IMG/VR virus record: IMGVR_UViG_3300021962_000021 | Span: 1 to 64,000 of that record | DNA length: 64,000 nucleotides | Direction: 5' to 3' (one strand) | Part shown: in pieces, positions 1 to 64,000 of the stretch | Layout of the letters: each line of letters opens with the position of its first letter | Position numbering within the stretch: the stretch's first letter is position 1 | The notes under the pieces: model-generated | Databases searched by the model: none | The model's input: the letters and a program-made list of their open reading frames with translations, nothing else | Told to the model about the DNA's origin: nothing | Program-made: the position numbers and the translations under genes

Positions 1-25
1 GTTGATGAAACAACGGATGTAGCAA

Positions 26-1081
26 ATGAGTCAGATTAATAAAAAGTATTTAGATATACTAAAACAAATAGATGAAGAACATAGAGGTTTTGGAGATTTA
101 CATAAAAACTCAAAAACCTTAGTTATTGATGGTCTTAATACCTTCATTCGTTCTTGGTCAACAGCACCAAATCTTTCAGATAATGGTGACCATATTGGAG
201 GAATAGTCGGCACTTTAAAAAGTATCGGTTACGCAATCCGTTTAATTAACCCTACCAGAGTTATTATTACATTTGATGGTAAGGGTGGTTCCAAAAGCAG
301 ACAAAATATTTACGCAGGATATAAGGCGGATAGAGCTAAAAACAAAATCCGTCTTAATCGTGCTATCACTGGTGGAGATATGAATCCTGAGGATGAACAA
401 ATCTCAATGAGAAGGCAGATGGTGGGATTGGCAGACTTATTAACTTATTTACCTGTTACCATTATGTTATATGATGGAATTGAGGCAGATGATGTTATGG
501 GTTATATCGCTACCCAATTAAGACAAGAAGGTGAGAAAGTAGTGTTAATGTCCTCAGATAAAGATTTCTTACAATTAGTAAATAAGGATGTAAGTGTTTA
601 CTCACCTACCAAAAAGAAAATATATACACCTGATGTAGTATTAGAAGAATTTGGTATTCATCCACACAATTTTATCAATTTCAGAATGATTGATGGTGAT
701 AAATCCGATAGTATTGAAGGTATCAATGGATTGGGTATCAAATCAATTATCAAAGCATTTCCAATTCTTGCAGAAGAAACTTATCATACAACTGAAAGTA
801 TGTTGGAATATTGTAAGAATGTAGATAAAAGAGTAAAAGCACACGAATTATTTGAAAATGGTTTGGCAATTTGCGAAAGAAATCGTAGATTAATGCAGTT
901 AGCGGAACCTGAATTTAGTGGTAATCTTCGTATGAAAATTATGGATAGATACGATGAACCAACTCCTAAATTTGATAAACAAGGTTTCTTAAAAACAGGA
1001 TTAAGACATGGTGTTGTGGATGCATTTAAAGATATTAATGATTGGTTACAATCCACATTTGGACATATTTCAAAATTTTAA
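26..1081 (+). CDS. 5'-3' exonuclease / flap endonuclease (T4 RNase H, Pol I 5'-3' exo family)
   Basis: IDGLNTF, FDGKGG, YKADR, EADD, SSDKDFLQL, GDKSDSIEGINGLG motifs of the 5'-3' exonuclease family. Confidence 0.9.
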   Translation: MSQINKKYLDILKQIDEEHRGFGDLHKNSKTLVIDGLNTFIRSWSTAPNLSDNGDHIGGIVGTLKSIGYAIRLINPTRVIITFDGKGGSKSRQNIYAGYKADRAKNKIRLNRAITGGDMNPEDEQISMRRQMVGLADLLTYLPVTIMLYDGIEADDVMGYIATQLRQEGEKVVLMSSDKDFLQLVNKDVSVYSPTKKKIYTPDVVLEEFGIHPHNFINFRMIDGDKSDSIEGINGLGIKSIIKAFPILAEETYHTTESMLEYCKNVDKRVKAHELFENGLAICERNRRLMQLAEPEFSGNLRMKIMDRYDEPTPKFDKQGFLKTGLRHGVVDAFKDINDWLQSTFGHISKF

Positions 1082-1093
1082 AAATAAAAAGTT

Positions 1094-1399
1094 ATGGCAG
1101 ACAAATTAGCAAAACCGTTGGGTGATAGAGTTCTTTTAACAGAAACGGATGCACCATCGGAAAAGACAGTAGGTGGTATTATTATACCGGATTCGGCAAG
1201 ACAAGAAGATGTTAAAAGAGCAAAAGTAGAAGCGGTTGGTGATGGATTATTTACACAAGCGGGCGTTCCAATCCCAATGAGTTTAAAAGTTGGTGATGAA
1301 GTTATTCTACCTGGATATCATCAAGGACAAGAAGTTAAGATAGGTGGAAACAAATATATCTTAATTAGAGAATCGGAAATATTAATGGTTATTAGATAA
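1094..1399 (+). CDS. groES: co-chaperonin GroES
   Basis: KPLGDRVL, TVGGIIIPDSA, VEAVGDG, LIRESEIL. Confidence 0.95.
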   Translation: MADKLAKPLGDRVLLTETDAPSEKTVGGIIIPDSARQEDVKRAKVEAVGDGLFTQAGVPIPMSLKVGDEVILPGYHQGQEVKIGGNKYILIRESEILMVIR

Positions 1400-1424
1400 T
1401 AAAAAAACATGGAGGAAACAAACT

Positions 1425-1658
1425 ATGAAGTGTATTAAATGTATTAAACAAACTAAAAATTACGATTTAAACGAAATCCGTAGAACGGAAAATCAAGATG
1501 CGGAAGAAAAAGTAGCAAGTGGTGTTTGGATGTTTATTTCAAAATCAGAATGGAAACTTGCAACTAGAAAACCAAAAACCGAAGAGGTTATATCAACCGA
1601 AGTAGTTGAGAAGGTTAAATCAAAAAAGCAATTAAGAAAAGAAAAAATTAAAGAATAA
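1425..1658 (+). CDS. hypothetical protein
   Basis: 77 aa ORF whose stop overlaps the helicase start (TAATG). Confidence 0.65.
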   Translation: MKCIKCIKQTKNYDLNEIRRTENQDAEEKVASGVWMFISKSEWKLATRKPKTEEVISTEVVEKVKSKKQLRKEKIKE

Positions 1659-3016
1659 TGGAAGCAGTAGATACATTGGTGAAATATGGTCAATCGTATC
1701 AATCTAAAGTTGTTGCTTCATTTATTTCAGATGAAAAATTCTTAGAGCAGGTAAACGAAATTACTAAACCGGAATTCTTCGAATCTCAAGCAAACCAATG
1801 GATTGTAAAAGAAACTCAAAATTACTTTGATGAGTTTCGTGCAACACCGACCATGGAGGTTTTCAAAATCAAAGTGGGAGAGATTGAAGATAAGGTTTTG
1901 AAACAAACTGTCATTGAGCAGTTAAAGGGTGTTTATCAGCAAATAGGAACCGATGATTTACCTTATGTTAAGAAAGAGTATCTTACCTTCGCCAAAAATC
2001 AAAAGGTTAAGGAAGCCCTCTTAAAATCTGTTGATTTACTAAAATCAGGTCAATATGATAAGATTATAGACACAATGACAGCTGCATCTAAAGTAGGTGT
2101 AGAAAATGATTTGGGTTTAGATTTCATTGATGACTTTGAAAATATCTTAGAGGAAGTTAAAAGAGATTCGGTAGGAACCGGATGGGATGTTATTGATGAA
2201 CTAATGGATGGTGGTTTAGGACCAGGTGAGTTAGGAGTAGTTATGGCACCTTCTGGTATTGGTAAGAGTTGGTTTCTATCCAAAATTGCATGTGAGGCTT
2301 TAAAGAGAGGTGTTAATGTTCTTCATTACACTTTGGAATTATCGGAATCATATGTAGGACAAAGATACATTACAATTCTTACAAACATTGCTACCGCAGA
2401 CCAAAAGTTAAGAAAAGATGATATTGTTCGTAAAGTAAAACAAACACCGGGTAGAGTAAAAATCAAATACTATCCACCACAATTCGCATCGGCAAAAACA
2501 TTATCAGCACATATTGATAAAGTTAAAGCAAGTGGTTTCAATCCACAATTAATCATTATAGATTACGCCGATTTGTTAAAGAGTGGTAATAGAGCTAGTG
2601 ATGGTTTATACGCAGAATTAGGTGGTATTTATGAAGAATTGAGAGGATTGAGTGGTATGACAGGTATTCCTGTTTGGACAGCAACACAAACTAATAGAGC
2701 AGCAATTGACCACGAAGTTATCCAAGCCGATTCAGTTGGGGATTCATATAAAAAAGTTCAAACTGCCGATTTCATTATGAGTGTGAGTAGAAAGACCAAA
2801 GATAAGTTATCAAACACAGGCCGTATCCACATTGTAAAGAATAGATTTGGTCCCGATGGTATGACATTTCCTGCTAAGATAGATACTTTTCATGGTGTTA
2901 TGGATGTATTTGCAGCAACATCAGTAGATGGTATGGCAGCTACAAAAGAAAGTAAGAATGGTGAAGGATTGGAAAAGAAACTTTTACATAAGAAATATGT
3001 AGAAAATATGGGGTAA
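1658..3016 (+). CDS. DnaB/gp41-like replicative helicase
   Basis: Walker A APSGIGKS, IIIDYADLL, TATQTNR, IVKNRFG. Confidence 0.93.
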   Translation: MEAVDTLVKYGQSYQSKVVASFISDEKFLEQVNEITKPEFFESQANQWIVKETQNYFDEFRATPTMEVFKIKVGEIEDKVLKQTVIEQLKGVYQQIGTDDLPYVKKEYLTFAKNQKVKEALLKSVDLLKSGQYDKIIDTMTAASKVGVENDLGLDFIDDFENILEEVKRDSVGTGWDVIDELMDGGLGPGELGVVMAPSGIGKSWFLSKIACEALKRGVNVLHYTLELSESYVGQRYITILTNIATADQKLRKDDIVRKVKQTPGRVKIKYYPPQFASAKTLSAHIDKVKASGFNPQLIIIDYADLLKSGNRASDGLYAELGGIYEELRGLSGMTGIPVWTATQTNRAAIDHEVIQADSVGDSYKKVQTADFIMSVSRKTKDKLSNTGRIHIVKNRFGPDGMTFPAKIDTFHGVMDVFAATSVDGMAATKESKNGEGLEKKLLHKKYVENMG

Positions 3017-3172
3017 TAAGTATTAAAAAATAAAAAAATATTTTTTGAAAAAAACCTAAAATTTACTAAAGAAAATGGAACTATTGTCCGTTAGAGTCCA
3101 TATTTATCTTTACATTTTCGGGTTTTTCCGAAAAAATTATTATTAATAAAAATAAAAAAAATTTACAAAACA

Positions 3173-5894
<2,722 letters not shown>

Positions 5895-5917
<23 letters not shown>

Positions 5918-6158
5918 CGCAGTATGGTGTGGACCTTGTAGAATGTTAGCACCTGTAATGAATGAAATCAAAGGTAAATATCCAAATGTAAAGTTTGAAG
6001 ATATTGATATAGATGAATATACATCTGAAGTAGAAAAATACGGAGTAACATCAGTTCCGACCGTAATCATTGAAAAGAATGGTGAATTGTTAGAAAGATT
6101 TACTGGTTTACAATCAAAGATAGCATATCAAAATGCAATTAATGAAGCTATAAAATAG
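5895..6158 (+). CDS. trxA: thioredoxin
   Basis: WCGPC active site, SVPT. Confidence 0.93.
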
Positions 6159-6159
6159 T

Positions 6160-6759
6160 ATGAGATTAGTAGCATTTGGCGATTCATTTACACATGGTTA
6201 TGGTGTTAGTGATAGTATAAAATGGAAAGGTTCAGCGCATCCAAATAAATTTGAAGATTTTTATAGAAGAATGAACTCTTGGCCAAGATATTTGGCAGAA
6301 AAATTAGATATACCATTTATCAATATGGGACAATGTGCGATAGGAAATAAAGAAATATATGAAATAATAAAAGAGAATGTTGATGAAATTTTGGATGATG
6401 ATTTAATAATTGTAGCATTTTCATTTCCATATAGAAATACAACTAGTCCAAATGATGATTATAAAAAAATAGATGAAATATTAAAAAATCACAACAGATA
6501 TTATTTTAATGCATTCTATCCAACGTTTAATGATGAAGAACCAATTAATATAGATTTTAGTAGATTTATAAGACCTGATTATAGTTTTGCATCATATTTA
6601 CAAAATGTTGAAAAAGCAATTCAAAAACCTCTTTTTGAAAATAATTGTTGGTATTCTCCTTTAAATATAGAAGGAAATCAACATCCAAATTTAGAAGGGT
6701 ATAAACATATTGCTCAATTTATCTATGATGAATTAAAAGAAAAATTGAATTTGTTATAA
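6160..6759 (+). CDS. SGNH/GDSL-like hydrolase family protein
   Basis: N-terminal GDSFT block, C-terminal HPN. Confidence 0.65.
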   Translation: MRLVAFGDSFTHGYGVSDSIKWKGSAHPNKFEDFYRRMNSWPRYLAEKLDIPFINMGQCAIGNKEIYEIIKENVDEILDDDLIIVAFSFPYRNTTSPNDDYKKIDEILKNHNRYYFNAFYPTFNDEEPINIDFSRFIRPDYSFASYLQNVEKAIQKPLFENNCWYSPLNIEGNQHPNLEGYKHIAQFIYDELKEKLNLL

Positions 6760-6983
6760 TGAAAAAAATTCCGTATATTAGGGTTATGTTAAAAGGTGAA
6801 GCGCATCCGATGCACAAACTTACTGAAAAGCAAGTTGAAACGATTAGAGAACTATGGAAAGTTGGACATCGTAATATAAAAGTATTGGCTAGAAATAATG
6901 GTGTATCACCTGCTAATATTAAAAAAATAGTTACAAACCAAACATGGCAACATATGCTAAAGTGGCCGTATGAAAAAGCTTAA
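6759..6983 (+). CDS. small HTH DNA-binding protein
   Basis: KGEAHPMHKLTEKQVETIR followed by helix-turn-helix pattern (LARNNGVSPANI), like the HTH module appended to HNH endonucleases. Confidence 0.6.
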   Translation: MKKIPYIRVMLKGEAHPMHKLTEKQVETIRELWKVGHRNIKVLARNNGVSPANIKKIVTNQTWQHMLKWPYEKA

Positions 6984-7725
6984 AATGTCATTTTTTGATT
7001 TTAGTAAAACATATGATTATCCAATATTTTTACAAGAATGTTTAAATAAAGAACAAAATTCTATTTTTAGAAACATAATAGATACACATCATTCTTATGT
7101 AAAATATAAAGATGTTCCACAGAGAAGAATTAATTATTTAATTTATAGAACATCAGATAGTAAACCCATCGGCGCAATAGGAATATCTTCTTGCGTTTTA
7201 GCAATCGGTGTAAGGGATAGGTGGATTGGTTGGGATAAAGAAATTAGATTAATAAATTCAAATAAGGTAGCAAATAATTATAGATTTTGTTTAGTGCCTG
7301 ATAATGGTATTAAAAATGTAGGAACAATGGCACTTAAACTATTAAGAGAAGATGGTGCTAAAAGATGGCAGGAAAAATATGGTGATGAATTAGTATTATT
7401 AGAAACATTTGTCCAACCGCTTATTGAAGGTTCTGAAAATAAAAGAAATGGTGCAGTATATCTGGCCGATAATTGGGTAATGATTGGTGAAACATTAGGA
7501 AATTCTATAAAAAAGGCACCACTATTGTTATGGCAAAAAGAAAATTCTGCAAGAGGTGAATTGGCTAGAACTAATCCAGAAGCAGCTATAGCAAAGTATG
7601 CAGTGGGGAGAGAACACTATGTTGTTACCGAATCGCCTATAAAAAAAGTTTTTGTAAAACCATTAGTAAAAAATTGGAAAGAAAGGTTATTAAATAATGA
7701 AAGAAGCAAACAAACAATATTGTGA
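6970..7725 (+). CDS. DUF4338 (DruA-like, Mom/GNAT-fold) protein
   Basis: RRINYLI, RDRWIGW, VANNYRF, LLETFV, GAVYLADNW-IGET pattern typical of DUF4338. Confidence 0.75.
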   Translation: MKKLKMSFFDFSKTYDYPIFLQECLNKEQNSIFRNIIDTHHSYVKYKDVPQRRINYLIYRTSDSKPIGAIGISSCVLAIGVRDRWIGWDKEIRLINSNKVANNYRFCLVPDNGIKNVGTMALKLLREDGAKRWQEKYGDELVLLETFVQPLIEGSENKRNGAVYLADNWVMIGETLGNSIKKAPLLLWQKENSARGELARTNPEAAIAKYAVGREHYVVTESPIKKVFVKPLVKNWKERLLNNERSKQTIL

Positions 7726-8500
7726 TGTATCCAGAGTTACAATTAGAGAAATAAGTCCATCAATTGCAAAAGAAATTATAGTTAAAAAACACTATACGCA
7801 TGCATGGACGGCTTGTAGATACTCTTTGGGTATATTTTATAGAACCGATGAATCAAACGCATTAGGAGATAACGAAAAGTTAATCGGATGTTTAGTTTAC
7901 GGATTTCCAGTAGGTGCAAGAGCAGCAAATTCTATTTCCGAATTACTTACAAAAGATAATGTATTAGAACTTACTCGTCTTTATTGTGATGATGGGTATG
8001 GTGCTAACATAGAAAGTTATGCAATCGGACAATCATTCAAATGGTTTAGAGAAAACGATAAAGCAATTAAGGTATTGATTTCCTACGCAGATAACGGACA
8101 GGAACATTTGGGTGGTATATACCAAGCAACGAACTGGATATATCAGGGAATGAACACAGAAATTGCTTTAATGCCCAATTACGGAATATCTTTATCAAAC
8201 AACCCATACGATTGGATTCATAGTAGGACAGTATTCTCAATGTGGGGTAGTGGTAATTTAGAACACCTTCGTAGAGAAATCGGAAAGCAAGGATATAAAG
8301 AGTTTTGGAGAAGGGAAGAACCACCAAAGCATAGATATGTGCAAGTAATTACAGGTGATAAAAAAGAAAAGAAAGCAATCTTAAAATCACTAAAACACGC
8401 AGTAAGAGAATATCCAAAGAACGCAAAAGAATTTAATAAGGATATAGAACATCACCTAACAATAGCACCCGAAACAGAATTAGCAAGTAAGTTTTGGTAA
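7697..8500 (+). CDS. Mom-like DNA adenine-modification protein (GNAT fold)
   Basis: IVKKHYTH, LELTRLY, LISYAD, HLGGIYQATNWIYQG; matches the Mu Mom family pattern. Confidence 0.82.
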   Translation: MKEANKQYCDVSRVTIREISPSIAKEIIVKKHYTHAWTACRYSLGIFYRTDESNALGDNEKLIGCLVYGFPVGARAANSISELLTKDNVLELTRLYCDDGYGANIESYAIGQSFKWFRENDKAIKVLISYADNGQEHLGGIYQATNWIYQGMNTEIALMPNYGISLSNNPYDWIHSRTVFSMWGSGNLEHLRREIGKQGYKEFWRREEPPKHRYVQVITGDKKEKKAILKSLKHAVREYPKNAKEFNKDIEHHLTIAPETELASKFW

Positions 8501-8524
8501 TGTGGTATATTTTCCGTATATTAG
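8493..8524 (+). promoter_or_regulatory. Bacteroidota sigma70-type promoter
   Basis: TTTG at 8493-8496, 20 nt spacer, TATATTAG at 8517-8524. Confidence 0.65.
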
Positions 8525-8550
8525 ATTATAACAAAAATAAAATCTGAAAT

Positions 8551-9942
8551 ATGAAAAAAAATTCTAAAATTAAATTTATTGAATTATTACAACACGATTT
8601 ATTAAGACCTAAACAAATTATAAAAATAGATGGTGATATAATACCACAAAGCGGATTAACAAGTTGCGTTTACCAATATTATGATGTTATAAACAAAAAA
8701 TGGTATATTGGTATGCATTTAGATACCGGAAAAGTTTATTGGACATCTACTACAAACAAAGAATTTAAAAAAATTTTAACAAACCATAATTCTCAACTAA
8801 TTTTAACGATTATTAAATGGGGGTCTGTGCAAGAAATGTATCAGTTAGAGCATGAATTACTTTCCAAAGTAAATGCTAGGGATAATAAAGATTATTATAA
8901 TTTATCAAATGGTAAACCTGGTACAAAAGAAATTAATTATAAATTAATAAATCAAATTGCATTAGAGTTAGATTGGATAAGAGATGATAGAAATGATAAA
9001 ACTATCAATGATTTTCAAATTTTAAAATATACAGATAATTTAAACAATATAATCTTTGGATTTAATTTTCTTTTAGAAAAAAATTCAATTAGTGATTTAT
9101 ATAATCATCCAAAACTACAAGTAAGAGCGGAAACTCTTGATAGAGAAAATATGGATAAAATTAAAGGTAGATTATCAATACAGGGTAATTCCGAATTTAC
9201 ATCTCCGCCAATTTTTCTAAAAAATAGAACATATAAAGGTGTGTTTTATAATTATTTATTAATAAGTGGAAACCACACAATAACTTCATATTGGGAACTT
9301 GGGACTCCATTTGATGAAGCAGAAATAAATTGTATCTTTATACCAGAAGAAATACACCAAAAGTTTTCAGATATAGAATTGCATATATTAGGAAATGAAT
9401 TAAATTCTGAAAAACGTGCATCAAAACCGTTTTCAAAAGATGATGCTTTTCGTGAAGGTTTATTTTTACATGAAGAAGGCAATTCTTGGAAAACTAAAGA
9501 AGTTTATGCACAATGGATAAGACGTGGACTTACACCAGCAAATGTATACAATGTTTGGGATAGAATAGACCAAGAAATTATTAATATTAAAATGAGAAAA
9601 TCAAATATGATTGTTATGGATTATGAGGGTGACCACAAATATATTGTTGATGAATTAATTAAAAATACTCCAAATGATATTTTTGCATGTCATTACTCAA
9701 GTGGAGCACCAGCATTAGACCGTATATTAATAAGTTATTGGGATACTCAAGAAGATAGAGAAATAAATAAATTAAAAAAACAAAAATCTATAAGAGTTTA
9801 TATAACACATCCAAGCGAAACCGTTAAAAATAAAACATGGCCTAAATTAAAAAATAGATTTGAAAAAATTCAACGTAAAGAAAATGGAACGCATGTTGAA
9901 TATGTTGAATTAGAAATGTATACAGAAAAAGAAATACGATAA
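8551..9942 (+). CDS. Seg-type GIY-YIG nuclease-like N-terminus fused to ParB/Srx-like domain
   Basis: VYQYY..WYIGMH and E.ELL.KVNARDN.DYYNLSNG (Seg-like); central LQVR..PPIFL..LLISGNHT (ParB-like DGNHR variant). Confidence 0.55.
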   Translation: MKKNSKIKFIELLQHDLLRPKQIIKIDGDIIPQSGLTSCVYQYYDVINKKWYIGMHLDTGKVYWTSTTNKEFKKILTNHNSQLILTIIKWGSVQEMYQLEHELLSKVNARDNKDYYNLSNGKPGTKEINYKLINQIALELDWIRDDRNDKTINDFQILKYTDNLNNIIFGFNFLLEKNSISDLYNHPKLQVRAETLDRENMDKIKGRLSIQGNSEFTSPPIFLKNRTYKGVFYNYLLISGNHTITSYWELGTPFDEAEINCIFIPEEIHQKFSDIELHILGNELNSEKRASKPFSKDDAFREGLFLHEEGNSWKTKEVYAQWIRRGLTPANVYNVWDRIDQEIINIKMRKSNMIVMDYEGDHKYIVDELIKNTPNDIFACHYSSGAPALDRILISYWDTQEDREINKLKKQKSIRVYITHPSETVKNKTWPKLKNRFEKIQRKENGTHVEYVELEMYTEKEIR

Positions 9943-9943
9943 T

Positions 9944-11167
9944 ATGAAATTTTGGGACACAGGCGAAGAAACAAATACCGAAACATTTGATTTCGAAAGA
10001 GAGAAAAAAGCATTGATAGATAATTTAGATTACCTATTTGCAATGTCCGTTCAGGAACAAACTCTATACAAAAAATGGTTAGAGTGGAATGAAGATTTGC
10101 ATGGTAGTATGAAACTACTTCCTGCACTTCATGCACAATACGATAAGATTTGGAAACCGAAAGATATAAACGATAAAGAAGGAACTATTGCAGAAATTCA
10201 AAACATGCAACCTTATGTAGAAATCGTTGAAGAAGGTGAAGAAGCAACTAAGTGGACTTATATGAGAAAGTTAATTAGTTCAATGGAGTTCACACCAAAT
10301 CCGGGTAGAAATGTAAAAGCATTCGTAAAGGATAGAGTAAGTGGTAAAGTATTGGGTGTAATATCATTGGGTTCGGACGTTACTTCAATGGGTGTAAGAG
10401 ATAAGTATATTGGGTGGACTAAAGAAGATAAATTCGAAAAAGGTAAGTTAAACAATACCGCAATCGGAACATCTATTATCGCAACTCAACCTTTGGGTTA
10501 CAACTTTTTAGGTGGTAAATTGGTATCAGCATTAACAACATCCCCCGCATTTAGAGAGCATTGGAAACAAAAATATGAGAATGTTCTAATCGCAGTTGGA
10601 ACAACATCGCTCTATGGTATTCACTCACAATACAATGCTATTCCACATTTCAAAACATTAGGTGAAACAGCGGGTAAGATTAGTATTAAACCTGATGATA
10701 AGTTTTATGACCCTTGGCATCAATGGTTGAAGGTGAATAGAGCAGATTGGTATGCAGAAGAAATCACCGAAGAAAGAGCAAGAAATGGTGCAAATATGGG
10801 TTATGATAGAAACGGACCTGTAAGTGGTATTAAACAAAAGATAATTACAAAAATATTCAAAGAATTGGGTATTAAAGCAGACCAATATCATCACGGATTT
10901 CAAAGAGGTGTATACTTCGCAATGATGTATGAAAATGGAAATGAATTCCTTTGTGATAAAATTACTGAAGATAAATTAGTAATGAAGGATAAGTTTGTAG
11001 AAGGTGATGATTATACAATCCGTTGGTGGAAAAAACAAGCAATCAAACGATATTCAAAATTGCACGAAGAAGGTAGATTAAAACCAGAAACTCTGTTTTA
11101 CGCGGATGCAATCGGATTGACTTGGGAACAAATGAAAGACAAATTTTTAGCAGACGTAGGAAGATAA
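9944..11167 (+). CDS. Druantia DruA-like (DUF4338) protein
   Basis: VLGVISLGSD, RDKYIGW, QPLGYNFLGGKL, TTSLYG. Confidence 0.75.
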   Translation: MKFWDTGEETNTETFDFEREKKALIDNLDYLFAMSVQEQTLYKKWLEWNEDLHGSMKLLPALHAQYDKIWKPKDINDKEGTIAEIQNMQPYVEIVEEGEEATKWTYMRKLISSMEFTPNPGRNVKAFVKDRVSGKVLGVISLGSDVTSMGVRDKYIGWTKEDKFEKGKLNNTAIGTSIIATQPLGYNFLGGKLVSALTTSPAFREHWKQKYENVLIAVGTTSLYGIHSQYNAIPHFKTLGETAGKISIKPDDKFYDPWHQWLKVNRADWYAEEITEERARNGANMGYDRNGPVSGIKQKIITKIFKELGIKADQYHHGFQRGVYFAMMYENGNEFLCDKITEDKLVMKDKFVEGDDYTIRWWKKQAIKRYSKLHEEGRLKPETLFYADAIGLTWEQMKDKFLADVGR

Positions 11168-11170
11168 AAT

Positions 11171-13726
11171 ATGTATCAAAACATTTATTACGAAAGAACA
11201 AAAAACACAATTCACATTTGGGATGATGCCCGTGGTTACTTTACAATGCCATATCGAAAGTATGCATACAAAAAAGACCCATACGGACAGTATCGTTCTA
11301 TGAATGGTGATAAACTGACACGAATTTCAAAGTGGGAAAAGGATGAGGCAGATGACCTTTTTGAAAGTGATGTGCCGGAAACTACAAGAGTATTGGTTGA
11401 TATGTATGATAGTGATATCCCATCCACAGGTCATAGAATAATGACGTTTGACATTGAGGTGGAAATGATATCAGGTCTACCAAACACAAAAGAAGCTCAA
11501 AACGAAATCACAGCAATTGCTGCACATGATAGTGCAACAAATTTATTTGATGTTTTCGTATTAGATAAACAAAGAAAAATTAAGAAAAATGAGAACAAGT
11601 TTACCAAAGATGGTAGAGAAGTTAGTGTTCACATTTTCGATAACGAGAAAAATCTCCTATTTGCTTTCCTTAATTACTACGAAGAAGTTAATGCAACTAT
11701 TCTTACGGGATGGAATATAGACTTTTTTGATATTCCATATTTGTATAATAGAATTAAAAATGTTTGTGGTGAAGGACATGCGAAAAGATTATCCCGTATC
11801 GGACAATGTTTTTACTCACCTTACAGAGACAAGTGGACTTTCGGTGGTGTATCTATTTTAGATTATATCAATTTGTATAAACAATACAACTTTGGTTTGG
11901 AAAGTAGTTACACCCTAAACCACATAGCAACAAAAGAGTTGGGTAGAGGTAAAGTAGAATATGAAGGTAGTTTGGATGATTTATTCGAAAACGATTTAGA
12001 AAAGTTTATTGAGTATAACATTGTGGACGTTGACCTTGTTGTGGCAATGGATGCAAAACTGAAATTCATTGAGTTATGTAGGGCAATTTGTCACGCCGGT
12101 TATGTTCCGTATGAAGATTACATCTATTCATCAAAGTGGTTAGAAGGAGCGTGTTTATCTTATCTTAAAAACAAAGGATTAGTAGCAACCAATAAACCAA
12201 AAGATAGAAAGGAGAGAATGCAAGCACTACGAGATAATGATGAAGAAAAATTCATTGGTGCATATGTAAAAGAACCTATCGTTGGAAAGTATGATTGGAT
12301 TTATGACTTGGACTTAACATCTCTATACCCATCAATCATTATGACTTTGAATATCAGTCCTGAAACAAAGATTGGTAAGATACAAAATTGGGATGCAGAA
12401 AGATGGATTAAAGGTGAAGATGTAGGAACTTATACAATCGTTGGAAAAGATGATACATACGAATATACAAAAGAGGAATTGGCAGATGTAATTAAAGATA
12501 GTAATTTGGGTGTTGCAGCAAATGGAGTTTTATATAACCAAGATAAGCCGGGTTTGATTGCAGATATTCTAAACGATTGGTTTCAAAAACGTGTGGAATA
12601 TCGTAAGTTAGAAAAGAAATATGGTGAGGAAAAAAATACCGAACAATATGAGTTTTATGGTAAAAGACAACACGTTCAAAAAATTCTACTAAACTCAATG
12701 TATGGTGTATTAGGTTTGCCGGCGTTTCGTTTCTATGATGTAGATAATGCAGAAGCAGTAACTCTGACAGGACAAGTTGTAATTAAAAAGACAGCTGAAA
12801 TGGCAAACATCAAATATTGGAAAGAGCTAGGAACAAAAGAAGATTACAATGTTTATATAGATACCGACTCAATTTATATGATGGCAGAACCTTTGGTAAA
12901 GCATAGATACCCTGATTATAAAAACTTTGATGAAGAAAGAATGGCACAAGAGGTAAACACTATTGCAGAGGAAACCCAAACATTCTTAAACAAATTCTAT
13001 GATATGTTGGCAGAGAGATTTTTCTTCATACCAAAAGAGAAGCATAGATTTGAAATTAAAAAAGAATATATCAGTAAAGCAGGATTTTGGGTAGCAAAGA
13101 AAAGATACGCACAATGGATGATTTTGAAGAATGGTATTCCGTGTGATAAGTTGGATGTGAAAGGATTGGATGTAGTTCGTTCTTCGTTTCCAAAAGCATT
13201 TCAGGAGTTTATGGCAAGAACTCTAAAAGATATTTTAATGGGTAAGGATAACGCATTTATAGATGATTCATTACTTACTTTCAAAAAGAGTATGGCAGGA
13301 TTGCCTGTAAACAAAATTGCAAAGGGTGGAGCAATTAAAGAATTGAGTAAGTATGACAACGGTAGTTGGGTTAAAGGTAAAGCAATAGCAGACTTTGAGA
13401 AAGGAACACCTGCACACGTTAAAGCCGGAATAGCATACAATAGATTATTAAAATTCTTCAACTGTCCATACAAACACGAACCAATCAGAGATGGTGATAA
13501 AGTAAAGTGGGTATATCTTAAAACAAACCCATTGGGATTGGAAGGATTGGCATTTAAAGATTATAATGACCCTAAAGAGGTTATGGATTTTATCGAAACT
13601 TATATTGATAGAGATGAAATTTACAAAGCAGAATTAGAAAATAAGATTGATGACTTTTACAACGCATTGAAGTGGGAGAAAGTATCAAATGAAACAAAAA
13701 CAGCACAGAAATTTTTCGCATTTTAA
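11171..13726 (+). CDS. family B DNA polymerase with 3'-5' exonuclease
   Basis: FDIEV, GWNIDFFDIPYL, YNIVDV, DLTSLYPSII, KILLNSMYG, YIDTDS, KKRYA; no intein insertion. Confidence 0.97.
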   Translation: MYQNIYYERTKNTIHIWDDARGYFTMPYRKYAYKKDPYGQYRSMNGDKLTRISKWEKDEADDLFESDVPETTRVLVDMYDSDIPSTGHRIMTFDIEVEMISGLPNTKEAQNEITAIAAHDSATNLFDVFVLDKQRKIKKNENKFTKDGREVSVHIFDNEKNLLFAFLNYYEEVNATILTGWNIDFFDIPYLYNRIKNVCGEGHAKRLSRIGQCFYSPYRDKWTFGGVSILDYINLYKQYNFGLESSYTLNHIATKELGRGKVEYEGSLDDLFENDLEKFIEYNIVDVDLVVAMDAKLKFIELCRAICHAGYVPYEDYIYSSKWLEGACLSYLKNKGLVATNKPKDRKERMQALRDNDEEKFIGAYVKEPIVGKYDWIYDLDLTSLYPSIIMTLNISPETKIGKIQNWDAERWIKGEDVGTYTIVGKDDTYEYTKEELADVIKDSNLGVAANGVLYNQDKPGLIADILNDWFQKRVEYRKLEKKYGEEKNTEQYEFYGKRQHVQKILLNSMYGVLGLPAFRFYDVDNAEAVTLTGQVVIKKTAEMANIKYWKELGTKEDYNVYIDTDSIYMMAEPLVKHRYPDYKNFDEERMAQEVNTIAEETQTFLNKFYDMLAERFFFIPKEKHRFEIKKEYISKAGFWVAKKRYAQWMILKNGIPCDKLDVKGLDVVRSSFPKAFQEFMARTLKDILMGKDNAFIDDSLLTFKKSMAGLPVNKIAKGGAIKELSKYDNGSWVKGKAIADFEKGTPAHVKAGIAYNRLLKFFNCPYKHEPIRDGDKVKWVYLKTNPLGLEGLAFKDYNDPKEVMDFIETYIDRDEIYKAELENKIDDFYNALKWEKVSNETKTAQKFFAF

Positions 13727-13728
13727 TT

Positions 13729-14475
13729 ATGAAGGCACTTAAATTTTGGAATCCAGAAGAATTTGATATTGCATCCTACAAATGGTCAATAAAAGAAAGA
13801 GTAGACAAAGAAATATTGGGAAACGGTTCTGATGAAGGAAATTGTTATTATACATTTAACGAATTAGGATTTAGAGGAGATTCTCCAAAAAAGAAAGGTA
13901 TACGAATAATGTCCGTTGGATGTTCACATACCGAAGGTATAAATGTGCACAATCATCAAACTTGGCCACATCTTATATCAAAAAAAATTCCAAATGGTGT
14001 GGATTTAAATTTAGGAATAAGTGGTAGAAGTAATGATTATATAGCAAGAACAATATTGACATGGTCGGATACTTTAAAACCATCTTTAGTTTTGGTTATG
14101 TATACATACCCATATAGAAGAGAGTTTTACAAATCAGATGGTAGTATTGAACCATATCATCCAACTCCTTGGGGATATTTTGATGAAGATACATTTGGTA
14201 GACGTGATTGGGCAAAGATGATAGAATTACAAAATGAAGAAGAAGATTTTATAAATTGGTATAAAAACCACCAATTAATAACATATTATTTAAAATCAAA
14301 AGATATTCCTTTTATTTGGAATGGAACTTTTGTAGGAACTGATTACACCGATGAAAATAGATTTGATGGTGATTATCCTAATTTTCCAGATGAAAATTTA
14401 CATGCAACAGGCGGTGAAAATGAAATCTATGTTGCAAAATTATTTAAACATATAAAAGAAAAATTTGAATTTTAG
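13729..14475 (+). CDS. SGNH-like hypothetical protein
   Basis: FNELGFRG, VGCSHTEG, NLGISGRSND, late LHA. Confidence 0.55.
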   Translation: MKALKFWNPEEFDIASYKWSIKERVDKEILGNGSDEGNCYYTFNELGFRGDSPKKKGIRIMSVGCSHTEGINVHNHQTWPHLISKKIPNGVDLNLGISGRSNDYIARTILTWSDTLKPSLVLVMYTYPYRREFYKSDGSIEPYHPTPWGYFDEDTFGRRDWAKMIELQNEEEDFINWYKNHQLITYYLKSKDIPFIWNGTFVGTDYTDENRFDGDYPNFPDENLHATGGENEIYVAKLFKHIKEKFEF

Positions 14476-14495
14476 AAATATTTTTCGTATATTTA
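14464..14495 (+). promoter_or_regulatory. Bacteroidota sigma70-type promoter
   Basis: TTTG 14464-14467, 20 nt spacer, TATATTTA 14488-14495. Confidence 0.6.
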
Positions 14496-14524
14496 AAAAA
14501 CATAAAACTTAAAAAAACAAAATT

Positions 14525-15238
14525 ATGAACAAAGCAAATTTATTAAAATTTATTCAAAAGTATTCATTAGGTGGATTGATTGAATCAGTAGCATGGAATG
14601 CAGAAGGAACGAAATTATCAGTTAGATTTATATCAGATGATAAAACTCTTTTAGGTGAAGTAGAATTTAACGCATTTACATCAACTGGTTTTAATGTAGG
14701 TATCTATACAACATCATTATTGAAAAATATGATTGGTGTATTGGATAATGATATCGCATTAAAAGTTGATAAAGCAGGTGATAAAGCAGTTACTCTTAAG
14801 TTGAGTTCGGATGATACTGAAACATCTTATCAATTGGCCGACTTGGGTGTTATTCCTCCGGTTCCAGATTTGAAAGCATTGCCTGATTTCGGAATTACAA
14901 TTGATATGACATCTCAGATGGTAGACCGTTTCATTAAAGCAAAGGGTGCATTGAGTGATGTAGACACTTTCACAGTATTTACCGAAGGTGGTGATTTGAA
15001 GATGGCAATTGGTTATTCTTCAATCTCTACAAACAGAGTTACATTTACTGCAATTAAGGGATTCGATGGTGATGTAAAACCAATTTCTTTCTCATCAAAA
15101 TATTTGAAAGAAATTTTGACAGCAAACAAAGAAGCAACAAATGCAAAATTAAAAGTTTCAACAGATGGTTTATCAAATGTTGAATTTCAAATTGATGATT
15201 TTGTATGTAAATACTATTTAGTAGAAATTTCAAATTAA
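14525..15238 (+). CDS. DNA polymerase sliding clamp (gp45/PCNA-like)
   Basis: 237 aa two-domain beta pattern ending CKYYLV; lies between polB and clamp loader. Confidence 0.75.
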   Translation: MNKANLLKFIQKYSLGGLIESVAWNAEGTKLSVRFISDDKTLLGEVEFNAFTSTGFNVGIYTTSLLKNMIGVLDNDIALKVDKAGDKAVTLKLSSDDTETSYQLADLGVIPPVPDLKALPDFGITIDMTSQMVDRFIKAKGALSDVDTFTVFTEGGDLKMAIGYSSISTNRVTFTAIKGFDGDVKPISFSSKYLKEILTANKEATNAKLKVSTDGLSNVEFQIDDFVCKYYLVEISN

Positions 15239-15242
15239 TAAA

Positions 15243-15617
15243 ATGACAGACGAACAAACAAAAGAAATGTTAGAATCAACATTAGGTCCAGAAATAGATA
15301 AAATGGCACAAGAAGTATTACAACCACAAGGTAGTGTTATAATGCCAGAACCACAACCAATTAAGGATGCAGAGTGGTGTTTTCAATTCTTCAATAATGA
15401 ACCAATTGTTTTTGGTTGGAGTACAGAAGGTGCGGAACCATCTCCATTGATATTACAAATTCAACCAAACCAAAATGATGTTTTAACATTTAAACAAAAT
15501 GGTATGGAATTTAAAATTTTCCCAAGAGCAATTAGTGAAGAAACTAAAAAACTAAGAAAAGAACAAGAAAATGAAAGTAAAAATCAAGAAGTTACATCCG
15601 AAAGCAGTAATTCCTAA
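15243..15617 (+). CDS. hypothetical protein
   Basis: 124 aa ORF in operon. Confidence 0.6.
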   Translation: MTDEQTKEMLESTLGPEIDKMAQEVLQPQGSVIMPEPQPIKDAEWCFQFFNNEPIVFGWSTEGAEPSPLILQIQPNQNDVLTFKQNGMEFKIFPRAISEETKKLRKEQENESKNQEVTSESSNS

Positions 15618-15987
15618 TTATGCAAAAGCCGGTGATGCCGGTATGGATTTAGTTATTACATCAATTATTGGTGAAAATAAAGAAGATATATCTTATGGAT
15701 TTGGAATATCTATGGAAATACCTGAAGGATTTTTAGGATTGGTATTCCCTCGTTCATCTATTAGAAAATATGATTTAATTTTGTCAAACGCAGTGGGTGT
15801 AATTGATAGTGGATATAGAGGTGAATTACAGGCGACATTTAAAAAAACAGGTCTACACAAATATGAAGTAGGAGATAGAGGTGCACAAATTATAATTTTA
15901 CCTTATCCCGATATTGAATTTGAAGAAGTAGAAGAATTATCTAACACCGAAAGAGGCGAAGGCGGATTCGGTTCAACAGGAAAGTAA
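15571..15987 (+). CDS. dut: dUTPase
   Basis: AGMDL, PRSS, GVIDSGYRGE, RGAQII, RGEGGFGSTG. Confidence 0.96.
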   Translation: MKVKIKKLHPKAVIPNYAKAGDAGMDLVITSIIGENKEDISYGFGISMEIPEGFLGLVFPRSSIRKYDLILSNAVGVIDSGYRGELQATFKKTGLHKYEVGDRGAQIIILPYPDIEFEEVEELSNTERGEGGFGSTGK

Positions 15988-15988
15988 T

Positions 15989-16936
15989 ATGAGTTTTTTC
16001 GCAAACGATATAAGCAAAAGAGAACATAGTTTATGGGTGGAGAAATACCGCCCACAAACTCTTGCAGATTATGTAGGAAATGAGCAAGTAAAAGAAACAA
16101 TCCAACAATATTTGGATACTAATGATATTCCACATTTATTATTTTATGGTAAAGCGGGTACGGGTAAAACTACACTTGCAAAACTTATTGTAAATACGAT
16201 TAAGTGTGACCATATGATTATCAACGCATCGGATGAAAACAATGTTGATACTGTGAGAACAAAGGTAAAGAACTTTGCATCTTCGGTAGGTTTCGCAGGA
16301 TTTAAGGTAATTATATTGGATGAGTTTGATTATATGACTCCAAACGCACAGGCAATCCTAAGAAACTTAATGGAAACATTTTCTAAACATTGTAGATTCA
16401 TTTTGACTTGTAATTACATTGAGAAAATTATTGACCCTATTCAAAGTAGATGTCAATCGTTTGCAATCACTCCACCAACTAAAAAAGATGTGGCAGTGCA
16501 AGTATCAAAAATATTAGATACTGAAAAGATTAAATACGATATTAAGAATGTGGCAGATATTATTAATTCATACTATCCGGACATTCGTAGAATCTTAAAC
16601 ACCTGTCAACTACAATCAGCTAAAGGTGAATTGAAAGTAGACCATAAAGTAATGGTTGAATCAAACTTTCAAACTAAATTGATTGATTTATTAAAATCAT
16701 CAAATGATAAAAGAAATTTATTTTTATCAATTAGACAGGCAGTTGCGGATAATCATCTAAACGATTATTCAGAAATGTATTCAATGTTATATGATAAAGT
16801 AGATGAATATGCGGCAGGAAATACCGCAAATGTAATCTTAACTATTGCAGATGGATTATCAAAAGATGCATTAGTAGTAGATAAAGAAATAGTGTTTATG
16901 AGCACAATTATTCAAATTTTAAATATTATAAAATAA
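15989..16936 (+). CDS. clamp loader large subunit (RFC/gp44-like AAA+)
   Basis: WVEKYRP, GKAGTGKTT, ILDEFD, QSRC. Confidence 0.94.
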   Translation: MSFFANDISKREHSLWVEKYRPQTLADYVGNEQVKETIQQYLDTNDIPHLLFYGKAGTGKTTLAKLIVNTIKCDHMIINASDENNVDTVRTKVKNFASSVGFAGFKVIILDEFDYMTPNAQAILRNLMETFSKHCRFILTCNYIEKIIDPIQSRCQSFAITPPTKKDVAVQVSKILDTEKIKYDIKNVADIINSYYPDIRRILNTCQLQSAKGELKVDHKVMVESNFQTKLIDLLKSSNDKRNLFLSIRQAVADNHLNDYSEMYSMLYDKVDEYAAGNTANVILTIADGLSKDALVVDKEIVFMSTIIQILNIIK

Positions 16937-17178
16937 TGGAACAAGGAATGAACCAATTACCGCCGAATTTTAATTTAAATGATGCGAGAGATATGGATTG
17001 TGAATGTGGTGGAAAAATTTTCCTACCAGGTTATAGATTCAAAAAGATTAGTAGATTATTAACAGGTGCACCAAAAGATTCGGTTATGCCTATTGAATTG
17101 TATGTGTGTGCAGCTTGTGGAAAACCACTACAAGAATTGTTACCACAAGAATTACAAGAATCTAAAATCATAGAATAA
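16936..17178 (+). CDS. small Zn-ribbon protein
   Basis: CECGG and CAACG pairs. Confidence 0.6.
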   Translation: MEQGMNQLPPNFNLNDARDMDCECGGKIFLPGYRFKKISRLLTGAPKDSVMPIELYVCAACGKPLQELLPQELQESKIIE

Positions 17179-17630
17179 TGGCTGCAAAAAAGTTATTTGA
17201 CCATTTAAATGCAATAACTGCGGAGCAAGACCCTAAGTATTTTGATAAACTTTCGGAAGAAGATTTAAAATCGTGGAGTAACTTTATGATTAATAGATTT
17301 CTTTCAATGAAACCAGAATGGGTAGAATTGATTGCAACTTTACTTCCTTTGACACAAACATTACAACCAAAGGAAATGTATAAGTTATATATCAGCGTTA
17401 TACCAAAAGGTAAACAATATCTTAAATATACAAAAGGAAAATCCGAAGATAAATACGAAGAATTTTTAATTGATTTAATCAAAAAAGATTTTCAATGTTC
17501 AGAAAAAGAAGCATTGGAATATATCGAAGTTCTATACTCAACAAGAGAAGGTAGAGAAAATATAAAATATATTTGCGAAAAATACGGAACTGATAAAAAA
17601 CAAATTACAAAACTGAAGTTGAAAATATAA
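17178..17630 (+). CDS. putative clamp loader small subunit (gp62-like)
   Basis: LFDHLNAI, WSNFMINRFLSM, YLKYTK; located just downstream of the gp44-like gene. Confidence 0.5.
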   Translation: MAAKKLFDHLNAITAEQDPKYFDKLSEEDLKSWSNFMINRFLSMKPEWVELIATLLPLTQTLQPKEMYKLYISVIPKGKQYLKYTKGKSEDKYEEFLIDLIKKDFQCSEKEALEYIEVLYSTREGRENIKYICEKYGTDKKQITKLKLKI

Positions 17631-18490
17631 TGCTTAATAAAAAATATTTGGTAGCTACAGGTTGTTCATTTACAGATGGGCATTTATTACAAGAGGAGGG
17701 TTCTTGGGCTACTTATTTTTCAAAAAGAAATAATTTAGAATGTATTAATTTGGGAGTCGGTGGTGCAGGAAATCAATTTTTAAGTTCAAATTTAATACAA
17801 TACGCAACTGTGAATAGAGATATAGCAGAAAATGCTATTTTTGGAATTCAATTAAGTGAGTGTTTAAGAACTTTGGTTTGTTTGGATTTTCCAGATGTAA
17901 ATGGTTTTCCAAAATATTGGCATATAACGCCCGCACAATTTATAAGAGAAAATGGATTTAATGGGTGGGATTTATCATCATTTCATACTAAATTTATTTA
18001 TGATAACAAATTTGCATTGGCACCATTTTATATGAATGTAACCAATTCGGTTTTAATATCAATAAATGCAATTATATCTTTGGTGGATTTTTTTAATAAA
18101 AATAATTATCCATTTTTTATATTTGATGGAATTACAAAAGTTATACCTGAAAAAGTAAATGATAAGTGGCAATTAATAAATCCAAATCAAAATAACGACT
18201 GTTGGGATGTTGATGTTATAGAGGAACAATCTCCTGATTGGATTTTTTATAAAAAAGAAGCAAAACCTGTTATACATAAATCTATTATAGATTATATAAA
18301 TTCAATTCCGAATTATATTTCAAAAGATAAAACTCTTAAAATTTATTTAGAAAATTTAGGACAAGAAAAATATAAAAATCCTAATTTTTTCTTTGAAGGA
18401 AATCAAGGACATCCAAATTCAGATGGGTGTAAAGAATGGGTAGAATACATTCAACATAATATTGAAAAATTATTTGGTGTTTACGAATAA
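17630..18490 (+). CDS. SGNH-like hypothetical protein
   Basis: GCSFTDG, NLGVGGAGN, C-terminal GHPN. Confidence 0.6.
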   Translation: MLNKKYLVATGCSFTDGHLLQEEGSWATYFSKRNNLECINLGVGGAGNQFLSSNLIQYATVNRDIAENAIFGIQLSECLRTLVCLDFPDVNGFPKYWHITPAQFIRENGFNGWDLSSFHTKFIYDNKFALAPFYMNVTNSVLISINAIISLVDFFNKNNYPFFIFDGITKVIPEKVNDKWQLINPNQNNDCWDVDVIEEQSPDWIFYKKEAKPVIHKSIIDYINSIPNYISKDKTLKIYLENLGQEKYKNPNFFFEGNQGHPNSDGCKEWVEYIQHNIEKLFGVYE

Positions 18491-18511
18491 TTTTAGTATC
18501 TTAAAAGTATT

Positions 18512-19393
18512 ATGGCAAGAGTATCATTTTCACAATACAGCATGTGGAGTTCGTGTCCACAACAATATAAGTTAGCATACATAGATGGTTTATCAGAATC
18601 ATCTTCAAATATACATTCAATATTTGGAACAGCAATGCACGAAACTTTACAACACTATTTAGAAAAGTGTTTAAGGATTTCAAAATCACAAGCGGATAAG
18701 ATGATTGATTTGGGTGAGTTCTTAAAAGAAAGAATGAGAGAGACTTACTTAAAAGAAACTGGTGGTGAAATCGGTTCTAATATTTGCACTAAGGAAGAAA
18801 TGATAGAATTTTTATACGATGGACAAGTATTATTAGATTGGTTTCAAAAACCCAAAAACTTTAACAAATTCTTTTCGTTAAAACACGATGAGTTGGTAGC
18901 AATTGAACAACCCATAAACACAAAGATTTCAGAGAATGTAAACTTTATGGGTTTTATAGATTTGATTATCAGAGATACATTTAATGGTAGATATAGAATC
19001 ATTGACTTTAAAACTTCCACAAGAGGTTGGAGTAAATATCAAAAATCAGACCCAGTTAAAAATGCACAAATATTACTATACAAAAAATTCTATGCAGAAT
19101 TACTAAACATTTCCGAAGATGTAATTGATGTTGAATTTATCATATTAAAAAGAAAGGTAGAAGTAAGAGAGGATATCCCAACACATAGAATGAGCAAGCA
19201 TGTTCCTGCAAATGGTAAAGTATCGGTAAATAAAGCGTGGAAAGGATTTAAAGAGTTTGTGGATACTATTTTTGATAAAGATGGTAATTATAATCTAAAC
19301 ATAGAATATCCCAAAAAAGCAACCAAACTTTGCGAATGGTGCGAATTCTTTGAAAGAGGAATATGTGATAGAGGATTAAAAAATTTAAATTAA
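18512..19393 (+). CDS. PD-(D/E)XK nuclease (Cas4/AddB-like, 4Fe-4S staple)
   Basis: SSCPQQY, GFIDLI, IIDFKT, Q.LLY, C-terminal CEWCEF..GIC; upstream TTTG-N20-TATCTTAA promoter at 18473-18504. Confidence 0.85.
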   Translation: MARVSFSQYSMWSSCPQQYKLAYIDGLSESSSNIHSIFGTAMHETLQHYLEKCLRISKSQADKMIDLGEFLKERMRETYLKETGGEIGSNICTKEEMIEFLYDGQVLLDWFQKPKNFNKFFSLKHDELVAIEQPINTKISENVNFMGFIDLIIRDTFNGRYRIIDFKTSTRGWSKYQKSDPVKNAQILLYKKFYAELLNISEDVIDVEFIILKRKVEVREDIPTHRMSKHVPANGKVSVNKAWKGFKEFVDTIFDKDGNYNLNIEYPKKATKLCEWCEFFERGICDRGLKNLN

Positions 19394-19418
19394 AAGCAAT
19401 ATATATTTAAAATTAGTT

Positions 19419-20798
19419 ATGGCAAAAAAGAAAATTCTGTTACTTTCGGATGATTTAAGAATGGCAAGTGGTATTGCCAATGTATCCAAACAATTGGTAT
19501 TAGGAACGGTTGATAAGTATGATTGGGTTCAACTAGGAGCTGCAATCAAACATCCAGAAGCTGGAAAGGTTTTAGACTTAAATGAAGATGTTAGAAAAAG
19601 AACAGGCGTAGAAGATGCAAATGTGAAAATATATCCATCAGACGGGTATGGTAATCCAGATGCAATCAGACAGTTATTGATGGTTGAAAAACCGGATGCT
19701 ATCTTACACTTTACAGACCCGAGATATTGGATTTGGTTATATGAAATGGCACATGAGATTAGACAAACTACACCACTATTCTTTTATCACATTTGGGATG
19801 ATTTACCAGACCCAAAATACAATAGAGATTATTATGAAAGTTGTGATTGGTTGGGGTGTATTTCCAAACAAACATATGGCATCGTAAAGAGAGTCGGTAC
19901 GTGGGATAAAGAACCATATTGGAATAAATTACAAGATTGGCAAGTAAGTTATGTTCCACACGGTATAAATTCGGAAGATTATAAACCTGTAGAAGTTCCT
20001 GAAGATTTTAAGAAAAGTATTTTTGGAGATAAAGATTACGATTTTGTATTGTATTGGTCAAATCGTAATATCAGAAGAAAACAACCAATTGATGCAATGC
20101 TGGCATTTGAGGAGTTTAGACAAACATTAAGACCAGAACAACAAGATAAAGTTTGTATGTTAATGCATACTACTCCTGTTGATGAAAATGGAACTGATTT
20201 ACCTAAAGTCGCAGAACATTTAATGCCTGATGCAAATATCATTTTTGCACCAAATAGATACACAGAAACGGAATTAAACTATCTTTATAATTTAGCAGAT
20301 GTTACGATTAACTTAGCATCAAACGAAGGGTTTGGATTAGCAACTGCAGAATCGGTAATGGCTGGAACACCAATTATTGTAACGGTAACGGGTGGTTTGC
20401 AAGACCAATGTGGATTTAGAGAGAAAGGAAGTGGTAAGTTATTAACCGCAGATGATTATGTTGAAATTGGTTCTCTACATGATAAGTATAAAAAGAATAC
20501 ACACGTTTGGGGTGATTGGGTAACACCAACGTGGCCAGTTCGTTCAACAACAGGTTCAGTTCCTACTCCATATATCTTTGATGATAGAGTTGATTTTCAG
20601 GATGTAGCACCATTAATTAGAGGATGGTATGATATGGGTAGAGAAGAAAGAAAGAAAATGGGATTAAAAGGTAGAAAACATTTTATGAGTGAAGGTAAGT
20701 TGAGTAGAGAAGCAATGTGTAATGCATTGGTTGAGGGTATGGAAGGTGCATTCGCAAATTGGAAACCAATTAAAAAATACAATCTAATTAAGTTATAA
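19419..20798 (+). CDS. glycosyltransferase (GT-B / GT4-like)
   Basis: SGIANVS, RNIRRKQ, NEGFGL..AESVMAGTPII. Confidence 0.85.
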   Translation: MAKKKILLLSDDLRMASGIANVSKQLVLGTVDKYDWVQLGAAIKHPEAGKVLDLNEDVRKRTGVEDANVKIYPSDGYGNPDAIRQLLMVEKPDAILHFTDPRYWIWLYEMAHEIRQTTPLFFYHIWDDLPDPKYNRDYYESCDWLGCISKQTYGIVKRVGTWDKEPYWNKLQDWQVSYVPHGINSEDYKPVEVPEDFKKSIFGDKDYDFVLYWSNRNIRRKQPIDAMLAFEEFRQTLRPEQQDKVCMLMHTTPVDENGTDLPKVAEHLMPDANIIFAPNRYTETELNYLYNLADVTINLASNEGFGLATAESVMAGTPIIVTVTGGLQDQCGFREKGSGKLLTADDYVEIGSLHDKYKKNTHVWGDWVTPTWPVRSTTGSVPTPYIFDDRVDFQDVAPLIRGWYDMGREERKKMGLKGRKHFMSEGKLSREAMCNALVEGMEGAFANWKPIKKYNLIKL

Positions 20799-20799
20799 T

Positions 20800-22065
20800 A
20801 TGAAACCAACATTAATATTTCAAGCACCAATAGCAACAAGAAGTGGATATGGTGACCACGCGAGAGACCTTTTACACTCTCTTTATAAATTAGATAAATT
20901 TAATATCAAAGTAATAAGCACTCGTTGGGGACAAACACCAATGGATGCATTAAATTATAATAATGAATTTCACAAATGGATTGTGGATAATATCATTCCA
21001 AAAATAACAGAAAAACCTGACATTTATATGCAAGTAACTGTTCCAAATGAATTTCAACAATTGGGGCATTACAATATTGGAATCACTGCAGGTATAGAAA
21101 CAACAGCATGTGCATTAGATTGGATACAGGGATGTAATAGAATGGATTTAATTATTACACCATCTGAGCATGCAAAACTTAGTTTAGTTGGAACAGTTTA
21201 TAATGAAGCAAACCAACAGGGGCAATTAATTCGTCAACACAAAATTGAGAAACCAGTTGAAGTTTTATTTGAGGGTTTTGATGAAAATGACTTTGGAACT
21301 AATGTTGTTACAAATATTAAAGAATTAGATGAAATTAAAGAAGATTTTGTTTTTCTATTTGTAGGACATTGGTTGAAGGGTGATTTAGGAGAAGATAGAA
21401 AGAATGTTGGTATGATGATTAAAACATTTGCTATGGCATTCAAAGATGAAAAAGTAAAGCCTGCATTAGTATTAAAAACATCATCAGCAACATTTAGTGT
21501 AATAGACAGAGAAAATACTATTGCTAAAATTAGAGCTGCATTGGGAAAAGATTATGGTAAAGTTCCAGTATATCTTATACATGGTGATATGAGTGTATCG
21601 GAAATGAATGGATTGTATGAACATCCAAAAGTAAAAGCAATGTTAAACTTCACAAAAGGTGAAGGATTTGGTAGACCTTTGTTAGAATTTAGTTTAACGG
21701 GTAAACCAGTAATCGTTTCTAATTGGAGTGGCCATTTGGATTTCTTAAAAGAGGGAGCAGTATTATTAGATGGTGAATTAAAAAATGTGCATGAATCGGC
21801 AGCAGACCAATTCTTATTAAAAGAATCACAATGGTTTAATGTAAACATTTCAAAAGCATTACAAAGTATTAAAGATGTTTATAAAAACTATGATAAATAC
21901 AAAGTAGCATCTTTTCAATTAGGCAAGCAAAACAAACAAAACTTTGGTTTAGAAAAAATGACTAAATTGTTCGATAGTATTTTAAATCAGTATGGTATTT
22001 ATACTAAGATACAACCGAAGTTTCAACAACTTCAACTACCTAAATTGAAAATGTTAAATAAATAA
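20800..22065 (+). CDS. glycosyltransferase (GT-B / GT4-like)
   Basis: RSGYG, EDRKN, GEGFGRPLLEF..TGKPVI. Confidence 0.85.
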   Translation: MKPTLIFQAPIATRSGYGDHARDLLHSLYKLDKFNIKVISTRWGQTPMDALNYNNEFHKWIVDNIIPKITEKPDIYMQVTVPNEFQQLGHYNIGITAGIETTACALDWIQGCNRMDLIITPSEHAKLSLVGTVYNEANQQGQLIRQHKIEKPVEVLFEGFDENDFGTNVVTNIKELDEIKEDFVFLFVGHWLKGDLGEDRKNVGMMIKTFAMAFKDEKVKPALVLKTSSATFSVIDRENTIAKIRAALGKDYGKVPVYLIHGDMSVSEMNGLYEHPKVKAMLNFTKGEGFGRPLLEFSLTGKPVIVSNWSGHLDFLKEGAVLLDGELKNVHESAADQFLLKESQWFNVNISKALQSIKDVYKNYDKYKVASFQLGKQNKQNFGLEKMTKLFDSILNQYGIYTKIQPKFQQLQLPKLKMLNK

Positions 22066-22538
22066 TGAGCAATTACAATCCAATATATCGTAAATTTGTA
22101 GATGATAGAAATAATGTTGCGCCTAATAAAATGACTAGGGGTAAATTCTATTTAATAAAAGAATACGAATATGTCGACGGTGATAAGGGTAGATTTACAG
22201 AAACAACCGCCCCAATTGTATTTACGCTTTTTGTATCAAAAGCAAAAGATATAATCCATTGTATAAAGGTATCAAATGTAAATCCAAATTTAATTAAAAG
22301 ATTTTTTGGTAAATTTGTAAATGAAGAAACTGAAAGATTGCAAATGAGAGGAAATGCAAAACAAATTTACGAAAAAACAATAGTTAAAATGCCAACAATT
22401 ACAAAAGATTCATATAGAACTTATAAAATAAGTGGATTAAGAAAGGTGATTGAATTAAATATGGATGTAAATGAAATTACTCCAAAAAATAAAAATGTAA
22501 TAGGAATAGATGTAAAATCACAAAAAAGAAATACATAA
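22065..22538 (+). CDS. hypothetical protein (weak resemblance to T4 gp2 DNA end protector)
   Basis: GKFY..P.VF..YRTY pattern; assignment weak. Confidence 0.35.
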   Translation: MSNYNPIYRKFVDDRNNVAPNKMTRGKFYLIKEYEYVDGDKGRFTETTAPIVFTLFVSKAKDIIHCIKVSNVNPNLIKRFFGKFVNEETERLQMRGNAKQIYEKTIVKMPTITKDSYRTYKISGLRKVIELNMDVNEITPKNKNVIGIDVKSQKRNT

Positions 22539-22541
22539 TTT

Positions 22542-23021
22542 ATGACATCAAAAGAGTTTACAATTTGGTTAAAAGGATTTATTACAGCATGTAATGAGTA
22601 TTCTCCTACACCAAAACAATGGGATATAATTAAAGAAGAATTGGAAAACGTAAAGGATGATACTTCAGCTCCATCATTTCCTTTTGGAACACCAAACACT
22701 ACACCATATCCGCTAGACACAACTCCAATAAACCCAGTGATAGACCCGTTTCCAAAATGGCAATATCCACATTATGTAGACCCATATAATCCATACAAAG
22801 TAACTTGTAAAGGAGAAGAAACGCCAACTGGAACTACAATTACAACAACACCTGGTACTGGATTTGTTACGATAGCAAATCCAAATTTAGTATCGTGGGG
22901 CAGTGGTTCGATTACAACAAATAATCCACCATTTGGATTCGGAGTAACATCAACCGCATACGGATACCCAAGTGGTTCTGCATGGCATTATACAAATGGT
23001 GGAAACGATATAAAAGATTAG
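22542..23021 (+). CDS. hypothetical Pro/Thr-rich protein
   Basis: 159 aa ORF, low-complexity C-terminus. Confidence 0.6.
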   Translation: MTSKEFTIWLKGFITACNEYSPTPKQWDIIKEELENVKDDTSAPSFPFGTPNTTPYPLDTTPINPVIDPFPKWQYPHYVDPYNPYKVTCKGEETPTGTTITTTPGTGFVTIANPNLVSWGSGSITTNNPPFGFGVTSTAYGYPSGSAWHYTNGGNDIKD

Positions 23022-23022
23022 A

Positions 23023-23895
23023 ATGAAAAAAGTATTAGTTACAGGTGGTTGTGGTTTTATAGGATACGCATTAACTTTGGAATTAATTAAAAGAGGTTAT
23101 GAAGTTGATGTTATAGATAATCTTTCAATTGGTAAAGAAGCAAAGATACCCGAAGCATGTAATTTCTTGGGTGGTGATATTAGAGCAATGGATAACATAG
23201 ATGATAAACCATATCTTTATATATTTCATTTAGCAGCATTGAGTAGAATACAACCATCATTTCAAAATCCAAATTTGACATTTTCAATAAATGTAGATGG
23301 AACAAAGCAAGTAATTGAATACGTTTATCATAACAAATCTAAATTGATTTATGCTGGTTCATCTTCTAGACATCATAATCCAATACTATCACCTTACGCT
23401 ATGAGTAAACATATGGGAGAAGAATGGATAAAGATGTTTAAGGGGGTATATGGATTGAATGCGGAGATAGTTAGATTTTATAATGTGTATGGACCTGGTG
23501 AGTTAGTGGATTCACATATGGCAGCGGTGATTGGAAAGTGGAGAAGTCAAATTGAAAAAAATTATCCAATATCAATAGTTGGTGACGGTGAACAACGAAG
23601 AGATTTTACGCATATTGATGATATAGTAGATGGTTTAATTAGAATAGCAGAAAGTGATGAAAAACACGAAGATGCTTGGGAATTAGGAACGGGTAAAAAC
23701 TATTCTATAAATGAAGTTGCAGATATGTTTGTTAAAAAATTTAATTGCACTAAATTAAACATTTTTGACCAAAAAGGAAATTATAGAGAAACATTGAGAA
23801 TTAATAATGATGCTATCGAAAGATTAGGATGGCAACCTACTGATAAATTAAAAAGTTACATAAATGAAATTAAGTTACGCAATAACGGCTTGTAA
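23023..23895 (+). CDS. NAD-dependent sugar epimerase/dehydratase
   Basis: TGGCGFIG, HLAA, YAMSK (YxxxK), RFYNVYGP, RDFTHIDD. Confidence 0.92.
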   Translation: MKKVLVTGGCGFIGYALTLELIKRGYEVDVIDNLSIGKEAKIPEACNFLGGDIRAMDNIDDKPYLYIFHLAALSRIQPSFQNPNLTFSINVDGTKQVIEYVYHNKSKLIYAGSSSRHHNPILSPYAMSKHMGEEWIKMFKGVYGLNAEIVRFYNVYGPGELVDSHMAAVIGKWRSQIEKNYPISIVGDGEQRRDFTHIDDIVDGLIRIAESDEKHEDAWELGTGKNYSINEVADMFVKKFNCTKLNIFDQKGNYRETLRINNDAIERLGWQPTDKLKSYINEIKLRNNGL

Positions 23896-24487
23896 CGAAG
23901 TCGAAGAAACCCTTAGATTGGTTACACAGTTATTAAACTACAAAGGAGAAAATTCAGAAGTTGTAGTTTTATTAGATACACCAAAAGCACCTACCGAATT
24001 ATTAGAATATTTGGAATTACAAGGTGAAGCAAATCACATTAACCTAATTGAATCGGAATTTGATAATGATTTTGCACAATGGAAAAATCTTTTAAATTCA
24101 CAATGTAAAGGTGAATGGATATTTCAGTTAGATGCTGATGAATACTTAGACCCAAATCTTATTGTAAATTTAGAAGAAATATTAGATACTAATACTGATA
24201 AAGATTTGATATTAGTTCCTAGAATTAATACTGTTGAAGGATTAACCGAAACACATATTCAAAAATGGGGTTGGAATGTAAATGAAAAAGGTTGGGTAAA
24301 TTTTCCAGATGTTCAAACCCGTATCTATAAAAATTCAGATAAGATTGGATGGAGTGGAAAGGTGCACGAAAGAATTGTAGGATTTGAATCATATACTGCA
24401 TTTCCAACGGATGAAGTGTATTGTATTAAACATCCAAAGACAATAGAAAGACAAGAAAAACAAAACAACTATTACGAAACTTTATAA
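23864..24487 (+). CDS. GT2-family glycosyltransferase
   Basis: ITACNE, LDADE, VHERI. Confidence 0.8.
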   Translation: MKLSYAITACNEVEETLRLVTQLLNYKGENSEVVVLLDTPKAPTELLEYLELQGEANHINLIESEFDNDFAQWKNLLNSQCKGEWIFQLDADEYLDPNLIVNLEEILDTNTDKDLILVPRINTVEGLTETHIQKWGWNVNEKGWVNFPDVQTRIYKNSDKIGWSGKVHERIVGFESYTAFPTDEVYCIKHPKTIERQEKQNNYYETL

Positions 24488-25149
24488 TGGTATACATTTA
24501 TTATCACATATATGCTATTGATGGTGTTGAATCTATAATAGATGAACAACTAAAACTGATACAAACTCATTTTAATTTTCCATTTATACTTAATGTTGGA
24601 ATATCAATTGCAAATGAAAATGTATCATCAAAGGAAATTATTGAAAAATTTTATAAATTTAATAAACCAAATTATAAAATAAGAGATATTAGATGTAAAG
24701 GTAATGAATTTGTTACATTAGATTTAATAGAAGAAGATAAAAATATTTTCAAAGATTCTGATTATATTTTGTATATTCATACAAAGGGTGCATCTAAACA
24801 AAAAGAAGCTGTTTATAAAAACATAAAAACTTGGAGAGAGTTGATGAACTATTTTAATATAGAAAAGGTAAAAAGTGTTATTAAAATATTTGAAAAAAGT
24901 GATTTTAACACATATGGTGTTTTATATAGTGAATTAGCAAATTGGAAATTATATTCAGGAAATTTTTGGTGGATGAAAGGTAGTTATGCAAAAACAATTT
25001 CATTGGACTCTGTAAAAAGAAATAATAGATTTTATGCAGAAACTCAATTTGTAAGTATGGGTGAAAATTGGAATCCATACTCACCATACAATAGAACAGG
25101 TGAAAATCATTATGATATAGAATTTAAAAAAGAAGAGTATGCAAAATAA
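24487..25149 (+). CDS. glycosyltransferase-like protein
   Basis: ILYIHTKG, YSGNFWW, AE motifs seen in GT-like proteins of large phages. Confidence 0.5.
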   Translation: MVYIYYHIYAIDGVESIIDEQLKLIQTHFNFPFILNVGISIANENVSSKEIIEKFYKFNKPNYKIRDIRCKGNEFVTLDLIEEDKNIFKDSDYILYIHTKGASKQKEAVYKNIKTWRELMNYFNIEKVKSVIKIFEKSDFNTYGVLYSELANWKLYSGNFWWMKGSYAKTISLDSVKRNNRFYAETQFVSMGENWNPYSPYNRTGENHYDIEFKKEEYAK

Positions 25150-26014
25150 AATAACATTTATATATAATCACAAACCAAACGAAACCTGGTCAACTCCACT
25201 ATCTTTATTGAATGAATTTAAAGAAAGAGGTTGGGAAACTGAAATAGTTCCAATTACTGCAGATGATGATTCTGTATTACAATTGTGGATTCAACAAGAT
25301 ACACCAACCGATATAGTATTGTTTATGGATTGGGGTAGAATTGATTCACCATATTTGGATAAAAGTTTAAAACCATCGGCATGTTGGATACAGGAAAGTG
25401 GTGATGACCCACAAAATTTTGAAAGAAACTATCCAAAAGCAAGTCGTTTTCATTATACAATTACACCGGATAGAGTATCGGCAGCCGAATACAGAGAAAG
25501 AGGTATAGATGCAGAATGGATACCACATTGGGCAGATACTGCAGTTCAATTTCCAATGAATTTAGAACCCGAATATGTTGCGGTAACGAGCAGAGGACCT
25601 GGTGGTTCTCAATTTTTAGATTATCTCACCAATTGGGCAGAAGGTGTAATTGGAAATAAAAACGGAATGGAAGCAAAGGAGCATACTGAATTTTTGAATA
25701 AAGGTTTAATGATTATTCAAAATAGTAGATGGGGTGAAATTACAAGAAGAATATTTGAAGGAATGGCTTGTGGTAAAATGGTATTAACCGATAGATTGGA
25801 TGTGAGTAGGGGGTTAGAAGAATTATTCATTGATGGACAAGATATCGTATTATATAATGATATGTTTGATTGTATTGAAAAGATTAATTATTACAATGAA
25901 AACGAAGAAGAAAGAGAAAGAATTGCATATAATGGAATGGCAAAGGTTATAGCAAATCATACACAAATACAAAGAGTAGATAAATTAATAGAAAAATGGA
26001 AAGGTTACCGATAA
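25139..26014 (+). CDS. glycosyltransferase (CgeB/Glyco_trans_1_2-like)
   Basis: RRIFEGMACG..VLTD, RIAYNG..KV..NHT. Confidence 0.75.
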   Translation: MQNKITFIYNHKPNETWSTPLSLLNEFKERGWETEIVPITADDDSVLQLWIQQDTPTDIVLFMDWGRIDSPYLDKSLKPSACWIQESGDDPQNFERNYPKASRFHYTITPDRVSAAEYRERGIDAEWIPHWADTAVQFPMNLEPEYVAVTSRGPGGSQFLDYLTNWAEGVIGNKNGMEAKEHTEFLNKGLMIIQNSRWGEITRRIFEGMACGKMVLTDRLDVSRGLEELFIDGQDIVLYNDMFDCIEKINYYNENEEERERIAYNGMAKVIANHTQIQRVDKLIEKWKGYR

Positions 26015-26736
26015 GTATAGGAATATTATCCTGGCATAGTGGACAAGTATTAGTAGATACATTAACCACATATTATGAAAATGGTTTGTTTGATATGGTA
26101 AATGATGTTACTATTCTATTTCAGGAAGTAACACCACAAGATATTCAAATTGCAACTCATTTTGGATTAGATTTTATAGGATTACAAAAGAACATTGGAA
26201 TCGGACAAGCATTCATTAGATTAACTGAAAATGCACAATCCGATTATGTTTTAGTATTGGAGCATGATTGGAATCTGATAGAGGATAGAGAAACCACATA
26301 TAACACATTAAAGAGAAGTTATCAAGCAATTGAAATGGGATTGGATGTTGTTAGATTAAGACATAGGAAAAATCCAGGCCACCCACATTTTTCTTTTCAA
26401 TACCAAGGAAGAGAATTGGAATATTATGATAAAGAAATTGAATGCACATCGCCGCATTTATTGGATTCAGTTCATTGGTGTGAACCGGCTGAAAAGTTTC
26501 CGGAACACATTAAAAAGAGTGAAGATATGTTTCATACCACATCTCGATATGGTAATTGGACAAACAATCCATGTCTTTATAAAAAACAATTTTACTTAGA
26601 TGTGGTTAGACCATTTGCAGGAGAAGGTATCGGATTAGAAGGAAATATAAGTAAGTGGTGGGCACAGCAGAATTATAAAGTTGGTCACAATGAAGGTTTA
26701 TTTATGCACAACGATTGGCAAAAATACGGAAGATAA
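25996..26736 (+). CDS. GT-A fold glycosyltransferase-like protein
   Basis: NIGI, VLVLEHDW, VVRLRHR, WTNNPCLY. Confidence 0.55.
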   Translation: MERLPISIGILSWHSGQVLVDTLTTYYENGLFDMVNDVTILFQEVTPQDIQIATHFGLDFIGLQKNIGIGQAFIRLTENAQSDYVLVLEHDWNLIEDRETTYNTLKRSYQAIEMGLDVVRLRHRKNPGHPHFSFQYQGRELEYYDKEIECTSPHLLDSVHWCEPAEKFPEHIKKSEDMFHTTSRYGNWTNNPCLYKKQFYLDVVRPFAGEGIGLEGNISKWWAQQNYKVGHNEGLFMHNDWQKYGR

Positions 26737-28103
26737 TGATAAAATTAATTATATTTGATTTAGATGGTGTATTGGTTGAGGCCAAAGATATACACTTTAA
26801 AACACTAAACCAAGCTCTTTGGGAAATTGGTAAAAGTGATAAGTATGTAATTTCAGAAGCAGAACACCTTTCAATATATGATGGATTAAAAACGAATCAA
26901 AAATTAGAATTACTTACACAAAATAAAGGATTACACCCAAATACATACGAAACCGTTTGGAATAGAAAGCAACATCTTACGATTGATGCAATATCGGAAT
27001 TACAACCTGATTTAGATAAAATTGAATTGTTTAAAGAGCTTCGTAATAGAGGTTATAAATTAGCAGTTGCATCAAACTCAATTAGAAGGTCAGTATTGGT
27101 AATGTTGGCGAAGATTGGTATTATTGAGTATATGGATTTAATCATCTCTAATGAGGATGTAAAGAACTCTAAACCACATCCTGAAATGTATTGGAAGGCA
27201 ATGAGTATGATGGGTGTTTTGCCAGAACAAACTCTAATCGTAGAAGATTCACCACATGGTTTGTTAGCTGCGAGTAGAAGTAGAGCAAATGTATTAAGAG
27301 TAGATAATCCAAAAGATTTGGTATTATCGAAAATTATTAGTAAATTAGAACAAAGGACAAATATGAAAATACCAAAATGGCAAGGTGGTAAGATGAATGT
27401 TCTTATCCCAATGGCAGGAGCAGGAAGTAGATTTCAACAAGCAGGATATACATTTCCAAAACCCCTAATTGATGTTGAAGGTAAACCAATGATTCAAGTT
27501 GTTGTTGATAATTTGAACATTGATGCAACTTTCATTTATGTAGTTCAGAAAGAACATAGAGCAAAATATAATTTAGATACTCTATTAAACTTAATCACTC
27601 CAAATTGTAAGATTGTAGAAGTTGATGGAATTACAGAAGGTGCTGCATGCACAACTTTATTAGCAAAAGAATATATTGATAACGATGCACCATTAGTTAT
27701 GGCAAACTCTGACCAATTTTTAGAGTGGGATTCCAATGAGTTTATGTATAAGATGATTGAACAAAAAGTTGATGGTGGGATTGTTACATTTACAGCAACA
27801 CATCCAAAGTGGTCATTCGCTAAAGTGGATGAGTATGGGTATGTTACGGAAGTAGCTGAAAAGAATCCAATTTCAGATATAGCAACTGTTGGTGTTTATT
27901 ATTGGGCTAAAGGTTCTGATTATGTAAAATATGCAGAACAAATGATTGAAAAGAATATCAGAGTAAACAATGAGTTTTATGTTTGTCCTGTTTTCAATGA
28001 AGCAATTGGTGATGATAAAAAAATCAAAACATTTAACATTGATAAGATGTGGGGATTGGGAACACCTGAAGATTTAACATATTACTTAGAAAATCATAAA
28101 TAA
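26736..28103 (+). CDS. HAD phosphatase fused to sugar nucleotidyltransferase-like domain
   Basis: N: FDLDGVL, KPHPE, VEDS; C: IPMAGAGSRF, PKPLI, ANSDQ, GLGTPEDL; probable start 26736. Confidence 0.85.
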   Translation: MIKLIIFDLDGVLVEAKDIHFKTLNQALWEIGKSDKYVISEAEHLSIYDGLKTNQKLELLTQNKGLHPNTYETVWNRKQHLTIDAISELQPDLDKIELFKELRNRGYKLAVASNSIRRSVLVMLAKIGIIEYMDLIISNEDVKNSKPHPEMYWKAMSMMGVLPEQTLIVEDSPHGLLAASRSRANVLRVDNPKDLVLSKIISKLEQRTNMKIPKWQGGKMNVLIPMAGAGSRFQQAGYTFPKPLIDVEGKPMIQVVVDNLNIDATFIYVVQKEHRAKYNLDTLLNLITPNCKIVEVDGITEGAACTTLLAKEYIDNDAPLVMANSDQFLEWDSNEFMYKMIEQKVDGGIVTFTATHPKWSFAKVDEYGYVTEVAEKNPISDIATVGVYYWAKGSDYVKYAEQMIEKNIRVNNEFYVCPVFNEAIGDDKKIKTFNIDKMWGLGTPEDLTYYLENHK

Positions 28104-28798
28104 TGAAAGTAGCGTTGATGTTGACTGGCTTGGCCAGAAAAGTTGAAAAAGGTTATGATAGTTATTGGAAATATATTTTAAATAATAATGATGTAGACCT
28201 TTATTTGCATGCATGGTATAGTAAACCAGATGAACTAACAAATCACGAAGATAGTGATATAGTTTCTAAAGTATATCCAAATCACAAATATCTTTTTATA
28301 GAAAAACCATTCAAATTTACAGAATATAGAAAAGGAATTGACAATCCTGGAAATGATAATTCCAGACCTTTGGAAGATTTTGATGTAGCAGGTAATTTTA
28401 GAAGTTTTCCTATGTATTATGGTTGGCAATCAACATATCAGCAAATTTTAAATTCAGATACAAAATATGATTGTGTAATTAGAAGTAGATATGATTTGGG
28501 TGGGTTACCATTAAATTTATCTAAATTGGATTTAACAAAAATAAATGTAGCTGTAAATCATTGGAATGGTTGGGATAAAAATGATGATAATTTATGTGTA
28601 ACAAACAAAGAAACTGCAGATTTAATATTTCCAAATATATTCGATAATATAGTTGCACATCATAAAGTAACAGGCCAAATAGGTTGTGCAGAAGATAATT
28701 GGACAGATTTCTTAAAAAGAAAAGGATTACATCACTTATCATATAAAGACCCAAATATTAATTTTCATTTATTAAGAGATAATAAATTATGGTATTAA
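28103..28798 (+). CDS. glycan-associated hypothetical protein
   Basis: VALMLTGLAR, DLYLHAW, VIRSRYD; paralogous pattern to 30465. Confidence 0.55.
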   Translation: MKVALMLTGLARKVEKGYDSYWKYILNNNDVDLYLHAWYSKPDELTNHEDSDIVSKVYPNHKYLFIEKPFKFTEYRKGIDNPGNDNSRPLEDFDVAGNFRSFPMYYGWQSTYQQILNSDTKYDCVIRSRYDLGGLPLNLSKLDLTKINVAVNHWNGWDKNDDNLCVTNKETADLIFPNIFDNIVAHHKVTGQIGCAEDNWTDFLKRKGLHHLSYKDPNINFHLLRDNKLWY

Positions 28799-29232
28799 TA
28801 TCACATAGAGGAAATATTGACGGAAGAATTCCAAGTAGAGAAAATCATCCTGATTACATAGCAGAAGCAATAAAAGATGGATATGAAGTTGAAATTGATG
28901 TTTGGTTTACATCGGATGGTTGGTATTTAGGACACGATGAACCACAATATAAAATAAAAACGGAATATCTTTTTAATCAAAAATTGTGGATGCATTGTAA
29001 AAACGCCGCAGCGTTAGAAAAATTAAATAAATGGAATAATGTAAAATATTTTTGGCATGCAAATGATGATTATACTTTAGTTTCAAATGGGATGGTTTGG
29101 GTATATCCAGGAAAACAAGCATTGAAAAATTCAATATATTGTATGCCAGAATGGGGTTATAATGGTGATTTATCAATTTGTTATGGAATTTGCACGGATG
29201 AAATTTTAAAATATAAAGAATTATACAAATAA
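28789..29232 (+). CDS. glycerophosphodiester phosphodiesterase-like (PLC-like) protein
   Basis: ISHRGN, VEIDVW, LGHD, HCKN, GICTD. Confidence 0.75.
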   Translation: MVLISHRGNIDGRIPSRENHPDYIAEAIKDGYEVEIDVWFTSDGWYLGHDEPQYKIKTEYLFNQKLWMHCKNAAALEKLNKWNNVKYFWHANDDYTLVSNGMVWVYPGKQALKNSIYCMPEWGYNGDLSICYGICTDEILKYKELYK

Positions 29233-30468
29233 ATGAAAGAAGTTAAACAGATTACAAATTGTCCGATTACAAATGATTCGGAAAGATTTACTTATATAGA
29301 TTTAGGCGATATGCCTTTGGTAAACAATTTATGTGATACAAAAGAAGAATCATTGAATTGTAAAAAATATCCATTATCAGTTCAATATTTTAAAAAGAGT
29401 AAATTATCGTGTTTAACTGAAAATGTAGACCCGAACTTAATGTTTTCACAATACTCATATAAATCGGGTGTAGTAAAAGTATATGCAGACCATTGCGAAG
29501 AAATGTTTAAATTTGTTGATACATATTTGAATTTAACAGAAAATGATAATGTATTGGATGTTGGTGGAAATGATGGAACTTTGTTAAAATCATTTCTAAA
29601 ACTAAAACCATATTTAAATGTATTAAATGTGGATGCATCAGAAAATCTTACAAAGTTAAGTGAACAAAAGGGTGTTCCAACTCATAATGCATTTTGGGGA
29701 ACTGAAACGGCAAAAAAGTTAAATAAAAAGTTTAAATTGATTACCTCTACAAATGTATTTCAACATACCCCACCTATTGTGGATTTTGTAGAAGCTATAT
29801 CAATGAGTTTAGAACCATATGGTATTTGGTGTTTGGAATTCCCATATTGGAAAACAAATATGGAAACAAAACAATATGACCAAATATATCACGAACATGT
29901 TTATTTTTATTTATTAGAACCATTGGCAGAACTATTTGCAAAATTTGGTTTAAGAATTATAAAGGTAACTCCGCAATCCATACATGGTGGTAGTTTAAGA
30001 TTATTAATATCTCATATTGGAAAATTGGGAGAAGCATGGCAACCATGTTCATATGTAGAAAAGTTCATTTCGGAAGAACAAGAAATAACGGAAGAATATT
30101 ATAAAAATTGGGGTAAAGAAATTGAATGGCATATTCAAACTTGTAGAGAATATTTAGGAATTACAAAATCAATTGGTGGAAAAATCGTAGGATTTGGGGC
30201 AGCTGCAAAGGGATGTATATTCTTAAATAGTGCAAAGATAGACCATAATATATTGGATGCAATAATAGATGATACCGATTTAAAGCAAGGTAAATTTGTT
30301 CCTGGAACAGGTATTCAAATTCATAGTAGAGAATATTTAAAAAACAATCATGTCGATGCTATTCTAATATTGGCACACAACTTTAAAGATGTTATTATCG
30401 AAAGTTTAAGAAATGATGGGTATAAAGGTCAGTTTATTGTTTTATTTCCAAATATAGAAGTTATATGA
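29233..30468 (+). CDS. NDP-hexose C-methyltransferase family protein
   Basis: LGDMPLVN, DVGGNDG, NVFQH, YDQIYHEH, IHGGSLR, GAAAKG, LAHNF. Confidence 0.85.
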   Translation: MKEVKQITNCPITNDSERFTYIDLGDMPLVNNLCDTKEESLNCKKYPLSVQYFKKSKLSCLTENVDPNLMFSQYSYKSGVVKVYADHCEEMFKFVDTYLNLTENDNVLDVGGNDGTLLKSFLKLKPYLNVLNVDASENLTKLSEQKGVPTHNAFWGTETAKKLNKKFKLITSTNVFQHTPPIVDFVEAISMSLEPYGIWCLEFPYWKTNMETKQYDQIYHEHVYFYLLEPLAELFAKFGLRIIKVTPQSIHGGSLRLLISHIGKLGEAWQPCSYVEKFISEEQEITEEYYKNWGKEIEWHIQTCREYLGITKSIGGKIVGFGAAAKGCIFLNSAKIDHNILDAIIDDTDLKQGKFVPGTGIQIHSREYLKNNHVDAILILAHNFKDVIIESLRNDGYKGQFIVLFPNIEVI

Positions 30469-31133
30469 GAATAGGAATTAATTTAGTTGGAGTTTCGTAT
30501 AACGATGGAAAGGTTGGTAGATATAGAAATTATGAAGATGCATTGGAAGGATTTATGACCAATGTTGTAAATCCGTTGATAGAAGAAGGACATGAACTAT
30601 TTTCATATCTATACACATATGATTCTCCAAAAAGAGAAGATATTATAAAAACTTACAATCCAGTTAAATCAACATTTTTAGACCCAAATTATAATAAAAT
30701 GGGTGGCGGCGATGTTATTGAAAATCAAATGAAAATAATATCTTTAACATACATCAATGCATTAAATGAATTAGTTGATGAAAAGTTGGATTTAGTTATT
30801 TCAACTAGATTTGATATTTCATTTAATATAAATCCATTTAAAGAATTTAATTTTGAAATTGATAAATTCAATTTTCTATTTAGAGAACCTATAATGAAAA
30901 CATTGCCATTAGTATGTGATACATTTTATGTTTTTCCACATTCAATGACAAATGATTTTATACAAGCAATTATAGATATGGAAACAAACCCATATCAAGG
31001 TGTAAATATTGCAATGCATAATATGTTGAGACCTATACAAAAAATAGTTGGAGAAGATAAAGTTAAATATGTTTGTGATGAATATTATTCTAGTTTAGAA
31101 AATCCATTTTATAAATTAACAAGACATGGCTAA
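30465..31133 (+). CDS. glycan-associated hypothetical protein
   Basis: IGINLVG, ISTRFD, CDTFY; similar pattern to 28103. Confidence 0.5.
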   Translation: MRIGINLVGVSYNDGKVGRYRNYEDALEGFMTNVVNPLIEEGHELFSYLYTYDSPKREDIIKTYNPVKSTFLDPNYNKMGGGDVIENQMKIISLTYINALNELVDEKLDLVISTRFDISFNINPFKEFNFEIDKFNFLFREPIMKTLPLVCDTFYVFPHSMTNDFIQAIIDMETNPYQGVNIAMHNMLRPIQKIVGEDKVKYVCDEYYSSLENPFYKLTRHG

Positions 31134-31917
31134 TTGGTTAAACGCATATTTGTGGGGATATAAAAATTGGGAAGCTGCTGACCATGCTTTTCGTAAATTT
31201 AAAGAATTTTATCCAGAAGGCGATATATTCATTAAAGTAGATGATGGTGGTGATTTTGAAAACTATAAAAAGGTTGCAGAAAAGTGGAATGCTGATATTT
31301 CAAAAAATCCATTTCAAATAGGTTATCCTGGAAATCATCAACAACATAATGTTGGTAGAGATTGTTGGCCAAAAGATAATGCATTTTTATGGTGCGACAA
31401 CATATATTGGACTTGTAAAAAATCGGACTCAAAATTTCTAATAGTATTGGAAGAAGATAGTTTTATTCTTAAACCAATCAGTATTATCAAACAATGTGAA
31501 TTTGGTATTGCTGGATTTGAATATAATACAAATGTTATTCCACAATATTTAATGGATATAGTTAATCAATTGGGTGGTAATACCGATATACCGTTAAATA
31601 TATTTGGTAGAAAAGGATATGGTGCAGGTGGAGGATTTATTATAGATTGTGATAAGTGGTGTAAGAGTTGGGAAAAATTTAGACCTGTATTAGAATTAAA
31701 TTACGATATGATTTCATCTTATGAAAAATTGATAGGATGGTCGGATTGTTTGGCACAACTTACTATAATGGTAGGTGGATATGAAGTTTTACAAAATCCA
31801 AATCATGTACAAGCTTGGTATCACGAAAGACCGGATTTATATCCAAACTATACACATTGGAGAGATTATGAGATTGCAGATTATGTAAAAGATATTGAAA
31901 TAATAAAAGGATTATAA
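31126..31917 (+). CDS. glycosyltransferase-like protein
   Basis: LEEDSF (DxD-like), GGGFI. Confidence 0.45.
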   Translation: MANWLNAYLWGYKNWEAADHAFRKFKEFYPEGDIFIKVDDGGDFENYKKVAEKWNADISKNPFQIGYPGNHQQHNVGRDCWPKDNAFLWCDNIYWTCKKSDSKFLIVLEEDSFILKPISIIKQCEFGIAGFEYNTNVIPQYLMDIVNQLGGNTDIPLNIFGRKGYGAGGGFIIDCDKWCKSWEKFRPVLELNYDMISSYEKLIGWSDCLAQLTIMVGGYEVLQNPNHVQAWYHERPDLYPNYTHWRDYEIADYVKDIEIIKGL

Positions 31918-32711
31918 TGAAATACACAATAGTAGGTTGTATAACAAAATATGGAGTAGATGATATCAAACCATATGTTGAGTCGATTAAACAAAGTGGA
32001 TTCAATGGTGATAAGATAATGTTGGTTTATGATGTTTCTGGAGAAGTATTAGATTACTTAATGGAAAATGATTGGTTAATTGCACAGGGACAATTACAAG
32101 AACATATCATTCTACAAAGATTTAGAGATATGTATGCACTTTTACACGCATCGAGAACGGATGTAATAATTTGGACTGATGTGAAAGATGTTATATTTCA
32201 AAAAGACCCAACGGAATGGTTGAATAAATGGATGAGACGAGATATACTTGCATTTAGTGAATGTGTTAGATTAAAAGATGACCCATGGGCTTGTGTAAAT
32301 AGTGGAACAACATTTCCAATGGAATGGGAATATGGAATAAAAGAAGAAATCAGCTATTGTGCAGGAACTATTGTTGGTAAAAGAGAAGCAATGAGAGATT
32401 TGTTTATTGACATTTATAGATGGAGTAAAACAACTGCAAACCCAGAACAACTTTCTGACCAAGCTGCATATAATGTTTTATTGAGATTAGACCATTATAA
32501 ACATAGTGTAGAGTTTGTAGAACAAGAAAGAGGATTTGCAACACAATTAGGAACGGTTTGGATAAATAAAGATAAGTTTTCATTAACCGAACCAACACCA
32601 ATGTTTAAAGATGGTAAATTCTACAATCAAAAAGGTGATGAATTTACAATAGTTCATCAATACGATAGAGACCCACAAATTAAAAAAGAAATTTATGAAA
32701 GGTATAATTAG
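31917..32711 (+). CDS. glycosyltransferase-like protein
   Basis: TDVKDVIFQKDP, CAGTIVG, DQAAYN, IVHQYDR. Confidence 0.55.
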   Translation: MKYTIVGCITKYGVDDIKPYVESIKQSGFNGDKIMLVYDVSGEVLDYLMENDWLIAQGQLQEHIILQRFRDMYALLHASRTDVIIWTDVKDVIFQKDPTEWLNKWMRRDILAFSECVRLKDDPWACVNSGTTFPMEWEYGIKEEISYCAGTIVGKREAMRDLFIDIYRWSKTTANPEQLSDQAAYNVLLRLDHYKHSVEFVEQERGFATQLGTVWINKDKFSLTEPTPMFKDGKFYNQKGDEFTIVHQYDRDPQIKKEIYERYN

Positions 32712-33585
32712 TATATTTGCACTTCCACAAGAATTGGAAGATTTGGCATTAACATTGGAAAGATTAAAAAGAAATTCGGCTTACATAGATAAATCCGTAG
32801 AATACAAAATAGATTTAACACTATCTTTATCGGATGAATTAACCGATTGGGAAAATTCTAAATTACCGAAAGAGTATTTTAGAGATAGAGCAACGGAATT
32901 GTGTGATAAGTATTTAGATTGGGGTGAATATGTATTGAGATTTGATAACAACTCAACAATATTAGGATGTGTTTCTCAAAGAAGAATGAGCTTGAAAAAC
33001 TATTCAGATGCCGATTTTTTTATTTGGTTAGATACGGATATTGTATTTAAAGATACTACATTATATTACATAACATCCGCATATCAAATGATAAAGAGTT
33101 CTGGAATGGATATGTTTATAGTGACTCCACAATTTGTAAAACAATGGGATAATACTTGGGACATAATTACTAATAAAAATTATTGGAATAAACCAATTAA
33201 TTATCATTTAGAATGCGACATATATCAAGAAGGATTACCACAATTAGAAGAAGTGGAAATCACACAAATAAATCAATTAAAATTTGCCGGTGGTTGGTTT
33301 ACATTAATATCAAAACCTTTATTGGATAGAATTGGTATACCCGAATCATTTGGACACTATGGATTGGAAGATACATTTGTTATGGCATGTGGTATGGTTA
33401 TGGCGCAAAACGGAGAAAATGTAGGTCAATTTGTAATGGAAAATTTAATTGTAGGTGAAAATCATAAGAACAGACCAAATCAATCTATAAAACAATATTT
33501 ATCATTAAGGGATAGAAAAGATGAGTTTAAAAAAATAGCTCATTCAAATTGGGAATCGGAAATTAATAAATTTATTCAAAAATGA
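32695..33585 (+). CDS. glycosyltransferase-like protein
   Basis: WLDTDI, GGWFTLI, YGLEDT. Confidence 0.55.
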   Translation: MKGIISIFALPQELEDLALTLERLKRNSAYIDKSVEYKIDLTLSLSDELTDWENSKLPKEYFRDRATELCDKYLDWGEYVLRFDNNSTILGCVSQRRMSLKNYSDADFFIWLDTDIVFKDTTLYYITSAYQMIKSSGMDMFIVTPQFVKQWDNTWDIITNKNYWNKPINYHLECDIYQEGLPQLEEVEITQINQLKFAGGWFTLISKPLLDRIGIPESFGHYGLEDTFVMACGMVMAQNGENVGQFVMENLIVGENHKNRPNQSIKQYLSLRDRKDEFKKIAHSNWESEINKFIQK

Positions 33586-34289
33586 CAATAGAACAATCAA
33601 AGGAAAAATTAAAAAAAAGTGGTTTTACTTATTTTAATTTAAAAGATTTTGATGAAAACGAATATCAGAAATTGGAAGTATTAAAATGTAATGATACTAC
33701 CAATTTTCAAAAACATATGACATCTTTTAGAGGTGATGCGTTATATAATTCAAAACCTGATGGTAAAAATTCAATTTGTGTAAATGATGATTTTACAACA
33801 TTTGAAAATGCAAATCTTAAAAAAAATGAAATAATAGTAAATAGTAAAAAGTTTGCACAATTATGGTTTTTTAGAGGATTGAGTAGAGTATTAGAAGATG
33901 CAAATCTTAAATATTCTTTAAACGAATATGATTCATTGGTAAAAAAGATAATTGATTTTTATTTTGATATGAATCCTATGCAAGAATATTCATCACCAAG
34001 TAGTATAACATATTATAATAATAATTGTTTGTTAGAAAATCATTCTGATGGAACGGGTACCGGTAGAATATGTGCATTACTTATTTATTTAAATGAAACA
34101 TATAGTGAAGAAGATGGTGGAATTTTAATATTAAACAATACGGATAAAGTGATTCCAACATTTGGAACCGTTGCTATTATTGATTTACAATCATTCGATA
34201 TACCACATATGGTTACGGAAGTAGTGGGTGGAATTGGTAGATATGCAATATTATCTTTTGTGAGAAAAAAAGAAGATGAGTTTAAATAA
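33582..34289 (+). CDS. 2OG-Fe(II) oxygenase
   Basis: HSD..RICALLIYLN..GGIL..PHMV..RYAI. Confidence 0.8.
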   Translation: MTIEQSKEKLKKSGFTYFNLKDFDENEYQKLEVLKCNDTTNFQKHMTSFRGDALYNSKPDGKNSICVNDDFTTFENANLKKNEIIVNSKKFAQLWFFRGLSRVLEDANLKYSLNEYDSLVKKIIDFYFDMNPMQEYSSPSSITYYNNNCLLENHSDGTGTGRICALLIYLNETYSEEDGGILILNNTDKVIPTFGTVAIIDLQSFDIPHMVTEVVGGIGRYAILSFVRKKEDEFK

Positions 34290-34330
34290 AATTTTCAATA
34301 TTTATATCAGTATATACAACAAAATATAAT

Positions 34331-34714
34331 ATGAAATTTGAAGTAACTCATCCGAAAATTTGGAAAAAATTGGCAGAAAAACAAATGCCAATGAAAAATA
34401 AACTCAAAATTTACGAAAAACTTGGTGGAGCATATCGTTTGGGAGAAAATGGTGGAGAGCAAGTATTCAATAAAATGACCGAATTGCTTAAACACAAAGC
34501 AAACGAAGAAAATTCTGGTGGTGACCACGAAGTTGGTATGGCTATGGGTCAATTAGAAGATATAATGAAAAACGCAACCGAACTTAAAGGTAAAATCGGA
34601 ACACAAGAGAAAAATCTTCCAGGTTGGATTACAGACCATATTTCACAGGCAATGCAATTTATTAATCAAGCTAACACCGGCTATCACGAATTAGGTGATA
34701 AGGGAGAAAAATAA
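34331..34714 (+). CDS. hypothetical protein
   Basis: DHEVGMA, LPGWITDHI; preceded by TATTTATA at 34299. Confidence 0.65.
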   Translation: MKFEVTHPKIWKKLAEKQMPMKNKLKIYEKLGGAYRLGENGGEQVFNKMTELLKHKANEENSGGDHEVGMAMGQLEDIMKNATELKGKIGTQEKNLPGWITDHISQAMQFINQANTGYHELGDKGEK

Positions 34715-35028
34715 TGGAAAATATATATTCAGTATTAATTACGGCAATTTCGGTATTAGGTGGAACAACCGCTTTTCGTTTTTATGAAAAGAGAGCAATG
34801 CGTAAAGAAAGAGATGATGAATTCATCAGACATGATTGTAAAGACCGTATCGCAAAGTTAGAAGCATTATTAGCTCAATCATCTAAAGAAAAGGATGAAA
34901 TGAGAAATATGATTTTAGATTTAACAAAGCAAGTAGCAGCTTTGACTGTTAAAGTAGAATTTCTTACAAGAGAAAATGAAGAACTTTCTAAAAAAGCTAA
35001 ACCAAAAAAGACATTATTGAATGGTTAA
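34714..35028 (+). CDS. membrane-anchored coiled-coil protein (holin/spanin-like candidate)
   Basis: N-terminal hydrophobic segment, then heptad-rich region. Confidence 0.5.
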   Translation: MENIYSVLITAISVLGGTTAFRFYEKRAMRKERDDEFIRHDCKDRIAKLEALLAQSSKEKDEMRNMILDLTKQVAALTVKVEFLTRENEELSKKAKPKKTLLNG

Positions 35029-35866
35029 GAACGGATTTATAGAAGGATTATGGAATGGAATGAAAGTTGAATTTGGAAAAATTTACAACAATCCATTTGT
35101 TAATGCCTTTAAACCAATACAAGAAGCGGAAAGCAAAAAATTAAGAGTATTTGATTTTGATGATACTTTGGTAAAAACAAAATCTCACATATATGTTAAA
35201 CATGGTGATGGTAAAGAATCAAAATTAACACCGGGTGAATATGCCGTTTATGAACCAAAATCAGATGATAAGTTTGATTTTTCTGATTTTGAAAAAGTAA
35301 AACAACCACAAGAAATAAAAGGAATTACCAAATTATTAAAGACGGTAGCAAAATCCGAAGGAGAAAGAAAGGTTGTAATACTTACTGCAAGAAGTGCATA
35401 TAAACCAGTTAAAGATTACTTAAAAGATATTGGATTGGAAGGAATATATGTTATAGCATTGGGCGATTCTGACCCACAAAAGAAAGCAGATTGGATAGAG
35501 GATAAAATTAAAAAAGGATATGATGATGTTTTCTTCATTGATGATTCTCACAAAAACGTAACAGCTGTGAGTAAATTAAAAGAAAAATATCCTAATATAA
35601 AAATGAAAGTTCAGCACGTAAAGCACGAAACACCTGAACTTCCAAAAAATACATTTAAAAAATCAGAAAAAGATACTCCAATGCCAACCAAAAAATCAGA
35701 ACCAAAAGGAAATGATATGAGTTTAAAATCGTTATTACCAAAAGATTTGGATAAAAAGATTAAAAATCCAGATACTGATAAAATGATTAAAATAAGTTCA
35801 GCATTAAAATACGATAAAAATACAAAAGCATTTAAAGCAGCGCAATTCGCATTAAAAAAGAAATAA
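35021..35866 (+). CDS. HAD-superfamily protein with basic C-terminal extension
   Basis: VFDFDDTL, ILTAR, FIDD. Confidence 0.75.
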   Translation: MVKNGFIEGLWNGMKVEFGKIYNNPFVNAFKPIQEAESKKLRVFDFDDTLVKTKSHIYVKHGDGKESKLTPGEYAVYEPKSDDKFDFSDFEKVKQPQEIKGITKLLKTVAKSEGERKVVILTARSAYKPVKDYLKDIGLEGIYVIALGDSDPQKKADWIEDKIKKGYDDVFFIDDSHKNVTAVSKLKEKYPNIKMKVQHVKHETPELPKNTFKKSEKDTPMPTKKSEPKGNDMSLKSLLPKDLDKKIKNPDTDKMIKISSALKYDKNTKAFKAAQFALKKK

Positions 35867-35869
35867 GTT

Positions 35870-36277
35870 ATGTCACATATTTTATTAAAAGAATTATTAT
35901 CAGACCTTTTTTCTGAAAAGGAAAAAAAAGGAATAATGCCAGAAGAAGAATGGAAAAATTTAGATGATGATAATAGTACTGAAAATATTCAAAAGAAAAT
36001 AAAATATGTTAGAGGATTATCCGATGAATGCAGAAAATATGCTATGGAAAATCATAGTGATTGGAAACATGATGTTGGTAGTGGTAGAGTTAGTGGATTA
36101 AAAATACATCCAGATTTACAAAAGAAAATTGAAGAAGAAGGATTACCATCCGGATTTAGTATGGGTGTAGATAAAAATGGATATTATATACATACGCATA
36201 GAGCAAGAAGTAAATCAAGAACAAATCCAGCTGGTTTCACACATAAAGAAATTAAATTTGTAGATAGTACCGGATAA
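35870..36277 (+). CDS. hypothetical protein
   Basis: 135 aa ORF, YYIHTHRARSKS. Confidence 0.6.
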   Translation: MSHILLKELLSDLFSEKEKKGIMPEEEWKNLDDDNSTENIQKKIKYVRGLSDECRKYAMENHSDWKHDVGSGRVSGLKIHPDLQKKIEEEGLPSGFSMGVDKNGYYIHTHRARSKSRTNPAGFTHKEIKFVDSTG

Positions 36278-36296
36278 TATAAAATAAAAATAAGTT

Positions 36297-36743
36297 ATGA
36301 TATACCTTTTTACAGGTCAGCCAGGAAGTGGTAAAACTACATTGGCAAAAAAATTACAAACGTGGTTACAAACCGATAAGAAGAATTGGAGAAAATCCGT
36401 ATTTCATATTGACGGAGACCAATTAAGAGAATTGTTTCCAAATACAGATTATTCAAAGGAAGGTAGATATAAAAACATCAATAAAGCATTTGATATTGCA
36501 AAATATTTGGATAGTTGTGGTAATGATGTTGTTATTAGTTTAGTTTCACCATATAGAGAGTTAAGAGAAAAATTCAAATCGGAATGCAAGGTGCAAGAAA
36601 TCTACTGTCACACAAAAAAGATGAGAGGTAGAGAAGATAAATTTGCATTAGATTACGAACCACCTATTGAATTTTTTGTAAATTTAGATACATCTGATAA
36701 TCCAGAAAACACATTTAATAAGCTAATAAAAATATTAGTTTGA
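36297..36743 (+). CDS. cysC: adenylyl-sulfate (APS) kinase-like P-loop kinase
   Basis: GQPGSGKTT, IDGDQLR, VVISLVSPY, YEPP. Confidence 0.75.
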   Translation: MIYLFTGQPGSGKTTLAKKLQTWLQTDKKNWRKSVFHIDGDQLRELFPNTDYSKEGRYKNINKAFDIAKYLDSCGNDVVISLVSPYRELREKFKSECKVQEIYCHTKKMRGREDKFALDYEPPIEFFVNLDTSDNPENTFNKLIKILV

Positions 36744-36775
36744 TATACTTATTAGTATAATTAAATGTTAATAGT

Positions 36776-37363
36776 ATGGAACAAATAGAAGAAAGTTTTT
36801 TTCCAAATCTGGAAGATAAACCAAAGGGGAAACGTGGTGTCGGTGCAAAACCACTACTAGAATCTCAAATAAAAGCAGCACAAGAAAAATCACAATCAGC
36901 ATTTGAAGCAGCAAGATTATTGGGTGTATCATATAACACTTATAAAAAATATGCGAAATTATATGGTATTTTTGAAGATTTAAAAAATCCATATGGAATT
37001 GGAATTCATAAAGCAAAAAAGATAAAAAATAAAAAATATCACATTGATGATTTAATTGCAGGAAAGCATTTAAGATATCCTCTTCACAAATTTAAAAATA
37101 AACTATTTGATAGTGGATATGTTCCAAAAGTTTGTGGAAGTTGTGGATTTAGTGAAGAAAGAATTACAGATGGTAAAATGCCATTACTTATAGATTTTTT
37201 AGATGGTAATTTAAATAATAGAAAATTAGATAATATTAGACCACTTTGTTACAATTGTTTTTTCCTATTAGTAGGTGAAAGAAATGTAAAAAATTGGTAT
37301 GAAGAAAACGGAATGCCAGATGAAGAAGAAAATATACAGGAGCAAAGTTCCATTCAGGATTAG
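36776..37363 (+). CDS. HTH plus degenerate HNH-like Zn-finger protein
   Basis: AARLLGVSYNTY; CGSCG..LIDFLDGNLNNRKLDNIRPLCYNC (His positions replaced). Confidence 0.6.
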   Translation: MEQIEESFFPNLEDKPKGKRGVGAKPLLESQIKAAQEKSQSAFEAARLLGVSYNTYKKYAKLYGIFEDLKNPYGIGIHKAKKIKNKKYHIDDLIAGKHLRYPLHKFKNKLFDSGYVPKVCGSCGFSEERITDGKMPLLIDFLDGNLNNRKLDNIRPLCYNCFFLLVGERNVKNWYEENGMPDEEENIQEQSSIQD

Positions 37364-38354
37364 TTTCGGTGGTGGTGGAACAGACATGCCCGATTATTGT
37401 AAATATCATACGGGTGCAGTAATCAATACTACCATTCGTTTATTTACACATACATCTCTACAATTACGAGATGATAATAAAGTTACATTTAAATGGGTAA
37501 ATAAGGATGAATATGAGGAGCATGAGTTTAGTAGTTGGTTGGATTGTTCTTATGGATTAAAACTCTTTAAAGCAACTCACAATCACATATTTACACGCTT
37601 TCAATTAGACCCAATTGGTTACGATATAGTGACCAATCAAGATGTTCCAACTGGTAGTGGATTGGGAACATCATCTACTCTAATTGTTTCTCTTATTGGA
37701 GTGTATATGGAATTATTCAATCTACCATTGGGAGAATATGATATTGCTGAAATGGCAATTCAAATTGAAAGAGTTGAATTAAAAGAAAATGGTGGTAAGC
37801 AAGACCAATACGCAGCTGCATTTGGCGGATTCAATTATATGGAATTCAAAGGAGATGATGTTATCGTAAATCCACTTCGTATCAAAGATAGTGTACAAGA
37901 TGAATTAGAAAACAATGTTGTTCTTTATTTTACAAACTTTACAAGGAAAAGTTCGGATGTGTTGGAAGAGCAAGTAAAGAAAATGAAAGAACAAAACAAA
38001 ACATCAACATTATCATTACATGCATTGGTAGAGCAAGCAAAGTTGATAAAAGATTGCTTAATCAAAGGAAACATAGATGACTTGGGTGAAATATTGGATT
38101 ACGGATTTCAGCAAAAGAAAATGTTGGCAAAAGGAATAAGCACTCCTGAAATAGAATTATTATATGAAACTGCACTAAAAGCAGGTGCAACCGGTGGGAA
38201 AATAAGTGGTGCCGGCGGTGGTGGATTTATGTTTTTCTATTGTCCTAATAATACAAAATATGATGTAATAAAAGCATTGGATAAATTAAAAATGGGTTAT
38301 CATCAACCATTTACTTGGAATAAATTTGGATTAAGAACTTGGCAAATTGGATAA
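37320..38354 (+). CDS. hddA: GHMP kinase, D-glycero-alpha-D-manno-heptose-7-phosphate kinase-like
   Basis: PFRISFGGGGTD, PTGSGLGTSS, GGKQDQY, KISGAGGGG; probable start 37320. Confidence 0.85.
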   Translation: MKKKIYRSKVPFRISFGGGGTDMPDYCKYHTGAVINTTIRLFTHTSLQLRDDNKVTFKWVNKDEYEEHEFSSWLDCSYGLKLFKATHNHIFTRFQLDPIGYDIVTNQDVPTGSGLGTSSTLIVSLIGVYMELFNLPLGEYDIAEMAIQIERVELKENGGKQDQYAAAFGGFNYMEFKGDDVIVNPLRIKDSVQDELENNVVLYFTNFTRKSSDVLEEQVKKMKEQNKTSTLSLHALVEQAKLIKDCLIKGNIDDLGEILDYGFQQKKMLAKGISTPEIELLYETALKAGATGGKISGAGGGGFMFFYCPNNTKYDVIKALDKLKMGYHQPFTWNKFGLRTWQIG

Positions 38355-38388
38355 TTTTACTTATATTTATAAAAGTAAATAAGATAAT

Positions 38389-38799
38389 ATGGCATATAGT
38401 GACAAAGTTTTAGACCACTATTCAAATCCTAAAAATGTAGGAACTTTGGACAAATCTAAAAATAATGTAGGAACAGGATTGGTAGGTGCTCCAGAGTGTG
38501 GTGATGTAATGAGATTACAAATTGAAGTAAACAATAATATCATAACCGATGCAAAATTTAAAACATTTGGTTGTGGTTCAGCAATTGCAGCAAGTTCTTT
38601 AGCAACCGAATGGTTGAAAGGAAAAAGTTTGGATGAAGCCGTAACGATTGATAATATGGATTTGGTAGAAGAATTAAACCTACCACCAGTTAAGATACAT
38701 TGTTCGGTATTGGCAGAAGATGCAATCAAATCTGCAATCAATGATTATAGAAAAAAACAAGGATTAGAAGAATTAGTTTTTGAAGAATCACACATATGA
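38389..38799 (+). CDS. iscU: Fe-S cluster scaffold IscU
   Basis: YSDKVLDH, PECGD, FGCGSA, LPPVKIHCS. Confidence 0.97.
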   Translation: MAYSDKVLDHYSNPKNVGTLDKSKNNVGTGLVGAPECGDVMRLQIEVNNNIITDAKFKTFGCGSAIAASSLATEWLKGKSLDEAVTIDNMDLVEELNLPPVKIHCSVLAEDAIKSAINDYRKKQGLEELVFEESHI

Positions 38800-39119
38800 T
38801 TACAGTCACAGAAACAGCAGCAAAAAAAGTAAAATCATTAATTGAAGAAAGTGGTTTTAAAACACCTTATTTAAGAGTATCCGTTAGGGGTGGTGGGTGT
38901 AGTGGATTATCTTATGACCTTTCATTTGATACCGAACAACAACCAAACGATACCCTTGCAGAAGATAAAGGTGTAAAAATTTTAGTAGATAATAAATCGT
39001 TACTATACTTATTCGGCACTGAATTGGAATTTTCAGATGGTTTAAATGGTAAGGGTTTTCAATTTATAAACCCCAACGCTAGCCGAACTTGTGGATGTGG
39101 GGAAAGTTTTGCAGTATGA
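38796..39119 (+). CDS. iscA: Fe-S cluster carrier IscA/HesB
   Basis: GGGCSGLSY, CGCGESF. Confidence 0.95.
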   Translation: MITVTETAAKKVKSLIEESGFKTPYLRVSVRGGGCSGLSYDLSFDTEQQPNDTLAEDKGVKILVDNKSLLYLFGTELEFSDGLNGKGFQFINPNASRTCGCGESFAV

Positions 39120-39487
39120 TAACTAAACCAGTAAGAGTAGAAAAAAAATGGGGTTACGAATTATGGATTCACAATGACCCTCAATATTGTGGAAAACTAT
39201 TAGTATTCCCACAATCGGGTAATCATTTTTCAATGCATTATCACATGATTAAAAACGAAACTTGGTATATCCAAAGTGGAAGTTTTGAATTTCATTACAT
39301 TGATACCGAACATGGAAAACGTGTTAGAAATATACTTAAAACGGGCGATGTTGTTTATATTGAAAAAGGTAAACCACACCAATTGGTCGCAATGGAAGAT
39401 AATTCGGTAGTATTTGAAGTATCTACGGAACACTTTGATAGTGATTCATATAGAATTTACAGAGAATCACATTATGATTTAAAATAA
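39116..39487 (+). CDS. cupin-domain protein (sugar isomerase-like)
   Basis: KKWGYE, SMHYH..KNETW, HQL, FEVST; start 39116 overlaps the iscA stop. Confidence 0.75.
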   Translation: MITKPVRVEKKWGYELWIHNDPQYCGKLLVFPQSGNHFSMHYHMIKNETWYIQSGSFEFHYIDTEHGKRVRNILKTGDVVYIEKGKPHQLVAMEDNSVVFEVSTEHFDSDSYRIYRESHYDLK

Positions 39488-39489
39488 TT

Positions 39490-40329
39490 ATGTCTACACT
39501 AAGAGCAAAAGAAAATGGTAGTGAGCAAAAGCTGTGGATATTTGGTGATTCATTCACAGGCCAATATTTTTTAGAAAATTCTTGGCAATGGATTTTATAT
39601 CAAAAATTTGTAGGAAAAAAAATATACATAAGTTCCAGAGGTAGTAGAGATACACAAACTATAATTGATATTTTCTTAAGAAACTTACACAAAATAAAAG
39701 CTACCGATTTAGTTATATTATTTTTACCAACAATGTGTAGATGGAGATTACCATTAAAAAATCCTGTATGGGATGTTGAATGGAGTTCCGATTTGTTAAA
39801 AAGTGAAGATTACGAAAAACAATCTTTATTGGATTATTTTATAGGAAGTTTAGGATACGCTGCGGCTCCCACACAAAGTGAGAGAGAACTGGAAGAACCA
39901 CTATCTTTACTACCATATACTATATTTGAACCAACAAAAAATTATGCAGATTTGTTGGATAATTTAGATGCTAGTGAATTTGATAAGATTAAAAAAAATA
40001 TATCCAACTTATCAATCGGTGATGTAAATTCAATGATTTCTGCTTCAAATGCAAATCTCAAAAATATGAATGAAATATTAAATTCATTTAAAAAATATTT
40101 TCCATTTGAACTTTATATAATAAGTTGGACAAACGAATATGATGAAAATATAGTTGAGGGTAGAAAGCATTTGGAAAATTCTTTAAAAGAATGGCATACG
40201 CAGCATATGGATTACATTGAAACAAATGGTGAATCTGGATCAATTCACGATTTTCATTGGTCTAAAAAAATGAATAAATTATTCGCAGATTATCTTATTG
40301 CTAAATTTCCACAATTTTTTAACTTATGA
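39490..40329 (+). CDS. SGNH-like hypothetical protein
   Basis: IFGDSFT, late DFHWS. Confidence 0.5.
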   Translation: MSTLRAKENGSEQKLWIFGDSFTGQYFLENSWQWILYQKFVGKKIYISSRGSRDTQTIIDIFLRNLHKIKATDLVILFLPTMCRWRLPLKNPVWDVEWSSDLLKSEDYEKQSLLDYFIGSLGYAAAPTQSERELEEPLSLLPYTIFEPTKNYADLLDNLDASEFDKIKKNISNLSIGDVNSMISASNANLKNMNEILNSFKKYFPFELYIISWTNEYDENIVEGRKHLENSLKEWHTQHMDYIETNGESGSIHDFHWSKKMNKLFADYLIAKFPQFFNL

Positions 40330-40526
40330 GTATAAAGAGTTCTAAAGAAAACCTTAGTAAAACGGAAAAATCGCAAAAATTCGAATACATATTTGAAGAT
40401 GATGAATCTAAATCTATTTGGAAATATGACTTGAAGAAATTCCCGAATGGGCCCGTTTCGGTTGAATATCATTGGAAAGCACATTATCTAAAAGAATTAG
40501 AATTAAAAAGAAAAAGAGGAAGATAA
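40326..40526 (+). CDS. hypothetical protein
   Basis: 66 aa ORF in operon. Confidence 0.55.
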   Translation: MSIKSSKENLSKTEKSQKFEYIFEDDESKSIWKYDLKKFPNGPVSVEYHWKAHYLKELELKRKRGR

Positions 40527-40582
40527 TTTGGTTGTATCAAATTTTTTCCTTATATTTACTTAACAAACAAAAAACAGCAATT

Positions 40583-40765
40583 ATGGCTAGTAAAAAAGAA
40601 GAATTATTCCAAACAATGAAAGAATTGTGGAATAAATTTGAAGAAGAACACAACAAGACAACAAAGGTATCACAAAAAAATGCAAGAACCTTAATCGGCG
40701 ACTTAAAAAAAGTAGTTACAGATTATCGTCAAGCATCGGTAGAAGAGACTAAAAGTAGTAATTAA
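40583..40765 (+). CDS. histone H1-like (Hc1-like) small protein
   Basis: NAR..IGDLKK...YRQASV pattern of Bacteroidota Hc1-like proteins; own promoter TTTG 40527, TATATTTA 40551. Confidence 0.6.
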   Translation: MASKKEELFQTMKELWNKFEEEHNKTTKVSQKNARTLIGDLKKVVTDYRQASVEETKSSN

Positions 40766-40790
40766 AATTTACGCAGTCAAATATACTCAC

Positions 40791-40821
40791 AATCCCTCAC
40801 CCTAAAAGTGGGGGATTTTTT
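40791..40821 (+). terminator. intrinsic terminator
   Basis: AATCCCTCAC / GTGGGGGATT stem followed by T run. Confidence 0.8.
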
Positions 40822-40876
40822 GGTAATGTCAAAAATATTTCGTATATTTATTTATTAACAATTAAAAACAAAAGTT

Positions 40877-41083
40877 ATGGCAAAGTATTATTCAGTATTA
40901 GTTGCAGTAGAAGTAGAAGATGCAAAAGGTAAAATTAAGAAAAACAAAGAGCAGTATTTGGTAGATGCAATGTCTTGCACAGAAGCAGAAGCTAAGTTGG
41001 TAAATAAATTTACTAAAGATGCTGTTAAGTTGGAATATGAAGTAGTAAAAGTATCAGAAACAAAAATCATCGAAGTATTTTAA
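40877..41083 (+). CDS. DUF4494-like protein
   Basis: EQYLVDAMSCTEAE, ETKI.EV; promoter TTTG 40819, TATATTTA 40843. Confidence 0.7.
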   Translation: MAKYYSVLVAVEVEDAKGKIKKNKEQYLVDAMSCTEAEAKLVNKFTKDAVKLEYEVVKVSETKIIEVF

Positions 41084-42174
41084 TGAAAATTGGAATTGAT
41101 TTTGGTTCTCTGGAAGATATTAGTAATATACTATGGTGTATAAAAAATCTAAATCTTCAAAAAATTCAAGATAAAAAAGAATTTATTTTGAATGATTCAA
41201 ATGATGAATTTATTTTTGTGCAAAATACAACCGATAGACCATCAGATACAATTCAAAATTGTGATATCAAAATTAGAGCATATCACACATTTCAGGAATG
41301 GAAAAATATGATTGGATATGATTTATTAATTCAATCACAAATTGTTGAAAATTATCATATTTACAATAATGATTTAAAAGAATTTTTAGATGCAGGAAAT
41401 ATAGCATTATCTTCTGCATCTATTTCTTTTAAACATCCTAATTTTTATTATGAACCGCTTTTCAACATAAACTATTTTTATTATTTTTATGGATTTAATT
41501 ATTTAAATTATTACAAAATAAAAACTGATAAGTTAGGTTTAATTGGTTGTTATCATAAAGGCGGTGGAAAATCGTGGAGAGATGAAATTTTTAATACTAT
41601 TAAAAATGATTTACAAAATGATTTAATTAGTTTTCAAAATAGAGATTACAACTATAAAAATTTATATCAACCATATTCGAATGAATATGAAATAGGATTT
41701 AATTTGTGGGGATTAAATCATATATCAGGATATATAGATTATAAAATGGCATCTTGCAATCTTATATTTGAAACAATGCAACACAATGGTAATAATGAAG
41801 AACATGATACCAGAATGTTTGATAGAAGATATATTACAGAAAAAACCACAAAAGCTTTAATTTACGGTCAGGAAGAAATATTTTTCATTTGGTATGGTCC
41901 ACAAGATATTTATGAATATTTGATGGATATGGGATTTTGGTTTTATAATTCGGAATTTTATAAAGGAGACATAATACAATCCGTATATGATGCATCAAAT
42001 GAGTTGAAAAAATTAAAAATAGAATTAGGAAATAACAATGCGGTTTATGATTATCTAAAAGAAAATTATGGGCATAAATTAAAAAACAATGTAGATTTGT
42101 TTTATAAAATGTTGGATTGTTATTACAAAAAAGATGAGGTTTTAAATTTAATAAAAAATGGAAAAAGAAATTAA
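41083..42174 (+). CDS. hypothetical protein
   Basis: 363 aa Tyr/Asn-rich ORF with FET..ITEKT.K motif. Confidence 0.6.
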   Translation: MKIGIDFGSLEDISNILWCIKNLNLQKIQDKKEFILNDSNDEFIFVQNTTDRPSDTIQNCDIKIRAYHTFQEWKNMIGYDLLIQSQIVENYHIYNNDLKEFLDAGNIALSSASISFKHPNFYYEPLFNINYFYYFYGFNYLNYYKIKTDKLGLIGCYHKGGGKSWRDEIFNTIKNDLQNDLISFQNRDYNYKNLYQPYSNEYEIGFNLWGLNHISGYIDYKMASCNLIFETMQHNGNNEEHDTRMFDRRYITEKTTKALIYGQEEIFFIWYGPQDIYEYLMDMGFWFYNSEFYKGDIIQSVYDASNELKKLKIELGNNNAVYDYLKENYGHKLKNNVDLFYKMLDCYYKKDEVLNLIKNGKRN

Positions 42175-42406
42175 AGAACAAAAAGAGCTTGTATTAAAAA
42201 GAGTTCCACCGGGAGACAGATGGGTGTTTGCTACAACTCCAAAGGGAACAATTTATTCATCTCTAACCGATGCATTGGAAGCTTGGTATCAAAACACAGG
42301 CGATACTAATTTTTATATCGAAGCAAGAAAAGGAACGGTTGAAATTATTAAGCAAGAAGAAGTAGAAATACCTGTTAAGAGATTTTCATTATATGGGGAA
42401 GATTAA
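42158..42406 (+). CDS. hypothetical protein
   Basis: 82 aa ORF in operon. Confidence 0.6.
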   Translation: MEKEIKEQKELVLKRVPPGDRWVFATTPKGTIYSSLTDALEAWYQNTGDTNFYIEARKGTVEIIKQEEVEIPVKRFSLYGED

Positions 42407-42827
42407 AACTTTAGTAATAGTGAGTGGTTATTTTAATCCAATACATGAAGGACATTTGGAATATCTTAATCGTTCTAAAGCACTTGGGGATTTTCTATAT
42501 GTAATAGTTAATAATGATTTACAAAGAGAATTGAAAGGTTCAAAACCATTCTTAACAGAACAACAAAGAAGAATAATTGTAAAAAATATAAAAGCAGTTG
42601 ATGATGTAATTATATCAATTGATAAAAATAAATTTGTAGATAAAACAATAGAATTTATACATAGACACGAGTCTCACAAATATGATAGAATTTTATTTAC
42701 AAATGGTGGAGACCAAACAGCCGAAACAATTGGTGAAAAATCAATTTGTGAAAAACTAGGTATAGAAATGATTTTCGGTTTAGGAGATAAAATTCAATCA
42801 TCATCGTGGTTATTAAATAAACTATGA
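42393..42827 (+). CDS. cytidylyltransferase-family nucleotidyltransferase
   Basis: SGYFNPIHEGH (HxGH), NGGD, KIQSSS. Confidence 0.85.
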   Translation: MGKIKTLVIVSGYFNPIHEGHLEYLNRSKALGDFLYVIVNNDLQRELKGSKPFLTEQQRRIIVKNIKAVDDVIISIDKNKFVDKTIEFIHRHESHKYDRILFTNGGDQTAETIGEKSICEKLGIEMIFGLGDKIQSSSWLLNKL

Positions 42828-43132
42828 GTTATATTATAGGAAAAGAGTGTGTTGGTTGTATTGATATGGGATGTTTAAAGGTATGTCCTGTCGATTGTAT
42901 ACATGGCCCAATAAAAAATGATGATAATGGTTTAGGTGCAAAAAACTTATTAGAAGAAGAAAAGCAAGGGAAGCAATTGTATATAAATCCAAATGATTGT
43001 ATAAATTGTGGTGCCTGTATATCCGAATGTCCTGTAGATGCAATATATAGAACAGAAAAAGAAGCAATTGAATTGGGAGATATTGACTCCGTGCATAAAA
43101 ATTATGAATTCTTCGGACTTAAATTTAACTAA
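42824..43132 (+). CDS. 4Fe-4S dicluster ferredoxin
   Basis: CVGC..CLKVCPVDC and CINCGACISECPVDAI. Confidence 0.9.
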   Translation: MSYIIGKECVGCIDMGCLKVCPVDCIHGPIKNDDNGLGAKNLLEEEKQGKQLYINPNDCINCGACISECPVDAIYRTEKEAIELGDIDSVHKNYEFFGLKFN

Positions 43133-43183
43133 AAATTTTTTATATTTATATTTAACTAAAACGTTCACTAAAACAAAAAACAA

Positions 43184-43450
43184 ATGAGCACAGTAGCATT
43201 AGTAGTAATTGTATTGGCCGTTGCCGGTGGGGTTACTTACCTTTTAATGAAAAAAGGAAAAATTCAAGACGCAAACAACAACAACATTCCTGACGTGGTT
43301 GAAAAACCAATTGAGGAAGTAAAAGAGGTTGTTAAAAAAACAGCAGCAAAAGCTAAAAAAGTAGCAAAGGTTGTTGAAGAAGTTGCAAAAGAAGTAAAGG
43401 TTAAAAAGCCAGCAACTAAAAAAGCAGAAAGTAAGAAATCAGCAAAGTAA
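43184..43450 (+). CDS. membrane-anchored Lys/Ala-rich protein
   Basis: N-terminal TM, KKTAAKAKK tail; TATTTATA at 43143. Confidence 0.65.
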   Translation: MSTVALVVIVLAVAGGVTYLLMKKGKIQDANNNNIPDVVEKPIEEVKEVVKKTAAKAKKVAKVVEEVAKEVKVKKPATKKAESKKSAK

Positions 43451-43479
43451 GTAAAGTAAAATCGGAGAAATAACCAATT

Positions 43480-43614
43480 ATGGCAAAAGCAAAAGGCGGA
43501 AACTCTTCTCAAAAAACAACATTTGGCAAGAGAAAAACTGGTCCAGGTTCTGGTACAAAGAGTTATAACAAACATACTCCAAAACCAAAACAATATAGAG
43601 GACAGGGTAGATAA
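43480..43614 (+). CDS. small basic protein ending YRGQGR
   Basis: 44 aa ORF read by hand, MAKAKGG...KQYRGQGR; below the ORF-track cutoff. Confidence 0.65.
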   Translation: MAKAKGGNSSQKTTFGKRKTGPGSGTKSYNKHTPKPKQYRGQGR

Positions 43615-43615
43615 T

Positions 43616-44620
43616 ATGATAAAGTTAAGAGACCTTTTAAAGGAAGAGGTTGTTGTAAAAAACAAAAAAACAGGTAATGTTTATGTGGTTAAGAATTTTG
43701 ACCCATCTAAACATGACAAACCTACTCCTGCCGAAGTTGATAAAGCCAAAGCAGCAAATGGTGGAAAACTTCCAAAAGGTGAACAACCATCTCAAAAACC
43801 TACCCCACAACAACCACAAGGGCAACCACAAAAAGGGCAAAAGGTAGCAGCATCGGATTTCAAAACAGCAGCTGAAAAACCTACGAATGGAAAAACCGAT
43901 ATTCCAATGTTAAAGGATTTAATGCCAAACGCAGACTTTAACAGAAAACCATTATCAGCCGTTGCACCTATTGAAAGACAACAAATTTCCACTATTATAG
44001 ATAAACTTGCCGATTTAGGTAAGCAAGCAAAAGAGAAAGGTGAAAAAGCACCTAACTTTAATTTGTGTCAAGTAACTGTTCCAGGTACTAACCTATATTG
44101 TGATGGAAACAAAGGAATTCCAAGAGAGGATATGCCACAATTCAAAGGAACACCTGAACCAGGATCACCTGCGGATAAACTACCAAAGGATGAAAATGGT
44201 GAAGCAGATACCGAAGAATTTTTTAAAGAAATGTTGAATAAACAAGGTATCAAAGTTTCAGAACCAGCAGCAGTTCCACCAGACCGTTTAAAAGCAACAC
44301 AAAGTGAGCTTGTCGGCGTTAAGGTAGCAGGAATGAGTAAAGTATTAGCAGACCCTAATCATCCTGCATATGAAAAAATTACAGCACCTATATATGTTTC
44401 CAATGATGGATATGTATTAGATGGTCACCACAGATGGGCGGCAGTTGTAGCACATAATGCAGCAAACCCAGATAATCAAATCCCAATGAATGTTAGAGTA
44501 ATTGATGAACCAATTGAACCATTGGTAAAACGCTCAAATGCATTCGCAGAAGCAATCGGTATTAGAGCTAAAAAAGCAGATACTGGAGCAGGTGGAGGAC
44601 CACAACCGATTACTAAATAG
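43616..44620 (+). CDS. ParB/Srx-like domain protein, probable virion-internal
   Basis: LKATQSEL, PIYVSNDGYVLDGHHRWAA; probable start MIKLRDLLKE at 43616. Confidence 0.7.
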   Translation: MIKLRDLLKEEVVVKNKKTGNVYVVKNFDPSKHDKPTPAEVDKAKAANGGKLPKGEQPSQKPTPQQPQGQPQKGQKVAASDFKTAAEKPTNGKTDIPMLKDLMPNADFNRKPLSAVAPIERQQISTIIDKLADLGKQAKEKGEKAPNFNLCQVTVPGTNLYCDGNKGIPREDMPQFKGTPEPGSPADKLPKDENGEADTEEFFKEMLNKQGIKVSEPAAVPPDRLKATQSELVGVKVAGMSKVLADPNHPAYEKITAPIYVSNDGYVLDGHHRWAAVVAHNAANPDNQIPMNVRVIDEPIEPLVKRSNAFAEAIGIRAKKADTGAGGGPQPITK

Positions 44621-44648
44621 TTTTATATTTATAAGAAACTATATAATC

Positions 44649-45482
44649 ATGCTACTTAAAAAAGGAGATAACAACGAGAACGTAAAATTAATGCAAGAGA
44701 AGTTAGGAATTTCTCCTGCAGTAACTAACTTTGGTCCAAAAACCGAAGCAGCAGTAAAAGAATTTCAAGCAAAGCACGGATTAACTGCCGATGGTATTGT
44801 TGGTGATAAAACGTGGGCGATGATTATGGGAGAGAATACTCCACCACCGCCACCACCTGCACCGATTGTACCTGTTGGTGGTTTGAAATTGGATGCATTA
44901 AAAGGACATGTTCCTGATGCAGTTATCCAAATGATTCCCGATACAGCGGCCAAATTCCAAATCAACACTCCATTAAGATTAGCACACTTCTTAGCACAAT
45001 GTGGACATGAAAGTGGTGGATTTAGAGTAACACAAGAGAATTTAAACTATTCAGCAAAAGGTTTGAATGGTATATTTAAGAAATATTTCCCAACTGAAGC
45101 TGCAGCAGCATCCTACGCTAGACAACCACAAAAGATTGCAAACAAAGTATATGCAAATCGTATGAGTAATGGTGATGAGGCTAGTGGGGATGGCTTTAAG
45201 TTTCGTGGTAGAGGATATATCCAATTAACAGGTAGAGCAAACTATACTGAATTTGGTAAAGCAATCGGAGAAGATATTGCAAATAACCCTGATATAGTTA
45301 GTGGAAAGCACGCATTATTATCGGCAGCATGGTTCTGGTCTAAAAATGGATTGAACAAAATGGCTGATGGTGGTGCAAGTGATGTAGTAGTAACATCTAT
45401 TACTAAGAGAGTAAATGGTGGAACTATTGGATTAGCAGACCGTATCAAACACTTTAAAGAATACTATCATTTATTAGCATAA
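44649..45482 (+). CDS. endolysin: peptidoglycan-binding domain plus GH19 domain
   Basis: FGPKTEAAVKEFQ..LTADGIVG; LAHFLAQCGHES, FRGRGYIQLTG, VNGGTIGL; probable start 44649. Confidence 0.92.
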   Translation: MLLKKGDNNENVKLMQEKLGISPAVTNFGPKTEAAVKEFQAKHGLTADGIVGDKTWAMIMGENTPPPPPPAPIVPVGGLKLDALKGHVPDAVIQMIPDTAAKFQINTPLRLAHFLAQCGHESGGFRVTQENLNYSAKGLNGIFKKYFPTEAAAASYARQPQKIANKVYANRMSNGDEASGDGFKFRGRGYIQLTGRANYTEFGKAIGEDIANNPDIVSGKHALLSAAWFWSKNGLNKMADGGASDVVVTSITKRVNGGTIGLADRIKHFKEYYHLLA

Positions 45483-45485
45483 AAG

Positions 45486-45511
45486 AAAGGGAGTTAAATA
45501 CTCCCTTTTTT
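45486..45511 (+). terminator. intrinsic terminator (possibly bidirectional)
   Basis: AAAGGGAGT / ACTCCCTTT stem plus T run. Confidence 0.85.
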
Positions 45512-45548
45512 ATTTGGTTTATTCAAAAAATATTCTTATATTAGATTT

Positions 45549-45725
45549 ATGGAAAAATTTAAAATATTATTAAACATTTTATTAGTTACTTGTATTGTTG
45601 GATTGGCGATATCATATGTAACACAATTAATAAACTTACCATTTAAACTGAATTTTTTAGAAGCAGTTGGGGTTTATTGTTTGTGGACACCTATACACCA
45701 TACTTTTACTAGAAAAGAAAACTAA
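45549..45725 (+). CDS. small two-TM membrane protein
   Basis: 58 aa hand-read ORF MEKFKILLNILLVTCIVGLAIS...; promoter TTTG 45513, TATATTAG 45537. Confidence 0.55.
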   Translation: MEKFKILLNILLVTCIVGLAISYVTQLINLPFKLNFLEAVGVYCLWTPIHHTFTRKEN

Positions 45726-45780
45726 CTTTAATCATAGGTTTTGGTTATAATCTTATATTTATGTAAGAGAATAACCATTT

Positions 45781-46434
45781 ATGAGACAAAAAGTAACAGC
45801 ACTGGCATTAGGCCTTAAGGAAAGAGCTATATATTTTATACTAGCTCCATTTTTAGCATTCATTGGACTTGCGTTTTTATTCCAAGTCTTTTTTGTAATC
45901 CTTCAATTTAGTGGAAATGAAAATCTTGCAACAGATATTGCAAATGAAATTTCATGGAGAATTGATGGAACATTTAAAAATTCACCAGAAAACATTTGGT
46001 ATAACGCAGATGAACACATTTGGGTTGAAAGTGTAGAAAACAAAGTAAAGATTGGTAAATTGGCGGGAAACCGTAATTTGGAATTTGGTGTTAAGAATGT
46101 ATTAGAAGAATATTTACAGGATAAAAATTATAATTTATCTCCTGATGCTACGCAAAAACTTAAAGTAGAAATTGTATATTTAGATGTCTTAACTACAAAG
46201 ACAAACATTTCAGTATTTCATAAAGGGGAAGAAGAAGTTGTTATCAGAATGAAGGGTATCCTTTATAAAGATGGCAAAAAAGAAAAAGAGGTAATGGTTG
46301 AAGAATCATCATCAGAAATTTCCATGTCTACACTTATTGTTGACCAGGGTGGTAAATTCAATCAAACTTCGTTATCAAACGCACTTAAAAAAGCAGCAGA
46401 TAAACTAATAACAAAACTTTTTGAAAAAAAATAA
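45781..46434 (+). CDS. membrane-anchored envelope protein (CsgG/LptE-like alpha/beta fold candidate)
   Basis: N-terminal TM; C-terminal SNALKKAADKLI helix pattern like 54044. Confidence 0.45.
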   Translation: MRQKVTALALGLKERAIYFILAPFLAFIGLAFLFQVFFVILQFSGNENLATDIANEISWRIDGTFKNSPENIWYNADEHIWVESVENKVKIGKLAGNRNLEFGVKNVLEEYLQDKNYNLSPDATQKLKVEIVYLDVLTTKTNISVFHKGEEEVVIRMKGILYKDGKKEKEVMVEESSSEISMSTLIVDQGGKFNQTSLSNALKKAADKLITKLFEKK

Positions 46435-46435
46435 T

Positions 46436-48103
46436 ATGAAAAAATTATTAAGTATTTTAGGGGTATTATTGATGGTATCCCTTTCGTCTTTTGGACAAAT
46501 CATAGTTAATCAATCAATTTCTACTGGACCTTATAAAGTTGGTGATACCATCACAGTAACTTATAATGTAGATAAAGGAACAACTAAACCACGTTATTTT
46601 TGGTTGAGATATCAATATAATAATAAGGCGTTGACTTACCTTTCTACCACATTTTCACAAGGTAATCAATCTCAAACATATTATACAAGTTGGAATAACT
46701 ATAAGTTTACTGCAGCTGCAAACATATCAGATACTTCATTATATGCACAATATAGTGCAACTCCTTGGGGATATGCAGTAAATGCAGATTGGAATGTTGG
46801 CCAATTGGCAATTCAAAGAGCAGACCAAAGTGTGAATGGTGTAATAGCAACCCAAAAATATATTCTTAAAGACCAAAATGTTTATGAAAATTTTCACAAA
46901 TTAGATTTATCATACGCATTAGATAGTGCAACGGGTAATAACATTCCGTTTGTAAAAACAACATCTGGACCATTATCCATTACAGGGGTTACGGGTAATA
47001 CTTCTTTCTTTAAGGTGAGAGTTTTATTTCCAAATGGATATACAATTACAGACCACAATGTTCAATTAATGAGATTGAAAAATGATGGAACCGGTGATAT
47101 TGATTGGTCACAACAACCGATTGCACAAAGAGCATTGGATGCAAGTGGCGAAGCTCTATTCACTTCGGGTATTAAAGTTGGTGATTCGTTGGGTGTATTT
47201 GTATCACCCGCTTCACAAAAGACTTGGATGAATAATGTAATAACCGTATCGGATGCATATAAATCATTTTTGGGTGTTTCTCAAACTGATTTAAGTGGTG
47301 TTCCTACATTTTTCACTCGTCCAAATTTTGAAAAGAAAATAGGTAATATTACAAAAAATGATATGACATTTACCGAAGCAGATGCATACTATTCATTTGC
47401 ATATGTGATGGGGCAAGACGTATCGGCAAATGCATTTGTTCCAACATCAACAGCAACTTCGTGGAGATGGCATAGTGGTTTGTTAAACCAGAGTTGGTTA
47501 GATGGAACTTCTAAATATAGAGTATATGTAACACAACCTGCACAGACTGTAAATGCTGTATTTGCATGGGGTGGTGATTTAGATTGGTCACATTCATCTC
47601 ATCCTGATACGGTAGCAGCTAGAATAGCAAGTGGTATTTACACAAATGCAGCTAATCCTGGATCATCTGATGTTGCTACTATTAAAACTATGGCAATGAC
47701 TTCATATTCTACTAATGTTTATGAAAATAAAACAGCGGAGACTGCAAAATTATCTATCGTTTCTAAATTAGAGGGTGGTAAGGTTGTATTAACCGGTGCA
47801 TTGACAAAAGAAGGATTGGCGGGTTTACAGGTTGTAATGAATTATGATTCTACGAAATTAGAATTAGAAAATGTAATATTTGATGCGGGTTCAACAATTA
47901 CCAACTTCTCAACAAAAGAAAATGGTAGATTGACATTTGGTTCAATTGACCAATTAAAAACGGCTAGAATCAAAACGGGTATACCATATAAATTAGTATT
48001 TGCACCAAAGGGAGAATTAACAAATACGGCTGGTTTATTCTTCTTTGTATTGGCAGATGCAGTAGATGGTGCCGGTAAAAAAGTTGAATTAACCATAGAA
48101 TAA
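46436..48103 (+). CDS. exported cohesin/dockerin-like protein
   Basis: signal peptide SFG|Q; ITVSDAY/ADAY dockerin-like repeats; C-terminal GLQVVMNYDSTKLEL cohesin-like. Confidence 0.55.
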   Translation: MKKLLSILGVLLMVSLSSFGQIIVNQSISTGPYKVGDTITVTYNVDKGTTKPRYFWLRYQYNNKALTYLSTTFSQGNQSQTYYTSWNNYKFTAAANISDTSLYAQYSATPWGYAVNADWNVGQLAIQRADQSVNGVIATQKYILKDQNVYENFHKLDLSYALDSATGNNIPFVKTTSGPLSITGVTGNTSFFKVRVLFPNGYTITDHNVQLMRLKNDGTGDIDWSQQPIAQRALDASGEALFTSGIKVGDSLGVFVSPASQKTWMNNVITVSDAYKSFLGVSQTDLSGVPTFFTRPNFEKKIGNITKNDMTFTEADAYYSFAYVMGQDVSANAFVPTSTATSWRWHSGLLNQSWLDGTSKYRVYVTQPAQTVNAVFAWGGDLDWSHSSHPDTVAARIASGIYTNAANPGSSDVATIKTMAMTSYSTNVYENKTAETAKLSIVSKLEGGKVVLTGALTKEGLAGLQVVMNYDSTKLELENVIFDAGSTITNFSTKENGRLTFGSIDQLKTARIKTGIPYKLVFAPKGELTNTAGLFFFVLADAVDGAGKKVELTIE

Positions 48104-48104
48104 T

Positions 48105-50396
48105 ATGAAAAGATTATTAGTTACTTTATTACTTTTATTAACATCATTTTTAGGGTTCGGACAGAGTGTATCTGCTCCGGACTCTAAATCATTTTTACCA
48201 TCTACAGCAGGACAGGATGCTAGTGGATTTAGTTTGAGTGGTTTTAGTTCAACAGCAACCCTTTTAGCATCAATCAGTTTAGTAAACCCACCATCGGGTA
48301 CAACCTTTTATCTCAATACAACAGCAGGTTTAACCGCAGCAAGTGGATTCACTTTAGCAGGTAATAAGACTCGTTTAGTGGTAACGGGTACAATGGCTAA
48401 TATCAATACGGCATTAGCATCTCTTAAAGTAAATACTGGTTCGGTAAGAGGTAATGTTGCATTATCCGTAGCAGCAACTGTAAATCCAACCGGATACTAT
48501 TACAATGGTGTAAACGGACATTTTTATAGACCAATATCAACAACTGCAACTTATATAAATGCTAGAACATTAGCATCACAACAAACATTCAAAGGACAAC
48601 AAGGATATTTAGTAACAATAACTTCAGCCGATGAAGATGCTTTCATTTTTAATAATGTACCACAAGGTAATATTTGGTTTGCATTAACAGATGAAGTAAG
48701 TGAAGCAAGATGGACAATTGATGCGGGACCTGAAGCAGGAACTTTAATTAAAATCAATAATGGACAATTAAATGGAAACATACCAGGTCAATACAACAAC
48801 TGGGCACCCGGTGAACCAAACAATAGTGGTAATGAAGATTATGCAGTAACTAAATGGGGTGGTGGTTCTCAATGGAATGATTTACCAAACCATTTTTCAA
48901 ATCCTTATGTAATTGAATTTGGAACTTGGACTAACCCTGATAATGCAACATTTACAGAGTTTTACACCAATTCAGTAACACATACAAACGGAGAAGTTCT
49001 AACCGCAAGATTCAATATTGATTTTGGTAATAATGTAGATGAAACTAAATTTTCAGCAAAAGCAAACACTTTTGTAAATAATGTGTGGGGTGTAACAACA
49101 AACACATCGAGAGTATTAAGTGGGTTGGGTAAAGCAGATTTAACAAATGATTTAGATACGATAAAAGTAAATGGTAATGGTGTTAGAGCAACAACAACGG
49201 GAGGACAAGTAGAATGGTGTGTAGTATATGATTATGAACCATCAAATCAAAGATACCAAATTTTAATAGATAAAAGAGAATTTCCACAAGGCATTTCAGC
49301 AAGTGGTGTTACAACTTTACAATTATTTGATTTGTGGAATGGACCCGTGACGTATCAATGGGATGATGGAACATGGGCTGCTTATTGGATTTATACACCA
49401 ACAGAATTTAATTTTGCAGGTTCATCATTTACATCTAATATAAGACGAGCTGGATTTTTTTGGGGATTAAGTGCAGAATTTACATTTACGCCCATTCAAA
49501 TATACAAACAACATGGAGTAGATTTATCATACATCAACCAAACTGATTTAAATACTTTGTATAATAGTATTGTGACCGTATCAGATGTGTATTTAGCATT
49601 TAAGGAATTGGCTAATGGTGGGATATTTGGAAACGAAACAGGTAATGAATTTGGATATGGTATACAATTTATGAATGCTGATGTAGATGGTAATGGTGTA
49701 TTTAATGAAGCAGATACTTACAAATTATTACAACATTTAACAGGTATACAATCAATAAACGAATATCAAACATTAACATATTTGATGAAGTTATATGGTA
49801 AATCGGAATATGATGGGATTACAAAATCAAATTGGAATACACAATTTAACTCAACGAGGAGTTTATATCCATTCAGTTTAAATACCGGAACACTTAACAA
49901 CACATATAATGTTAGTGTAAGTTGGAAAGGTGATGTAAATCTTTCACATTCGGCAATACCTGTAGTTAATACCACACCTAATTCAATTACAGGTATGAGT
50001 ATTAGAACAATGAGTATTCCTACATCAAATCAAATAAACGCATCAATTATAACCGAAATGGTTGGTGATAGTGTTTATGCATATATCACAATAGACCCAT
50101 TACAACAAGAATTAGTAGGAACACAATTTCAAATAAATTACGATAATACTTTATTGAAATTTGGAAATGTATCCTATAAAACAAAAGGTTCACCAACTAA
50201 CTATGGAACCGATAAATCAACATATGTAAATTTGGGTTCTTTAATTACGGATGGTGGAACTTTGGATAATACTACGGAATATAAAGTATCATTCACAACA
50301 AAATCAAAATTGAATAATGTATTAGGATTAATTTCAATTGGATTTATGGATGCGGTAAATAAAGCAGGAACAACATTAAAAATTAGAATGCAATAA
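48105..50396 (+). CDS. exported C-type lectin / dockerin / cohesin-like protein
   Basis: signal GFG|Q; GHFY..GYLVTITS..NNWAPGEPNNSGNEDY..WNDL (C-type lectin, EPN motif); ADVDGNGVFNEADTY (dockerin/EF-hand); GTQFQINYDNTLL (cohesin-like). Confidence 0.72.
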   Translation: MKRLLVTLLLLLTSFLGFGQSVSAPDSKSFLPSTAGQDASGFSLSGFSSTATLLASISLVNPPSGTTFYLNTTAGLTAASGFTLAGNKTRLVVTGTMANINTALASLKVNTGSVRGNVALSVAATVNPTGYYYNGVNGHFYRPISTTATYINARTLASQQTFKGQQGYLVTITSADEDAFIFNNVPQGNIWFALTDEVSEARWTIDAGPEAGTLIKINNGQLNGNIPGQYNNWAPGEPNNSGNEDYAVTKWGGGSQWNDLPNHFSNPYVIEFGTWTNPDNATFTEFYTNSVTHTNGEVLTARFNIDFGNNVDETKFSAKANTFVNNVWGVTTNTSRVLSGLGKADLTNDLDTIKVNGNGVRATTTGGQVEWCVVYDYEPSNQRYQILIDKREFPQGISASGVTTLQLFDLWNGPVTYQWDDGTWAAYWIYTPTEFNFAGSSFTSNIRRAGFFWGLSAEFTFTPIQIYKQHGVDLSYINQTDLNTLYNSIVTVSDVYLAFKELANGGIFGNETGNEFGYGIQFMNADVDGNGVFNEADTYKLLQHLTGIQSINEYQTLTYLMKLYGKSEYDGITKSNWNTQFNSTRSLYPFSLNTGTLNNTYNVSVSWKGDVNLSHSAIPVVNTTPNSITGMSIRTMSIPTSNQINASIITEMVGDSVYAYITIDPLQQELVGTQFQINYDNTLLKFGNVSYKTKGSPTNYGTDKSTYVNLGSLITDGGTLDNTTEYKVSFTTKSKLNNVLGLISIGFMDAVNKAGTTLKIRMQ

Positions 50397-50740
50397 TGAA
50401 GAAGATATTATTTATATTATTTTTATCGTTGGTAGCTTGTAAAAAGGTAGAAGTTATACCACAACCAGAACCAACACCTATTGATATTTTTTCAGTAAAT
50501 GAAGTAACTCTTACAAACGGACAAGATTTTAATTTTACTTTAAAAAGTGGTGGAGTTCATATAATTACATTATTTGATTCAACCACCCAACAGGTTGTAA
50601 CTAAAGAAAAAATTAACGGAATTGTAGGTAATAACACAAAAAAAATATATACTAAATCATTATCACAAAAAAGTTTATATTTATACATAGTTAATGAGAA
50701 TAACCAAGAAATAGGCAGAACTTTAATTAAAATCCAGTAA
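50396..50740 (+). CDS. lipoprotein
   Basis: lipobox LVAC; small beta-rich domain. Confidence 0.7.
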   Translation: MKKILFILFLSLVACKKVEVIPQPEPTPIDIFSVNEVTLTNGQDFNFTLKSGGVHIITLFDSTTQQVVTKEKINGIVGNNTKKIYTKSLSQKSLYLYIVNENNQEIGRTLIKIQ

Positions 50741-50742
50741 CA

Positions 50743-51108
50743 ATGAAAAAACTTTTATTTGTATTATTTACAATTGTAATGGTTGGTTGTACAAAAACAC
50801 CAATAGCACCATTGCCACCACAAGTTGACAATTCTTTAAAAATTGAAAAAGTTGCAGGTATCAAATTGCAATCACCATTTGTGACTTCAGAAGTTGCAAT
50901 GAATGTGAAAGTAGAAACCTCACAAACTGTTACTGTAAAAATCATTGATATTGCAAACAGAGTAGTATCAAAAGAAGAAATGTATTTAAATTCCGGAGAT
51001 AACATCTTAAAAGTATATACCACCGCTTTACCAGCATCGGCATATAGAATAGGATTATATGATAAAAACGGAAATTTATTAGGAATCACAGATTTTAACA
51101 AACTATAA
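50743..51108 (+). CDS. lipoprotein with T9SS C-terminal-sorting-domain-like Ig fold
   Basis: lipobox MVGC; VKIIDIANRVV..GDN...TALPASAYRI resembles type A CTD. Confidence 0.55.
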   Translation: MKKLLFVLFTIVMVGCTKTPIAPLPPQVDNSLKIEKVAGIKLQSPFVTSEVAMNVKVETSQTVTVKIIDIANRVVSKEEMYLNSGDNILKVYTTALPASAYRIGLYDKNGNLLGITDFNKL

Positions 51109-51120
51109 AAACAAAAATTT

Positions 51121-51426
51121 ATGTCAGAAGAACAAAAAGAATCAGGTGGAACTTCATTGAAAAACATTATTTTGGGATTGGTATCGACTATAACTTTAGG
51201 TGTTGGTGGTTGGTTCACAACTAAATTAACAGGTGGAGATGAAAAAGAAGCAGCTCCAGTTCAACAAGCAGCTCCTGTAATTAACATCCAAAACACCAAT
51301 CAACAATCTCAAGCGGCAGGTGGTGGAAAAACTGTAATCGTTAAAGAAAAAACAGTAGAAAAACCGGCAGCTCCAGTTAAGAAGAAAGAAGGTGATGAGT
51401 TCAAAGAGAAACCGGCAGAATGGTAA
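51121..51426 (+). CDS. single-TM protein
   Basis: IILGLVSTITLGVGGWF TM then Q/K-rich tail. Confidence 0.65.
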   Translation: MSEEQKESGGTSLKNIILGLVSTITLGVGGWFTTKLTGGDEKEAAPVQQAAPVINIQNTNQQSQAAGGGKTVIVKEKTVEKPAAPVKKKEGDEFKEKPAEW

Positions 51427-51518
51427 TATGGTATCAAATAGGGACAGTTCTATTTTTTATAGTAGGACTTTCGTTATTAATTAATTGGTCATTTAAAATA
51501 AAGAAAAAAGATGAGTAA
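51420..51518 (+). CDS. 32 aa single-TM peptide
   Basis: hand-read MVIWYQIGTVLFFIVGLSLLINWSFKIKKKDE, overlapping both neighbours. Confidence 0.45.
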   Translation: MVIWYQIGTVLFFIVGLSLLINWSFKIKKKDE

Positions 51519-52176
51519 TCAACAACCGCCAAGCGGATTTAGGGATTTATTAAACGCAATGATGAAACGTAGATGGTATATTACTGCGTTGGTATTGGGT
51601 GGATTTATGTTTATAATGGCCGGAATGTTCGCCGCTATCGGTATAGGAACAAAAATGGCAGCAGAGTGGAAGGAACTTCTATTATTGTTATTAGGTGCGT
51701 TTATTGGTAGCTATGGTAAAATCATAGATTACTGGTTTAGTGATACCGATAAGGATAAGATGTTAGTTCAGAAAATGGATGAAGAAGATGGTGTTTCGAT
51801 GTCGCATACAAACGATATGAAAGAAACTAATAAACCAGTAACTCCAATCATTCCAGATGCATTTGTAGCAGGAGCAGCTGCAGCAAGAGAATTAGCAGTA
51901 GTAGAAAACAAACAAAATTTTGAATTGGCTAAAATCGAAGCAAGTCAACCAAAACCGGTAGAAACTCCAAAATCACAACCAAGAACAGGTGTTGAAGTTG
52001 ATGAAGATGGTGATGGTGTAATGGATGGTATTGATTTTGATGGTGATGGTAAGATTGATATGTATTTCGCACATAGACAATGTGAACACATTTGGGGTGA
52101 TACTGACCATAATGGTGAAGAAGAATGTCAGAAATGTGGAAAGATAAAAGATGAAGATGCTGAAATGGCAGGATAA
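51511..52176 (+). CDS. two-TM protein with acidic EF-hand-like loops
   Basis: two TMs, DYWFS, DEDGDGVMDGIDFDGDG, C-terminal C..CG. Confidence 0.65.
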   Translation: MSNQQPPSGFRDLLNAMMKRRWYITALVLGGFMFIMAGMFAAIGIGTKMAAEWKELLLLLLGAFIGSYGKIIDYWFSDTDKDKMLVQKMDEEDGVSMSHTNDMKETNKPVTPIIPDAFVAGAAAARELAVVENKQNFELAKIEASQPKPVETPKSQPRTGVEVDEDGDGVMDGIDFDGDGKIDMYFAHRQCEHIWGDTDHNGEEECQKCGKIKDEDAEMAG

Positions 52177-52215
52177 AATGGGTTATTTAATTAATAACAA
52201 TTAAAAACAAAAACT

Positions 52216-52488
52216 ATGGGATTTTGGAAAGAATTATTTAAAGACAACAATGATATCAACGAAAAATCAGTAGTTGGTTTCTTATCATTCGCATGTATGG
52301 TAATTGCATTATTCGTAGACTTGGTAACAGGTTGGATGGGTAAAGAATTATTAATTAACGAATATATTTTTAACGGATTTTTAGTAATCACATTGGGTGC
52401 ATTTGGTATCGCATCGGTTGATAAATACATCAACAGAAAAGCGGAGCATGATAAAAACAAACTGGACGCCGGTGTAGAAGAAGGATAA
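52216..52488 (+). CDS. two-TM membrane protein (holin-like candidate)
   Basis: INEKSVVGF, two hydrophobic helices, charged tail. Confidence 0.6.
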   Translation: MGFWKELFKDNNDINEKSVVGFLSFACMVIALFVDLVTGWMGKELLINEYIFNGFLVITLGAFGIASVDKYINRKAEHDKNKLDAGVEEG

Positions 52489-52504
52489 TAATTTGGTAAT
52501 ATTG

Positions 52505-52533
52505 AAAACCCTCACTTTTAGTGGGGGTTTTTT
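52505..52533 (+). terminator. intrinsic terminator
   Basis: AAAACCCTCACT / AGTGGGGGTTTT stem plus T run; resembles the 40791 terminator. Confidence 0.8.
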
Positions 52534-52543
52534 ATTTATAGGT

Positions 52544-53239
52544 ATGAAAGATTTATTAACAATTGTAATTCCTTGTAAAAATGAAAAAGATAACATATAT
52601 GAGTGTATTTCATTTATTGCAAAACAAGTGGGAAGCACAGGACTTAAAATTATTATTGCAGATAATTCCGATGAAGGTGATAGTTTAGATTTTTTATATT
52701 ATGTTCAGAGAGATTTTAAATATTCTTTAGATATTCAATTTATACAAGGTGGATTTCCAGCAAAAGCAAGATTGGAAGGTAGTAAATTAGTAGAAACACC
52801 TTATATTCTATTCTTAGATGCAGATATAATGTTACAAGATAAATTTGTATTGGGTGAATGTTTAGCATATAATACAGATTTAGTAACTGTCCCATTTCAA
52901 ACCGAAAAAGGATTCAATTGGATATTCCGATTATTTGATATTCAACAAAGAATGAGTAATTGGTTAGGAACTCCATTTGCTATTGGTGGGTTTCAATTGT
53001 GGAAAACCGAATCATATTGGAAAACTGGAGGATATGATGAAACCCATTTATTTGCAGAAGATTATTGGGTTTCACAAAAAACAGAAGTGATGAAAATACA
53101 CAATACAAAAGGTATTTGGACATCGGCTAGAAGATTTAAAAATAAAGGTTTCTTTTATATGTTTTGGTTGAGTATAAAATGTTATTTTAATAGAAATAAT
53201 TCGGAATTTTTTAAACAACATCACAATTATTGGATATGA
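52544..53239 (+). CDS. GT2-family glycosyltransferase
   Basis: IVIPCKNE, FLDADI, GGYDE, AEDY, TSARRF; probable start 52544. Confidence 0.85.
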   Translation: MKDLLTIVIPCKNEKDNIYECISFIAKQVGSTGLKIIIADNSDEGDSLDFLYYVQRDFKYSLDIQFIQGGFPAKARLEGSKLVETPYILFLDADIMLQDKFVLGECLAYNTDLVTVPFQTEKGFNWIFRLFDIQQRMSNWLGTPFAIGGFQLWKTESYWKTGGYDETHLFAEDYWVSQKTEVMKIHNTKGIWTSARRFKNKGFFYMFWLSIKCYFNRNNSEFFKQHHNYWI

Positions 53240-53306
53240 AAAAAAAGATTTATTTTAAAGAAATTTTAATTGGAACAACCATTTTAATGATAATCCTTAT
53301 TAAACT

Positions 53307-54038
53307 ATGCACTCTATAAAATACAAAGCAATTATAGTATCCGACTTACATTTAGGAACAAAAGATAGTAAAGCAGAAGAGTTTATTGAATTTTTAGAAG
53401 AACATCCAACCGAACTATTGGTGTTAAATGGTGATATAATTGATGGTTGGGCAATCAATAGAGGAAGTAAGTGGAAAAAACAACACACAAAAGTAATAGG
53501 TAAATTACTTAAACTTTCAAATAAAACACAAATCATTTGGATAAGAGGAAACCATGACGAATTTATACAAGAATTTATGGGAAACCATTTTGGCGGAATT
53601 GAAATTAGAGAAGATTATATTATCGACTTACCTAATTCTAACAAAAGTTATTATATTTTCCACGGAGATGTTATTGATGTTTTTATAACAAAATATAAAT
53701 GGTTAGCAAAAATAGGTTCAGTAGGATATGATTTTGCACTTTGGTTAAATAGATGGTATAATCGTTATAGAAAATGGAGAAACTTACCATACCAATCAAT
53801 ATCACAAAAAATTAAAAGTGGAGTAAAAGCTGCCACAAATTACATAAACGATTTTGAAACAACTGCTCTATCAATGGCATCTAAAAAAAGATGTGATGGG
53901 GTTATGTGTGGACATATTCATCAACCAGAAGATAGAATGATAAATGGACATCATTATCTTAATTCAGGAGATTGGGTTGAAAATATGACTGCTATTTGTA
54001 TAGATAAAGAGGAAACTCTATATTTATATAAAAAATAG
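53307..54038 (+). CDS. calcineurin-like phosphoesterase, LpxH2/PlcP family
   Basis: SDLHLG, NGDIIDGW, RGNHDE, HGD, CGHIH, NSGDWVE. Confidence 0.85.
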   Translation: MHSIKYKAIIVSDLHLGTKDSKAEEFIEFLEEHPTELLVLNGDIIDGWAINRGSKWKKQHTKVIGKLLKLSNKTQIIWIRGNHDEFIQEFMGNHFGGIEIREDYIIDLPNSNKSYYIFHGDVIDVFITKYKWLAKIGSVGYDFALWLNRWYNRYRKWRNLPYQSISQKIKSGVKAATNYINDFETTALSMASKKRCDGVMCGHIHQPEDRMINGHHYLNSGDWVENMTAICIDKEETLYLYKK

Positions 54039-54043
54039 TATGT

Positions 54044-54763
54044 ATGAAAAAATTATTCGTATTATTCGTTGGCTTTTTGTTAAGCAATGTTGTAGTTGCC
54101 CAAACTGTGGGAAGCACAAAAACTGAACAATATAAAGCATCATTTGAAACCGCAATTGATATTTCTAACTTTTTAGATTATGATGGACCACAAATTCCAA
54201 TCCAAATCTTAAAGTGTGGTATTTCCGATGAGATGTATGAAATGTATCCTGAACTAAAAGAGAAAAGAGTAGGATTGGGTGTAGCAAATATTTCAATGGA
54301 ATATTTGGAAAACCTTAATCGTTTCAAATTTACCGAAGATAAAACTGAAATTAAAAACAGAATGGTGCAACAATTCAAAGCATCAAACGCTGGTATTTCT
54401 GAAAACAAAATTGAAGGTAGAGGTAAAATCAATTTAGCAAAATACTTCGTAACAATCGAATGTTATGATTATTCGGTATCAGAAGATGAGACAGTGAATT
54501 TAAAAGATGGTGTTAAAAACCTAATGGTGACTCGTATCGGTTTACAGGTTAGATTTACCGATGCAGAAACAGGTGTAGTATTCGGAGCAAGTGGTTTGGG
54601 TGAGGCCAAAACTACAAGAGAATTAACTTTATTATCAGATGCAACCATTGATCCTGTTAAGTTTAACCAATCTACTATTTCTATCGCAACAAAGAAAGCA
54701 TTGGATATTGCTTGTGCTAGAATTTTAGATAGAATGATTAAAAAACAAATCTTTACTAAATAA
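54044..54763 (+). CDS. CsgG-like exported protein
   Basis: signal VVA|Q; LENLNRFKFTE, IGLQVRFTDAETG, ATKKALDIA pattern. Confidence 0.6.
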   Translation: MKKLFVLFVGFLLSNVVVAQTVGSTKTEQYKASFETAIDISNFLDYDGPQIPIQILKCGISDEMYEMYPELKEKRVGLGVANISMEYLENLNRFKFTEDKTEIKNRMVQQFKASNAGISENKIEGRGKINLAKYFVTIECYDYSVSEDETVNLKDGVKNLMVTRIGLQVRFTDAETGVVFGASGLGEAKTTRELTLLSDATIDPVKFNQSTISIATKKALDIACARILDRMIKKQIFTK

Positions 54764-54966
54764 TGATAAGATTAAGTAATTTAATTAAAGAAACAAGTGC
54801 AGACCATTCTAACGATAGGGATATGGTGGTAGGAGTTACGGAAATAATTAAAATGGTAAAAGATTTAGACAATAGAAAAGATATAGCAGTTTCAATGATG
54901 GCAAAATTCAGAAATGAAGATGTTATATTTGATAAAGATGAATTTTTAAAAATGTGTCAAATATGA
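54763..54966 (+). CDS. hypothetical protein
   Basis: 67 aa, starts MIRLSNLIKE. Confidence 0.55.
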   Translation: MIRLSNLIKETSADHSNDRDMVVGVTEIIKMVKDLDNRKDIAVSMMAKFRNEDVIFDKDEFLKMCQI

Positions 54967-55247
54967 AAAACTTACTATTAGCAGCAATATTGTTATTAGG
55001 AATAGCAAGTTGCACTCCGGTTAAATATGTAATGATTGACCCTAAAGATTCTACAAAATTGGTAGAGGTTAGAAAGAGAATTGTATATGATGATTATTAT
55101 ATGCAATCTCCATTGTTTTATAATTATTGGATAACACCACATTATAGAACACCTATTATTATACAACAACCAATTAGAGTTCCTCAACCACCGGTTAGAT
55201 ATAAACAATCAGCACCTATAAGAAAATTTGAACCACGTAAAAGATAA
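54963..55247 (+). CDS. lipoprotein
   Basis: lipobox IASC. Confidence 0.65.
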   Translation: MKNLLLAAILLLGIASCTPVKYVMIDPKDSTKLVEVRKRIVYDDYYMQSPLFYNYWITPHYRTPIIIQQPIRVPQPPVRYKQSAPIRKFEPRKR

Positions 55248-56662
55248 TGAAAAAGTGGTTAATAGGTCTTATTGTTGTTTTATTATTTGCTTTAAAAGCC
55301 AATGGACAAACCTATACCCAAACTTATGTTGATAAGTGTACCGGAGAAATTAAGATAGTTACAACATCCTATGTAAATGGTAATGCAATAGTTTCTTTTT
55401 ATAATCAAGTAAAGATATTCACACCATCGGAAGTTGCAACCGGTGTAGTTCAGGGGTGGTTAAACTCAGTTTATGCACAATATAATTCGATGGCATGCCC
55501 AACGAATCAGGTAGTAACACAGACTGTTCAAAATACAGTTACACAAGCTGCTTCACAAGCCGCATCTTCTGCAGCAAGTGCAGCTGCAAGTTCAGCGGCA
55601 TCTTCATCGGCAAGTTCGGCAGCAAGTAGTTCAGCATCATCTGCGGCATCATCATCTGCAAGTTCGGCAGGTAGTTCTGCAGCAAGTAGTGGGGCATCGG
55701 CTTCTTCATCAACACCGCCGGCAAGTAGTAGTTCATCTAGTAGCTCATCTTCATCTAGCTCAAGCAGTTCATCTTCTTCATCATCTTCGGAAAGTAAAAC
55801 TGAAACAAAGAGTGAGGGTAGTTCTTCATCATCCGAGTCAAAGAGTGAGAGTAAATCGGAAAGCAAATCGGAAGAATCAAAATCCGAAAGTAAGAGTGAA
55901 GAAAAGAAAGAAGAATCTAAATCCGAATCCAAAGAAGAAAAGAAAGAGGAAAAAAAGGAAGAGAAGAAAGAATCCAAAAAAGAAGAAAAGAAAAAATCAG
56001 GTGGATTAAACCCAATGATATTGGCATCAGATTTAACAGCGGCACAAAATCCTGATAAAAAAATGAATGCAATTTTGGGATTGGGTTGGAGTAGAGCAAG
56101 TATGGCCGGTGATGAATCATTCTCTGCAAATGCAATGATATGGAGTAATTTAAAACAATTTGCATTAGGTGGTGGTTATACTAAAATGGAATTTGATGAA
56201 GGACAATTAAAAGCAATCCATTCATATGGAACTACTGTCGCATATTTGGATGGTAACTATATGAATTTAATGAGTTACACTTATATTAAACCACATCCAA
56301 AACACGGAACATATGGTTATAATTTGGGTGTTGTGAATTTATTTATTAAAAATCCAGAAAAAGATAGATGGGAATATAATATGATTTCATCGGGTGTAGC
56401 ATTTTGGACTAAACCATACGCATATAGTAAAAAATTGACAATATCACCACAAACATTTATTTTACTATCACCAATTAGTTATAATTCTACAACAGGAAAC
56501 ACATTGGTAAATAGACATATGGGATTTTTAGTAGGAAGTTCATTTGACTATAAAATCAGTAAAAGATTTGGATTCAGCATAAACTATAAGATAGCAGGAA
56601 ACACTATGCCTGGATCTCCTATATTACATAATGTATTAATTGGAAGCAGATTAATATTATAA
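55247..56662 (+). CDS. exported protein with Ser/Ala and Glu/Lys low-complexity linker and C-terminal beta-barrel-like domain
   Basis: signal ANG|Q; alternating hydrophobic strands in the last ~220 aa. Confidence 0.65.
   Translation: MKKWLIGLIVVLLFALKANGQTYTQTYVDKCTGEIKIVTTSYVNGNAIVSFYNQVKIFTPSEVATGVVQGWLNSVYAQYNSMACPTNQVVTQTVQNTVTQAASQAASSAASAAASSAASSSASSAASSSASSAASSSASSAGSSAASSGASASSSTPPASSSSSSSSSSSSSSSSSSSSSSESKTETKSEGSSSSSESKSESKSESKSEESKSESKSEEKKEESKSESKEEKKEEKKEEKKESKKEEKKKSGGLNPMILASDLTAAQNPDKKMNAILGLGWSRASMAGDESFSANAMIWSNLKQFALGGGYTKMEFDEGQLKAIHSYGTTVAYLDGNYMNLMSYTYIKPHPKHGTYGYNLGVVNLFIKNPEKDRWEYNMISSGVAFWTKPYAYSKKLTISPQTFILLSPISYNSTTGNTLVNRHMGFLVGSSFDYKISKRFGFSINYKIAGNTMPGSPILHNVLIGSRLIL
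55546..55997 (+). repeat. low-complexity coding repeat (SSAA / poly-Ser / SESK / EEKK)
   Basis: visible in translation, synonymous codons varied. Confidence 0.9.
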
Positions 56663-56686
56663 CTTATATTTATTTTAAAATTATAG

Positions 56687-57289
56687 ATGAAAAAATTATT
56701 TACGTTATTTACACTTTTAGTTATTGGTGTTATAACATTCGCACAAGATACCGTTAGAGTTAAAAACAATGTATTCGAAGTTCTTTATTCACAATCATTG
56801 GAACAACCATTGATGATTAAATATCATTCAACAAATAGACCTACAAAGGTTAATAGAGGTGCTATGGATTTTTACAAAGAACCAAATATCAAAACATCCG
56901 ATGCTGATGATTACAAAGCAAACATATATGATAAAGGACATGGTGCACCCGCTGCAACATTCTCTGATAATATCGAAAATCTTAAACAAACATTTTCGTA
57001 TTTGAATTGTATTCTACAAGACCAATATCTTAATAGAGGTGAGTGGAGATTGTTAGAGGAACAAGAAAGAAAGTGGGATGATACTGAAAATTTAACAGTA
57101 GTAATTAAAGTTTTATTTGATAAGCCTGTTAAAAGAATACCAACAAATGCTGCAATACCAATTGTTTTACAAAAGCATATTTATTTTGAAAACCAAAAGA
57201 AATGGAAGTGTTATGTATTTTTAAATGAAAGACCTAAATATAAGTGGGAAGAATTAGAAATGATTTGCCCACCATCTGACCATAAATAA
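56687..57289 (+). CDS. exported DNA/RNA non-specific endonuclease (NucA family)
   Basis: signal TFA|Q; YDKGHGAPAA, LNRGEW..LE. Confidence 0.88.
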   Translation: MKKLFTLFTLLVIGVITFAQDTVRVKNNVFEVLYSQSLEQPLMIKYHSTNRPTKVNRGAMDFYKEPNIKTSDADDYKANIYDKGHGAPAATFSDNIENLKQTFSYLNCILQDQYLNRGEWRLLEEQERKWDDTENLTVVIKVLFDKPVKRIPTNAAIPIVLQKHIYFENQKKWKCYVFLNERPKYKWEELEMICPPSDHK

Positions 57290-57305
57290 AACAAAAATTT
57301 AAGTA

Positions 57306-57719
57306 GTGTTTAAACCAAATCATTTACACTTATTAGTGAAGGGATATATGAGCACCCCACCAAAAGAAGAAGCTCATTTGAATGAATTTTTTAAGAAATT
57401 AGTAGAGAAAGTAAGAATGGTAGTAGTTGCCGGACCAACATCCGTTTATGTTAATGAACCGGGTAATGAAGGAATAACAGGAACGGTGACATTAGCAACA
57501 TCGCATGCTAGTATTCACGTTTGGGATGCGGAAAGACCTGCAATGTTCCAATTTGATTTATATAGTTGTTCGGAATTTACAGCAGAAGAAGTATTAGAAG
57601 AATTAGATAATTGGTTTGGATTAGAATCAGCAAATTGGATAATGTTAGATAGAAATGGTGATGATTTTGATTCTATTGTATCCGGAAAATGGGAAGGGGC
57701 TGGGGTAACCACGTCGTAA
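57306..57719 (+). CDS. pyruvoyl-dependent S-adenosylmethionine decarboxylase-like proenzyme
   Basis: HLLV, GITGTVTLATSHASIHVW, FDLYSC; GTG start. Confidence 0.75.
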   Translation: MFKPNHLHLLVKGYMSTPPKEEAHLNEFFKKLVEKVRMVVVAGPTSVYVNEPGNEGITGTVTLATSHASIHVWDAERPAMFQFDLYSCSEFTAEEVLEELDNWFGLESANWIMLDRNGDDFDSIVSGKWEGAGVTTS

Positions 57720-57739
57720 ACCCAAAAATTTTTGATAGC

Positions 57740-58399
57740 ATGAGTTATTTAGTTGCGAACATACCACCAATCGAAGTGCTCATAGATAAACGATTTCTAT
57801 ACGATTTTCAAAAAGATGAGAAAGGAAACCTATTGGGAGAAGGGGAATGGGAAAAAGGGCATTGGGTAAGTGTTAAATCAATTCCTAATCGTGCACTCTT
57901 ATTTGAAACCCACATTGATAAATTCGGCGCGGTATATGATAAACTACCTATTCATGCATTTCGTTGGAGACCTCTGGACGCAAATGATAGGGTGTTTCCT
58001 TTGGATTTTCTACAACTTTGGGATTGTTTATCATACAATATATCGGTTATCGAAAAAAGGGTTTTAAGGGGTGTTAAAACCTATACCACAATGAAAGACC
58101 ATACCGTTGTCGGTGGTGATTATCTCTTTACAATTGATACAACACATTCTGACCCAAATGAAATAGATTGTGGGTGGAGTGAAACACCAAACGAACATAA
58201 GTGTTATAATATATCGAAGTTAGAAAACGGTCAATTTTGTGCACAACCAAATAATAGAACTAAATTTTATCAACCAAGTAGAACTGCTGATATAAATGAG
58301 ATACCTTATTTTAGACATTCTACAAAGATATGGTCATGTGAAGATTACGGAAAATGGCGACCTTCGGATGAAAATTGGAACTACGATACGTCTATTTAA
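57740..58399 (+). CDS. conserved phage hypothetical protein
   Basis: YLVANIPP, KLPIHAF, LQLWDC, EHKC, AQPNNR; probable start 57740. Confidence 0.65.
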   Translation: MSYLVANIPPIEVLIDKRFLYDFQKDEKGNLLGEGEWEKGHWVSVKSIPNRALLFETHIDKFGAVYDKLPIHAFRWRPLDANDRVFPLDFLQLWDCLSYNISVIEKRVLRGVKTYTTMKDHTVVGGDYLFTIDTTHSDPNEIDCGWSETPNEHKCYNISKLENGQFCAQPNNRTKFYQPSRTADINEIPYFRHSTKIWSCEDYGKWRPSDENWNYDTSI

Positions 58400-58440
58400 A
58401 AAAACTTATATTTATATAGGTAATAATTAAAACAATTAAA

Positions 58441-58620
58441 ATGGAAGAAATATTATACAAAATAACATTTTCTGGAAATGAAACTCCTGTAGAAGGTTGC
58501 GAATCTATGACAGATGAACAAGCTACTGCATGGTTGAATGAAAATCAAGAATATTTCGAAGAACCGAATGAGTCAGGCGATACTGCAAAATATATTCGTG
58601 TTCCTTTAACGGCTGAATAA
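58441..58620 (+). CDS. small acidic hypothetical protein
   Basis: 59 aa hand-read ORF after TATTTATA (58409). Confidence 0.55.
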   Translation: MEEILYKITFSGNETPVEGCESMTDEQATAWLNENQEYFEEPNESGDTAKYIRVPLTAE

Positions 58621-58679
58621 TTTCACATCTAAATTTATTCTATTTATAATTTGTTGATAATCAATGAGTTATAAATAAA

Positions 58680-58747
58680 TTTGGCGATTTCAAAAATTCT
58701 TCGTATATTTGATATTCAAATCGGTAATACTGATTTTAGTTCTTTAA
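58680..58747 (+). promoter_or_regulatory. sigma70-type promoter plus boxA-like element upstream of tmRNA
   Basis: TTTG 58680, TATATTTG 58704-58711, AGTTCTTTAA 58738-58747. Confidence 0.75.
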
Positions 58748-58752
58748 AATAT

Positions 58753-59122
58753 GGGGATGTTTGGTATTGATTGCCATGCGAATGATAATATCACAAGTAG
58801 AGAAATGATACTATCTCTTAATATCGTATCGAAACAATAAATGACGAAAAGTCAACAATGACTTACGATGACCTTATGGCATTCGTAGGTATGGATTACG
58901 CTGTAGCAGCCTAATCCTACTCGGGTCGGAATACATATAACCTAGGAACAGAAGTATCTATAAAGGTGGAAAATTGACTGAACCCAAAATCGAGTCAAAA
59001 CATTGATTATGATAAAATGTAAAAACTCATATATTTGTCAGTTGTGAATAACTGAATAAACTTGTGAGACGTTGGTATTATGATTACTCGGTAAGACACG
59101 GGTTCGACTCCCGTCATCTCCA
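58753..59122 (+). ncRNA. ssrA: tmRNA
   Basis: GGGGATG/CATCTCC acceptor stem with G3-U, T-arm GGTTCGACTCC, tag ORF 58843-58914 ending YAVAA-stop. Confidence 0.95.
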
Positions 59123-59212
59123 CAAAAACGCTAATATGTAAAGTATTGATTGTCAATAAGGCGTTGATTATCAATGAGTTATAACTTATTGATTTTCAAT
59201 GACTTAAGAAAG

Positions 59213-59221
59213 TTATCCACA
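59213..59221 (+). promoter_or_regulatory. perfect DnaA box
   Basis: TTATCCACA; single copy, function unproven. Confidence 0.4.
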
Positions 59222-59235
59222 TTTTTTAAAAAATA

Positions 59236-59306
59236 TTTGGTAGTTTAAAAAACTTTTCGTATATTTGATATTCAAATGTGAAAAACATATTTAGTTTAGT
59301 TCTTTA
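59236..59306 (+). promoter_or_regulatory. sigma70-type promoter plus boxA-like element upstream of tRNA-fMet
   Basis: TTTG 59236, TATATTTG 59260-59267, AGTTCTTTA 59298-59306. Confidence 0.75.
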
Positions 59307-59321
59307 TTTATATTATTATAT

Positions 59322-59394
59322 CGTGGGGTAGTAGCAGCGGTAGCTCGTTAGGCTCATAACCTAAAGGTCGGTGGTTCGAATCCATCCCCCGCAA
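59322..59394 (+). tRNA. tRNA-fMet (CAT), initiator type
   Basis: C1:A72 mismatch, anticodon loop CTCATAA, canonical T arm. Confidence 0.92.
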
Positions 59395-59593
59395 CAAAGT
59401 AATTAAGGTTGAAGCCAATAGTAATAAAACCGACTATGTGAAAAAAATAAAGCCGGATACCTTAATAACTTATTTTAAAAAATATTTGGTAGTTTAAAAA
59501 ACTTTCCTTATATTTACAATGTTCAAATGATATATGACCTTATAGGCGATGAAAGATACTCGGGTAGTTGATTTTGAATAAAAAATAAATAAA

Positions 59594-59692
59594 TTTGGTA
59601 GATTAATTTTTTTTTACTATATTTATTAAACATTGGGGTTGTAAATATTCTTACTAATGTAAGTTGTAAAGATTCCCCGATTAGTTCTTTAA
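59594..59692 (+). promoter_or_regulatory. promoter, hairpin and boxA-like leader
   Basis: TTTG 59594, TATATTTA 59618, GGGG..CCCC hairpin, AGTTCTTTAA 59683-59692. Confidence 0.65.
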
Positions 59693-60562
59693 AAGATTGA
59701 AAATATTTTACATAGTAGGCTCGTCCTACATAGTAAACAACCGCCGCCTATGGTGGTTAAATAAACTACGAAAGTAGGATAAAGTGAGAATGCTTGGTTT
59801 AGTATTCTTGCGGCATCAGCAATGGTGCTTGAGTAGGCAAGTGGGATATCATCTGAGCCTTGTACGAAAGGGTAACACTATATCGGAAGGGTTTGGGTGA
59901 CTGGGGATATGTAGAATCTCTAGTTGAGTTCGGAAGAACAATAAGAATAACCCATAGAATATCAGTAAGAAGTATGTGGCTAATCACTATATATCATTGC
60001 GGTATTCAATTTCAAAGTGGTCTTAAAACCAAGCTATCCGAAAGGACGTAAGGTATGTTAATGTACAAGTGGTGTTGTTATTAACCTTTAATGTGGGACA
60101 CCAATCCCTATTAATGAAGATGACTTAAAAAATGGTGTTGACGATAACACATTGGGTAGTTTAGTATTCTCTCGTTCAAAAGATGGGGGAGCTGGTTGGC
60201 AAGCCACTACCTGAACAATCTACAAACCAAACTCAAATTTGCTTTAGGTGCAAACTATAAATCAATTTTAAGCTTAAGTGCTTGCCAGTTACGGACGAAA
60301 GGTGTCTACATAGTAATGGGTTGTCCATTGCCACGATACCACCGCAAGTGGTCTGTGATTCTTACGAAAAGTTTCTAGTTCCGCAAGAATGAATTTGCTC
60401 GGCAGGGTAGAAGAAATAGAGTAATGAGAGAGTAGTCAGTAACTCAATGAGTGGTTAGCATTACTAACCGACACTGAACGGATACATCTCAAAAGGGTGT
60501 GGATAAGAAAGGAAAAAAATAATCTTTCTAAAGGACGTTCTTCCCAAATGTGTAATCTCAGC
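59693..60562 (+). ncRNA. large structured ncRNA, GOLLD-like
   Basis: ~870 nt without credible ORF, many GNRA-capped hairpins, own promoter, ends directly before a tRNA; boundaries approximate. Confidence 0.65.
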
Positions 60563-60571
60563 ATTTTATAA

Positions 60572-60665
60572 GCGGAGTTAGTGTAATGGTCCACGCGGGT
60601 TCGCCCACGGGTTAGCACACCCCTCTTCCAGGGGGGAAGATGTAGTTCGATTCTATGGCCCCGCT
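60572..60665 (+). tRNA. tRNA-Gly (TCC) with ~20 nt D-loop insertion
   Basis: CCCCT-CTTCCAG-GGGGG anticodon arm, U73, extra UUCG hairpin in D loop. Confidence 0.8.
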
Positions 60666-60996
60666 CAATTACGATTTTCGTAGTCTTTTTCCAATGTTGT
60701 TCTGGCAGGTGAGTGGACAAGTAGGTTAGGACTTTAAATATCAAACCTAAAAGTTGTAAGACTGTCAGTTTTTGTGGGGGAAGTTTTTTACTATAAACAA
60801 ACGTAATCTAACACGATATGATTACCGAATAAAAGTAGTAGGCCGCTACATTGAGAGTATTCGTTCCCCTTATTACTCTCTTTATTAAAGGCTAAATGGT
60901 AATTTGATGAGGCTAGTATTAACCGGAGCATGACTTGACGTGGCGTATTTTGAAATCGAATTACTTTTATTTAAAAAAATATTATATATATTAGAG

Positions 60997-61155
60997 ATGA
61001 AAACTTTAACATTACATACAAATTGTTCTAACCAATCATTGAGAAATGAGTGGCAGGGGATTAGTATGTTTAATGCTATATCAAATCCGGCAACGCTTAA
61101 TTTAGGCAAGGTGGATTATATTAGCAAGATGTTAGAGGACACTGATGTAGGATAA
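60997..61155 (+). CDS. short ORF, candidate leader peptide
   Basis: 52 aa MKTLTLHTNCSNQ...; stop 27 nt before a terminator that precedes the tRNA array. Confidence 0.45.
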   Translation: MKTLTLHTNCSNQSLRNEWQGISMFNAISNPATLNLGKVDYISKMLEDTDVG

Positions 61156-61182
61156 AATGTAAAAATTTTAGAACAATATTTG

Positions 61183-61214
61183 AAACCTCTAACTCACAAA
61201 GTTAGGGGTTTTTT
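61183..61214 (+). terminator. intrinsic terminator / attenuator
   Basis: AAACCTCTAAC / GTTAGGGGTTT stem plus T run. Confidence 0.8.
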
Positions 61215-61219
61215 GTTTT

Positions 61220-61294
61220 GGGGATATAGCTCAGCGGTAGAGCGGGTCACTGTTAATGACTAGGTCATAGGTTCGAATCCTTTTATCCCCGCCA
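61220..61294 (+). tRNA. tRNA-Asn (GTT)
   Basis: cloverleaf, CCA encoded. Confidence 0.95.
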
Positions 61295-61298
61295 AATA

Positions 61299-61373
61299 GG
61301 GAAATTAGCTCAGTTGGTTTAGAGCATCTCGTTTACACCGAGAGGGTCATTGGTTCGAATCCAGTATTTCCCA
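61299..61373 (+). tRNA. tRNA-Val (TAC)
   Basis: cloverleaf, TCTCG-TTTACAC-CGAGA. Confidence 0.95.
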
Positions 61374-61378
61374 CAAAC

Positions 61379-61460
61379 TGGGGTATCGCATAGTGGCAAT
61401 TGCGGCTGACTGTAAATCAGCTCTCATTTGAGTTCGGCGGTTCGAGTCCGTCTACCCCAA
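61379..61460 (+). tRNA. tRNA-Tyr (GTA)
   Basis: cloverleaf with long variable arm. Confidence 0.95.
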
Positions 61461-61469
61461 CAAACAATA

Positions 61470-61542
61470 GGTGATGTAGCTCAGTTGGTAGAGCACCGCA
61501 CTGAAGATGCGGGTGTCAGCAGTTCAAGTCTGTTTATCACCA
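61470..61542 (+). tRNA. tRNA-Phe (GAA)
   Basis: cloverleaf, CCGCA-CTGAAGA-TGCGG. Confidence 0.95.
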
Positions 61543-61548
61543 CAAAAT

Positions 61549-61622
61549 GACTTCTTAGCTCAATTGGTTAGAGCACTACACTTTTAATGTAGGGGTTTTG
61601 AGTTCGAGTCTCAAAGGGGTCA
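61549..61622 (+). tRNA. tRNA-Lys (TTT)
   Basis: cloverleaf, CTACA-CTTTTAA-TGTAG. Confidence 0.95.
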
Positions 61623-61632
61623 CTTTGAATAA

Positions 61633-61708
61633 CGGAATATAGAGGAGTCCGGTCTATCTCGCTTCGTTTGGGACGAAGAGCACGCAGGTTCGAATCCTGC
61701 TATTCCGA
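61633..61708 (+). tRNA. tRNA-Pro (TGG)
   Basis: cloverleaf, CTTCG-TTTGGGA-CGAAG. Confidence 0.95.
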
Positions 61709-61756
61709 CAGATATGGTTCGCACTAGACAATGCGTGAAAATAGGAAGTGCAAAAT

Positions 61757-61830
61757 TGGAATATAGCTCAATTGGTTAGAGCATTCGCCTGATACGCGAA
61801 AGGTTGTAGGTTCGAGTCCCACTATTCCAA
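61757..61830 (+). tRNA. tRNA-Ile (GAT)
   Basis: cloverleaf, TTCGC-CTGATAC-GCGAA. Confidence 0.95.
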
Positions 61831-61835
61831 CATAC

Positions 61836-61906
61836 ATCCGCATGGTGAAATGGTATCATAACGGTCTCCAAAACCGCTGTTCCGAGTTCGAATCTTGGTG
61901 TGGGTG
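61836..61906 (+). tRNA. tRNA-Trp (CCA)
   Basis: cloverleaf, G73. Confidence 0.9.
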
Positions 61907-61911
61907 CAATT

Positions 61912-61984
61912 GGCTCTTTGGTGTAATGGATTAGCACATAACACTACGGATGTTAGAGTAAGGGTTCGAATCCTTTAGGAGCTA
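61912..61984 (+). tRNA. tRNA-Arg (ACG)
   Basis: cloverleaf, TAACA-CTACGGA-TGTTA. Confidence 0.93.
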
Positions 61985-61999
61985 CTAAAACAAAATGAT

Positions 62000-62335
62000 A
62001 TGAAAACATTTAAAGATTTGGAATTTAATGCACATCCAACTCATATGTTGGGTGGAGTTCAAGCTCGTATGGATTTTGATAATGGGTATGGAGTGAGTGT
62101 AGTGAAAAGTCCATATACATATGGTGGTGATAAAGGATTATACGAATTAGCAGTATTCAAAGATGGTCATATTCATTATGATAATCCAATTGCTAAAGGT
62201 GATGTTGTTGGTTATTTAAGACCAGAAGATGTAACCGATGCAATGTTAATAATTCAGAAATTTGAAAAAGAAAATGAAATAAAAAATGATCCTGATTTTA
62301 TGTATAATTGGATTAGGAATAAAAGTGGAAAATAA
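62000..62335 (+). CDS. conserved phage hypothetical protein
   Basis: FDNGYGVSVV..YGG..GLYELAV. Confidence 0.7.
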   Translation: MKTFKDLEFNAHPTHMLGGVQARMDFDNGYGVSVVKSPYTYGGDKGLYELAVFKDGHIHYDNPIAKGDVVGYLRPEDVTDAMLIIQKFEKENEIKNDPDFMYNWIRNKSGK

Positions 62336-62338
62336 GAT

Positions 62339-62602
62339 ATGGCACATTTAATACCAAATAATTCCACTCCATCGGTAACACAAATTAAACCCAAACCAAT
62401 ATTCGTAATGAGGTTTAGTAATTCAATGAGTGATGAAGATGCGAGACAAACTTGTGAAACGATATACAAATCCGATATGAATAATGAGTATCATATAATT
62501 GTAATTCGTAATGACAAAGATAGAGATGAGTTTGAATTATATAACGCAGATAAGATTGAAAGACAAGAGTGGAATGAAATAGTTAAAAAATTAAAGTTAT
62601 GA
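62339..62602 (+). CDS. hypothetical protein
   Basis: 87 aa ORF. Confidence 0.6.
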   Translation: MAHLIPNNSTPSVTQIKPKPIFVMRFSNSMSDEDARQTCETIYKSDMNNEYHIIVIRNDKDRDEFELYNADKIERQEWNEIVKKLKL

Positions 62603-63123
62603 GACGTAAGATAATATTCATAGATGTAGATGGCCCGTTGGCGTGGGGAACGTGGGGTGATGGTAGAGTTGAAATGAGTTTAGGTTCATCATCAACATTT
62701 AAAATACCATACGCTTGGGTTGAAGAAGATTGTCAGGCTCTTAAAAAGATTTTGGATGAGAGTAATGCAAAGATGGTATTAAGTTCAGATTGGAGAAAAC
62801 ATTTTAGTTTCTTACAAATGAAAAGAATATTTGAATACTACGGAATTGCAGGACACAATTTGATTGATATAACTACACATCAGGACCTATGGATGAAGTT
62901 GAGTAGACCTGCAATTGAGTGGGAGAGAGCAGCTGAAATCAAAAAGTGGGTAAAGGATAATAAAATTAGTAATTGGATTTCAATTGATGATATGCAGTTG
63001 AATAAACAATTCAAATGGATGAAAGTTCCACAATGGAGACATGTTCAGGTTGATGGTGATTTTGGAGTAGGTGGTAGATTAAGAGATAAGATTGATGAAT
63101 GTATCATCAAACTAAATAGATAA
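62599..63123 (+). CDS. HAD-domain protein (Swiss Army Knife RNA-repair-like HAD)
   Basis: FIDVDGPL, VLSSDWR, RAAEI..W, WISIDD. Confidence 0.75.
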   Translation: MRRKIIFIDVDGPLAWGTWGDGRVEMSLGSSSTFKIPYAWVEEDCQALKKILDESNAKMVLSSDWRKHFSFLQMKRIFEYYGIAGHNLIDITTHQDLWMKLSRPAIEWERAAEIKKWVKDNKISNWISIDDMQLNKQFKWMKVPQWRHVQVDGDFGVGGRLRDKIDECIIKLNR

Positions 63124-63132
63124 AATAGTTGA

Positions 63133-63205
63133 GGCGGATTGGCCGAGGGAAGTGAGGTGAAGCTCTGCAAAAGCTTTTAGGTAGGTTTGAATCCTACATC
63201 CGCCT
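63133..63205 (+). tRNA. tRNA-Cys (GCA)
   Basis: cloverleaf, U73, AAGCT-CTGCAAA-AGCTT. Confidence 0.9.
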
Positions 63206-63214
63206 CAACTATAT

Positions 63215-63283
63215 TGTGGGAAGGTTAGGTAACCCGTTTGGTCTCATAAGCCAGATATTCAGGTTCGATTCCTGGTCCCGCAA
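63215..63283 (+). tRNA. tRNA-Met/Ile2 (CAT) with shortened D arm
   Basis: intact acceptor, anticodon and T arms; 69 nt. Confidence 0.75.
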
Positions 63284-63289
63284 CAACAT

Positions 63290-63364
63290 GGTGGCCGTAG
63301 CCTAATGGTAGGGCGAAAGTTTGTGGCACTTTATGTAAGAGTTCGATTCTCTTCGGTCACACCA
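63290..63364 (+). tRNA. tRNA-His (GTG)
   Basis: G-1, cloverleaf, A73, CCA encoded. Confidence 0.93.
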
Positions 63365-63423
63365 CCCCGGGTTTTGGAGCTGGTATCTCTTTTTCCCGAT
63401 ATAAATGAAAAAACTACCAAAAA

Positions 63424-63507
63424 GGAAAGATGGGTGAGTGGTTTAAACCAGCAGTTTACTAAACTGCCGATTCAAAAGGTCCGTGAGTTCGAATCTCACT
63501 CTTTCCG
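63424..63507 (+). tRNA. tRNA-Ser (ACT)
   Basis: long variable arm, G73, GCAGT-TTACTAA-ACTGC. Confidence 0.88.
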
Positions 63508-63508
63508 C

Positions 63509-63649
63509 ATGAAAAATGATAAATTTGAAACTAACAAAAGAGTAAATCGTATTGTTAGAATAAGAAAAATTATTAGAGAAAATGGAGCTTGTTTAATATG
63601 TGTGAGAAGATGGAATGGTGGAGTGAAAAAATATAGAACAAACTGTTAA
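63509..63649 (+). CDS. small basic hypothetical protein
   Basis: 46 aa ORF MKNDKFETNKR... filling the Ser-Leu spacer. Confidence 0.35.
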   Translation: MKNDKFETNKRVNRIVRIRKIIRENGACLICVRRWNGGVKKYRTNC

Positions 63650-63652
63650 AAT

Positions 63653-63726
63653 GCCCGTATGGCGTAATTGGCAACCGCACTGGTCTTAGAAACCAGTTTG
63701 TGAAAGTTCGAGTCTTTCTACGGGTA
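63653..63726 (+). tRNA. tRNA-Leu (TAG) with short variable loop
   Basis: CTGGT-CTTAGAA-ACCAG, A73, 5 nt variable loop. Confidence 0.88.
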
Positions 63727-63755
63727 CAAAAAATAAATTATCAATATGTAATATT

Positions 63756-64000
63756 ATGGAATACAAACGGCTATATGATGGAGTAAAAATTGACATGATT
63801 GAATATGTCAGAGAGTATTTAAGTGGAAAAGAAAATGTAGAAATACTAATTGGTTGTGATTCACAAAACTTTTCCGATAAAACTATTTACGCAATCGTTG
63901 TAGCTTTGTATCATAAAGGTAAAGGAGCACATGTTCTTTATAGTAAATGGAAAACCCAAAGAGAACCAACACGTTCAGTAAGATTGTTGAGTGAAGTATG
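63756..64000 (+). CDS. YkuK-like (RNase H-fold) protein, truncated by window end
   Basis: hand-read MEYKRLYDG..EILIGCDSQ..YAIVVALY..GKGAHVLY..RLLSEV. Confidence 0.75.
   Translation, partial: MEYKRLYDGVKIDMIEYVREYLSGKENVEILIGCDSQNFSDKTIYAIVVALYHKGKGAHVLYSKWKTQREPTRSVRLLSEV

What the first reader, a model, noticed from the sequence alone, without database searches (positions are those of the whole stretch)
52544..54038. GT2 plus PlcP/LpxH2-like phosphoesterase: possible phage-driven membrane lipid remodelling
Seen: a two-gene unit after a terminator, with its own TATTTATA motif. The phosphoesterase has the GDIIDGW, KWLAKIG..YD, CGHIH and GDWVE pattern I associate with PlcP (LpxH2). Known: PlcP is a phospholipase C that releases DAG under phosphate starvation, which a neighbouring glycosyltransferase converts to glycolipid in alphaproteobacteria. 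Inference: the phage may free phosphate from host phospholipids for DNA synthesis, which fits with phoH in the same window.
Basis: partly seen in the sequence, partly recalled or inferred. Interest (0 to 1): 0.62.

Follow-up and report, generated by a model that had tools for sequence, protein, structure and literature searches.

The report
Phage PlcP-like phosphoesterase with glycosyltransferase partner
A 238-kb aquatic phage, probably of Flavobacteria-type hosts, carries a conserved gene pair: an enzyme of the PlcP family, which bacteria use to strip phosphate head groups from membrane lipids, and its own small glycosyltransferase, so the phage may swap host phospholipids for sugar lipids, though no activity has been measured.

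Summary
A GT2 gene (52544-53239) and a 243-aa metallophosphoesterase (53307-54038) follow a strong terminator hairpin.

The phosphoesterase is not LpxH:
- It scores 57.8 bits on the LpxH model (cut-off 134).
- It has GNHD where LpxH has GNRD.
- It is 38-39% identical to orthologues of the two characterised PlcPs and 17% identical to E. coli LpxH.
- In a maximum-likelihood tree it falls on the PlcP side of a 100/99-supported split.

On that side it sits in a phage-only clade, next to the second LpxH-like paralogue of Bacteroidota. In bacteria that paralogue is usually followed by a GT-B glycosyltransferase.

The GT2 is a different, largely viral family. It lies directly upstream of the phosphoesterase in 73 of 79 informative IMG/VR loci. 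The pairing survives GT2 divergence to 32% identity and a reversal of gene order.

Related phage genes were acquired at least three times; the pelagiphage Mosig copy lies beside pstS.

The enzymology and the phosphate-scavenging purpose are inferred, not shown. The GT2 acceptor cannot be read from homology.

Verdict: a new phage-borne variant of the PlcP-glycosyltransferase lipid-remodelling module, usually annotated as lpxH.

The parts
52504..52532 (+). Intrinsic-terminator-like hairpin (13 pairs, then a T run) that closes the upstream gene 52216-52488 and sets off the two-gene unit
   Evidence: one of 2 terminator-like sites in 51000-57500; sequence read
52533..52540 (+). Copy of the recurrent upstream element TATTTATA (9 of 10 matches to the genome-wide TATATTTATA), 3 nt before the GT2 start codon
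   Evidence: There are 40 plus-strand copies in the genome and 24 lie within 40 nt upstream of ORF starts. The count in the window alone is not above chance.
52544..53239 (+). GT2-family (GT-A fold) glycosyltransferase, 231 aa. It has no signal peptide and no transmembrane segment. F90, D92 (DxD motif), D173 and E14 are invariant and D94, E172, R196 and R197 nearly invariant across 88 family members.
53240..53306 (+). Spacer of 67 nt between the two genes. It is absent from most relatives, where the GT2 stop and the phosphoesterase start overlap. A 27-codon hydrophobic mini-ORF (53236-53319) runs across it.
   Evidence: Sequence; relatives; a DNA contig joint 53238->53319 in run X1
53307..54038 (+). 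PlcP/LpxH2-type calcineurin-like metallophosphoesterase, 243 aa. All metal-ligand motifs are present (D13, H15, D43, N82-H83, H119, H203, H205). A helical cap insertion spans about residues 122-193.
54019..54028 (+). Full-consensus TATATTTATA inside the 3' end of the phosphoesterase gene, 16 nt before the next ORF (54044-54763). It marks the downstream limit of the unit.
56687..57289 (+). Endonuclease_NS with an N-terminal signal peptide. In related phages this gene follows the phosphoesterase with a 4-nt overlap (GT2-phosphoesterase-nuclease operon). Here it lies 2.6 kb downstream.

Best explanation
The pair is a phage-borne version of the bacterial PlcP-glycosyltransferase membrane-lipid-remodelling module.

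Shown:
- The 243-aa protein is a cytoplasmic, LpxH-shaped metallophosphoesterase of the PlcP/LpxH2 clade.
- It is kept next to a dedicated small GT2 in a large, abundant group of aquatic phages (contigs up to 382 kb).

Inferred:
- During infection the phosphoesterase works at the inner face of the host cytoplasmic membrane as a phospholipase C. It cleaves glycerophospholipids into diacylglycerol and a phosphorylated head group.
- The GT2 transfers a sugar from a nucleotide sugar to the lipid product. This yields a phosphorus-free glycolipid that keeps the bilayer intact.
- The released phospho-head group feeds the phosphate pool. The phage needs that pool to replicate a 238-kb genome (about 476,000 P atoms per copy) in phosphorus-poor fresh and brackish water.

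The secreted non-specific nuclease that is operon-linked to the pair in relatives would tap the other large cellular P pool.
For: Family assignment:
- The protein scores 57.8 bits on NF003743, the same range as the PlcP orthologues of S. meliloti (38) and P. aeruginosa (55). E. coli LpxH scores 364.
- phmmer gives 186-195 bits to the PlcPs and no more than 37 bits to true LpxH.
- Identity is 38-39% to the PlcPs and 17% to E. coli LpxH.
- The motifs GNHDE, CGHIH and GDWVE and the cap motifs are shared with PlcPs. LpxH has GNRDF and HGHTHRP.
- The careful ML tree splits LpxH plus Bacteroidota paralogue A from PlcP plus paralogue B plus phage at 100/99. The window protein sits in a 10-row phage clade (100/99) inside the Bacteroidota-type group (98/94).
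- The AF2 model's top 25 PDB matches are all LpxH, so the protein has the core-plus-cap architecture.

Identity of the references:
- L008 lies beside sinR/sinI, which makes it the SMc00171 orthologue. L009 is followed by a GT4 gene and an adenylate cyclase gene, which makes it the PA3219-PA3218 pair.

Coupling to a glycosyltransferase:
- The GT2 is directly upstream in 73 of 79 informative IMG/VR loci.
- The pair also occurs in distant lineages with GT2 identity of 32-39% and phosphoesterase identity of 38-60%, once in reversed order.
- The pair moved as a unit between genomes, and the phosphoesterase is the best-conserved gene of the neighbourhood at 84%.
- Partners differ by lineage but are always glycosyltransferases: a GT-B (PF13528/TIGR00661) in 47 Bacteroidota loci and in a gut phage contig, and a GT4 in P. 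aeruginosa.

Phosphate link:
- F. johnsoniae PlcP (log2 change 8.6) and a pf04101 glycosyltransferase (5.4) are induced by Pi depletion (PMC8115612).
- The pelagiphage Mosig homologue is divergent from pstS.
- PlcP is widespread in low-P waters, including in Flavobacteria (PMC4796936).
- The phage group occurs in estuary, freshwater and riverine metagenomes of 12 or more studies.

Location:
- Neither protein has a signal peptide or a transmembrane segment. Both have amphipathic aromatic/basic helices.
Against: - No activity has been measured for any member of the phage clade or of Bacteroidota paralogue B.
- I could not confirm that F. johnsoniae Fjoh_4577 is paralogue B.
- The GT2 has no detectable homology to Agt, or to the Bacteroidota GT-B within ±5 kb of the bacterial loci. 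Only 54 of 88 family members, not the window protein, touch the GT21 model. Fold and profile matches are generic GT-A.
- In 6 of 79 viral loci the phosphoesterase has no GT2 within 4 kb.
- The genome has no pstS. phoH is 47 kb away and is near-universal in large phages.
- RNA-library contigs cover the flanking genes of relatives but barely the pair, so expression is not shown.
- In P. distasonis it is paralogue A, not B, that lies by pstS, so adjacency to pstS is a weak argument.
Confidence: 0.5

Rival explanations
1. The biochemistry is the same (phospholipid to diacylglycerol to glycolipid) but the benefit is different. The phage remodels the envelope to exclude superinfecting phages, to alter receptors or surface charge, or to condition the membrane for assembly or lysis. 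Phosphate supply is not the point.
For: In the window the pair sits in a cluster of envelope-directed genes: an endolysin-like gene at 44538-45482, several signal-peptide and lipoprotein genes, and membrane proteins. Lipid renovation is known to affect phage attachment (PMC9938194, PMC9804370; listed). The genome has no pstS.
Against: The neighbourhood is not conserved. In relatives the pair lies by dUTPase, dCMP deaminase, a ThyA-like gene and a nuclease. The characterised cellular homologues are Pho-regulon genes. The Mosig copy lies by pstS.
Confidence: 0.2
2. The pair acts on lipopolysaccharide or another sugar-lipid pathway. The phosphoesterase would be a pyrophosphatase acting on UDP-2,3-diacylglucosamine or a similar nucleotide- or polyprenyl-linked sugar lipid, as its usual lpxH annotation says. 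The GT2 would modify lipid A, core, O-antigen or a polyprenyl-phosphate sugar, as in seroconverting phages.
For: The protein matches the LpxH model over its full length, and LpxH structures are the best structural matches. Sources name the homologues LpxH. The GT2 resembles polyprenyl-phosphate and teichoic-acid GT-A enzymes such as PcManGT, TarP and ArnC. The substrate of Bacteroidota paralogue B has never been determined.
Against: The score is far below the curated LpxH cut-offs, the LpxH-specific GNRD motif is absent, and the protein lies on the other side of a 100/99 split. All nine Bacteroidota genomes checked carry a separate paralogue A that groups with LpxH and scores higher on the LpxH model; the five also searched for LpxI lack it. 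The GT2 lacks the transmembrane helices of GtrB/ArnC-type enzymes.
Confidence: 0.13
3. The pair belongs to DNA hypermodification. The GT2 would glycosylate hydroxymethylated bases in phage DNA, like the phage GT-A DNA glycosyltransferases. The phosphoesterase would process a nucleotide or pyrophosphate intermediate.
For: Phage DNA GT-A enzymes have TarP as best PDB match and an EDY/F motif (bioRxiv 10.1101/2023.12.21.572611). This GT2 also matches TarP best and has AEDY. In relatives a ThyA-family gene, a dCMP deaminase gene and a dUTPase gene lie 2-3 kb upstream.
Against: The window's genome keeps the pair but has no ThyA-family gene by HMM or by tblastn with the relatives' protein. The phosphoesterase keeps the PlcP-type lipid-binding cap motifs at 38-46% identity to cellular enzymes. 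TarP-like matches are generic for GT-A. The TET/JBP search was uninformative because the control rang nowhere.
Confidence: 0.07

Closest known systems
PlcP with Agt or Pgt: the Pho-regulated lipid-remodelling module of Proteobacteria (S. meliloti SMc00171; P. aeruginosa PA3219/PA3218; Phaeobacter MED193; SAR11 HTCC7211)
   Same: The phosphoesterase is of the same clade (38-39% identity, shared GNHDE/CGHIH/GDWVE and cap motifs, same side of a 100/99 split). It is a tight gene pair with a glycosyltransferase.
   Different: The pair is carried by a phage. The partner is a 231-aa GT-A (GT2), not GT4 Agt or GT21 Pgt, and lies upstream rather than downstream. Host Pho control is not evident. Activity is untested.
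Bacteroidota LpxH-like paralogue B with a GT-B of the MJ1255/VC2487 family (PF13528). F. johnsoniae 'PlcP' Fjoh_4577 and the Pho-operon glycosyltransferase Fjoh_0541 probably belong here.
   Same: These are the nearest cellular relatives of the phage enzyme (36-46% identity; sister group at 98/94). A glycosyltransferase follows within -4 to about +20 nt in 47 loci.
   Different: The phage clade replaced the GT-B with an unrelated GT2. No GT-B or Agt homologue exists in the phage genome. A gut phage contig (MT836169) kept the GT-B.
LpxH (UDP-2,3-diacylglucosamine diphosphatase of lipid A synthesis)
   Same: The overall architecture is the same: a metallophosphoesterase core plus a helical cap. 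LpxH structures are the best structural matches, and LpxH is the usual automatic annotation.
   Different: The protein is below both curated cut-offs, has GNHD rather than GNRD, is 17% identical, and lies on the opposite side of the main split.
Phage phosphate-stress auxiliary genes (pstS, phoA, phoH)
   Same: The proposed benefit is the same: easing phosphorus limitation of phage replication. The Mosig homologue is divergent from pstS, and phoH is present in this genome.
   Different: Those genes act on uptake or are of unknown mechanism. This pair would mine an internal lipid pool and replace it.
Phage GT-A DNA glycosyltransferases (bioRxiv 10.1101/2023.12.21.572611)
   Same: GT-A fold, TarP as best PDB match, and an EDY-type motif.
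   Different: They are associated with ThyS or 5mYOX genes, which this genome lacks. Here the constant partner is a lipid-type phosphoesterase.

Membership tests
PlcP (LpxH2-type phospholipase C) | Calcineurin-like metallophosphoesterase core with all metal-ligand motifs | tested here: met
   PF00149 matches at 2.8e-13. D13, H15, D43, N82, H83, H119, H203 and H205 are invariant in 22 sequences.
PlcP (LpxH2-type phospholipase C) | LpxH-like helical cap insertion carrying PlcP-type conserved motifs | tested here: met
   The AF2 model has helices at 122-193, and the top 25 PDB matches are LpxH. The cap motifs KWLA..G..Y, PYxSxS and VKxAxNYI align with the S. meliloti and P. aeruginosa PlcPs but not with LpxH.
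PlcP (LpxH2-type phospholipase C) | Groups with experimentally characterised PlcPs to the exclusion of LpxH | tested here: met
   In the careful ML tree of 75 rows the split has 100/99 support. phmmer gives 186-195 bits to PlcPs and no more than 37 to LpxH.
PlcP (LpxH2-type phospholipase C) | Genomic coupling to an enzyme that makes a phosphorus-free lipid from diacylglycerol | tested here: inconclusive
   A glycosyltransferase is adjacent in 73 of 79 viral loci. It is a GT2 whose acceptor is unknown.
PlcP (LpxH2-type phospholipase C) | Induction by phosphate limitation (PhoB control) | not testable with these tools
   The gene sits behind a phage-type upstream element. RNA-library contigs are uninformative.
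PlcP (LpxH2-type phospholipase C) | Phospholipase C activity that releases diacylglycerol from glycerophospholipids | not testable with these tools
   This needs an enzyme assay or lipidomics.
LpxH | Score above the curated cut-off of the LpxH equivalog models | tested here: not met
   NF003743 gives 57.8 bits against a cut-off of 134. E. coli LpxH scores 364 and 389 on the two models.
LpxH | GNRD motif (Arg in place of the canonical His) and the HGHTHRP motif | tested here: not met
   The phage protein has GNHDE and CGHIHQP. All 6 LpxH sequences have GNRDF.
LpxH | Clusters with LpxH in a phylogeny | tested here: not met
   It lies on the opposite side of the 100/99 split. Bacteroidota paralogue A is the one that groups with LpxH.
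Agt (GT4) / Bacteroidota GT-B partner glycosyltransferases | GT-B fold with GT4 or PF13528 domains | tested here: not met
   The window GT2 has a GT-A fold and matches PF00535 only. It has no BLAST similarity to the partners.
Pgt / GT21 lipid glycosyltransferases | Match to the GT21 model PF13506 | tested here: inconclusive
   The window protein has no match at E <= 0.01. 54 of 88 family members match, best E 4.8e-11. The homologue in L011 matches at 1.6e-9.
Phage GT-A DNA glycosyltransferases | Neighbourhood with ThyS-type hydroxymethylase or 5mYOX and C5-methyltransferase genes | tested here: inconclusive
   The window genome has no ThyA-family gene, but one lies 2-3 kb upstream in relatives. 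The TET/JBP search had no working control.

The most novel reading that the evidence does not exclude
Bacteriophages from several unrelated lineages actively convert host membrane phospholipids into phosphorus-free glycolipids during infection. The lineages are large aquatic phages of Bacteroidota-type hosts, a pelagiphage, a cyanophage and a gut phage. They would use independently acquired PlcP-type enzymes, and the Bacteroidota phages would add a virus-specific GT2 that makes a new viral glycolipid. Genes now counted as 'lpxH / LPS biosynthesis' auxiliary genes would then be a widespread lipid-phosphorus-mining strategy, with consequences for aquatic P cycling and lipid biomarkers.
Probability: 0.35. 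Interest if true: 0.8.

Novelty: new variant of a known kind. Interest (0 to 1): 0.62.

Why it matters
Phage genes that ease phosphorus limitation are so far mostly about uptake (pstS, phoA) or are of unknown mechanism (phoH). A phage-encoded PlcP-type enzyme with its own glycosyltransferase would add an internal source: the host's membrane phospholipids.

It would also mean that infected cells contribute to the glycolipid signals used as markers of P stress in natural waters.

The gene pair is very common. There are thousands of sequence variants, 322 IMG/VR stretches encode a relative of the phosphoesterase, and the pair is present in metagenomes of at least 12 studies.

The phosphoesterase is currently filed as lpxH under LPS biosynthesis, so the reassignment changes how auxiliary-gene surveys should count it.

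The GT2 is a compact, largely viral family whose product, if it is a lipid, would be a new virus-made membrane lipid.

The work also shows that Bacteroidota carry two LpxH-like paralogues with different affinities, which matters for annotating lipid A pathways.

Tried and rejected
1. Recent capture from the host. The 84-85% identical 239-aa hits looked like host genes, but their contigs are phage-like: all genes on one strand, with dUTPase, ThyA-like, nuclease and thioredoxin genes. The nearest bacteria are only 36-46% identical.

2. True LpxH. Rejected by scores, motifs and the tree.

3. Reading the GT2 acceptor from homology. Pfam, NCBIfam, PHROGs, Foldseek against PDB, the ESM atlas and a profile search of PDB give only generic GT-A/GT2. 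There is a weak full-length likeness to TIGR04283 and partial GT21 matches. tblastn against isolate phages found nothing, and against plasmids only weak hits.

4. A host-type partner elsewhere in the phage genome. There is no GT-B or Agt homologue, and each gene of the pair is single-copy.

5. DNA-modification context. The genome has no ThyA-family gene. The TET/JBP search is uninformative because nothing rang in the controls. The 'own' genome search also missed the phosphoesterase itself with the LpxH model, so its negatives, including pstS, are weak.

6. Expression. Only contigs of two metatranscriptomes were available. They cover the flanking genes of relatives and barely the pair, and DNA carry-over cannot be excluded.

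7. TATTTATA as a window-level enrichment. Not supported. The positional signal appears only genome-wide.

8. Literature. No paper in the library joins PlcP with phages or auxiliary genes. The Mosig paper that was read does not discuss the gene.

9. No complex prediction was run, because the report does not claim that the two proteins bind.

Full report
**What is there**

The window is the first 64 kb of a 238,219-bp virus record that CheckV rates complete. All genes lie on the plus strand, GC is 31.6%, and there is a tRNA cluster.

At the reported place, a 13-pair terminator hairpin (52504-52532) is followed by two genes:
- A 231-aa GT2 glycosyltransferase at 52544-53239 (PF00535, 3.3e-12).
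- After a 67-nt spacer, a 243-aa calcineurin-like phosphoesterase at 53307-54038 (PF00149, 2.8e-13).

**The TATTTATA motif**

In the window alone it is not more frequent than chance: 13 copies against 15.5 expected. Over the whole genome, 24 of its 40 plus-strand copies lie 1-40 nt upstream of an ORF start. The three overlapping 8-mers that spell TATATTTATA stand far above the other 53 8-mers of the same composition.

It is therefore a real upstream element of this phage. A 9-of-10 copy precedes the GT2 gene, and a perfect copy (54019-54028) precedes the next gene. Because the copy at the GT2 ends 3 nt before the ATG, I cannot say whether it acts in transcription or in translation initiation.

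**Is the phosphoesterase PlcP-like or LpxH?**

It matches the NCBIfam LpxH model over its full length, but at 57.8 bits against a cut-off of 134. I fetched reference sequences from annotated records:
- The S. meliloti gene beside sinR/sinI, the SMc00171 orthologue.
- The P. aeruginosa gene followed by a GT4 and an adenylate cyclase, the PA3219-PA3218 arrangement.
- E. coli lpxH and LpxH of Klebsiella, Neisseria, Ralstonia, Acinetobacter and Legionella.

On the same model the two PlcPs score 38 and 55 bits, and E. coli LpxH scores 364. phmmer with the phage protein gives 186-195 bits to the PlcPs and at most 37 to LpxH. Identity is 38-39% against 17%.

LpxH carries GNRDF and HGHTHRP. The phage protein, the PlcPs and their relatives carry GNHDE, CGHIH and GDWVE, and they share cap motifs that LpxH lacks.

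A careful maximum-likelihood tree of 75 sequences separates LpxH plus one Bacteroidota paralogue from PlcP plus the other Bacteroidota paralogue plus all phage copies, with 100/99 support. The AF2 model (pLDDT 83) finds LpxH structures as its 25 best PDB matches, so the core-plus-cap architecture is shared. No PlcP structure came up among the matches.

The protein is a member of the PlcP/LpxH2 clade by every sequence test available here. Its activity is untested.

**Where the gene comes from**

The word search returned thousands of hits, with the best 120 at 80-100% identity. These are not host genes. Their contigs, up to 382 kb, are phage-like.

The nearest bacteria are Bacteroidota at 36-46% identity. 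All nine Bacteroidota genomes I checked have two LpxH-like paralogues; the five also searched for LpxI have none:
- Paralogue A scores higher on the LpxH model (64-113 bits) and groups with LpxH.
- Paralogue B scores lower (49-68 bits) and groups with PlcP. The phage clade attaches to this one (98/94).

In 47 bacterial loci, paralogue B is followed within a few bases by a 330-360-aa GT-B of the MJ1255/VC2487 family (PF13528).

Lidbury et al. report that in F. johnsoniae a gene they call PlcP (Fjoh_4577) and a pf04101 glycosyltransferase in the phoBR operon rise 8.6 and 5.4 log2 units on phosphate depletion (PMC8115612). I could not verify that Fjoh_4577 is paralogue B.

**Other phages**

Homologues occur in:
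- Pelagibacter phage Mosig, where the gene is divergent from pstS.
- Synechococcus phage S-SRM01.
- A gut phage contig that kept the host-type GT-B.

On the tree these need at least three separate acquisitions. The records annotate them as UDP-2,3-diacylglucosamine hydrolase. A Lake Baikal survey lists lpxH among viral auxiliary genes under LPS biosynthesis (PMC9611531). I found no paper in the library that links PlcP to phages.

**The glycosyltransferase**

Its AF2 model (pLDDT 87) is a GT-A fold. TarP, TarS, chondroitin polymerase, SpsA and an archaeal mannosyltransferase are the best PDB matches, which is generic. The nearest ESM-atlas clusters are 100% viral.

A profile search of 1.84 billion representatives finds 82 clusters below 1e-30. 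Across 88 diverse members, E14, F90, D92 and D173 are invariant, and D94, E172, R196 and R197 nearly so. Of the 88, 54 also touch the GT21 model, but the window protein does not. It has no signal peptide and no transmembrane segment, but it does have amphipathic aromatic/basic helices. Homology therefore does not give the acceptor.

**Context is the strongest evidence for coupling**

- The GT2 lies directly upstream of the phosphoesterase in 73 of 79 informative IMG/VR loci.
- The pair recurs in distant lineages at GT2 identity of 32-39% (L121, L126/L127 and the P0305 contig).
- It occurs once in reversed order (L123/L124).
- Between this genome and a related phage the two genes moved together. 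The phosphoesterase (84%) and the GT2 (63%) are among the best-conserved genes of the neighbourhood, where others are 27-79% identical.
- The bacterial loci hold no homologue of this GT2, and the phage holds no homologue of the bacterial partners. The partner glycosyltransferase was replaced, but the partnership was kept.
- Six viral loci have the phosphoesterase without a GT2 within 4 kb, so the GT2 is not indispensable.

**Mechanism**

Shown: clade membership, intact catalytic motifs, cytoplasmic location by sequence, and a conserved gene pair.

Inferred from the characterised family (PMC4796936):
- The enzyme cuts phospholipids to diacylglycerol plus a phospho-head group.
- The GT2 glycosylates the lipid product.
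- The freed phosphorus serves replication of a large genome.

Circumstantial support comes from three points:
- pstS lies beside the Mosig copy.
- In relatives the pair is operon-linked to a secreted non-specific nuclease, which lies 2.6 kb downstream here.
- The group occurs in estuary, freshwater and riverine metagenomes.

I put 0.5 on this explanation as a whole, and about 0.9 on the clade assignment alone.

**Rivals**

- The same chemistry for another benefit, such as superinfection exclusion or envelope conditioning, fits the envelope-gene neighbourhood in this window, but that neighbourhood is not conserved (0.2).
- An LPS or polyprenyl-sugar role fits the annotation and the GT-A matches, but not the motifs or the tree (0.13).
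- DNA glycosylation deserves mention because phage DNA GT-A enzymes also match TarP and carry EDY, and relatives have a ThyA-like gene nearby. However, this genome keeps the pair without any ThyA-family gene, and the constant partner is a lipid-type enzyme (0.07).

**Limits**

- Expression is not shown. Contigs from two RNA libraries cover the flanking genes of relatives and only scraps of the pair.
- Negative results of the 'own genome' family search are weak, since it missed the phosphoesterase itself.
- The host is unknown. Bacteroidota, probably Flavobacteriia, is inferred from the tree, the GC content and weak DNA similarity to Flavobacterium phage immuto.

**Verdict**

This is a real, strongly conserved two-gene module. 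The phosphoesterase is a new phage-borne member of the PlcP/LpxH2 clade, paired with a virus-specific GT2. It is best read as a new variant of the PlcP-glycosyltransferase lipid-remodelling system. The biochemistry still has to be demonstrated.

Noticed in passing
window 60152-60564 (+): A full-length GOLLD RNA (Rfam RF02032, 278.6 bits against a gathering score of 150) lies inside the phage's tRNA region.
   Followed up: partly
window 58753-59125 (+): A phage-encoded tmRNA. ARAGORN calls it, with a tag peptide ending in AVAA, and Rfam RF00023 matches at 77.5 bits. It sits just upstream of 15 tRNA genes (59.3-63.7 kb).
   Followed up: partly
whole genome G000; examples at window 34299, 38364, 52533, 54019-54028, 58409: There is a recurrent upstream element TATATTTATA. 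Of 40 plus-strand TATTTATA copies, 24 lie 1-40 nt before ORF starts, far more than for other 8-mers of the same composition. It may be a phage promoter or a start-site element.
   Followed up: partly
window 53236-53319 (+): A 27-codon hydrophobic mini-ORF starts on the GT2 stop codon and ends over the phosphoesterase start. It lies in a spacer that most relatives lack, so it may be a chance ORF created by an insertion.
   Followed up: partly
window 45781-51108 and 54044-56662: A run of phage genes encodes proteins with Bacteroidota-style signal peptides or lipoprotein signals. It includes a cohesin-like 560-aa protein, a C-type-lectin-like 763-aa protein, and a 471-aa protein with long poly-Ser and Lys/Glu-rich tracts. 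The 239-aa product of 54044-54763 is 79% identical in a related phage, and relatives' copies are well covered by RNA-library contigs.
   Followed up: partly
window 57306-57719 (+): An S-adenosylmethionine decarboxylase-like gene (PF02675, 2.8e-12) follows the secreted Endonuclease_NS gene. It is a possible polyamine-related auxiliary gene.
   Followed up: no
loci L092-L109, L115, L116 (Bacteroidota genomes G001-G009): Every Bacteroidota genome checked has two LpxH-like paralogues, and both fall below NCBI's LpxH cut-off; the five also searched for LpxI lack it. Only paralogue A groups with LpxH, yet in the annotated records seen both are annotated as UDP-2,3-diacylglucosamine diphosphatase.
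   Followed up: partly
L011 (contig PLXT01000052.1, labelled Methanobacterium MAG); L025 and L090 (labelled Thalassobius and Citrobacter MAGs): L011 carries the phage-type GT2-phosphoesterase pair and looks like a phage contig binned into an archaeal MAG. The genomes behind L025 and L090 show the Bacteroidota two-paralogue pattern despite their proteobacterial labels.
   Followed up: no
L001 (Pelagibacter phage Mosig, MT647606.1 93031-94866): The PlcP-like gene, annotated as UDP-2,3-diacylglucosamine hydrolase, is divergently transcribed from a pstS-like phosphate-binding protein gene with a 150-nt shared upstream region. A Pho box there would be worth looking for.
   Followed up: no

What the first reader, a model, noticed from the sequence alone, without database searches (positions are those of the whole stretch)
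58680..59692. rRNA-operon-like promoter/boxA architecture driving phage stable RNAs
Seen: four sigma70-type promoters in about 950 bp, two sharing an exact 33 bp repeat. AGTTCTTTA lies just upstream of tmRNA (58738), tRNA-fMet (59298) and the large ncRNA (59683), the last preceded by a hairpin. Known: rrn leaders use a boxB hairpin and boxA (TGCTCTTTA in E. coli) to load Nus antitermination complexes. Inference: the phage co-opts host rrn antitermination for its RNA array, which may allow read-through of the 61183 terminator.
Basis: partly seen in the sequence, partly recalled or inferred. Interest (0 to 1): 0.6.

Follow-up and report, generated by a model that had tools for sequence, protein, structure and literature searches.

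The report
Phage stable RNAs carry host rRNA boxA
A 238-kb phage of Bacteroidota places the same short leader signal (boxA, preceded by a small hairpin) that its host phylum uses in front of ribosomal RNA and tmRNA genes in front of its own tmRNA, initiator tRNA and giant GOLLD RNA, so it probably borrows the host's Nus antitermination machinery to make these RNAs.

Summary
AGTTCTTTA sits at 58738, 59298 and 59683. Each copy lies 23-55 nt downstream of a Bacteroidota sigma-A promoter (TTTG / TAnnTTT[G/A]) and directly after a small 5' hairpin. The copies precede a tmRNA, an initiator tRNA and a GOLLD RNA (Rfam 278 bits).

- In 102 Bacteroidota 16S leaders the top non-homopolymer 8-mer is GTTCTTTG.
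- GTTC[T/A]TT[G/A]A is 52-fold enriched there and strictly sense-strand (79:0).
- A second copy lies in the 16S-23S spacer in 32 of 43 operons.

GTTCTTT is invariant in 10/10 related GOLLD leaders although their flanks diverge. One of these is a distant 634-kb phage. Flavobacteriales ssrA genes also carry hairpin-boxA just before the tmRNA 5' end (14/34). Host initiator-tRNA genes do not (1/25).

The phage has no NusB, S10 or NusG. The sampled hosts have NusB (59/61) and Rho (58/61).

Best reading: a true rrn-type boxA co-opting host Nus-dependent processive transcription. Binding, antitermination and read-through of the 61182 terminator remain untested. This is a new client set for a known mechanism.

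The parts
58654..58674 (.). Palindromic site (TTGATAATCAATG core) just upstream of promoter P1; function unknown, possibly a regulator site
   Evidence: 3 matches in the window against 0.14 expected. Further copies at 59146, 59164 and 59189, and in L002, L007, L008 and L013.
58680..58711 (+). Promoter P1, Bacteroidota sigma-A type (-33 TTTG, -7 TATATTTG); predicted start near 58716
   Evidence: Pattern scan. The -7 box spans -12 to -5 in Flavobacterium (PMC9723704).
58718..58736 (+). 5' leader hairpin (8 bp) of the tmRNA transcript
   Evidence: strand folding.
58738..58749 (+). boxA-1 (AGTTCTTTAAAA), ending 3 nt before the tmRNA 5' end
   Evidence: Fits GNTCTTTAANA 11/11 (consensus quoted). 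Identical over 15 nt to rrn leader L166.
58753..59123 (+). Phage tmRNA gene
   Evidence: ARAGORN. Rfam RF00023, 77.5 bits.
59236..59267 (+). Promoter P2 (sigma-A type), paralogous to P1; predicted start near 59272
   Evidence: Repeat families D1-D3.
59274..59292 (+). 5' leader hairpin (7 bp) of the tRNA-fMet transcript
   Evidence: strand folding.
59298..59308 (+). boxA-2 (AGTTCTTTATT), a weaker copy: core intact, 3' part deviates
   Evidence: Repeat D6 shows it is part of a duplicated leader.
59322..59395 (+). Initiator tRNA-Met (CAT), C1xA72 mismatch
   Evidence: ARAGORN. 76-86% identical to Flavobacteriales initiator tRNAs.
59485..59516 (+). Promoter P3, upstream member of a tandem pair; lies within the P2-like duplicated stretch and overlaps its 33-bp exact repeat over 59485-59505
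59594..59625 (+). Promoter P4, proximal promoter of the GOLLD unit; predicted start near 59630
   Evidence: Conserved in L002, L006, L007, L008, L013 and L030.
59632..59681 (+). Leader hairpin (boxB-like position) before boxA-3
   Evidence: -14.6 kcal/mol, z -2.2. Shorter equivalents in L030, L013 and L201; absent in L002, L006, L007 and L008.
59683..59694 (+). boxA-3 (AGTTCTTTAAAA) at the head of the GOLLD transcript
   Evidence: GTTCTTT invariant in 10/10 GOLLD leaders. Best hit of the host-derived matrix in the whole phage genome.
59695..60564 (+). GOLLD RNA: variable 5' domain (inferred from about 59710, where the first helix shows compensatory changes among relatives) and conserved 3' domain 60152-60564
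   Evidence: Rfam RF02032, 278.6 bits, model 1-416. 5' helix seen in the alignment.
60572..60667 (+). Degenerate tRNA-Gly(UCC)-like element with an insertion, directly after GOLLD
   Evidence: Read from sequence. ARAGORN calls tRNA-Gly at the same place in L001 and L030.
60997..61155 (+). Small conserved ORF (52 aa) between GOLLD and the terminator
   Evidence: no Pfam family. Its C-terminal coding sequence is conserved in relatives.
61182..61212 (+). Intrinsic terminator-like hairpin with T-run, 8 nt before the first tRNA of the array
   Evidence: Conserved and abutting the tRNA array in the window and L001, L002, L006, L007 and L008; in L013 a GTTCTTTGACA motif and a 30-nt spacer lie between it and the first tRNA.
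61220..61985 (+). Array of 9 tRNA genes with no consensus promoter of its own
   Evidence: ARAGORN. After P4, the next consensus promoter on the + strand is at 64216.

Best explanation
The three AGTTCTTTA sites are RNA-level boxA elements of the host's ribosomal-RNA type. Host RNA polymerase starts at Bacteroidota sigma-A promoters. The nascent leader forms a small 5' hairpin and then exposes boxA. Host NusB-S10 binds boxA and, with NusA, NusG and accessory factors, converts the polymerase into the rrn-type processive (antitermination) complex.

That complex shields the long untranslated transcripts from Rho, above all the unit of about 1.6 kb running from P3/P4 through GOLLD to the terminator. 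It speeds elongation and may assist co-transcriptional folding.

Shown here:
- sequence identity with the host-phylum rrn and ssrA boxA;
- the same promoter-hairpin-boxA layout;
- strand specificity;
- conservation across related and distant phages;
- presence of NusB and Rho in candidate hosts and their absence from the phage.

Inferred: NusB-S10 binding, complex formation, Rho protection, and any effect on the 61182 terminator.
For: 1. Host rrn leaders. GTTCTTTG is present in 47/102, TCTTTGAA in 47 and AGTTCTTT in 31. The commonest 11-mer is GTTCTTTGAAA; GTTCTTTAAAA is also found. 68/102 leaders carry GTTC[TA]TT[GA]A. Density is 1.62/kb against 0.031/kb in flanking DNA. Sense to antisense is 79:0. 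A second copy lies behind a hairpin in the 16S-23S spacer in 32/43 operons, and there are none in 61 kb of 16S body.
2. Two phage sites fit the published E. coli consensus GNTCTTTAANA 11/11.
3. Each window leader has a hairpin, then 2-6 nt, then boxA. This is the order described for E. coli and B. subtilis rrn (PMC13753749).
4. GTTCTTT is invariant in 10/10 GOLLD leaders while upstream flanks share only 5-21 of 30 positions. One of these is the 634-kb phage LR745206.1.
5. The distance from promoter to motif ranges from 4 to 57 nt. That fits an RNA signal, not a promoter element.
6. Host ssrA genes: 14/34 carry the motif within 60 nt upstream and 0/34 downstream, and several have a preceding hairpin.
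7. The phage has no NusB, S10 or NusG. The Flavobacteriales sample has NusB in 59/61 and Rho in 58/61 genomes.
8. There is precedent for boxA ahead of long non-coding units, namely CRISPR arrays.
Against: The actual host is unknown; only its phylum, and probably its order, are inferred. Flank similarity beyond the core is weak: with the flank-only matrix the GOLLD site is at the 97th percentile, the tmRNA site at the 83rd and the fMet site at the 44th.

The element is not universal.
- Related phages L001, L002 and L006 have tRNA-fMet promoters abutting the tRNA with no boxA, and L006 lacks it before its tmRNA.
- GOLLD loci L200 (Acinetobacter phage), L204 and L206 show none.

A 74-nt tRNA or a 370-nt tmRNA has little obvious need for antitermination. 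BoxA can also promote Rho termination in some contexts (PMC12360218). No GU-rich boxC is evident.
Confidence: 0.68

Rival explanations
1. The motif is a leader element for RNA maturation or stability rather than for transcription. It would be a binding or cleavage determinant shared by precursors of host 16S rRNA, host tmRNA and the phage RNAs, for example to guide 5' processing.
For: In host and phage tmRNA genes the motif ends only 0-9 nt before the mature 5' end. It also lies directly before the first GOLLD helix. These positions fit a processing signal.
Against: In rrn operons the same motif lies 100-200 nt before 16S and again before 23S. That is the classical boxA geometry. The sequence matches boxA consensus sequences that bind NusB in E. 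coli and B. subtilis. No processing enzyme is known (from my knowledge) to recognise this sequence.
Confidence: 0.12
2. The motifs are passengers. The phage captured a host ssrA gene with its promoter and leader, duplicated that cassette in front of tRNA-fMet, and the similarity has no function in the phage.
For: P1 and P2 with their leaders are paralogous (64 nt at 78% identity; 20 nt at 85% including the motif). Host ssrA genes have the same hairpin-boxA leader. Host and related-phage fMet genes lack it.
Against: GOLLD is not a host gene, yet its leader keeps GTTCTTT in 10/10 loci with diverged flanks and in a distant phage. In L007 and L008 the tmRNA leader has the GTTCATTGAAATAT variant seen in Flavobacteriaceae rrn leaders. 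That suggests tracking of the host signal rather than decay.
Confidence: 0.1
3. The motif is a DNA-level site for a transcription factor, or part of the promoter or initially transcribed region of strong stable-RNA promoters.
For: It always lies close to strong sigma-A promoters. Other conserved DNA palindromes accompany these promoters.
Against: Spacing to the -7 box varies from 4 to 57 nt in phages and up to more than 180 nt in hosts. In one case it follows a tRNA with no promoter between (L201:1929). In host leaders it is found on the sense strand only, 79:0.
Confidence: 0.05
4. The motif before GOLLD is part of the GOLLD fold: the 5' strand of a long-range helix that closes the RNA.
For: In the window it can pair with a segment of the 3' domain around 60521-60535 (-10.7 kcal/mol).
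Against: 9.5% of shuffled motifs pair as well. The target segment is already used in local helices of the Rfam consensus. No exact complement exists in 9 of 10 loci. The same motif precedes unrelated RNAs.
Confidence: 0.03

Closest known systems
rrn leader antitermination elements (boxB hairpin - boxA - boxC) and the rrn antitermination complex of E. coli; hairpin + boxA of B. subtilis rrn operons
   Same: The order is the same: a housekeeping-sigma promoter (often tandem), a small 5' hairpin, then boxA in the nascent RNA. The core sequence is the same (E. coli UGCUCUUUAACA, B. subtilis AUGAUCUUUGAAA in PMC13753749; here GUUCUUUAAAA). The clients are untranslated, highly structured RNAs.
   Different: The clients are phage-encoded tmRNA, tRNA and GOLLD RNA, not rRNA. 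No boxC-like GU-rich element is evident. The leaders are very short for tmRNA and tRNA. Factor binding is untested in Bacteroidota.
Lambdoid phage nut sites (boxA + boxB with protein N)
   Same: A phage uses a host-type boxA to recruit NusB-S10 and make polymerase termination-resistant.
   Different: In nut sites boxA precedes boxB, and a phage N protein binds boxB (established knowledge). Here the hairpin precedes boxA, as in rrn, and varies in sequence or is absent in relatives. No phage Nus-like factor was found. The clients are stable RNAs, not delayed-early mRNAs.
boxA in CRISPR array leaders (Stringer et al. 2020, as cited)
   Same: A boxA identical to the organism's rrn boxA lies at the head of a long non-coding, multi-unit transcript and protects it from premature Rho termination.
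   Different: Those are host-encoded arrays. Here a virus carries the signal, and it serves three separate transcription units within 1 kb.
boxA in the suhB 5' leader, and the intragenic boxA in hisG
   Same: boxA recruits NusB-S10 outside rrn operons.
   Different: There it promotes Rho termination or represses translation (PMC12360218). The phage targets are not translated, so that mode is unlikely.
GOLLD RNA loci in phages near tRNA islands
   Same: GOLLD lies downstream of a tRNA-Met, next to tRNA arrays, with a tRNA-like element in the linker. This matches the description in 10.1101/2024.12.08.627333.
   Different: That paper mentions neither boxA nor antitermination (0 occurrences). The conserved boxA leader appears to be a new annotation for this GOLLD subgroup.

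Membership tests
rrn-type boxA (Nus-factor loading site) | Sequence fits the boxA consensus | tested here: met
   58739 and 59684 read GTTCTTTAAAA, which is 11/11 to GNTCTTTAANA. 59299 reads GTTCTTTATTT, which is 9/11.
rrn-type boxA (Nus-factor loading site) | Same motif present in the host's own rrn leader, and again in the 16S-23S spacer | tested here: met
   Tested at the level of the host phylum, because the true host is unknown. 68/102 leaders carry it, 32/43 spacers carry it, and enrichment is 52-fold.
rrn-type boxA (Nus-factor loading site) | Lies on the sense strand in a transcribed leader, downstream of a promoter and upstream of an untranslated RNA | tested here: met
   Promoters are predicted by pattern only. 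All three sites are on the sense strand and outside ORFs. Transcription starts are not mapped.
rrn-type boxA (Nus-factor loading site) | Preceded by a leader hairpin (boxB position) | tested here: met
   All three window leaders have one. It is not conserved in 4/10 GOLLD leaders. boxB is dispensable in E. coli rrn (established knowledge).
rrn-type boxA (Nus-factor loading site) | boxC-like GU-rich element downstream | tested here: inconclusive
   None is visible after the motifs. The host matrix shows only a weak ATTG preference downstream.
rrn-type boxA (Nus-factor loading site) | Cognate factors available | tested here: met
   NusB is in 59/61 and Rho in 58/61 sampled Flavobacteriales genomes. 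The phage has none.
rrn-type boxA (Nus-factor loading site) | Bound by NusB-S10 | not testable with these tools
   Needs a binding assay.
rrn-type boxA (Nus-factor loading site) | Confers read-through of Rho-dependent (or intrinsic) terminators | not testable with these tools
Needs reporters or transcript mapping.
Lambdoid nut site | boxA followed by a boxB hairpin that binds a phage N protein | tested here: not met
   The hairpin precedes boxA, and its sequence varies or it is absent in relatives. A search for an N homologue was not attempted.
Bacteroidota sigma-A promoter | -33 TTTG and -7 TAnnTTTG with 17-21 nt between | tested here: met
   Four sites in 946 bp; two of them end in TTTA instead of TTTG. 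Consensus as in PMC9723704.
GOLLD RNA (RF02032) | Covariance-model score above the gathering threshold | tested here: met
   278.6 bits against a threshold of 150, full model 1-416.

The most novel reading that the evidence does not exclude
In Bacteroidota, boxA-loaded polymerase may be a general stable-RNA machine serving rrn and ssrA. Large phages would plug their own RNAs into it. For GOLLD, the Nus complex would act as a co-transcriptional chaperone needed to fold and assemble the nanocage RNA. Several strong phage boxA leaders might also compete with host rrn operons for limiting NusB-S10, contributing to host shut-off.
Probability: 0.15. Interest if true: 0.8.

Novelty: new member of a known kind. 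Interest (0 to 1): 0.6.

Why it matters
GOLLD is one of the largest structured bacterial or phage RNAs. It forms a nanocage and has no known function. A conserved boxA at its head gives a concrete, testable handle on how it is made: by Nus-modified, Rho-resistant polymerase, possibly with chaperone help.

The work also defines the Bacteroidota boxA from data (GTTC[T/A]TT[G/A]A, in both the leader and the spacer). It shows that ssrA genes of Flavobacteriales carry it, which widens the presumed Nus regulon in a phylum where transcription elongation control is little studied.

For phage biology, it is an example of a virus copying host stable-RNA expression signals, not only host promoters. For annotation, the hairpin-boxA signature helps to delimit transcription units in phage RNA islands.

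Tried and rejected
I therefore made no read-mapping attempt by any other route, and read laying was not used.

2. Extended similarity beyond the core: a 44-nt matrix from 66 host sites ranks the GOLLD site first in the phage genome. The flank-only version carries little information (percentiles 0.97, 0.83 and 0.44), so I claim only the core of 9-12 nt.

3. Long-range pairing of the motif with the GOLLD 3' domain: rejected.

4. Motif-independent survey of GOLLD loci in IMG/VR with a 16-base 3'-domain pattern: only 6 loci were returned. Two have the motif at the expected -734/-772, two have none, one was too short and one was probably spurious. This is too small to generalise.

5. Acinetobacter phage Ab15 GOLLD: no boxA-like site within 4.2 kb. 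The feature is therefore not universal to GOLLD.

6. Phage-encoded NusB, S10 or NusG: none found.

7. Host initiator-tRNA genes as a source of the fMet leader: 1/25 carry boxA. The fMet copy is better explained by duplication of the tmRNA cassette.

8. Literature searches for a described Bacteroidota boxA, or for boxA ahead of phage tmRNA, tRNA or GOLLD, found nothing relevant in the held library. One apparent hit was a BOXA1R PCR primer.

9. The large protein searches, structure prediction and complex prediction were not used, because the claim does not rest on a protein.

Full report
CONTEXT

The window is the first 64 kb of a 238,219-bp IMG/VR virus record rated complete, with 31% G+C and no rRNA gene. 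It encodes phage-type DNA polymerase and ribonucleotide reductase.

From 58.7 kb onward lies an RNA island, all on the + strand:
- tmRNA (58753-59123);
- initiator tRNA-Met (59322-59395);
- a GOLLD RNA, whose conserved 3' half scores 278.6 bits (60152-60564);
- a degenerate tRNA-Gly-like element;
- a 52-codon ORF;
- a terminator (61182-61212);
- then tRNA arrays. The genome has 27 tRNA and tmRNA genes in all.

OBSERVATION

All stated coordinates hold.
- AGTTCTTTA occurs at 58738, 59298 and 59683. There are seven copies in the window against 0.90 expected and nine in the genome.
- Four promoter-like sites lie within 946 bp.
- P2 and P3 share an exact 33-bp repeat, 59224-59256 = 59473-59505.

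The promoters are of the Bacteroidota sigma-A kind, with -33 TTTG and -7 TAnnTTT(G/A). In Flavobacterium the -7 box spans -12 to -5 (PMC9723704). That places the starts near 58716, 59272, 59521 and 59630, and the motifs at about +23, +28 and +55.

Folding shows that each of the three leaders begins with a hairpin, followed 2-6 nt later by the motif. P3 and P4 form a tandem pair 109 bp apart.

IS IT THE HOST boxA?

I sampled 120 genomic loci with a Bacteroidota 16S 5' signature. This gave 102 leaders of at least 300 nt.
- The most widespread non-homopolymer 8-mers are GTTCTTTG (47/102), TCTTTGAA (47) and AGTTCTTT (31).
- The commonest 11-mer is GTTCTTTGAAA. GTTCTTTAAAA, the phage form, also occurs.
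- A T-to-A variant, GTTCATTGA, is common in Flavobacteriaceae.
- 68/102 leaders carry GTTC[TA]TT[GA]A, always on the sense strand (79 against 0).
- Density is 1.62 per kb against 0.031 per kb in the far-upstream DNA of the same loci.
- The motif usually lies 100-200 nt before the 16S.
- A second copy lies in the 16S-23S spacer in 32 of 43 operons, typically right behind a G+C hairpin. None occurs in 61 kb of 16S body.

This two-site geometry is that of boxA. The sequence fits the published consensus sequences: E. coli UGCUCUUUAACA and B. subtilis AUGAUCUUUGAAA, and GNTCTTTAANA. One Flavobacteriales leader (L166, an Owenweeksia MAG) is identical to the phage tmRNA leader over 15 nt.

Host leaders often show a sigma-A promoter, a hairpin, an A-rich spacer and then boxA. 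48/102 have two or more promoter-like sites.

CONSERVATION IN PHAGES

A neighbouring gene brought in 79 related IMG/VR loci. Seven of them include the RNA island.

Before GOLLD, GTTCTTT is invariant in all ten leaders examined: the window, L002, L006, L007, L008, L013, L030, L207, L203 and L201. Their upstream flanks share only 5-21 of 30 positions with the window.

L201 comes from the 634-kb phage LR745206.1, whose GOLLD is only about 65% identical. In that phage:
- hairpin-AUUA-GTTCTTTGAAA follows a tRNA and precedes GOLLD, with no promoter in between;
- a second promoter-hairpin-boxA heads another tRNA.

The hairpin is present in the window, L030, L013 and L201 with different sequences, and absent in L002, L006, L007 and L008.

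Before the tmRNA:
- L030 has the same motif;
- L007 and L008 have GTTCATTGAAATAT, the Flavobacteriaceae variant;
- L006 has none.

Before tRNA-fMet, only the window and L013 have it. In L001, L002 and L006 the promoter abuts the tRNA.

L013 has further copies. One sits at +1 of a tRNA-Glu promoter. Another, GTTCTTTGACA, sits just after the terminator and before the tRNA array. The second resembles the host spacer form.

HOST STABLE-RNA GENES

In 34 Flavobacteriales ssrA genes, 14 have GTTC[TA]TT within 60 nt upstream. It mostly ends 0-9 nt before the 5' GGGG, and several have a preceding hairpin. About six more have near variants. None of the 34 has the motif in the 90 nt downstream.

Host initiator-tRNA genes almost never have it (1/25). 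The phage tmRNA unit therefore mirrors host ssrA genes. The window's fMet leader is best read as a duplicate of the tmRNA promoter-leader (repeat families D3 and D6).

FACTORS

The phage has no NusB, S10 or NusG domain. Sampled Flavobacteriales genomes have NusB in 59/61 and Rho in 58/61.

MECHANISM

The best-supported reading is that host polymerase, started at sigma-A promoters, is modified at the phage boxA by host NusB-S10 and partners into the rrn-type complex. That complex blocks Rho and counteracts pausing and hairpin-dependent termination.

The clearest beneficiary is the untranslated GOLLD unit of about 1.6 kb. After P4, no consensus promoter occurs on the + strand until 64216. The tRNA arrays at 61220-61985 and 63133-63727, and the ORFs between them, therefore lie behind GOLLD and the terminator.

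The terminator is conserved in the six relatives that reach it. In the window and five of them it directly abuts the first tRNA; in L013 a boxA-like motif lies between. From established knowledge, rrn complexes act mainly on Rho-dependent sites and still stop at the rrn operon's own terminal terminators. I put the read-through sub-claim at about one in three.

RIVALS

- A processing signal: suggested by the closeness to the tmRNA 5' end, but at odds with the rrn geometry.
- Passive carry-over from a captured ssrA cassette: fits the fMet copy but not the GOLLD conservation.
- A DNA-level site: contradicted by the variable spacing and strict strand bias.
- A structural strand of GOLLD: no complement in 9/10 loci, duplex no better than shuffles, and the target is already paired in the Rfam model.

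KNOWN OR NEW

The mechanism is known from rrn operons, lambdoid nut sites, CRISPR leaders and suhB. The clients are new.

The GOLLD cryo-EM paper mentions neither boxA nor antitermination. My searches of the held library found no description of a Bacteroidota boxA, or of boxA ahead of phage tmRNA, tRNA or GOLLD. That library lacks most subscription journals, so earlier comparative work on boxA may exist. I recall Arnvig et al. 2008 from memory but did not check it.

I rate this a new member of a known kind, of moderate to good interest.

LIMITS

- There are no RNA or binding data.
- The host is identified only to phylum and probable order.
- The GOLLD survey is small and partly drawn from relatives.
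- Promoters are pattern matches.

Noticed in passing
window 58654-58674, 59146-59209; also L002:1068, L007:11731, L008:13072, L013:14718: A palindromic site with a TTGAT(A/T)(A/T)TCAATG core lies just upstream of P1. Three tandem copies lie between the tmRNA and P2. It is conserved upstream of the equivalent promoters in relatives. It may be a regulator operator or a bidirectional hairpin.
   Followed up: partly
window 59543-59565; same element in L002, L006, L008, L030: A conserved stretch of about 20 nt (ATAGGYGATGAAAGATACTCG) lies between the tandem promoters P3 and P4. It could open a mini-ORF starting MKDTR, or be a small RNA or protein site. Unexplained.
   Followed up: no
window 60572-60667: A tRNA-Gly(UCC)-like sequence with an insertion in its 5' half lies directly after the GOLLD 3' domain. 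ARAGORN does not call it here but calls tRNA-Gly at the same place in L001 and L030. This fits reports of tRNAs in the GOLLD linker.
   Followed up: partly
Flavobacteriales ssrA loci L208-L241: Host tmRNA genes commonly carry a hairpin plus a boxA-like GTTC(T/A)TT 0-9 nt before the mature 5' end (14/34, with none downstream). I found no description of boxA at ssrA genes.
   Followed up: yes
window 58753-59123 and L006, L007, L008, L030: ARAGORN predicts an unusually long tag peptide for the phage tmRNA, ending in YAVAA. It is conserved among relatives with one D/N change.
   Followed up: no
window 63424-63508; L007:14878: ARAGORN calls a tRNA-Ser with anticodon ACT (A at the wobble position), an unusual anticodon. 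It is conserved in a relative.
   Followed up: no
window 62599-63123: An ORF inside the tRNA island carries a HAD domain of the 'Swiss Army Knife' RNA-repair proteins (PF18143, 1.3e-19). It may be linked to tRNA repair.
   Followed up: no
window 60997-61155 with terminator 61182-61212: A small 52-aa ORF with no family match, followed by a strong terminator hairpin, is conserved in six relatives. In five of them, as in the window, the first tRNA of the array follows the terminator directly.
   Followed up: partly
L013:16418-16480: In one relative a boxA of the host spacer type (GTTCTTTGACA) lies between the terminator T-run and the first tRNA. The terminator hairpin may double there as the leader hairpin of a re-loading site.
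   Followed up: no
genome position 103857 (- strand), outside the window: This is the only other GTTCTTTAA site in the genome that lies outside any ORF of 70 aa or more. Its context was not examined.
   Followed up: no

What the first reader, a model, noticed from the sequence alone, without database searches (positions are those of the whole stretch)
59693..60562. ~870 nt ornate non-coding RNA at the head of the tRNA array (GOLLD-like or new)
Seen: no credible ORF, its own promoter and boxA-like leader, and dense hairpins. Examples are GTAGG/CCTAC 59715-59729, AACCGCC/GGTGGTT 59739-59758, CTAC-GAAA-GTAG 59766-59777, GTTC-GGAA-GAAC 59928-59939, TCC-GAAA-GGA, ACCAC/GTGGT and GGTTAG/CTAACC. It ends 9 nt before tRNA-Gly. 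Known: GOLLD RNAs are ~800 nt structured RNAs of unknown function, often next to tRNA genes in phages. Inference: a GOLLD family member or a new large RNA class. My recognition rests on size, context and remembered similarity only.
Basis: partly seen in the sequence, partly recalled or inferred. Interest (0 to 1): 0.75.

Follow-up and report, generated by a model that had tools for sequence, protein, structure and literature searches.

The report
GOLLD RNA in a jumbo phage
The ~870-nt non-coding stretch is a genuine, expressed copy of the known giant phage RNA GOLLD (the kind that self-assembles into an RNA-only nanocage). It is ordinary as a family member, but it comes with a conserved rRNA-style boxA leader and unusual RNA neighbours that are worth a note.

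Summary
Window 60152-60564 (+) matches Rfam GOLLD (RF02032) end to end at 278.6 bits (cut-off 150, E about 1e-78). The upstream half (about 59741-60151) is the lake/marine-type GOLLD 5' domain. It is homologous in more than 110 IMG/VR phage contigs and to the cryo-EM construct env-38. Across 92 distinct full-length homologs, 210 predicted pairs are 95.5% canonical and 160 carry compensatory changes; slid controls give about 40% and 47-73. Four lake or river metatranscriptomes cover 59744-60526 at word depths of hundreds to about 10,000, with near-zero flanks. The genome is a 238-kb T4-like jumbo phage, and GOLLD sits between tmRNA/tRNA-Met and a tRNA array. New details: a conserved sigma70-like promoter (59595-59623) and a boxA-like GTTCTTTAA (59684-59692), found upstream of the core in 98 of 98 homologs. 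The tRNA-Gly(UCC) 7 nt downstream carries a 23-nt hairpin insertion in its D-loop. Two non-Rfam RNA elements follow at 60705-60931 and 60906-60969. Mechanism (inferred): Nus/boxA-assisted transcription, release at the flanking tRNA, and assembly into a homo-14-mer cage. The cellular role remains unknown. Verdict: new member of a known kind.

The parts
59595..59623 (+). Sigma70-like promoter of the GOLLD unit: -35 TTGGTA at 59595-59600 and -10 TATATT at 59618-59623. The inferred transcription start is about 59630.
   Evidence: Found by the promoter scan. The same hexamer pair occurs 13 times in the window against 1.9 expected. It is conserved as TTGGTA/TAGGAA-N17-TATATT/TATCTT upstream of boxA in 7 of 8 close relatives.
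59684..59692 (+). boxA-like element GTTCTTTAA in the transcribed leader.
   Evidence: GTTCTT[TA][AGT] lies within 160 nt upstream of the GOLLD core in 98 of 98 homologous loci, against a background of 0.057 per 160 nt. An RNA contig of a related variant in run X16 spans 59663-59785, so the leader is transcribed. The same 9-mer sits 6 nt before the tmRNA at 58739-58747.
59715..59729 (+). Leader hairpin GUAGG-CUCGU-CCUAC, flanked by two copies of ACAUAGUA.
   Evidence: Conserved, with compensatory changes in relatives (alignments A2 and A5).
59741..60151 (+). GOLLD 5' domain of the lake/marine env-38 type, with about 19 helices.
   Evidence: nhmmer finds homology in more than 110 IMG/VR loci. 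Every 5' helix of 3 or more pairs has compensatory changes. The start of the env-38 construct aligns here by eye. Metatranscriptome depth rises from the 59744 bin onward.
60152..60564 (+). GOLLD 3' domain. It includes the variable linker (about 60209-60276), the L21a hairpin (60378-60390, loop CGCAA) and the L21b hairpin (60394-60411, loop GGCA).
   Evidence: Rfam RF02032 at 278.6 bits, model positions 1-416 of 416. Covariation.
60572..60665 (+). tRNA-Gly(UCC), anticodon at 60627-60629, with a 23-nt G+C-rich UUCG-capped hairpin inserted in the D-loop after G18G19 (60590-60612).
   Evidence: Alignment A1 with the canonical tRNA-Gly(TCC) that follows GOLLD in L007, L057, L082 and L008. Fold. ARAGORN and Rfam miss it. 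The insert is unique in the genome. It is present in RNA contig 60328-60656 of run X15.
60705..60931 (+). Unclassified abundant RNA ('U element') between the tRNA-Gly and the E motif.
   Evidence: A 228-nt contig at word depth 267-447 in three metatranscriptomes. Some helices covary across 5-7 relatives, including a long-range GGGGAA/UUCCCC pairing. No Rfam hit at E up to 1.
60906..60969 (+). 'E motif': a 9-12 bp covarying outer stem around a core containing UAACCRGAGCAUGACUUG. In this sequence class a U-tract follows.
   Evidence: 48 IMG/VR loci hold the exact 18-mer. Of these, 34 lie 60-700 nt after a GOLLD 3' domain on the same strand. The other 14 belong to other sequence classes and mostly sit right after a tRNA or a boxA. 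The outer stem covaries in 39 distinct sequences. No Rfam family matches.
60997..61155 (+). Small conserved ORF of 52 aa, function unknown.
   Evidence: Conserved in L114, L130, L138, L211 and L212, with in-frame indels and synonymous-type changes. No Pfam hit.
61182..61212 (+). Terminator-like hairpin just before tRNA-Asn and the tRNA array.
   Evidence: Terminator scan; conserved in relatives.
58739..59123 (+). Upstream neighbours: boxA-like 9-mer (58739-58747) and tmRNA (58753-59123). tRNA-Met follows at 59322-59395.

Best explanation
Shown:
- Window ~59741-60564 (+) encodes a complete GOLLD RNA of the environmental, env-38-like type. It has a ~411-nt 5' domain and a 413-nt 3' domain.
- It lies in a 238-kb T4-like jumbo phage, inside an island of non-coding RNA genes: tmRNA, tRNA-Met, GOLLD, tRNA-Gly, then a tRNA array.
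- RNA matching it is abundant in lake and river metatranscriptomes.

Inferred:
- The gene is transcribed from its own sigma70-like promoter (59595-59623).
- The ~110-nt leader carries a boxA element (59684-59692). This recruits host NusB/NusE (S10) and the other Nus factors to RNA polymerase, as at rRNA operons. It would protect the long untranslated transcript from Rho and/or help it fold as it is made.
- The transcript runs on into the tRNA-Gly. RNase P cleavage at the tRNA 5' end (60572) sets the GOLLD 3' end, and the leader is trimmed back to about 59741.
- By homology with env-38, the mature RNA assembles without protein into a D7-symmetric homo-14-mer nanocage. The 5' domains form the caps, the 3' domains form the rings, the L21a/L21b kissing loops join the two halves, and the variable linker (about 60209-60276) points inward.

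What the cage does for the phage is unknown. Published hypotheses are encapsulation or scaffolding of tRNAs, ribosomes or other cargo.
For: Family membership:
- Rfam RF02032 at 278.6 bits against a cut-off of 150, covering the full model.
- The 5' domain is homologous in more than 110 phage contigs. The env-38 sequence in the supplement of PMC12286853 is visibly collinear from window ~59741.

Structure:
- In the 15-sequence tool alignment, 111 of 199 predicted pairs have compensatory changes.
- In 92 distinct sequences, 210 pairs are 95.5% canonical and 160 have compensatory changes in at least 2 sequences. Slid controls give 39-43% canonical and 47-73 such pairs.
- The L21a loop CGCAA carries the self-complementary GC, which becomes CG in L002. 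The L21b hairpin is present. This matches the description of env-38 rather than the decameric S. agalactiae form, which lacks P21b (PMC12286853, PMC12990946).

Expression:
- Word depth is hundreds to about 10,000 over 59744-60526, against 0-25 over 59135-59656, in four metatranscriptomes.
- Several contigs match the window with 0-1 differences.
- One contig (60328-60656) bridges GOLLD into the tRNA-Gly.

Promoter.

boxA: present in 98 of 98 homologs, transcribed, and also found 6 nt before the mature tmRNA 5' end.

tRNA at the 3' boundary: ARAGORN finds a tRNA within 20 nt of the GOLLD end in 20 of 95 loci. In Acinetobacter phage YMC13/03/R2096, GOLLD is sandwiched between tRNA-Asn and tRNA-Asp.
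Against: - No experiment bears on this copy. Oligomer state, Nus binding and RNase P cleavage are all inferences.
- The metatranscriptome data are assembled contigs pooled from related strains. Depth is an assembler word depth, and no exact 5' or 3' ends could be read.
- boxA is not universal to GOLLD. The Acinetobacter phage copy has none between the upstream tRNA and GOLLD.
- Only about a fifth of homologs have a recognisable tRNA directly downstream, so tRNA-guided 3' end formation cannot be general.
- The window's boxA has U where E. coli has C at position 3. That this is tolerated rests on my own knowledge of Gram-positive and mycobacterial boxA sequences. The host is unknown.
Confidence: 0.88

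Rival explanations
1. The conserved GTTCTTTAA is not an RNA-level boxA. It is instead a DNA-level promoter element, for example a T4 MotA-box-like middle-promoter box, or some other phage-specific protein-binding site.
For: The phage is T4-like by its family B DNA polymerase. By my own knowledge, the T4 MotA box (a/t)(a/t)(a/t)TGCTT(t/c)A resembles TTCTTTA. A-T-rich hexamers resembling a -10 element follow the motif.
Against: - The downstream -10-like hexamer is not conserved in relatives, and the conserved CATAGT lies 17 nt away, not 12 +/- 1.
- A conserved sigma70-type promoter lies upstream of the motif, and an RNA contig covers the motif.
- The same motif sits 6 nt before the mature tmRNA 5' end, where it can only be part of the transcript.
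- The match to boxA (GYUCUUUAA) is 9 of 9. The match to the MotA box lacks the G.
Confidence: 0.1
2. The stretch is a new large RNA class, or an intron, ROOL or OLE, rather than GOLLD.
For: Before testing, only size and context pointed anywhere. The Rfam model covers just the 3' half.
Against: The GOLLD match covers the full model at E about 1e-78. No other Rfam family matches 59100-61300 at E up to 1, apart from tRNA, tmRNA and a spurious SmY hit. The 5' half is collinear with the 5' domain of env-38 GOLLD.
Confidence: 0.01
3. GOLLD here is a decaying remnant, and the flanking tRNA-Gly with its D-loop insertion is a pseudogene. The region would then be a relic of a tRNA island rather than a working unit.
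For: The tRNA-Gly is not recognised by ARAGORN or Rfam. In other relatives (L130, L138, L196, L147) the homologous element has a degenerate T-arm.
Against: - GOLLD scores as high as its relatives: 278.6 bits against 287-297.
- Few pairs are non-canonical.
- It is abundant as RNA with 0-1 differences in independent samples.
- The tRNA-Gly keeps its acceptor, anticodon and T arms.
Confidence: 0.03
4. The GOLLD 3' end is made by termination or processing at the downstream E motif (stem plus U-tract, 60906-60979), not by RNase P at the tRNA. The primary product would be a longer GOLLD-tRNA-U-E transcript.
For: The E motif follows GOLLD-tRNA in 34 loci, and in this sequence class it ends in a U-run. 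RNA contigs cover 60328-60656 and 60705-60931.
Against: - Depth drops about ten-fold after about 60526, reaches zero or near zero in two of four runs over 60614-60700, and then rises again at 60701-60961. This fits separate stable species.
- Other E-motif classes lack a U-tract.
- The two models are not exclusive: a long precursor could be processed at the tRNA.
Confidence: 0.2

Closest known systems
GOLLD RNA env-38 (marine metagenome JCVI_SCAF_1096627009515; cryo-EM homo-14-mer, PDB 9MEE; Kretsch et al. 2025, PMC12286853)
   Same: - Same two-domain plan and nearly the same size: 833 nt in env-38 against about 824 nt here.
- Collinear 5' domain from its first nucleotides.
- Same 3' domain, including the L21a and L21b hairpins and a variable linker.
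- Phage context downstream of a tRNA-Met.
   Different: - The sequence has diverged. The closest homolog fetched from IMG/VR, L008, is 87.5% identical; most are 57-77%.
- The assembly state of this copy is untested.
- The boxA leader, promoter and flanking tRNA-like element are described here from genomic context. They were not found linked to GOLLD in the searchable literature.
GOLLD of cultured phages and prophages (Acinetobacter phage YMC13/03/R2096 and relatives; Caulobacter phiCbK-like; Lactobacillales; Mycobacterium tRNA arrays)
   Same: Rfam GOLLD 3' domain at 217.6 bits in the Acinetobacter phage, embedded in a tRNA array with a tRNA directly 3'.
   Different: The Acinetobacter copy is shorter (about 735 nt between two tRNAs). 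It has a tRNA directly 5' and no boxA or own promoter. The S. agalactiae GOLLD lacks P9, P11a-c and P21b and forms decamers (PMC12990946).
rRNA operon leaders and lambda nut sites (boxA, NusB/NusE/NusA/NusG/SuhB antitermination and folding complex)
   Same: The boxA-like 9-mer matches the GYUCUUUAA consensus. It lies tens of nt downstream of a promoter, ahead of a long structured untranslated RNA that is co-transcribed with a tRNA. A hairpin follows it, as boxB follows boxA in nut sites.
   Different: No Nus binding was tested. There is no recognisable boxC and no leader-trailer helix. Position 3 is U rather than the C of E. coli. The host is unknown.
ROOL RNA (RF03087)
   Same: Phage-encoded, near tRNA islands, and forms an RNA-only nanocage (PMC12286853).
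   Different: Unrelated in sequence and fold. There is no Rfam match in the window.

Membership tests
GOLLD RNA (Rfam RF02032) | Covariance-model match above the curated gathering score over the conserved 3' domain | tested here: met
   278.6 bits against 150, model positions 1-416 of 416, E 1.8e-78.
GOLLD RNA (Rfam RF02032) | 3' domain helices supported by covariation | tested here: met
   15 helices in 60161-60542. Of these, 14 have compensatory pairs across 92 sequences.
GOLLD RNA (Rfam RF02032) | Large structured 5' domain, variable between subgroups; here the env-38/lake type | tested here: met
   nhmmer homology in more than 110 loci. 19 helices with compensatory changes. Collinear by eye with the env-38 sequence in the paper's supplement. 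That last comparison was not computed.
GOLLD RNA (Rfam RF02032) | Total length about 800 nt or more, and no coding capacity | tested here: met
   59741-60564 is 824 nt. Homologs run 770-874 nt from core to end. The longest overlapping ORF is 63 aa.
GOLLD RNA (Rfam RF02032) | Poorly conserved linker inside the 3' domain | tested here: met
   About 60209-60276 aligns poorly, with low posterior probability in the CM alignment and variable columns in A2. It is closed by a covarying helix, 60198-60208/60277-60286.
GOLLD RNA (Rfam RF02032) | Phage or prophage location next to tRNA genes | tested here: met
   A 238-kb virus record with PolB and RNR genes. tmRNA and tRNA-Met lie upstream; tRNA-Gly and a 14-tRNA array lie downstream.
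GOLLD RNA (Rfam RF02032) | Symmetric kissing loops L21a (self-complementary GC/CG dinucleotide) and L21b, characteristic of the 14-mer form | tested here: met
   Loop CGCAA at 60382-60386, which is UCGAA in L002. Conserved loop GGCA at 60401-60404. P-numbering was assigned from the text of PMC12286853, not from its figure.
GOLLD RNA (Rfam RF02032) | RNA-only homo-oligomeric nanocage | not testable with these tools
   Needs mass photometry or cryo-EM of the transcript.
GOLLD RNA (Rfam RF02032) | Expressed as a stable RNA | tested here: met
   Four metatranscriptomes show a sharp depth plateau over 59744-60526. Timing during infection is not testable.
boxA / Nus-factor antitermination site | Sequence matching the boxA consensus in a transcribed leader downstream of a promoter | tested here: met
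   GTTCTTTAA at 59684-59692, about 55 nt after the inferred transcription start. Present in 98 of 98 homologs. An RNA contig covers it.
boxA / Nus-factor antitermination site | Binding of NusB/NusE, and an effect on termination or folding | not testable with these tools
   Needs EMSA and reporter assays. The host is unknown.
tRNA-Gly (canonical elongator tRNA) | Cloverleaf with a D-loop of normal size, recognised by tRNA finders | tested here: not met
   Acceptor, anticodon (UCC) and T arms are present. A 23-nt insertion makes the D-loop about 30 nt. ARAGORN and the Rfam tRNA model find nothing. I therefore call it a tRNA-Gly-derived element, not a proven decoding tRNA.
ROOL, OLE, group I/II introns, RNase P, 6S and self-cleaving ribozymes (Rfam) | Covariance-model match | tested here: not met
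   No match at the gathering threshold in the window, or at E up to 1 in 59100-61300. This also holds for the U and E elements.

The most novel reading that the evidence does not exclude
The GOLLD locus is an rRNA-operon-like unit for making a giant RNA machine.
- A boxA/Nus-modified polymerase both shields the untranslated transcript and acts as a co-transcriptional folding chaperone for the cage subunit.
- tRNA-derived elements serve as punctuation for RNase P.
- The two downstream non-Rfam RNAs belong to the same module as partners or cargo. These are the abundant ~230-nt U element and the E motif, which recurs in at least 48 phage tRNA/tmRNA/GOLLD islands.
- The E motif would then be a new RNA class of phage non-coding-RNA islands.
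Probability: 0.25. Interest if true: 0.6.

Novelty: new member of a known kind. Interest (0 to 1): 0.35.

Why it matters
GOLLD is one of the largest bacterial or phage non-coding RNAs. Since 2025 it has been known to form an RNA-only nanocage, and its function is still unknown. This copy adds no new kind of element, but the comparative set gathered here gives testable handles on how it is made:
- a boxA leader found in all 98 homologs of the lake/marine clade that were examined, which suggests Nus-factor involvement as at rRNA operons;
- a conserved promoter;
- tRNA or tRNA-derived punctuation at the 3' end;
- direct metatranscriptomic evidence that these RNAs are abundant in lakes and rivers.

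The neighbouring E motif and U element are candidate new structured RNAs in phage tRNA/tmRNA/GOLLD islands. The D-loop-expanded tRNA-Gly is an oddity that could show what a tRNA next to GOLLD is really for.

Tried and rejected
- A test for an acceptor-stem-like 7-bp closure right after GOLLD in all homologs was uninformative: 43 of 95 loci against 33% at random positions. The tRNA-punctuation claim therefore rests only on ARAGORN calls (20 of 95) and on alignments A1 and A3.
- The 23-nt D-loop insert was searched for in the whole phage genome as a possible mobile mini-element. It is unique.
- The complement of the invariant E-motif loop was searched for in 58701-64000 (7-9-mers) and in the whole window (8-mers). 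None was found.
- By eye I considered hammerhead and HDV-like (theta-type) ribozyme folds for the E motif. I rejected both. The apparent GAUGAG is part of a covarying stem. There is also no room for a P1 strand between the tRNA end and the stem. No ribozyme family matches in Rfam.
- A 12-nt complementarity of one E-motif class to a conserved 16S rRNA segment, recalled from memory, shrinks to 8 nt in the other classes. I dropped it as probable chance.
- The nearest cultured phage by PolB, Microcystis phage Mel-JY01 (49% aa identity), has no GOLLD. It offers no experimental system.
- The count of structure pairs and a custom covariance model were not used on the full alignment. Doing so would have required typing a structure string of more than 1000 characters, and the model limit is 400 columns. 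Equivalent counts with slid controls were computed in Python.
- The env-38 sequence was compared by eye only, so as not to paste a long sequence.
Full report
What is there. The window is the first 64 kb of a 238,219-bp IMG/VR virus record that CheckV rates complete. It has about 31% G+C and nearly all long ORFs on the + strand. It encodes a family B DNA polymerase and a class II ribonucleotide reductase. The nearest cultured relative by PolB is Microcystis phage Mel-JY01 at 49% aa identity, followed by T4-like cyanophages at about 30%. Sequencing runs that hold the stretch are marine, estuary, freshwater and lake metagenomes. The finding lies in an island of RNA genes. The order is tmRNA (58753-59123), tRNA-Met (59322-59395), the ~870-nt stretch, and then 14 tRNAs between 61220 and 63727.

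Checking the observation. No ORF longer than 63 aa overlaps the stretch. The stretch is therefore non-coding and densely structured, as described.

Identity. Rfam's GOLLD model (RF02032) matches 60152-60564 on the + strand at 278.6 bits against a gathering score of 150. E is 1.8e-78 in the whole window, and the match covers model positions 1-416 of 416. The Rfam model holds only the conserved 3' domain. No other family matches 59100-61300 at E up to 1, apart from tRNA, tmRNA and a spurious SmY hit. This excludes ROOL, OLE, introns and known ribozymes as far as Rfam can see.

The 5' half. blastn found a 634-kb uncultured huge phage, LR745206.1, collinear over both halves, and Acinetobacter phages matching the 3' part only. 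Pattern scans of IMG/VR with conserved GOLLD words, followed by nhmmer, gave more than 110 contigs in which both halves are homologous to the window. Homology shared by all of them starts at about 59739. The closest relatives (L008, L007, L057, L080, L002 and others) are also alignable from about 59678, which is the leader. The sequence of the env-38 cryo-EM construct is printed in the supplement of Kretsch et al. 2025 (PMC12286853). It is visibly collinear with the window from about 59741, and its 3' domain begins with the same words as window 60152 (compared by eye only). The structured RNA is therefore about 59741-60564, or 824 nt. env-38 is 833 nt, split 420 + 413.

Covariation. In the 15-sequence tool alignment A2, RNAalifold predicts 199 pairs, and 111 of them have at least one compensatory double change. 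In a MAFFT alignment of 92 distinct full-length homologs (57-87.5% identical to the window), RNAalifold predicts 210 pairs. Of the cells, 95.5% are canonical, and 160 pairs have compensatory changes in at least two sequences. When the 3' partners are slid by 1-3 columns, 39-43% of cells are canonical and 47-73 pairs qualify. All 19 helices wholly within the 5' domain carry compensatory pairs, as do 14 of 15 in the 3' domain. Two short 5'-to-3' spanning helices with no covariation are probably spurious.

Which kind of GOLLD. Published cryo-EM work shows that env-38 forms a D7 homo-14-mer cage. The 5' domains form the caps and the 3' domains form the rings. A disordered variable linker faces inward, and the symmetric kissing loops L21a and L21b join the half-shells. 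The S. agalactiae GOLLD lacks P9, P11a-c and P21b and forms mainly decamers (PMC12286853, PMC12990946). The window has both L21 hairpins. One is 60378-60390 with loop CGCAA; its central GC becomes CG in L002, which is the switch the paper reports. The other is 60394-60411 with the conserved loop GGCA. It also has a poorly conserved linker at about 60209-60276, closed by a covarying helix, and a full-size 5' domain. I therefore predict an env-38-like 14-mer. This is an inference from homology.

Expression. Contigs from four lake or river metatranscriptomes were laid on 58700-61300. Word depth is 100 to more than 10,000 across 59744-60526. It is 0-25 across 59135-59656 and 2-416 in the leader bin 59657-59743. 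Many contigs come from related strains, but several match the window with 0-1 differences. Examples are 59823-59944, 59944-60050, 60091-60178, 60239-60357, 60229-60533 and 60328-60656. The sharp plateau with silent flanks argues against DNA carry-over. One contig from a variant covers 59663-59785, so the boxA leader is transcribed. Another (60328-60656, one difference) runs from GOLLD into the tRNA-Gly, which fits co-transcription. Exact ends cannot be read from assembled contigs.

Promoter and boxA. A TTGGTA-N17-TATATT promoter lies at 59595-59623. The same hexamer pair also precedes tRNA-Met (59237) and occurs at 59486. It is enriched in the window, 13 occurrences against 1.9 expected, and 12 of the 13 are on the + strand. 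Seven of eight close relatives keep it upstream of the leader. About 55 nt downstream of the inferred transcription start lies GTTCTTTAA (59684-59692). In all 98 homologous loci with enough upstream sequence, GTTCTT[TA][AGT] lies within 160 nt upstream of the core. The commonest distance is exactly the window's 55 nt, and the background rate is 0.057 per 160 nt. By my own knowledge, the motif fits the boxA consensus: E. coli rrn UGCUCUUUAACAA, and GUUCUUUGA in many other bacteria. The 8-nt NusB/NusE site is described in PMC3177189. The same 9-mer lies 6 nt before the mature 5' end of the phage tmRNA. That position recurs in 3 of 15 other distinct tmRNA loci, and degenerate GTTATTTGA variants occupy the same place in others. 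No paper in the searchable library links GOLLD to boxA or antitermination. Nus factors at rRNA operons are now thought to act mainly in co-transcriptional folding, as well as against Rho (PMC5725501). Either role would suit an 800-nt untranslated, intricately folded RNA. boxA is not universal to GOLLD. In Acinetobacter phage YMC13/03/R2096, GOLLD directly follows tRNA-Asn with no boxA.

The 3' boundary. GOLLD ends at 60564, and a tRNA-Gly(UCC) begins at 60572. It is orthologous to the canonical tRNA-Gly(TCC) found 6-10 nt after GOLLD in L007, L057, L082 and L008. The window copy, however, carries a 23-nt G+C-rich insertion (60590-60612) right after G18G19 of the D-loop, which folds as a UUCG-capped hairpin. 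This explains why ARAGORN and Rfam miss it. The insert is unique in the genome. It is present in an RNA contig from an independent sample, and no read joint skips it. It is therefore neither an assembly error nor an evidently spliced intron. In other relatives (L130, L138, L196, L147) the homologous element keeps its acceptor stem and UCC loop but has a degenerate T-arm. Overall, ARAGORN finds a tRNA within 20 nt after GOLLD in 20 of 95 loci: Met 15, Gly 4, Leu 1. I infer that in this clade the tRNA or tRNA-like element serves at least as an RNase P processing signal that frees the GOLLD 3' end. Whether the window's copy still decodes is open.

Downstream extras (outside the finding).
(a) 60705-60931 is covered by a 228-nt RNA contig at depth 267-447 in three metatranscriptomes. 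It has no Rfam match. It shows some covarying helices in 5-7 relatives, including a long-range pairing between GGGGAA at about 60776 and UUCCCC at about 60865.
(b) 60906-60969 is a stem of 9-12 covarying pairs around a highly conserved core, followed by a U-run. The exact 18-mer from its core occurs in 48 IMG/VR loci. Of these, 34 lie 60-700 nt after a GOLLD 3' domain on the same strand. The other 14 belong to three other sequence classes with different covarying outer stems. They mostly sit directly after a tRNA 3' end, or after a boxA in tmRNA/tRNA/GOLLD islands. The invariance of the 18-mer is partly an artefact of how the loci were found. The covariation of the stems is not.
(c) A conserved 52-aa ORF (60997-61155) and a terminator-like hairpin (61182-61212) precede the tRNA array.

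Verdict. Both the observation and the GOLLD interpretation are confirmed. This is a new, unannotated member of a known family, of the best-characterised (env-38-like) subtype, so it is not surprising to a specialist. What this check adds is the conserved promoter-boxA leader, the evidence for tRNA-derived punctuation, the metatranscriptomic abundance, and two candidate new RNA motifs next door. The cellular function of GOLLD remains unknown. The mechanism given here (Nus-assisted transcription, tRNA-guided release, self-assembly into a 14-mer cage) is shown at the level of sequence features and inferred at the level of biochemistry.

Noticed in passing
window 60572-60665 (insertion 60590-60612): The tRNA-Gly(UCC) directly after GOLLD carries a 23-nt G+C-rich UUCG-capped hairpin inserted in the D-loop after G18G19. 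Orthologs in L007, L057, L082 and L008 lack it. The insert is unique in the genome and present in an RNA contig, and tRNA finders miss the gene. In L130, L138, L196 and L147 the same element instead has a degenerate T-arm.
   Followed up: partly
window 60906-60969 (+ U-tract to ~60979); also L213:2343-2436, L222:159-252(-), L246:8873-8966 and 30+ other loci: 'E motif': a covarying outer stem around a core containing UAACCRGAGCAUGACUUG. It occurs in 48 IMG/VR phage loci. 34 lie just downstream of GOLLD-tRNA. The others, in three further sequence classes, lie directly after a tRNA or a boxA in tmRNA/tRNA/GOLLD islands. No Rfam family matches. It is a candidate new RNA motif of unknown function.
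   Followed up: partly
window 60705-60931: A ~230-nt non-coding stretch is covered by a 228-nt contig at high depth in three lake metatranscriptomes. It shows some covarying helices and a possible pseudoknot in 5-7 relatives. No Rfam hit. It is absent from relatives in which the E motif follows the tRNA directly (L130, L147).
   Followed up: partly
window 58739-58747 and 58753-59123: The phage-encoded tmRNA (tag peptide ending YAVAA) is preceded, 6 nt before its mature 5' end, by the same boxA-like GTTCTTTAA as GOLLD. Three of 15 other distinct phage tmRNA loci share the motif at the same distance. Others have GTTATTTGA there. A tmRNA lies within 1.5 kb upstream of GOLLD in 14 of 82 homologous loci.
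   Followed up: partly
window 59237-59265, 59486-59514, 59595-59623 and ten other sites: The promoter-like pair TTGGTA-N17-TATATT is strongly enriched: 13 sites against 1.9 expected, 12 of them on the + strand. Three copies lie in the 400 nt ahead of tRNA-Met and GOLLD. The copy at 59486 has no obvious gene behind it.
   Followed up: no
window 60997-61155: A conserved 52-aa ORF lies between the E motif and a terminator-like hairpin (61182-61212). The conserved residues include GISMF...NP..LNLGKVDYIS...LEDTDVG. No Pfam match. L196 and L147 carry a shorter version.
   Followed up: partly
L249 (KM672662.1 16319-17057) and relatives H2-H8: Cultured Acinetobacter phages (YMC13/03/R2096, P577, Ab15, Bestia, Herod, vB_AciJM_313) carry an unannotated GOLLD between tRNA-Asn and tRNA-Asp. 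In one record the region is annotated as a hypothetical protein.
   Followed up: partly
window 63424-63508: ARAGORN calls a tRNA-Ser with anticodon ACT, which is unusual. The tRNA array also holds a second tRNA-Met with a weak Rfam score (63215-63284, 29.9 bits).
   Followed up: no
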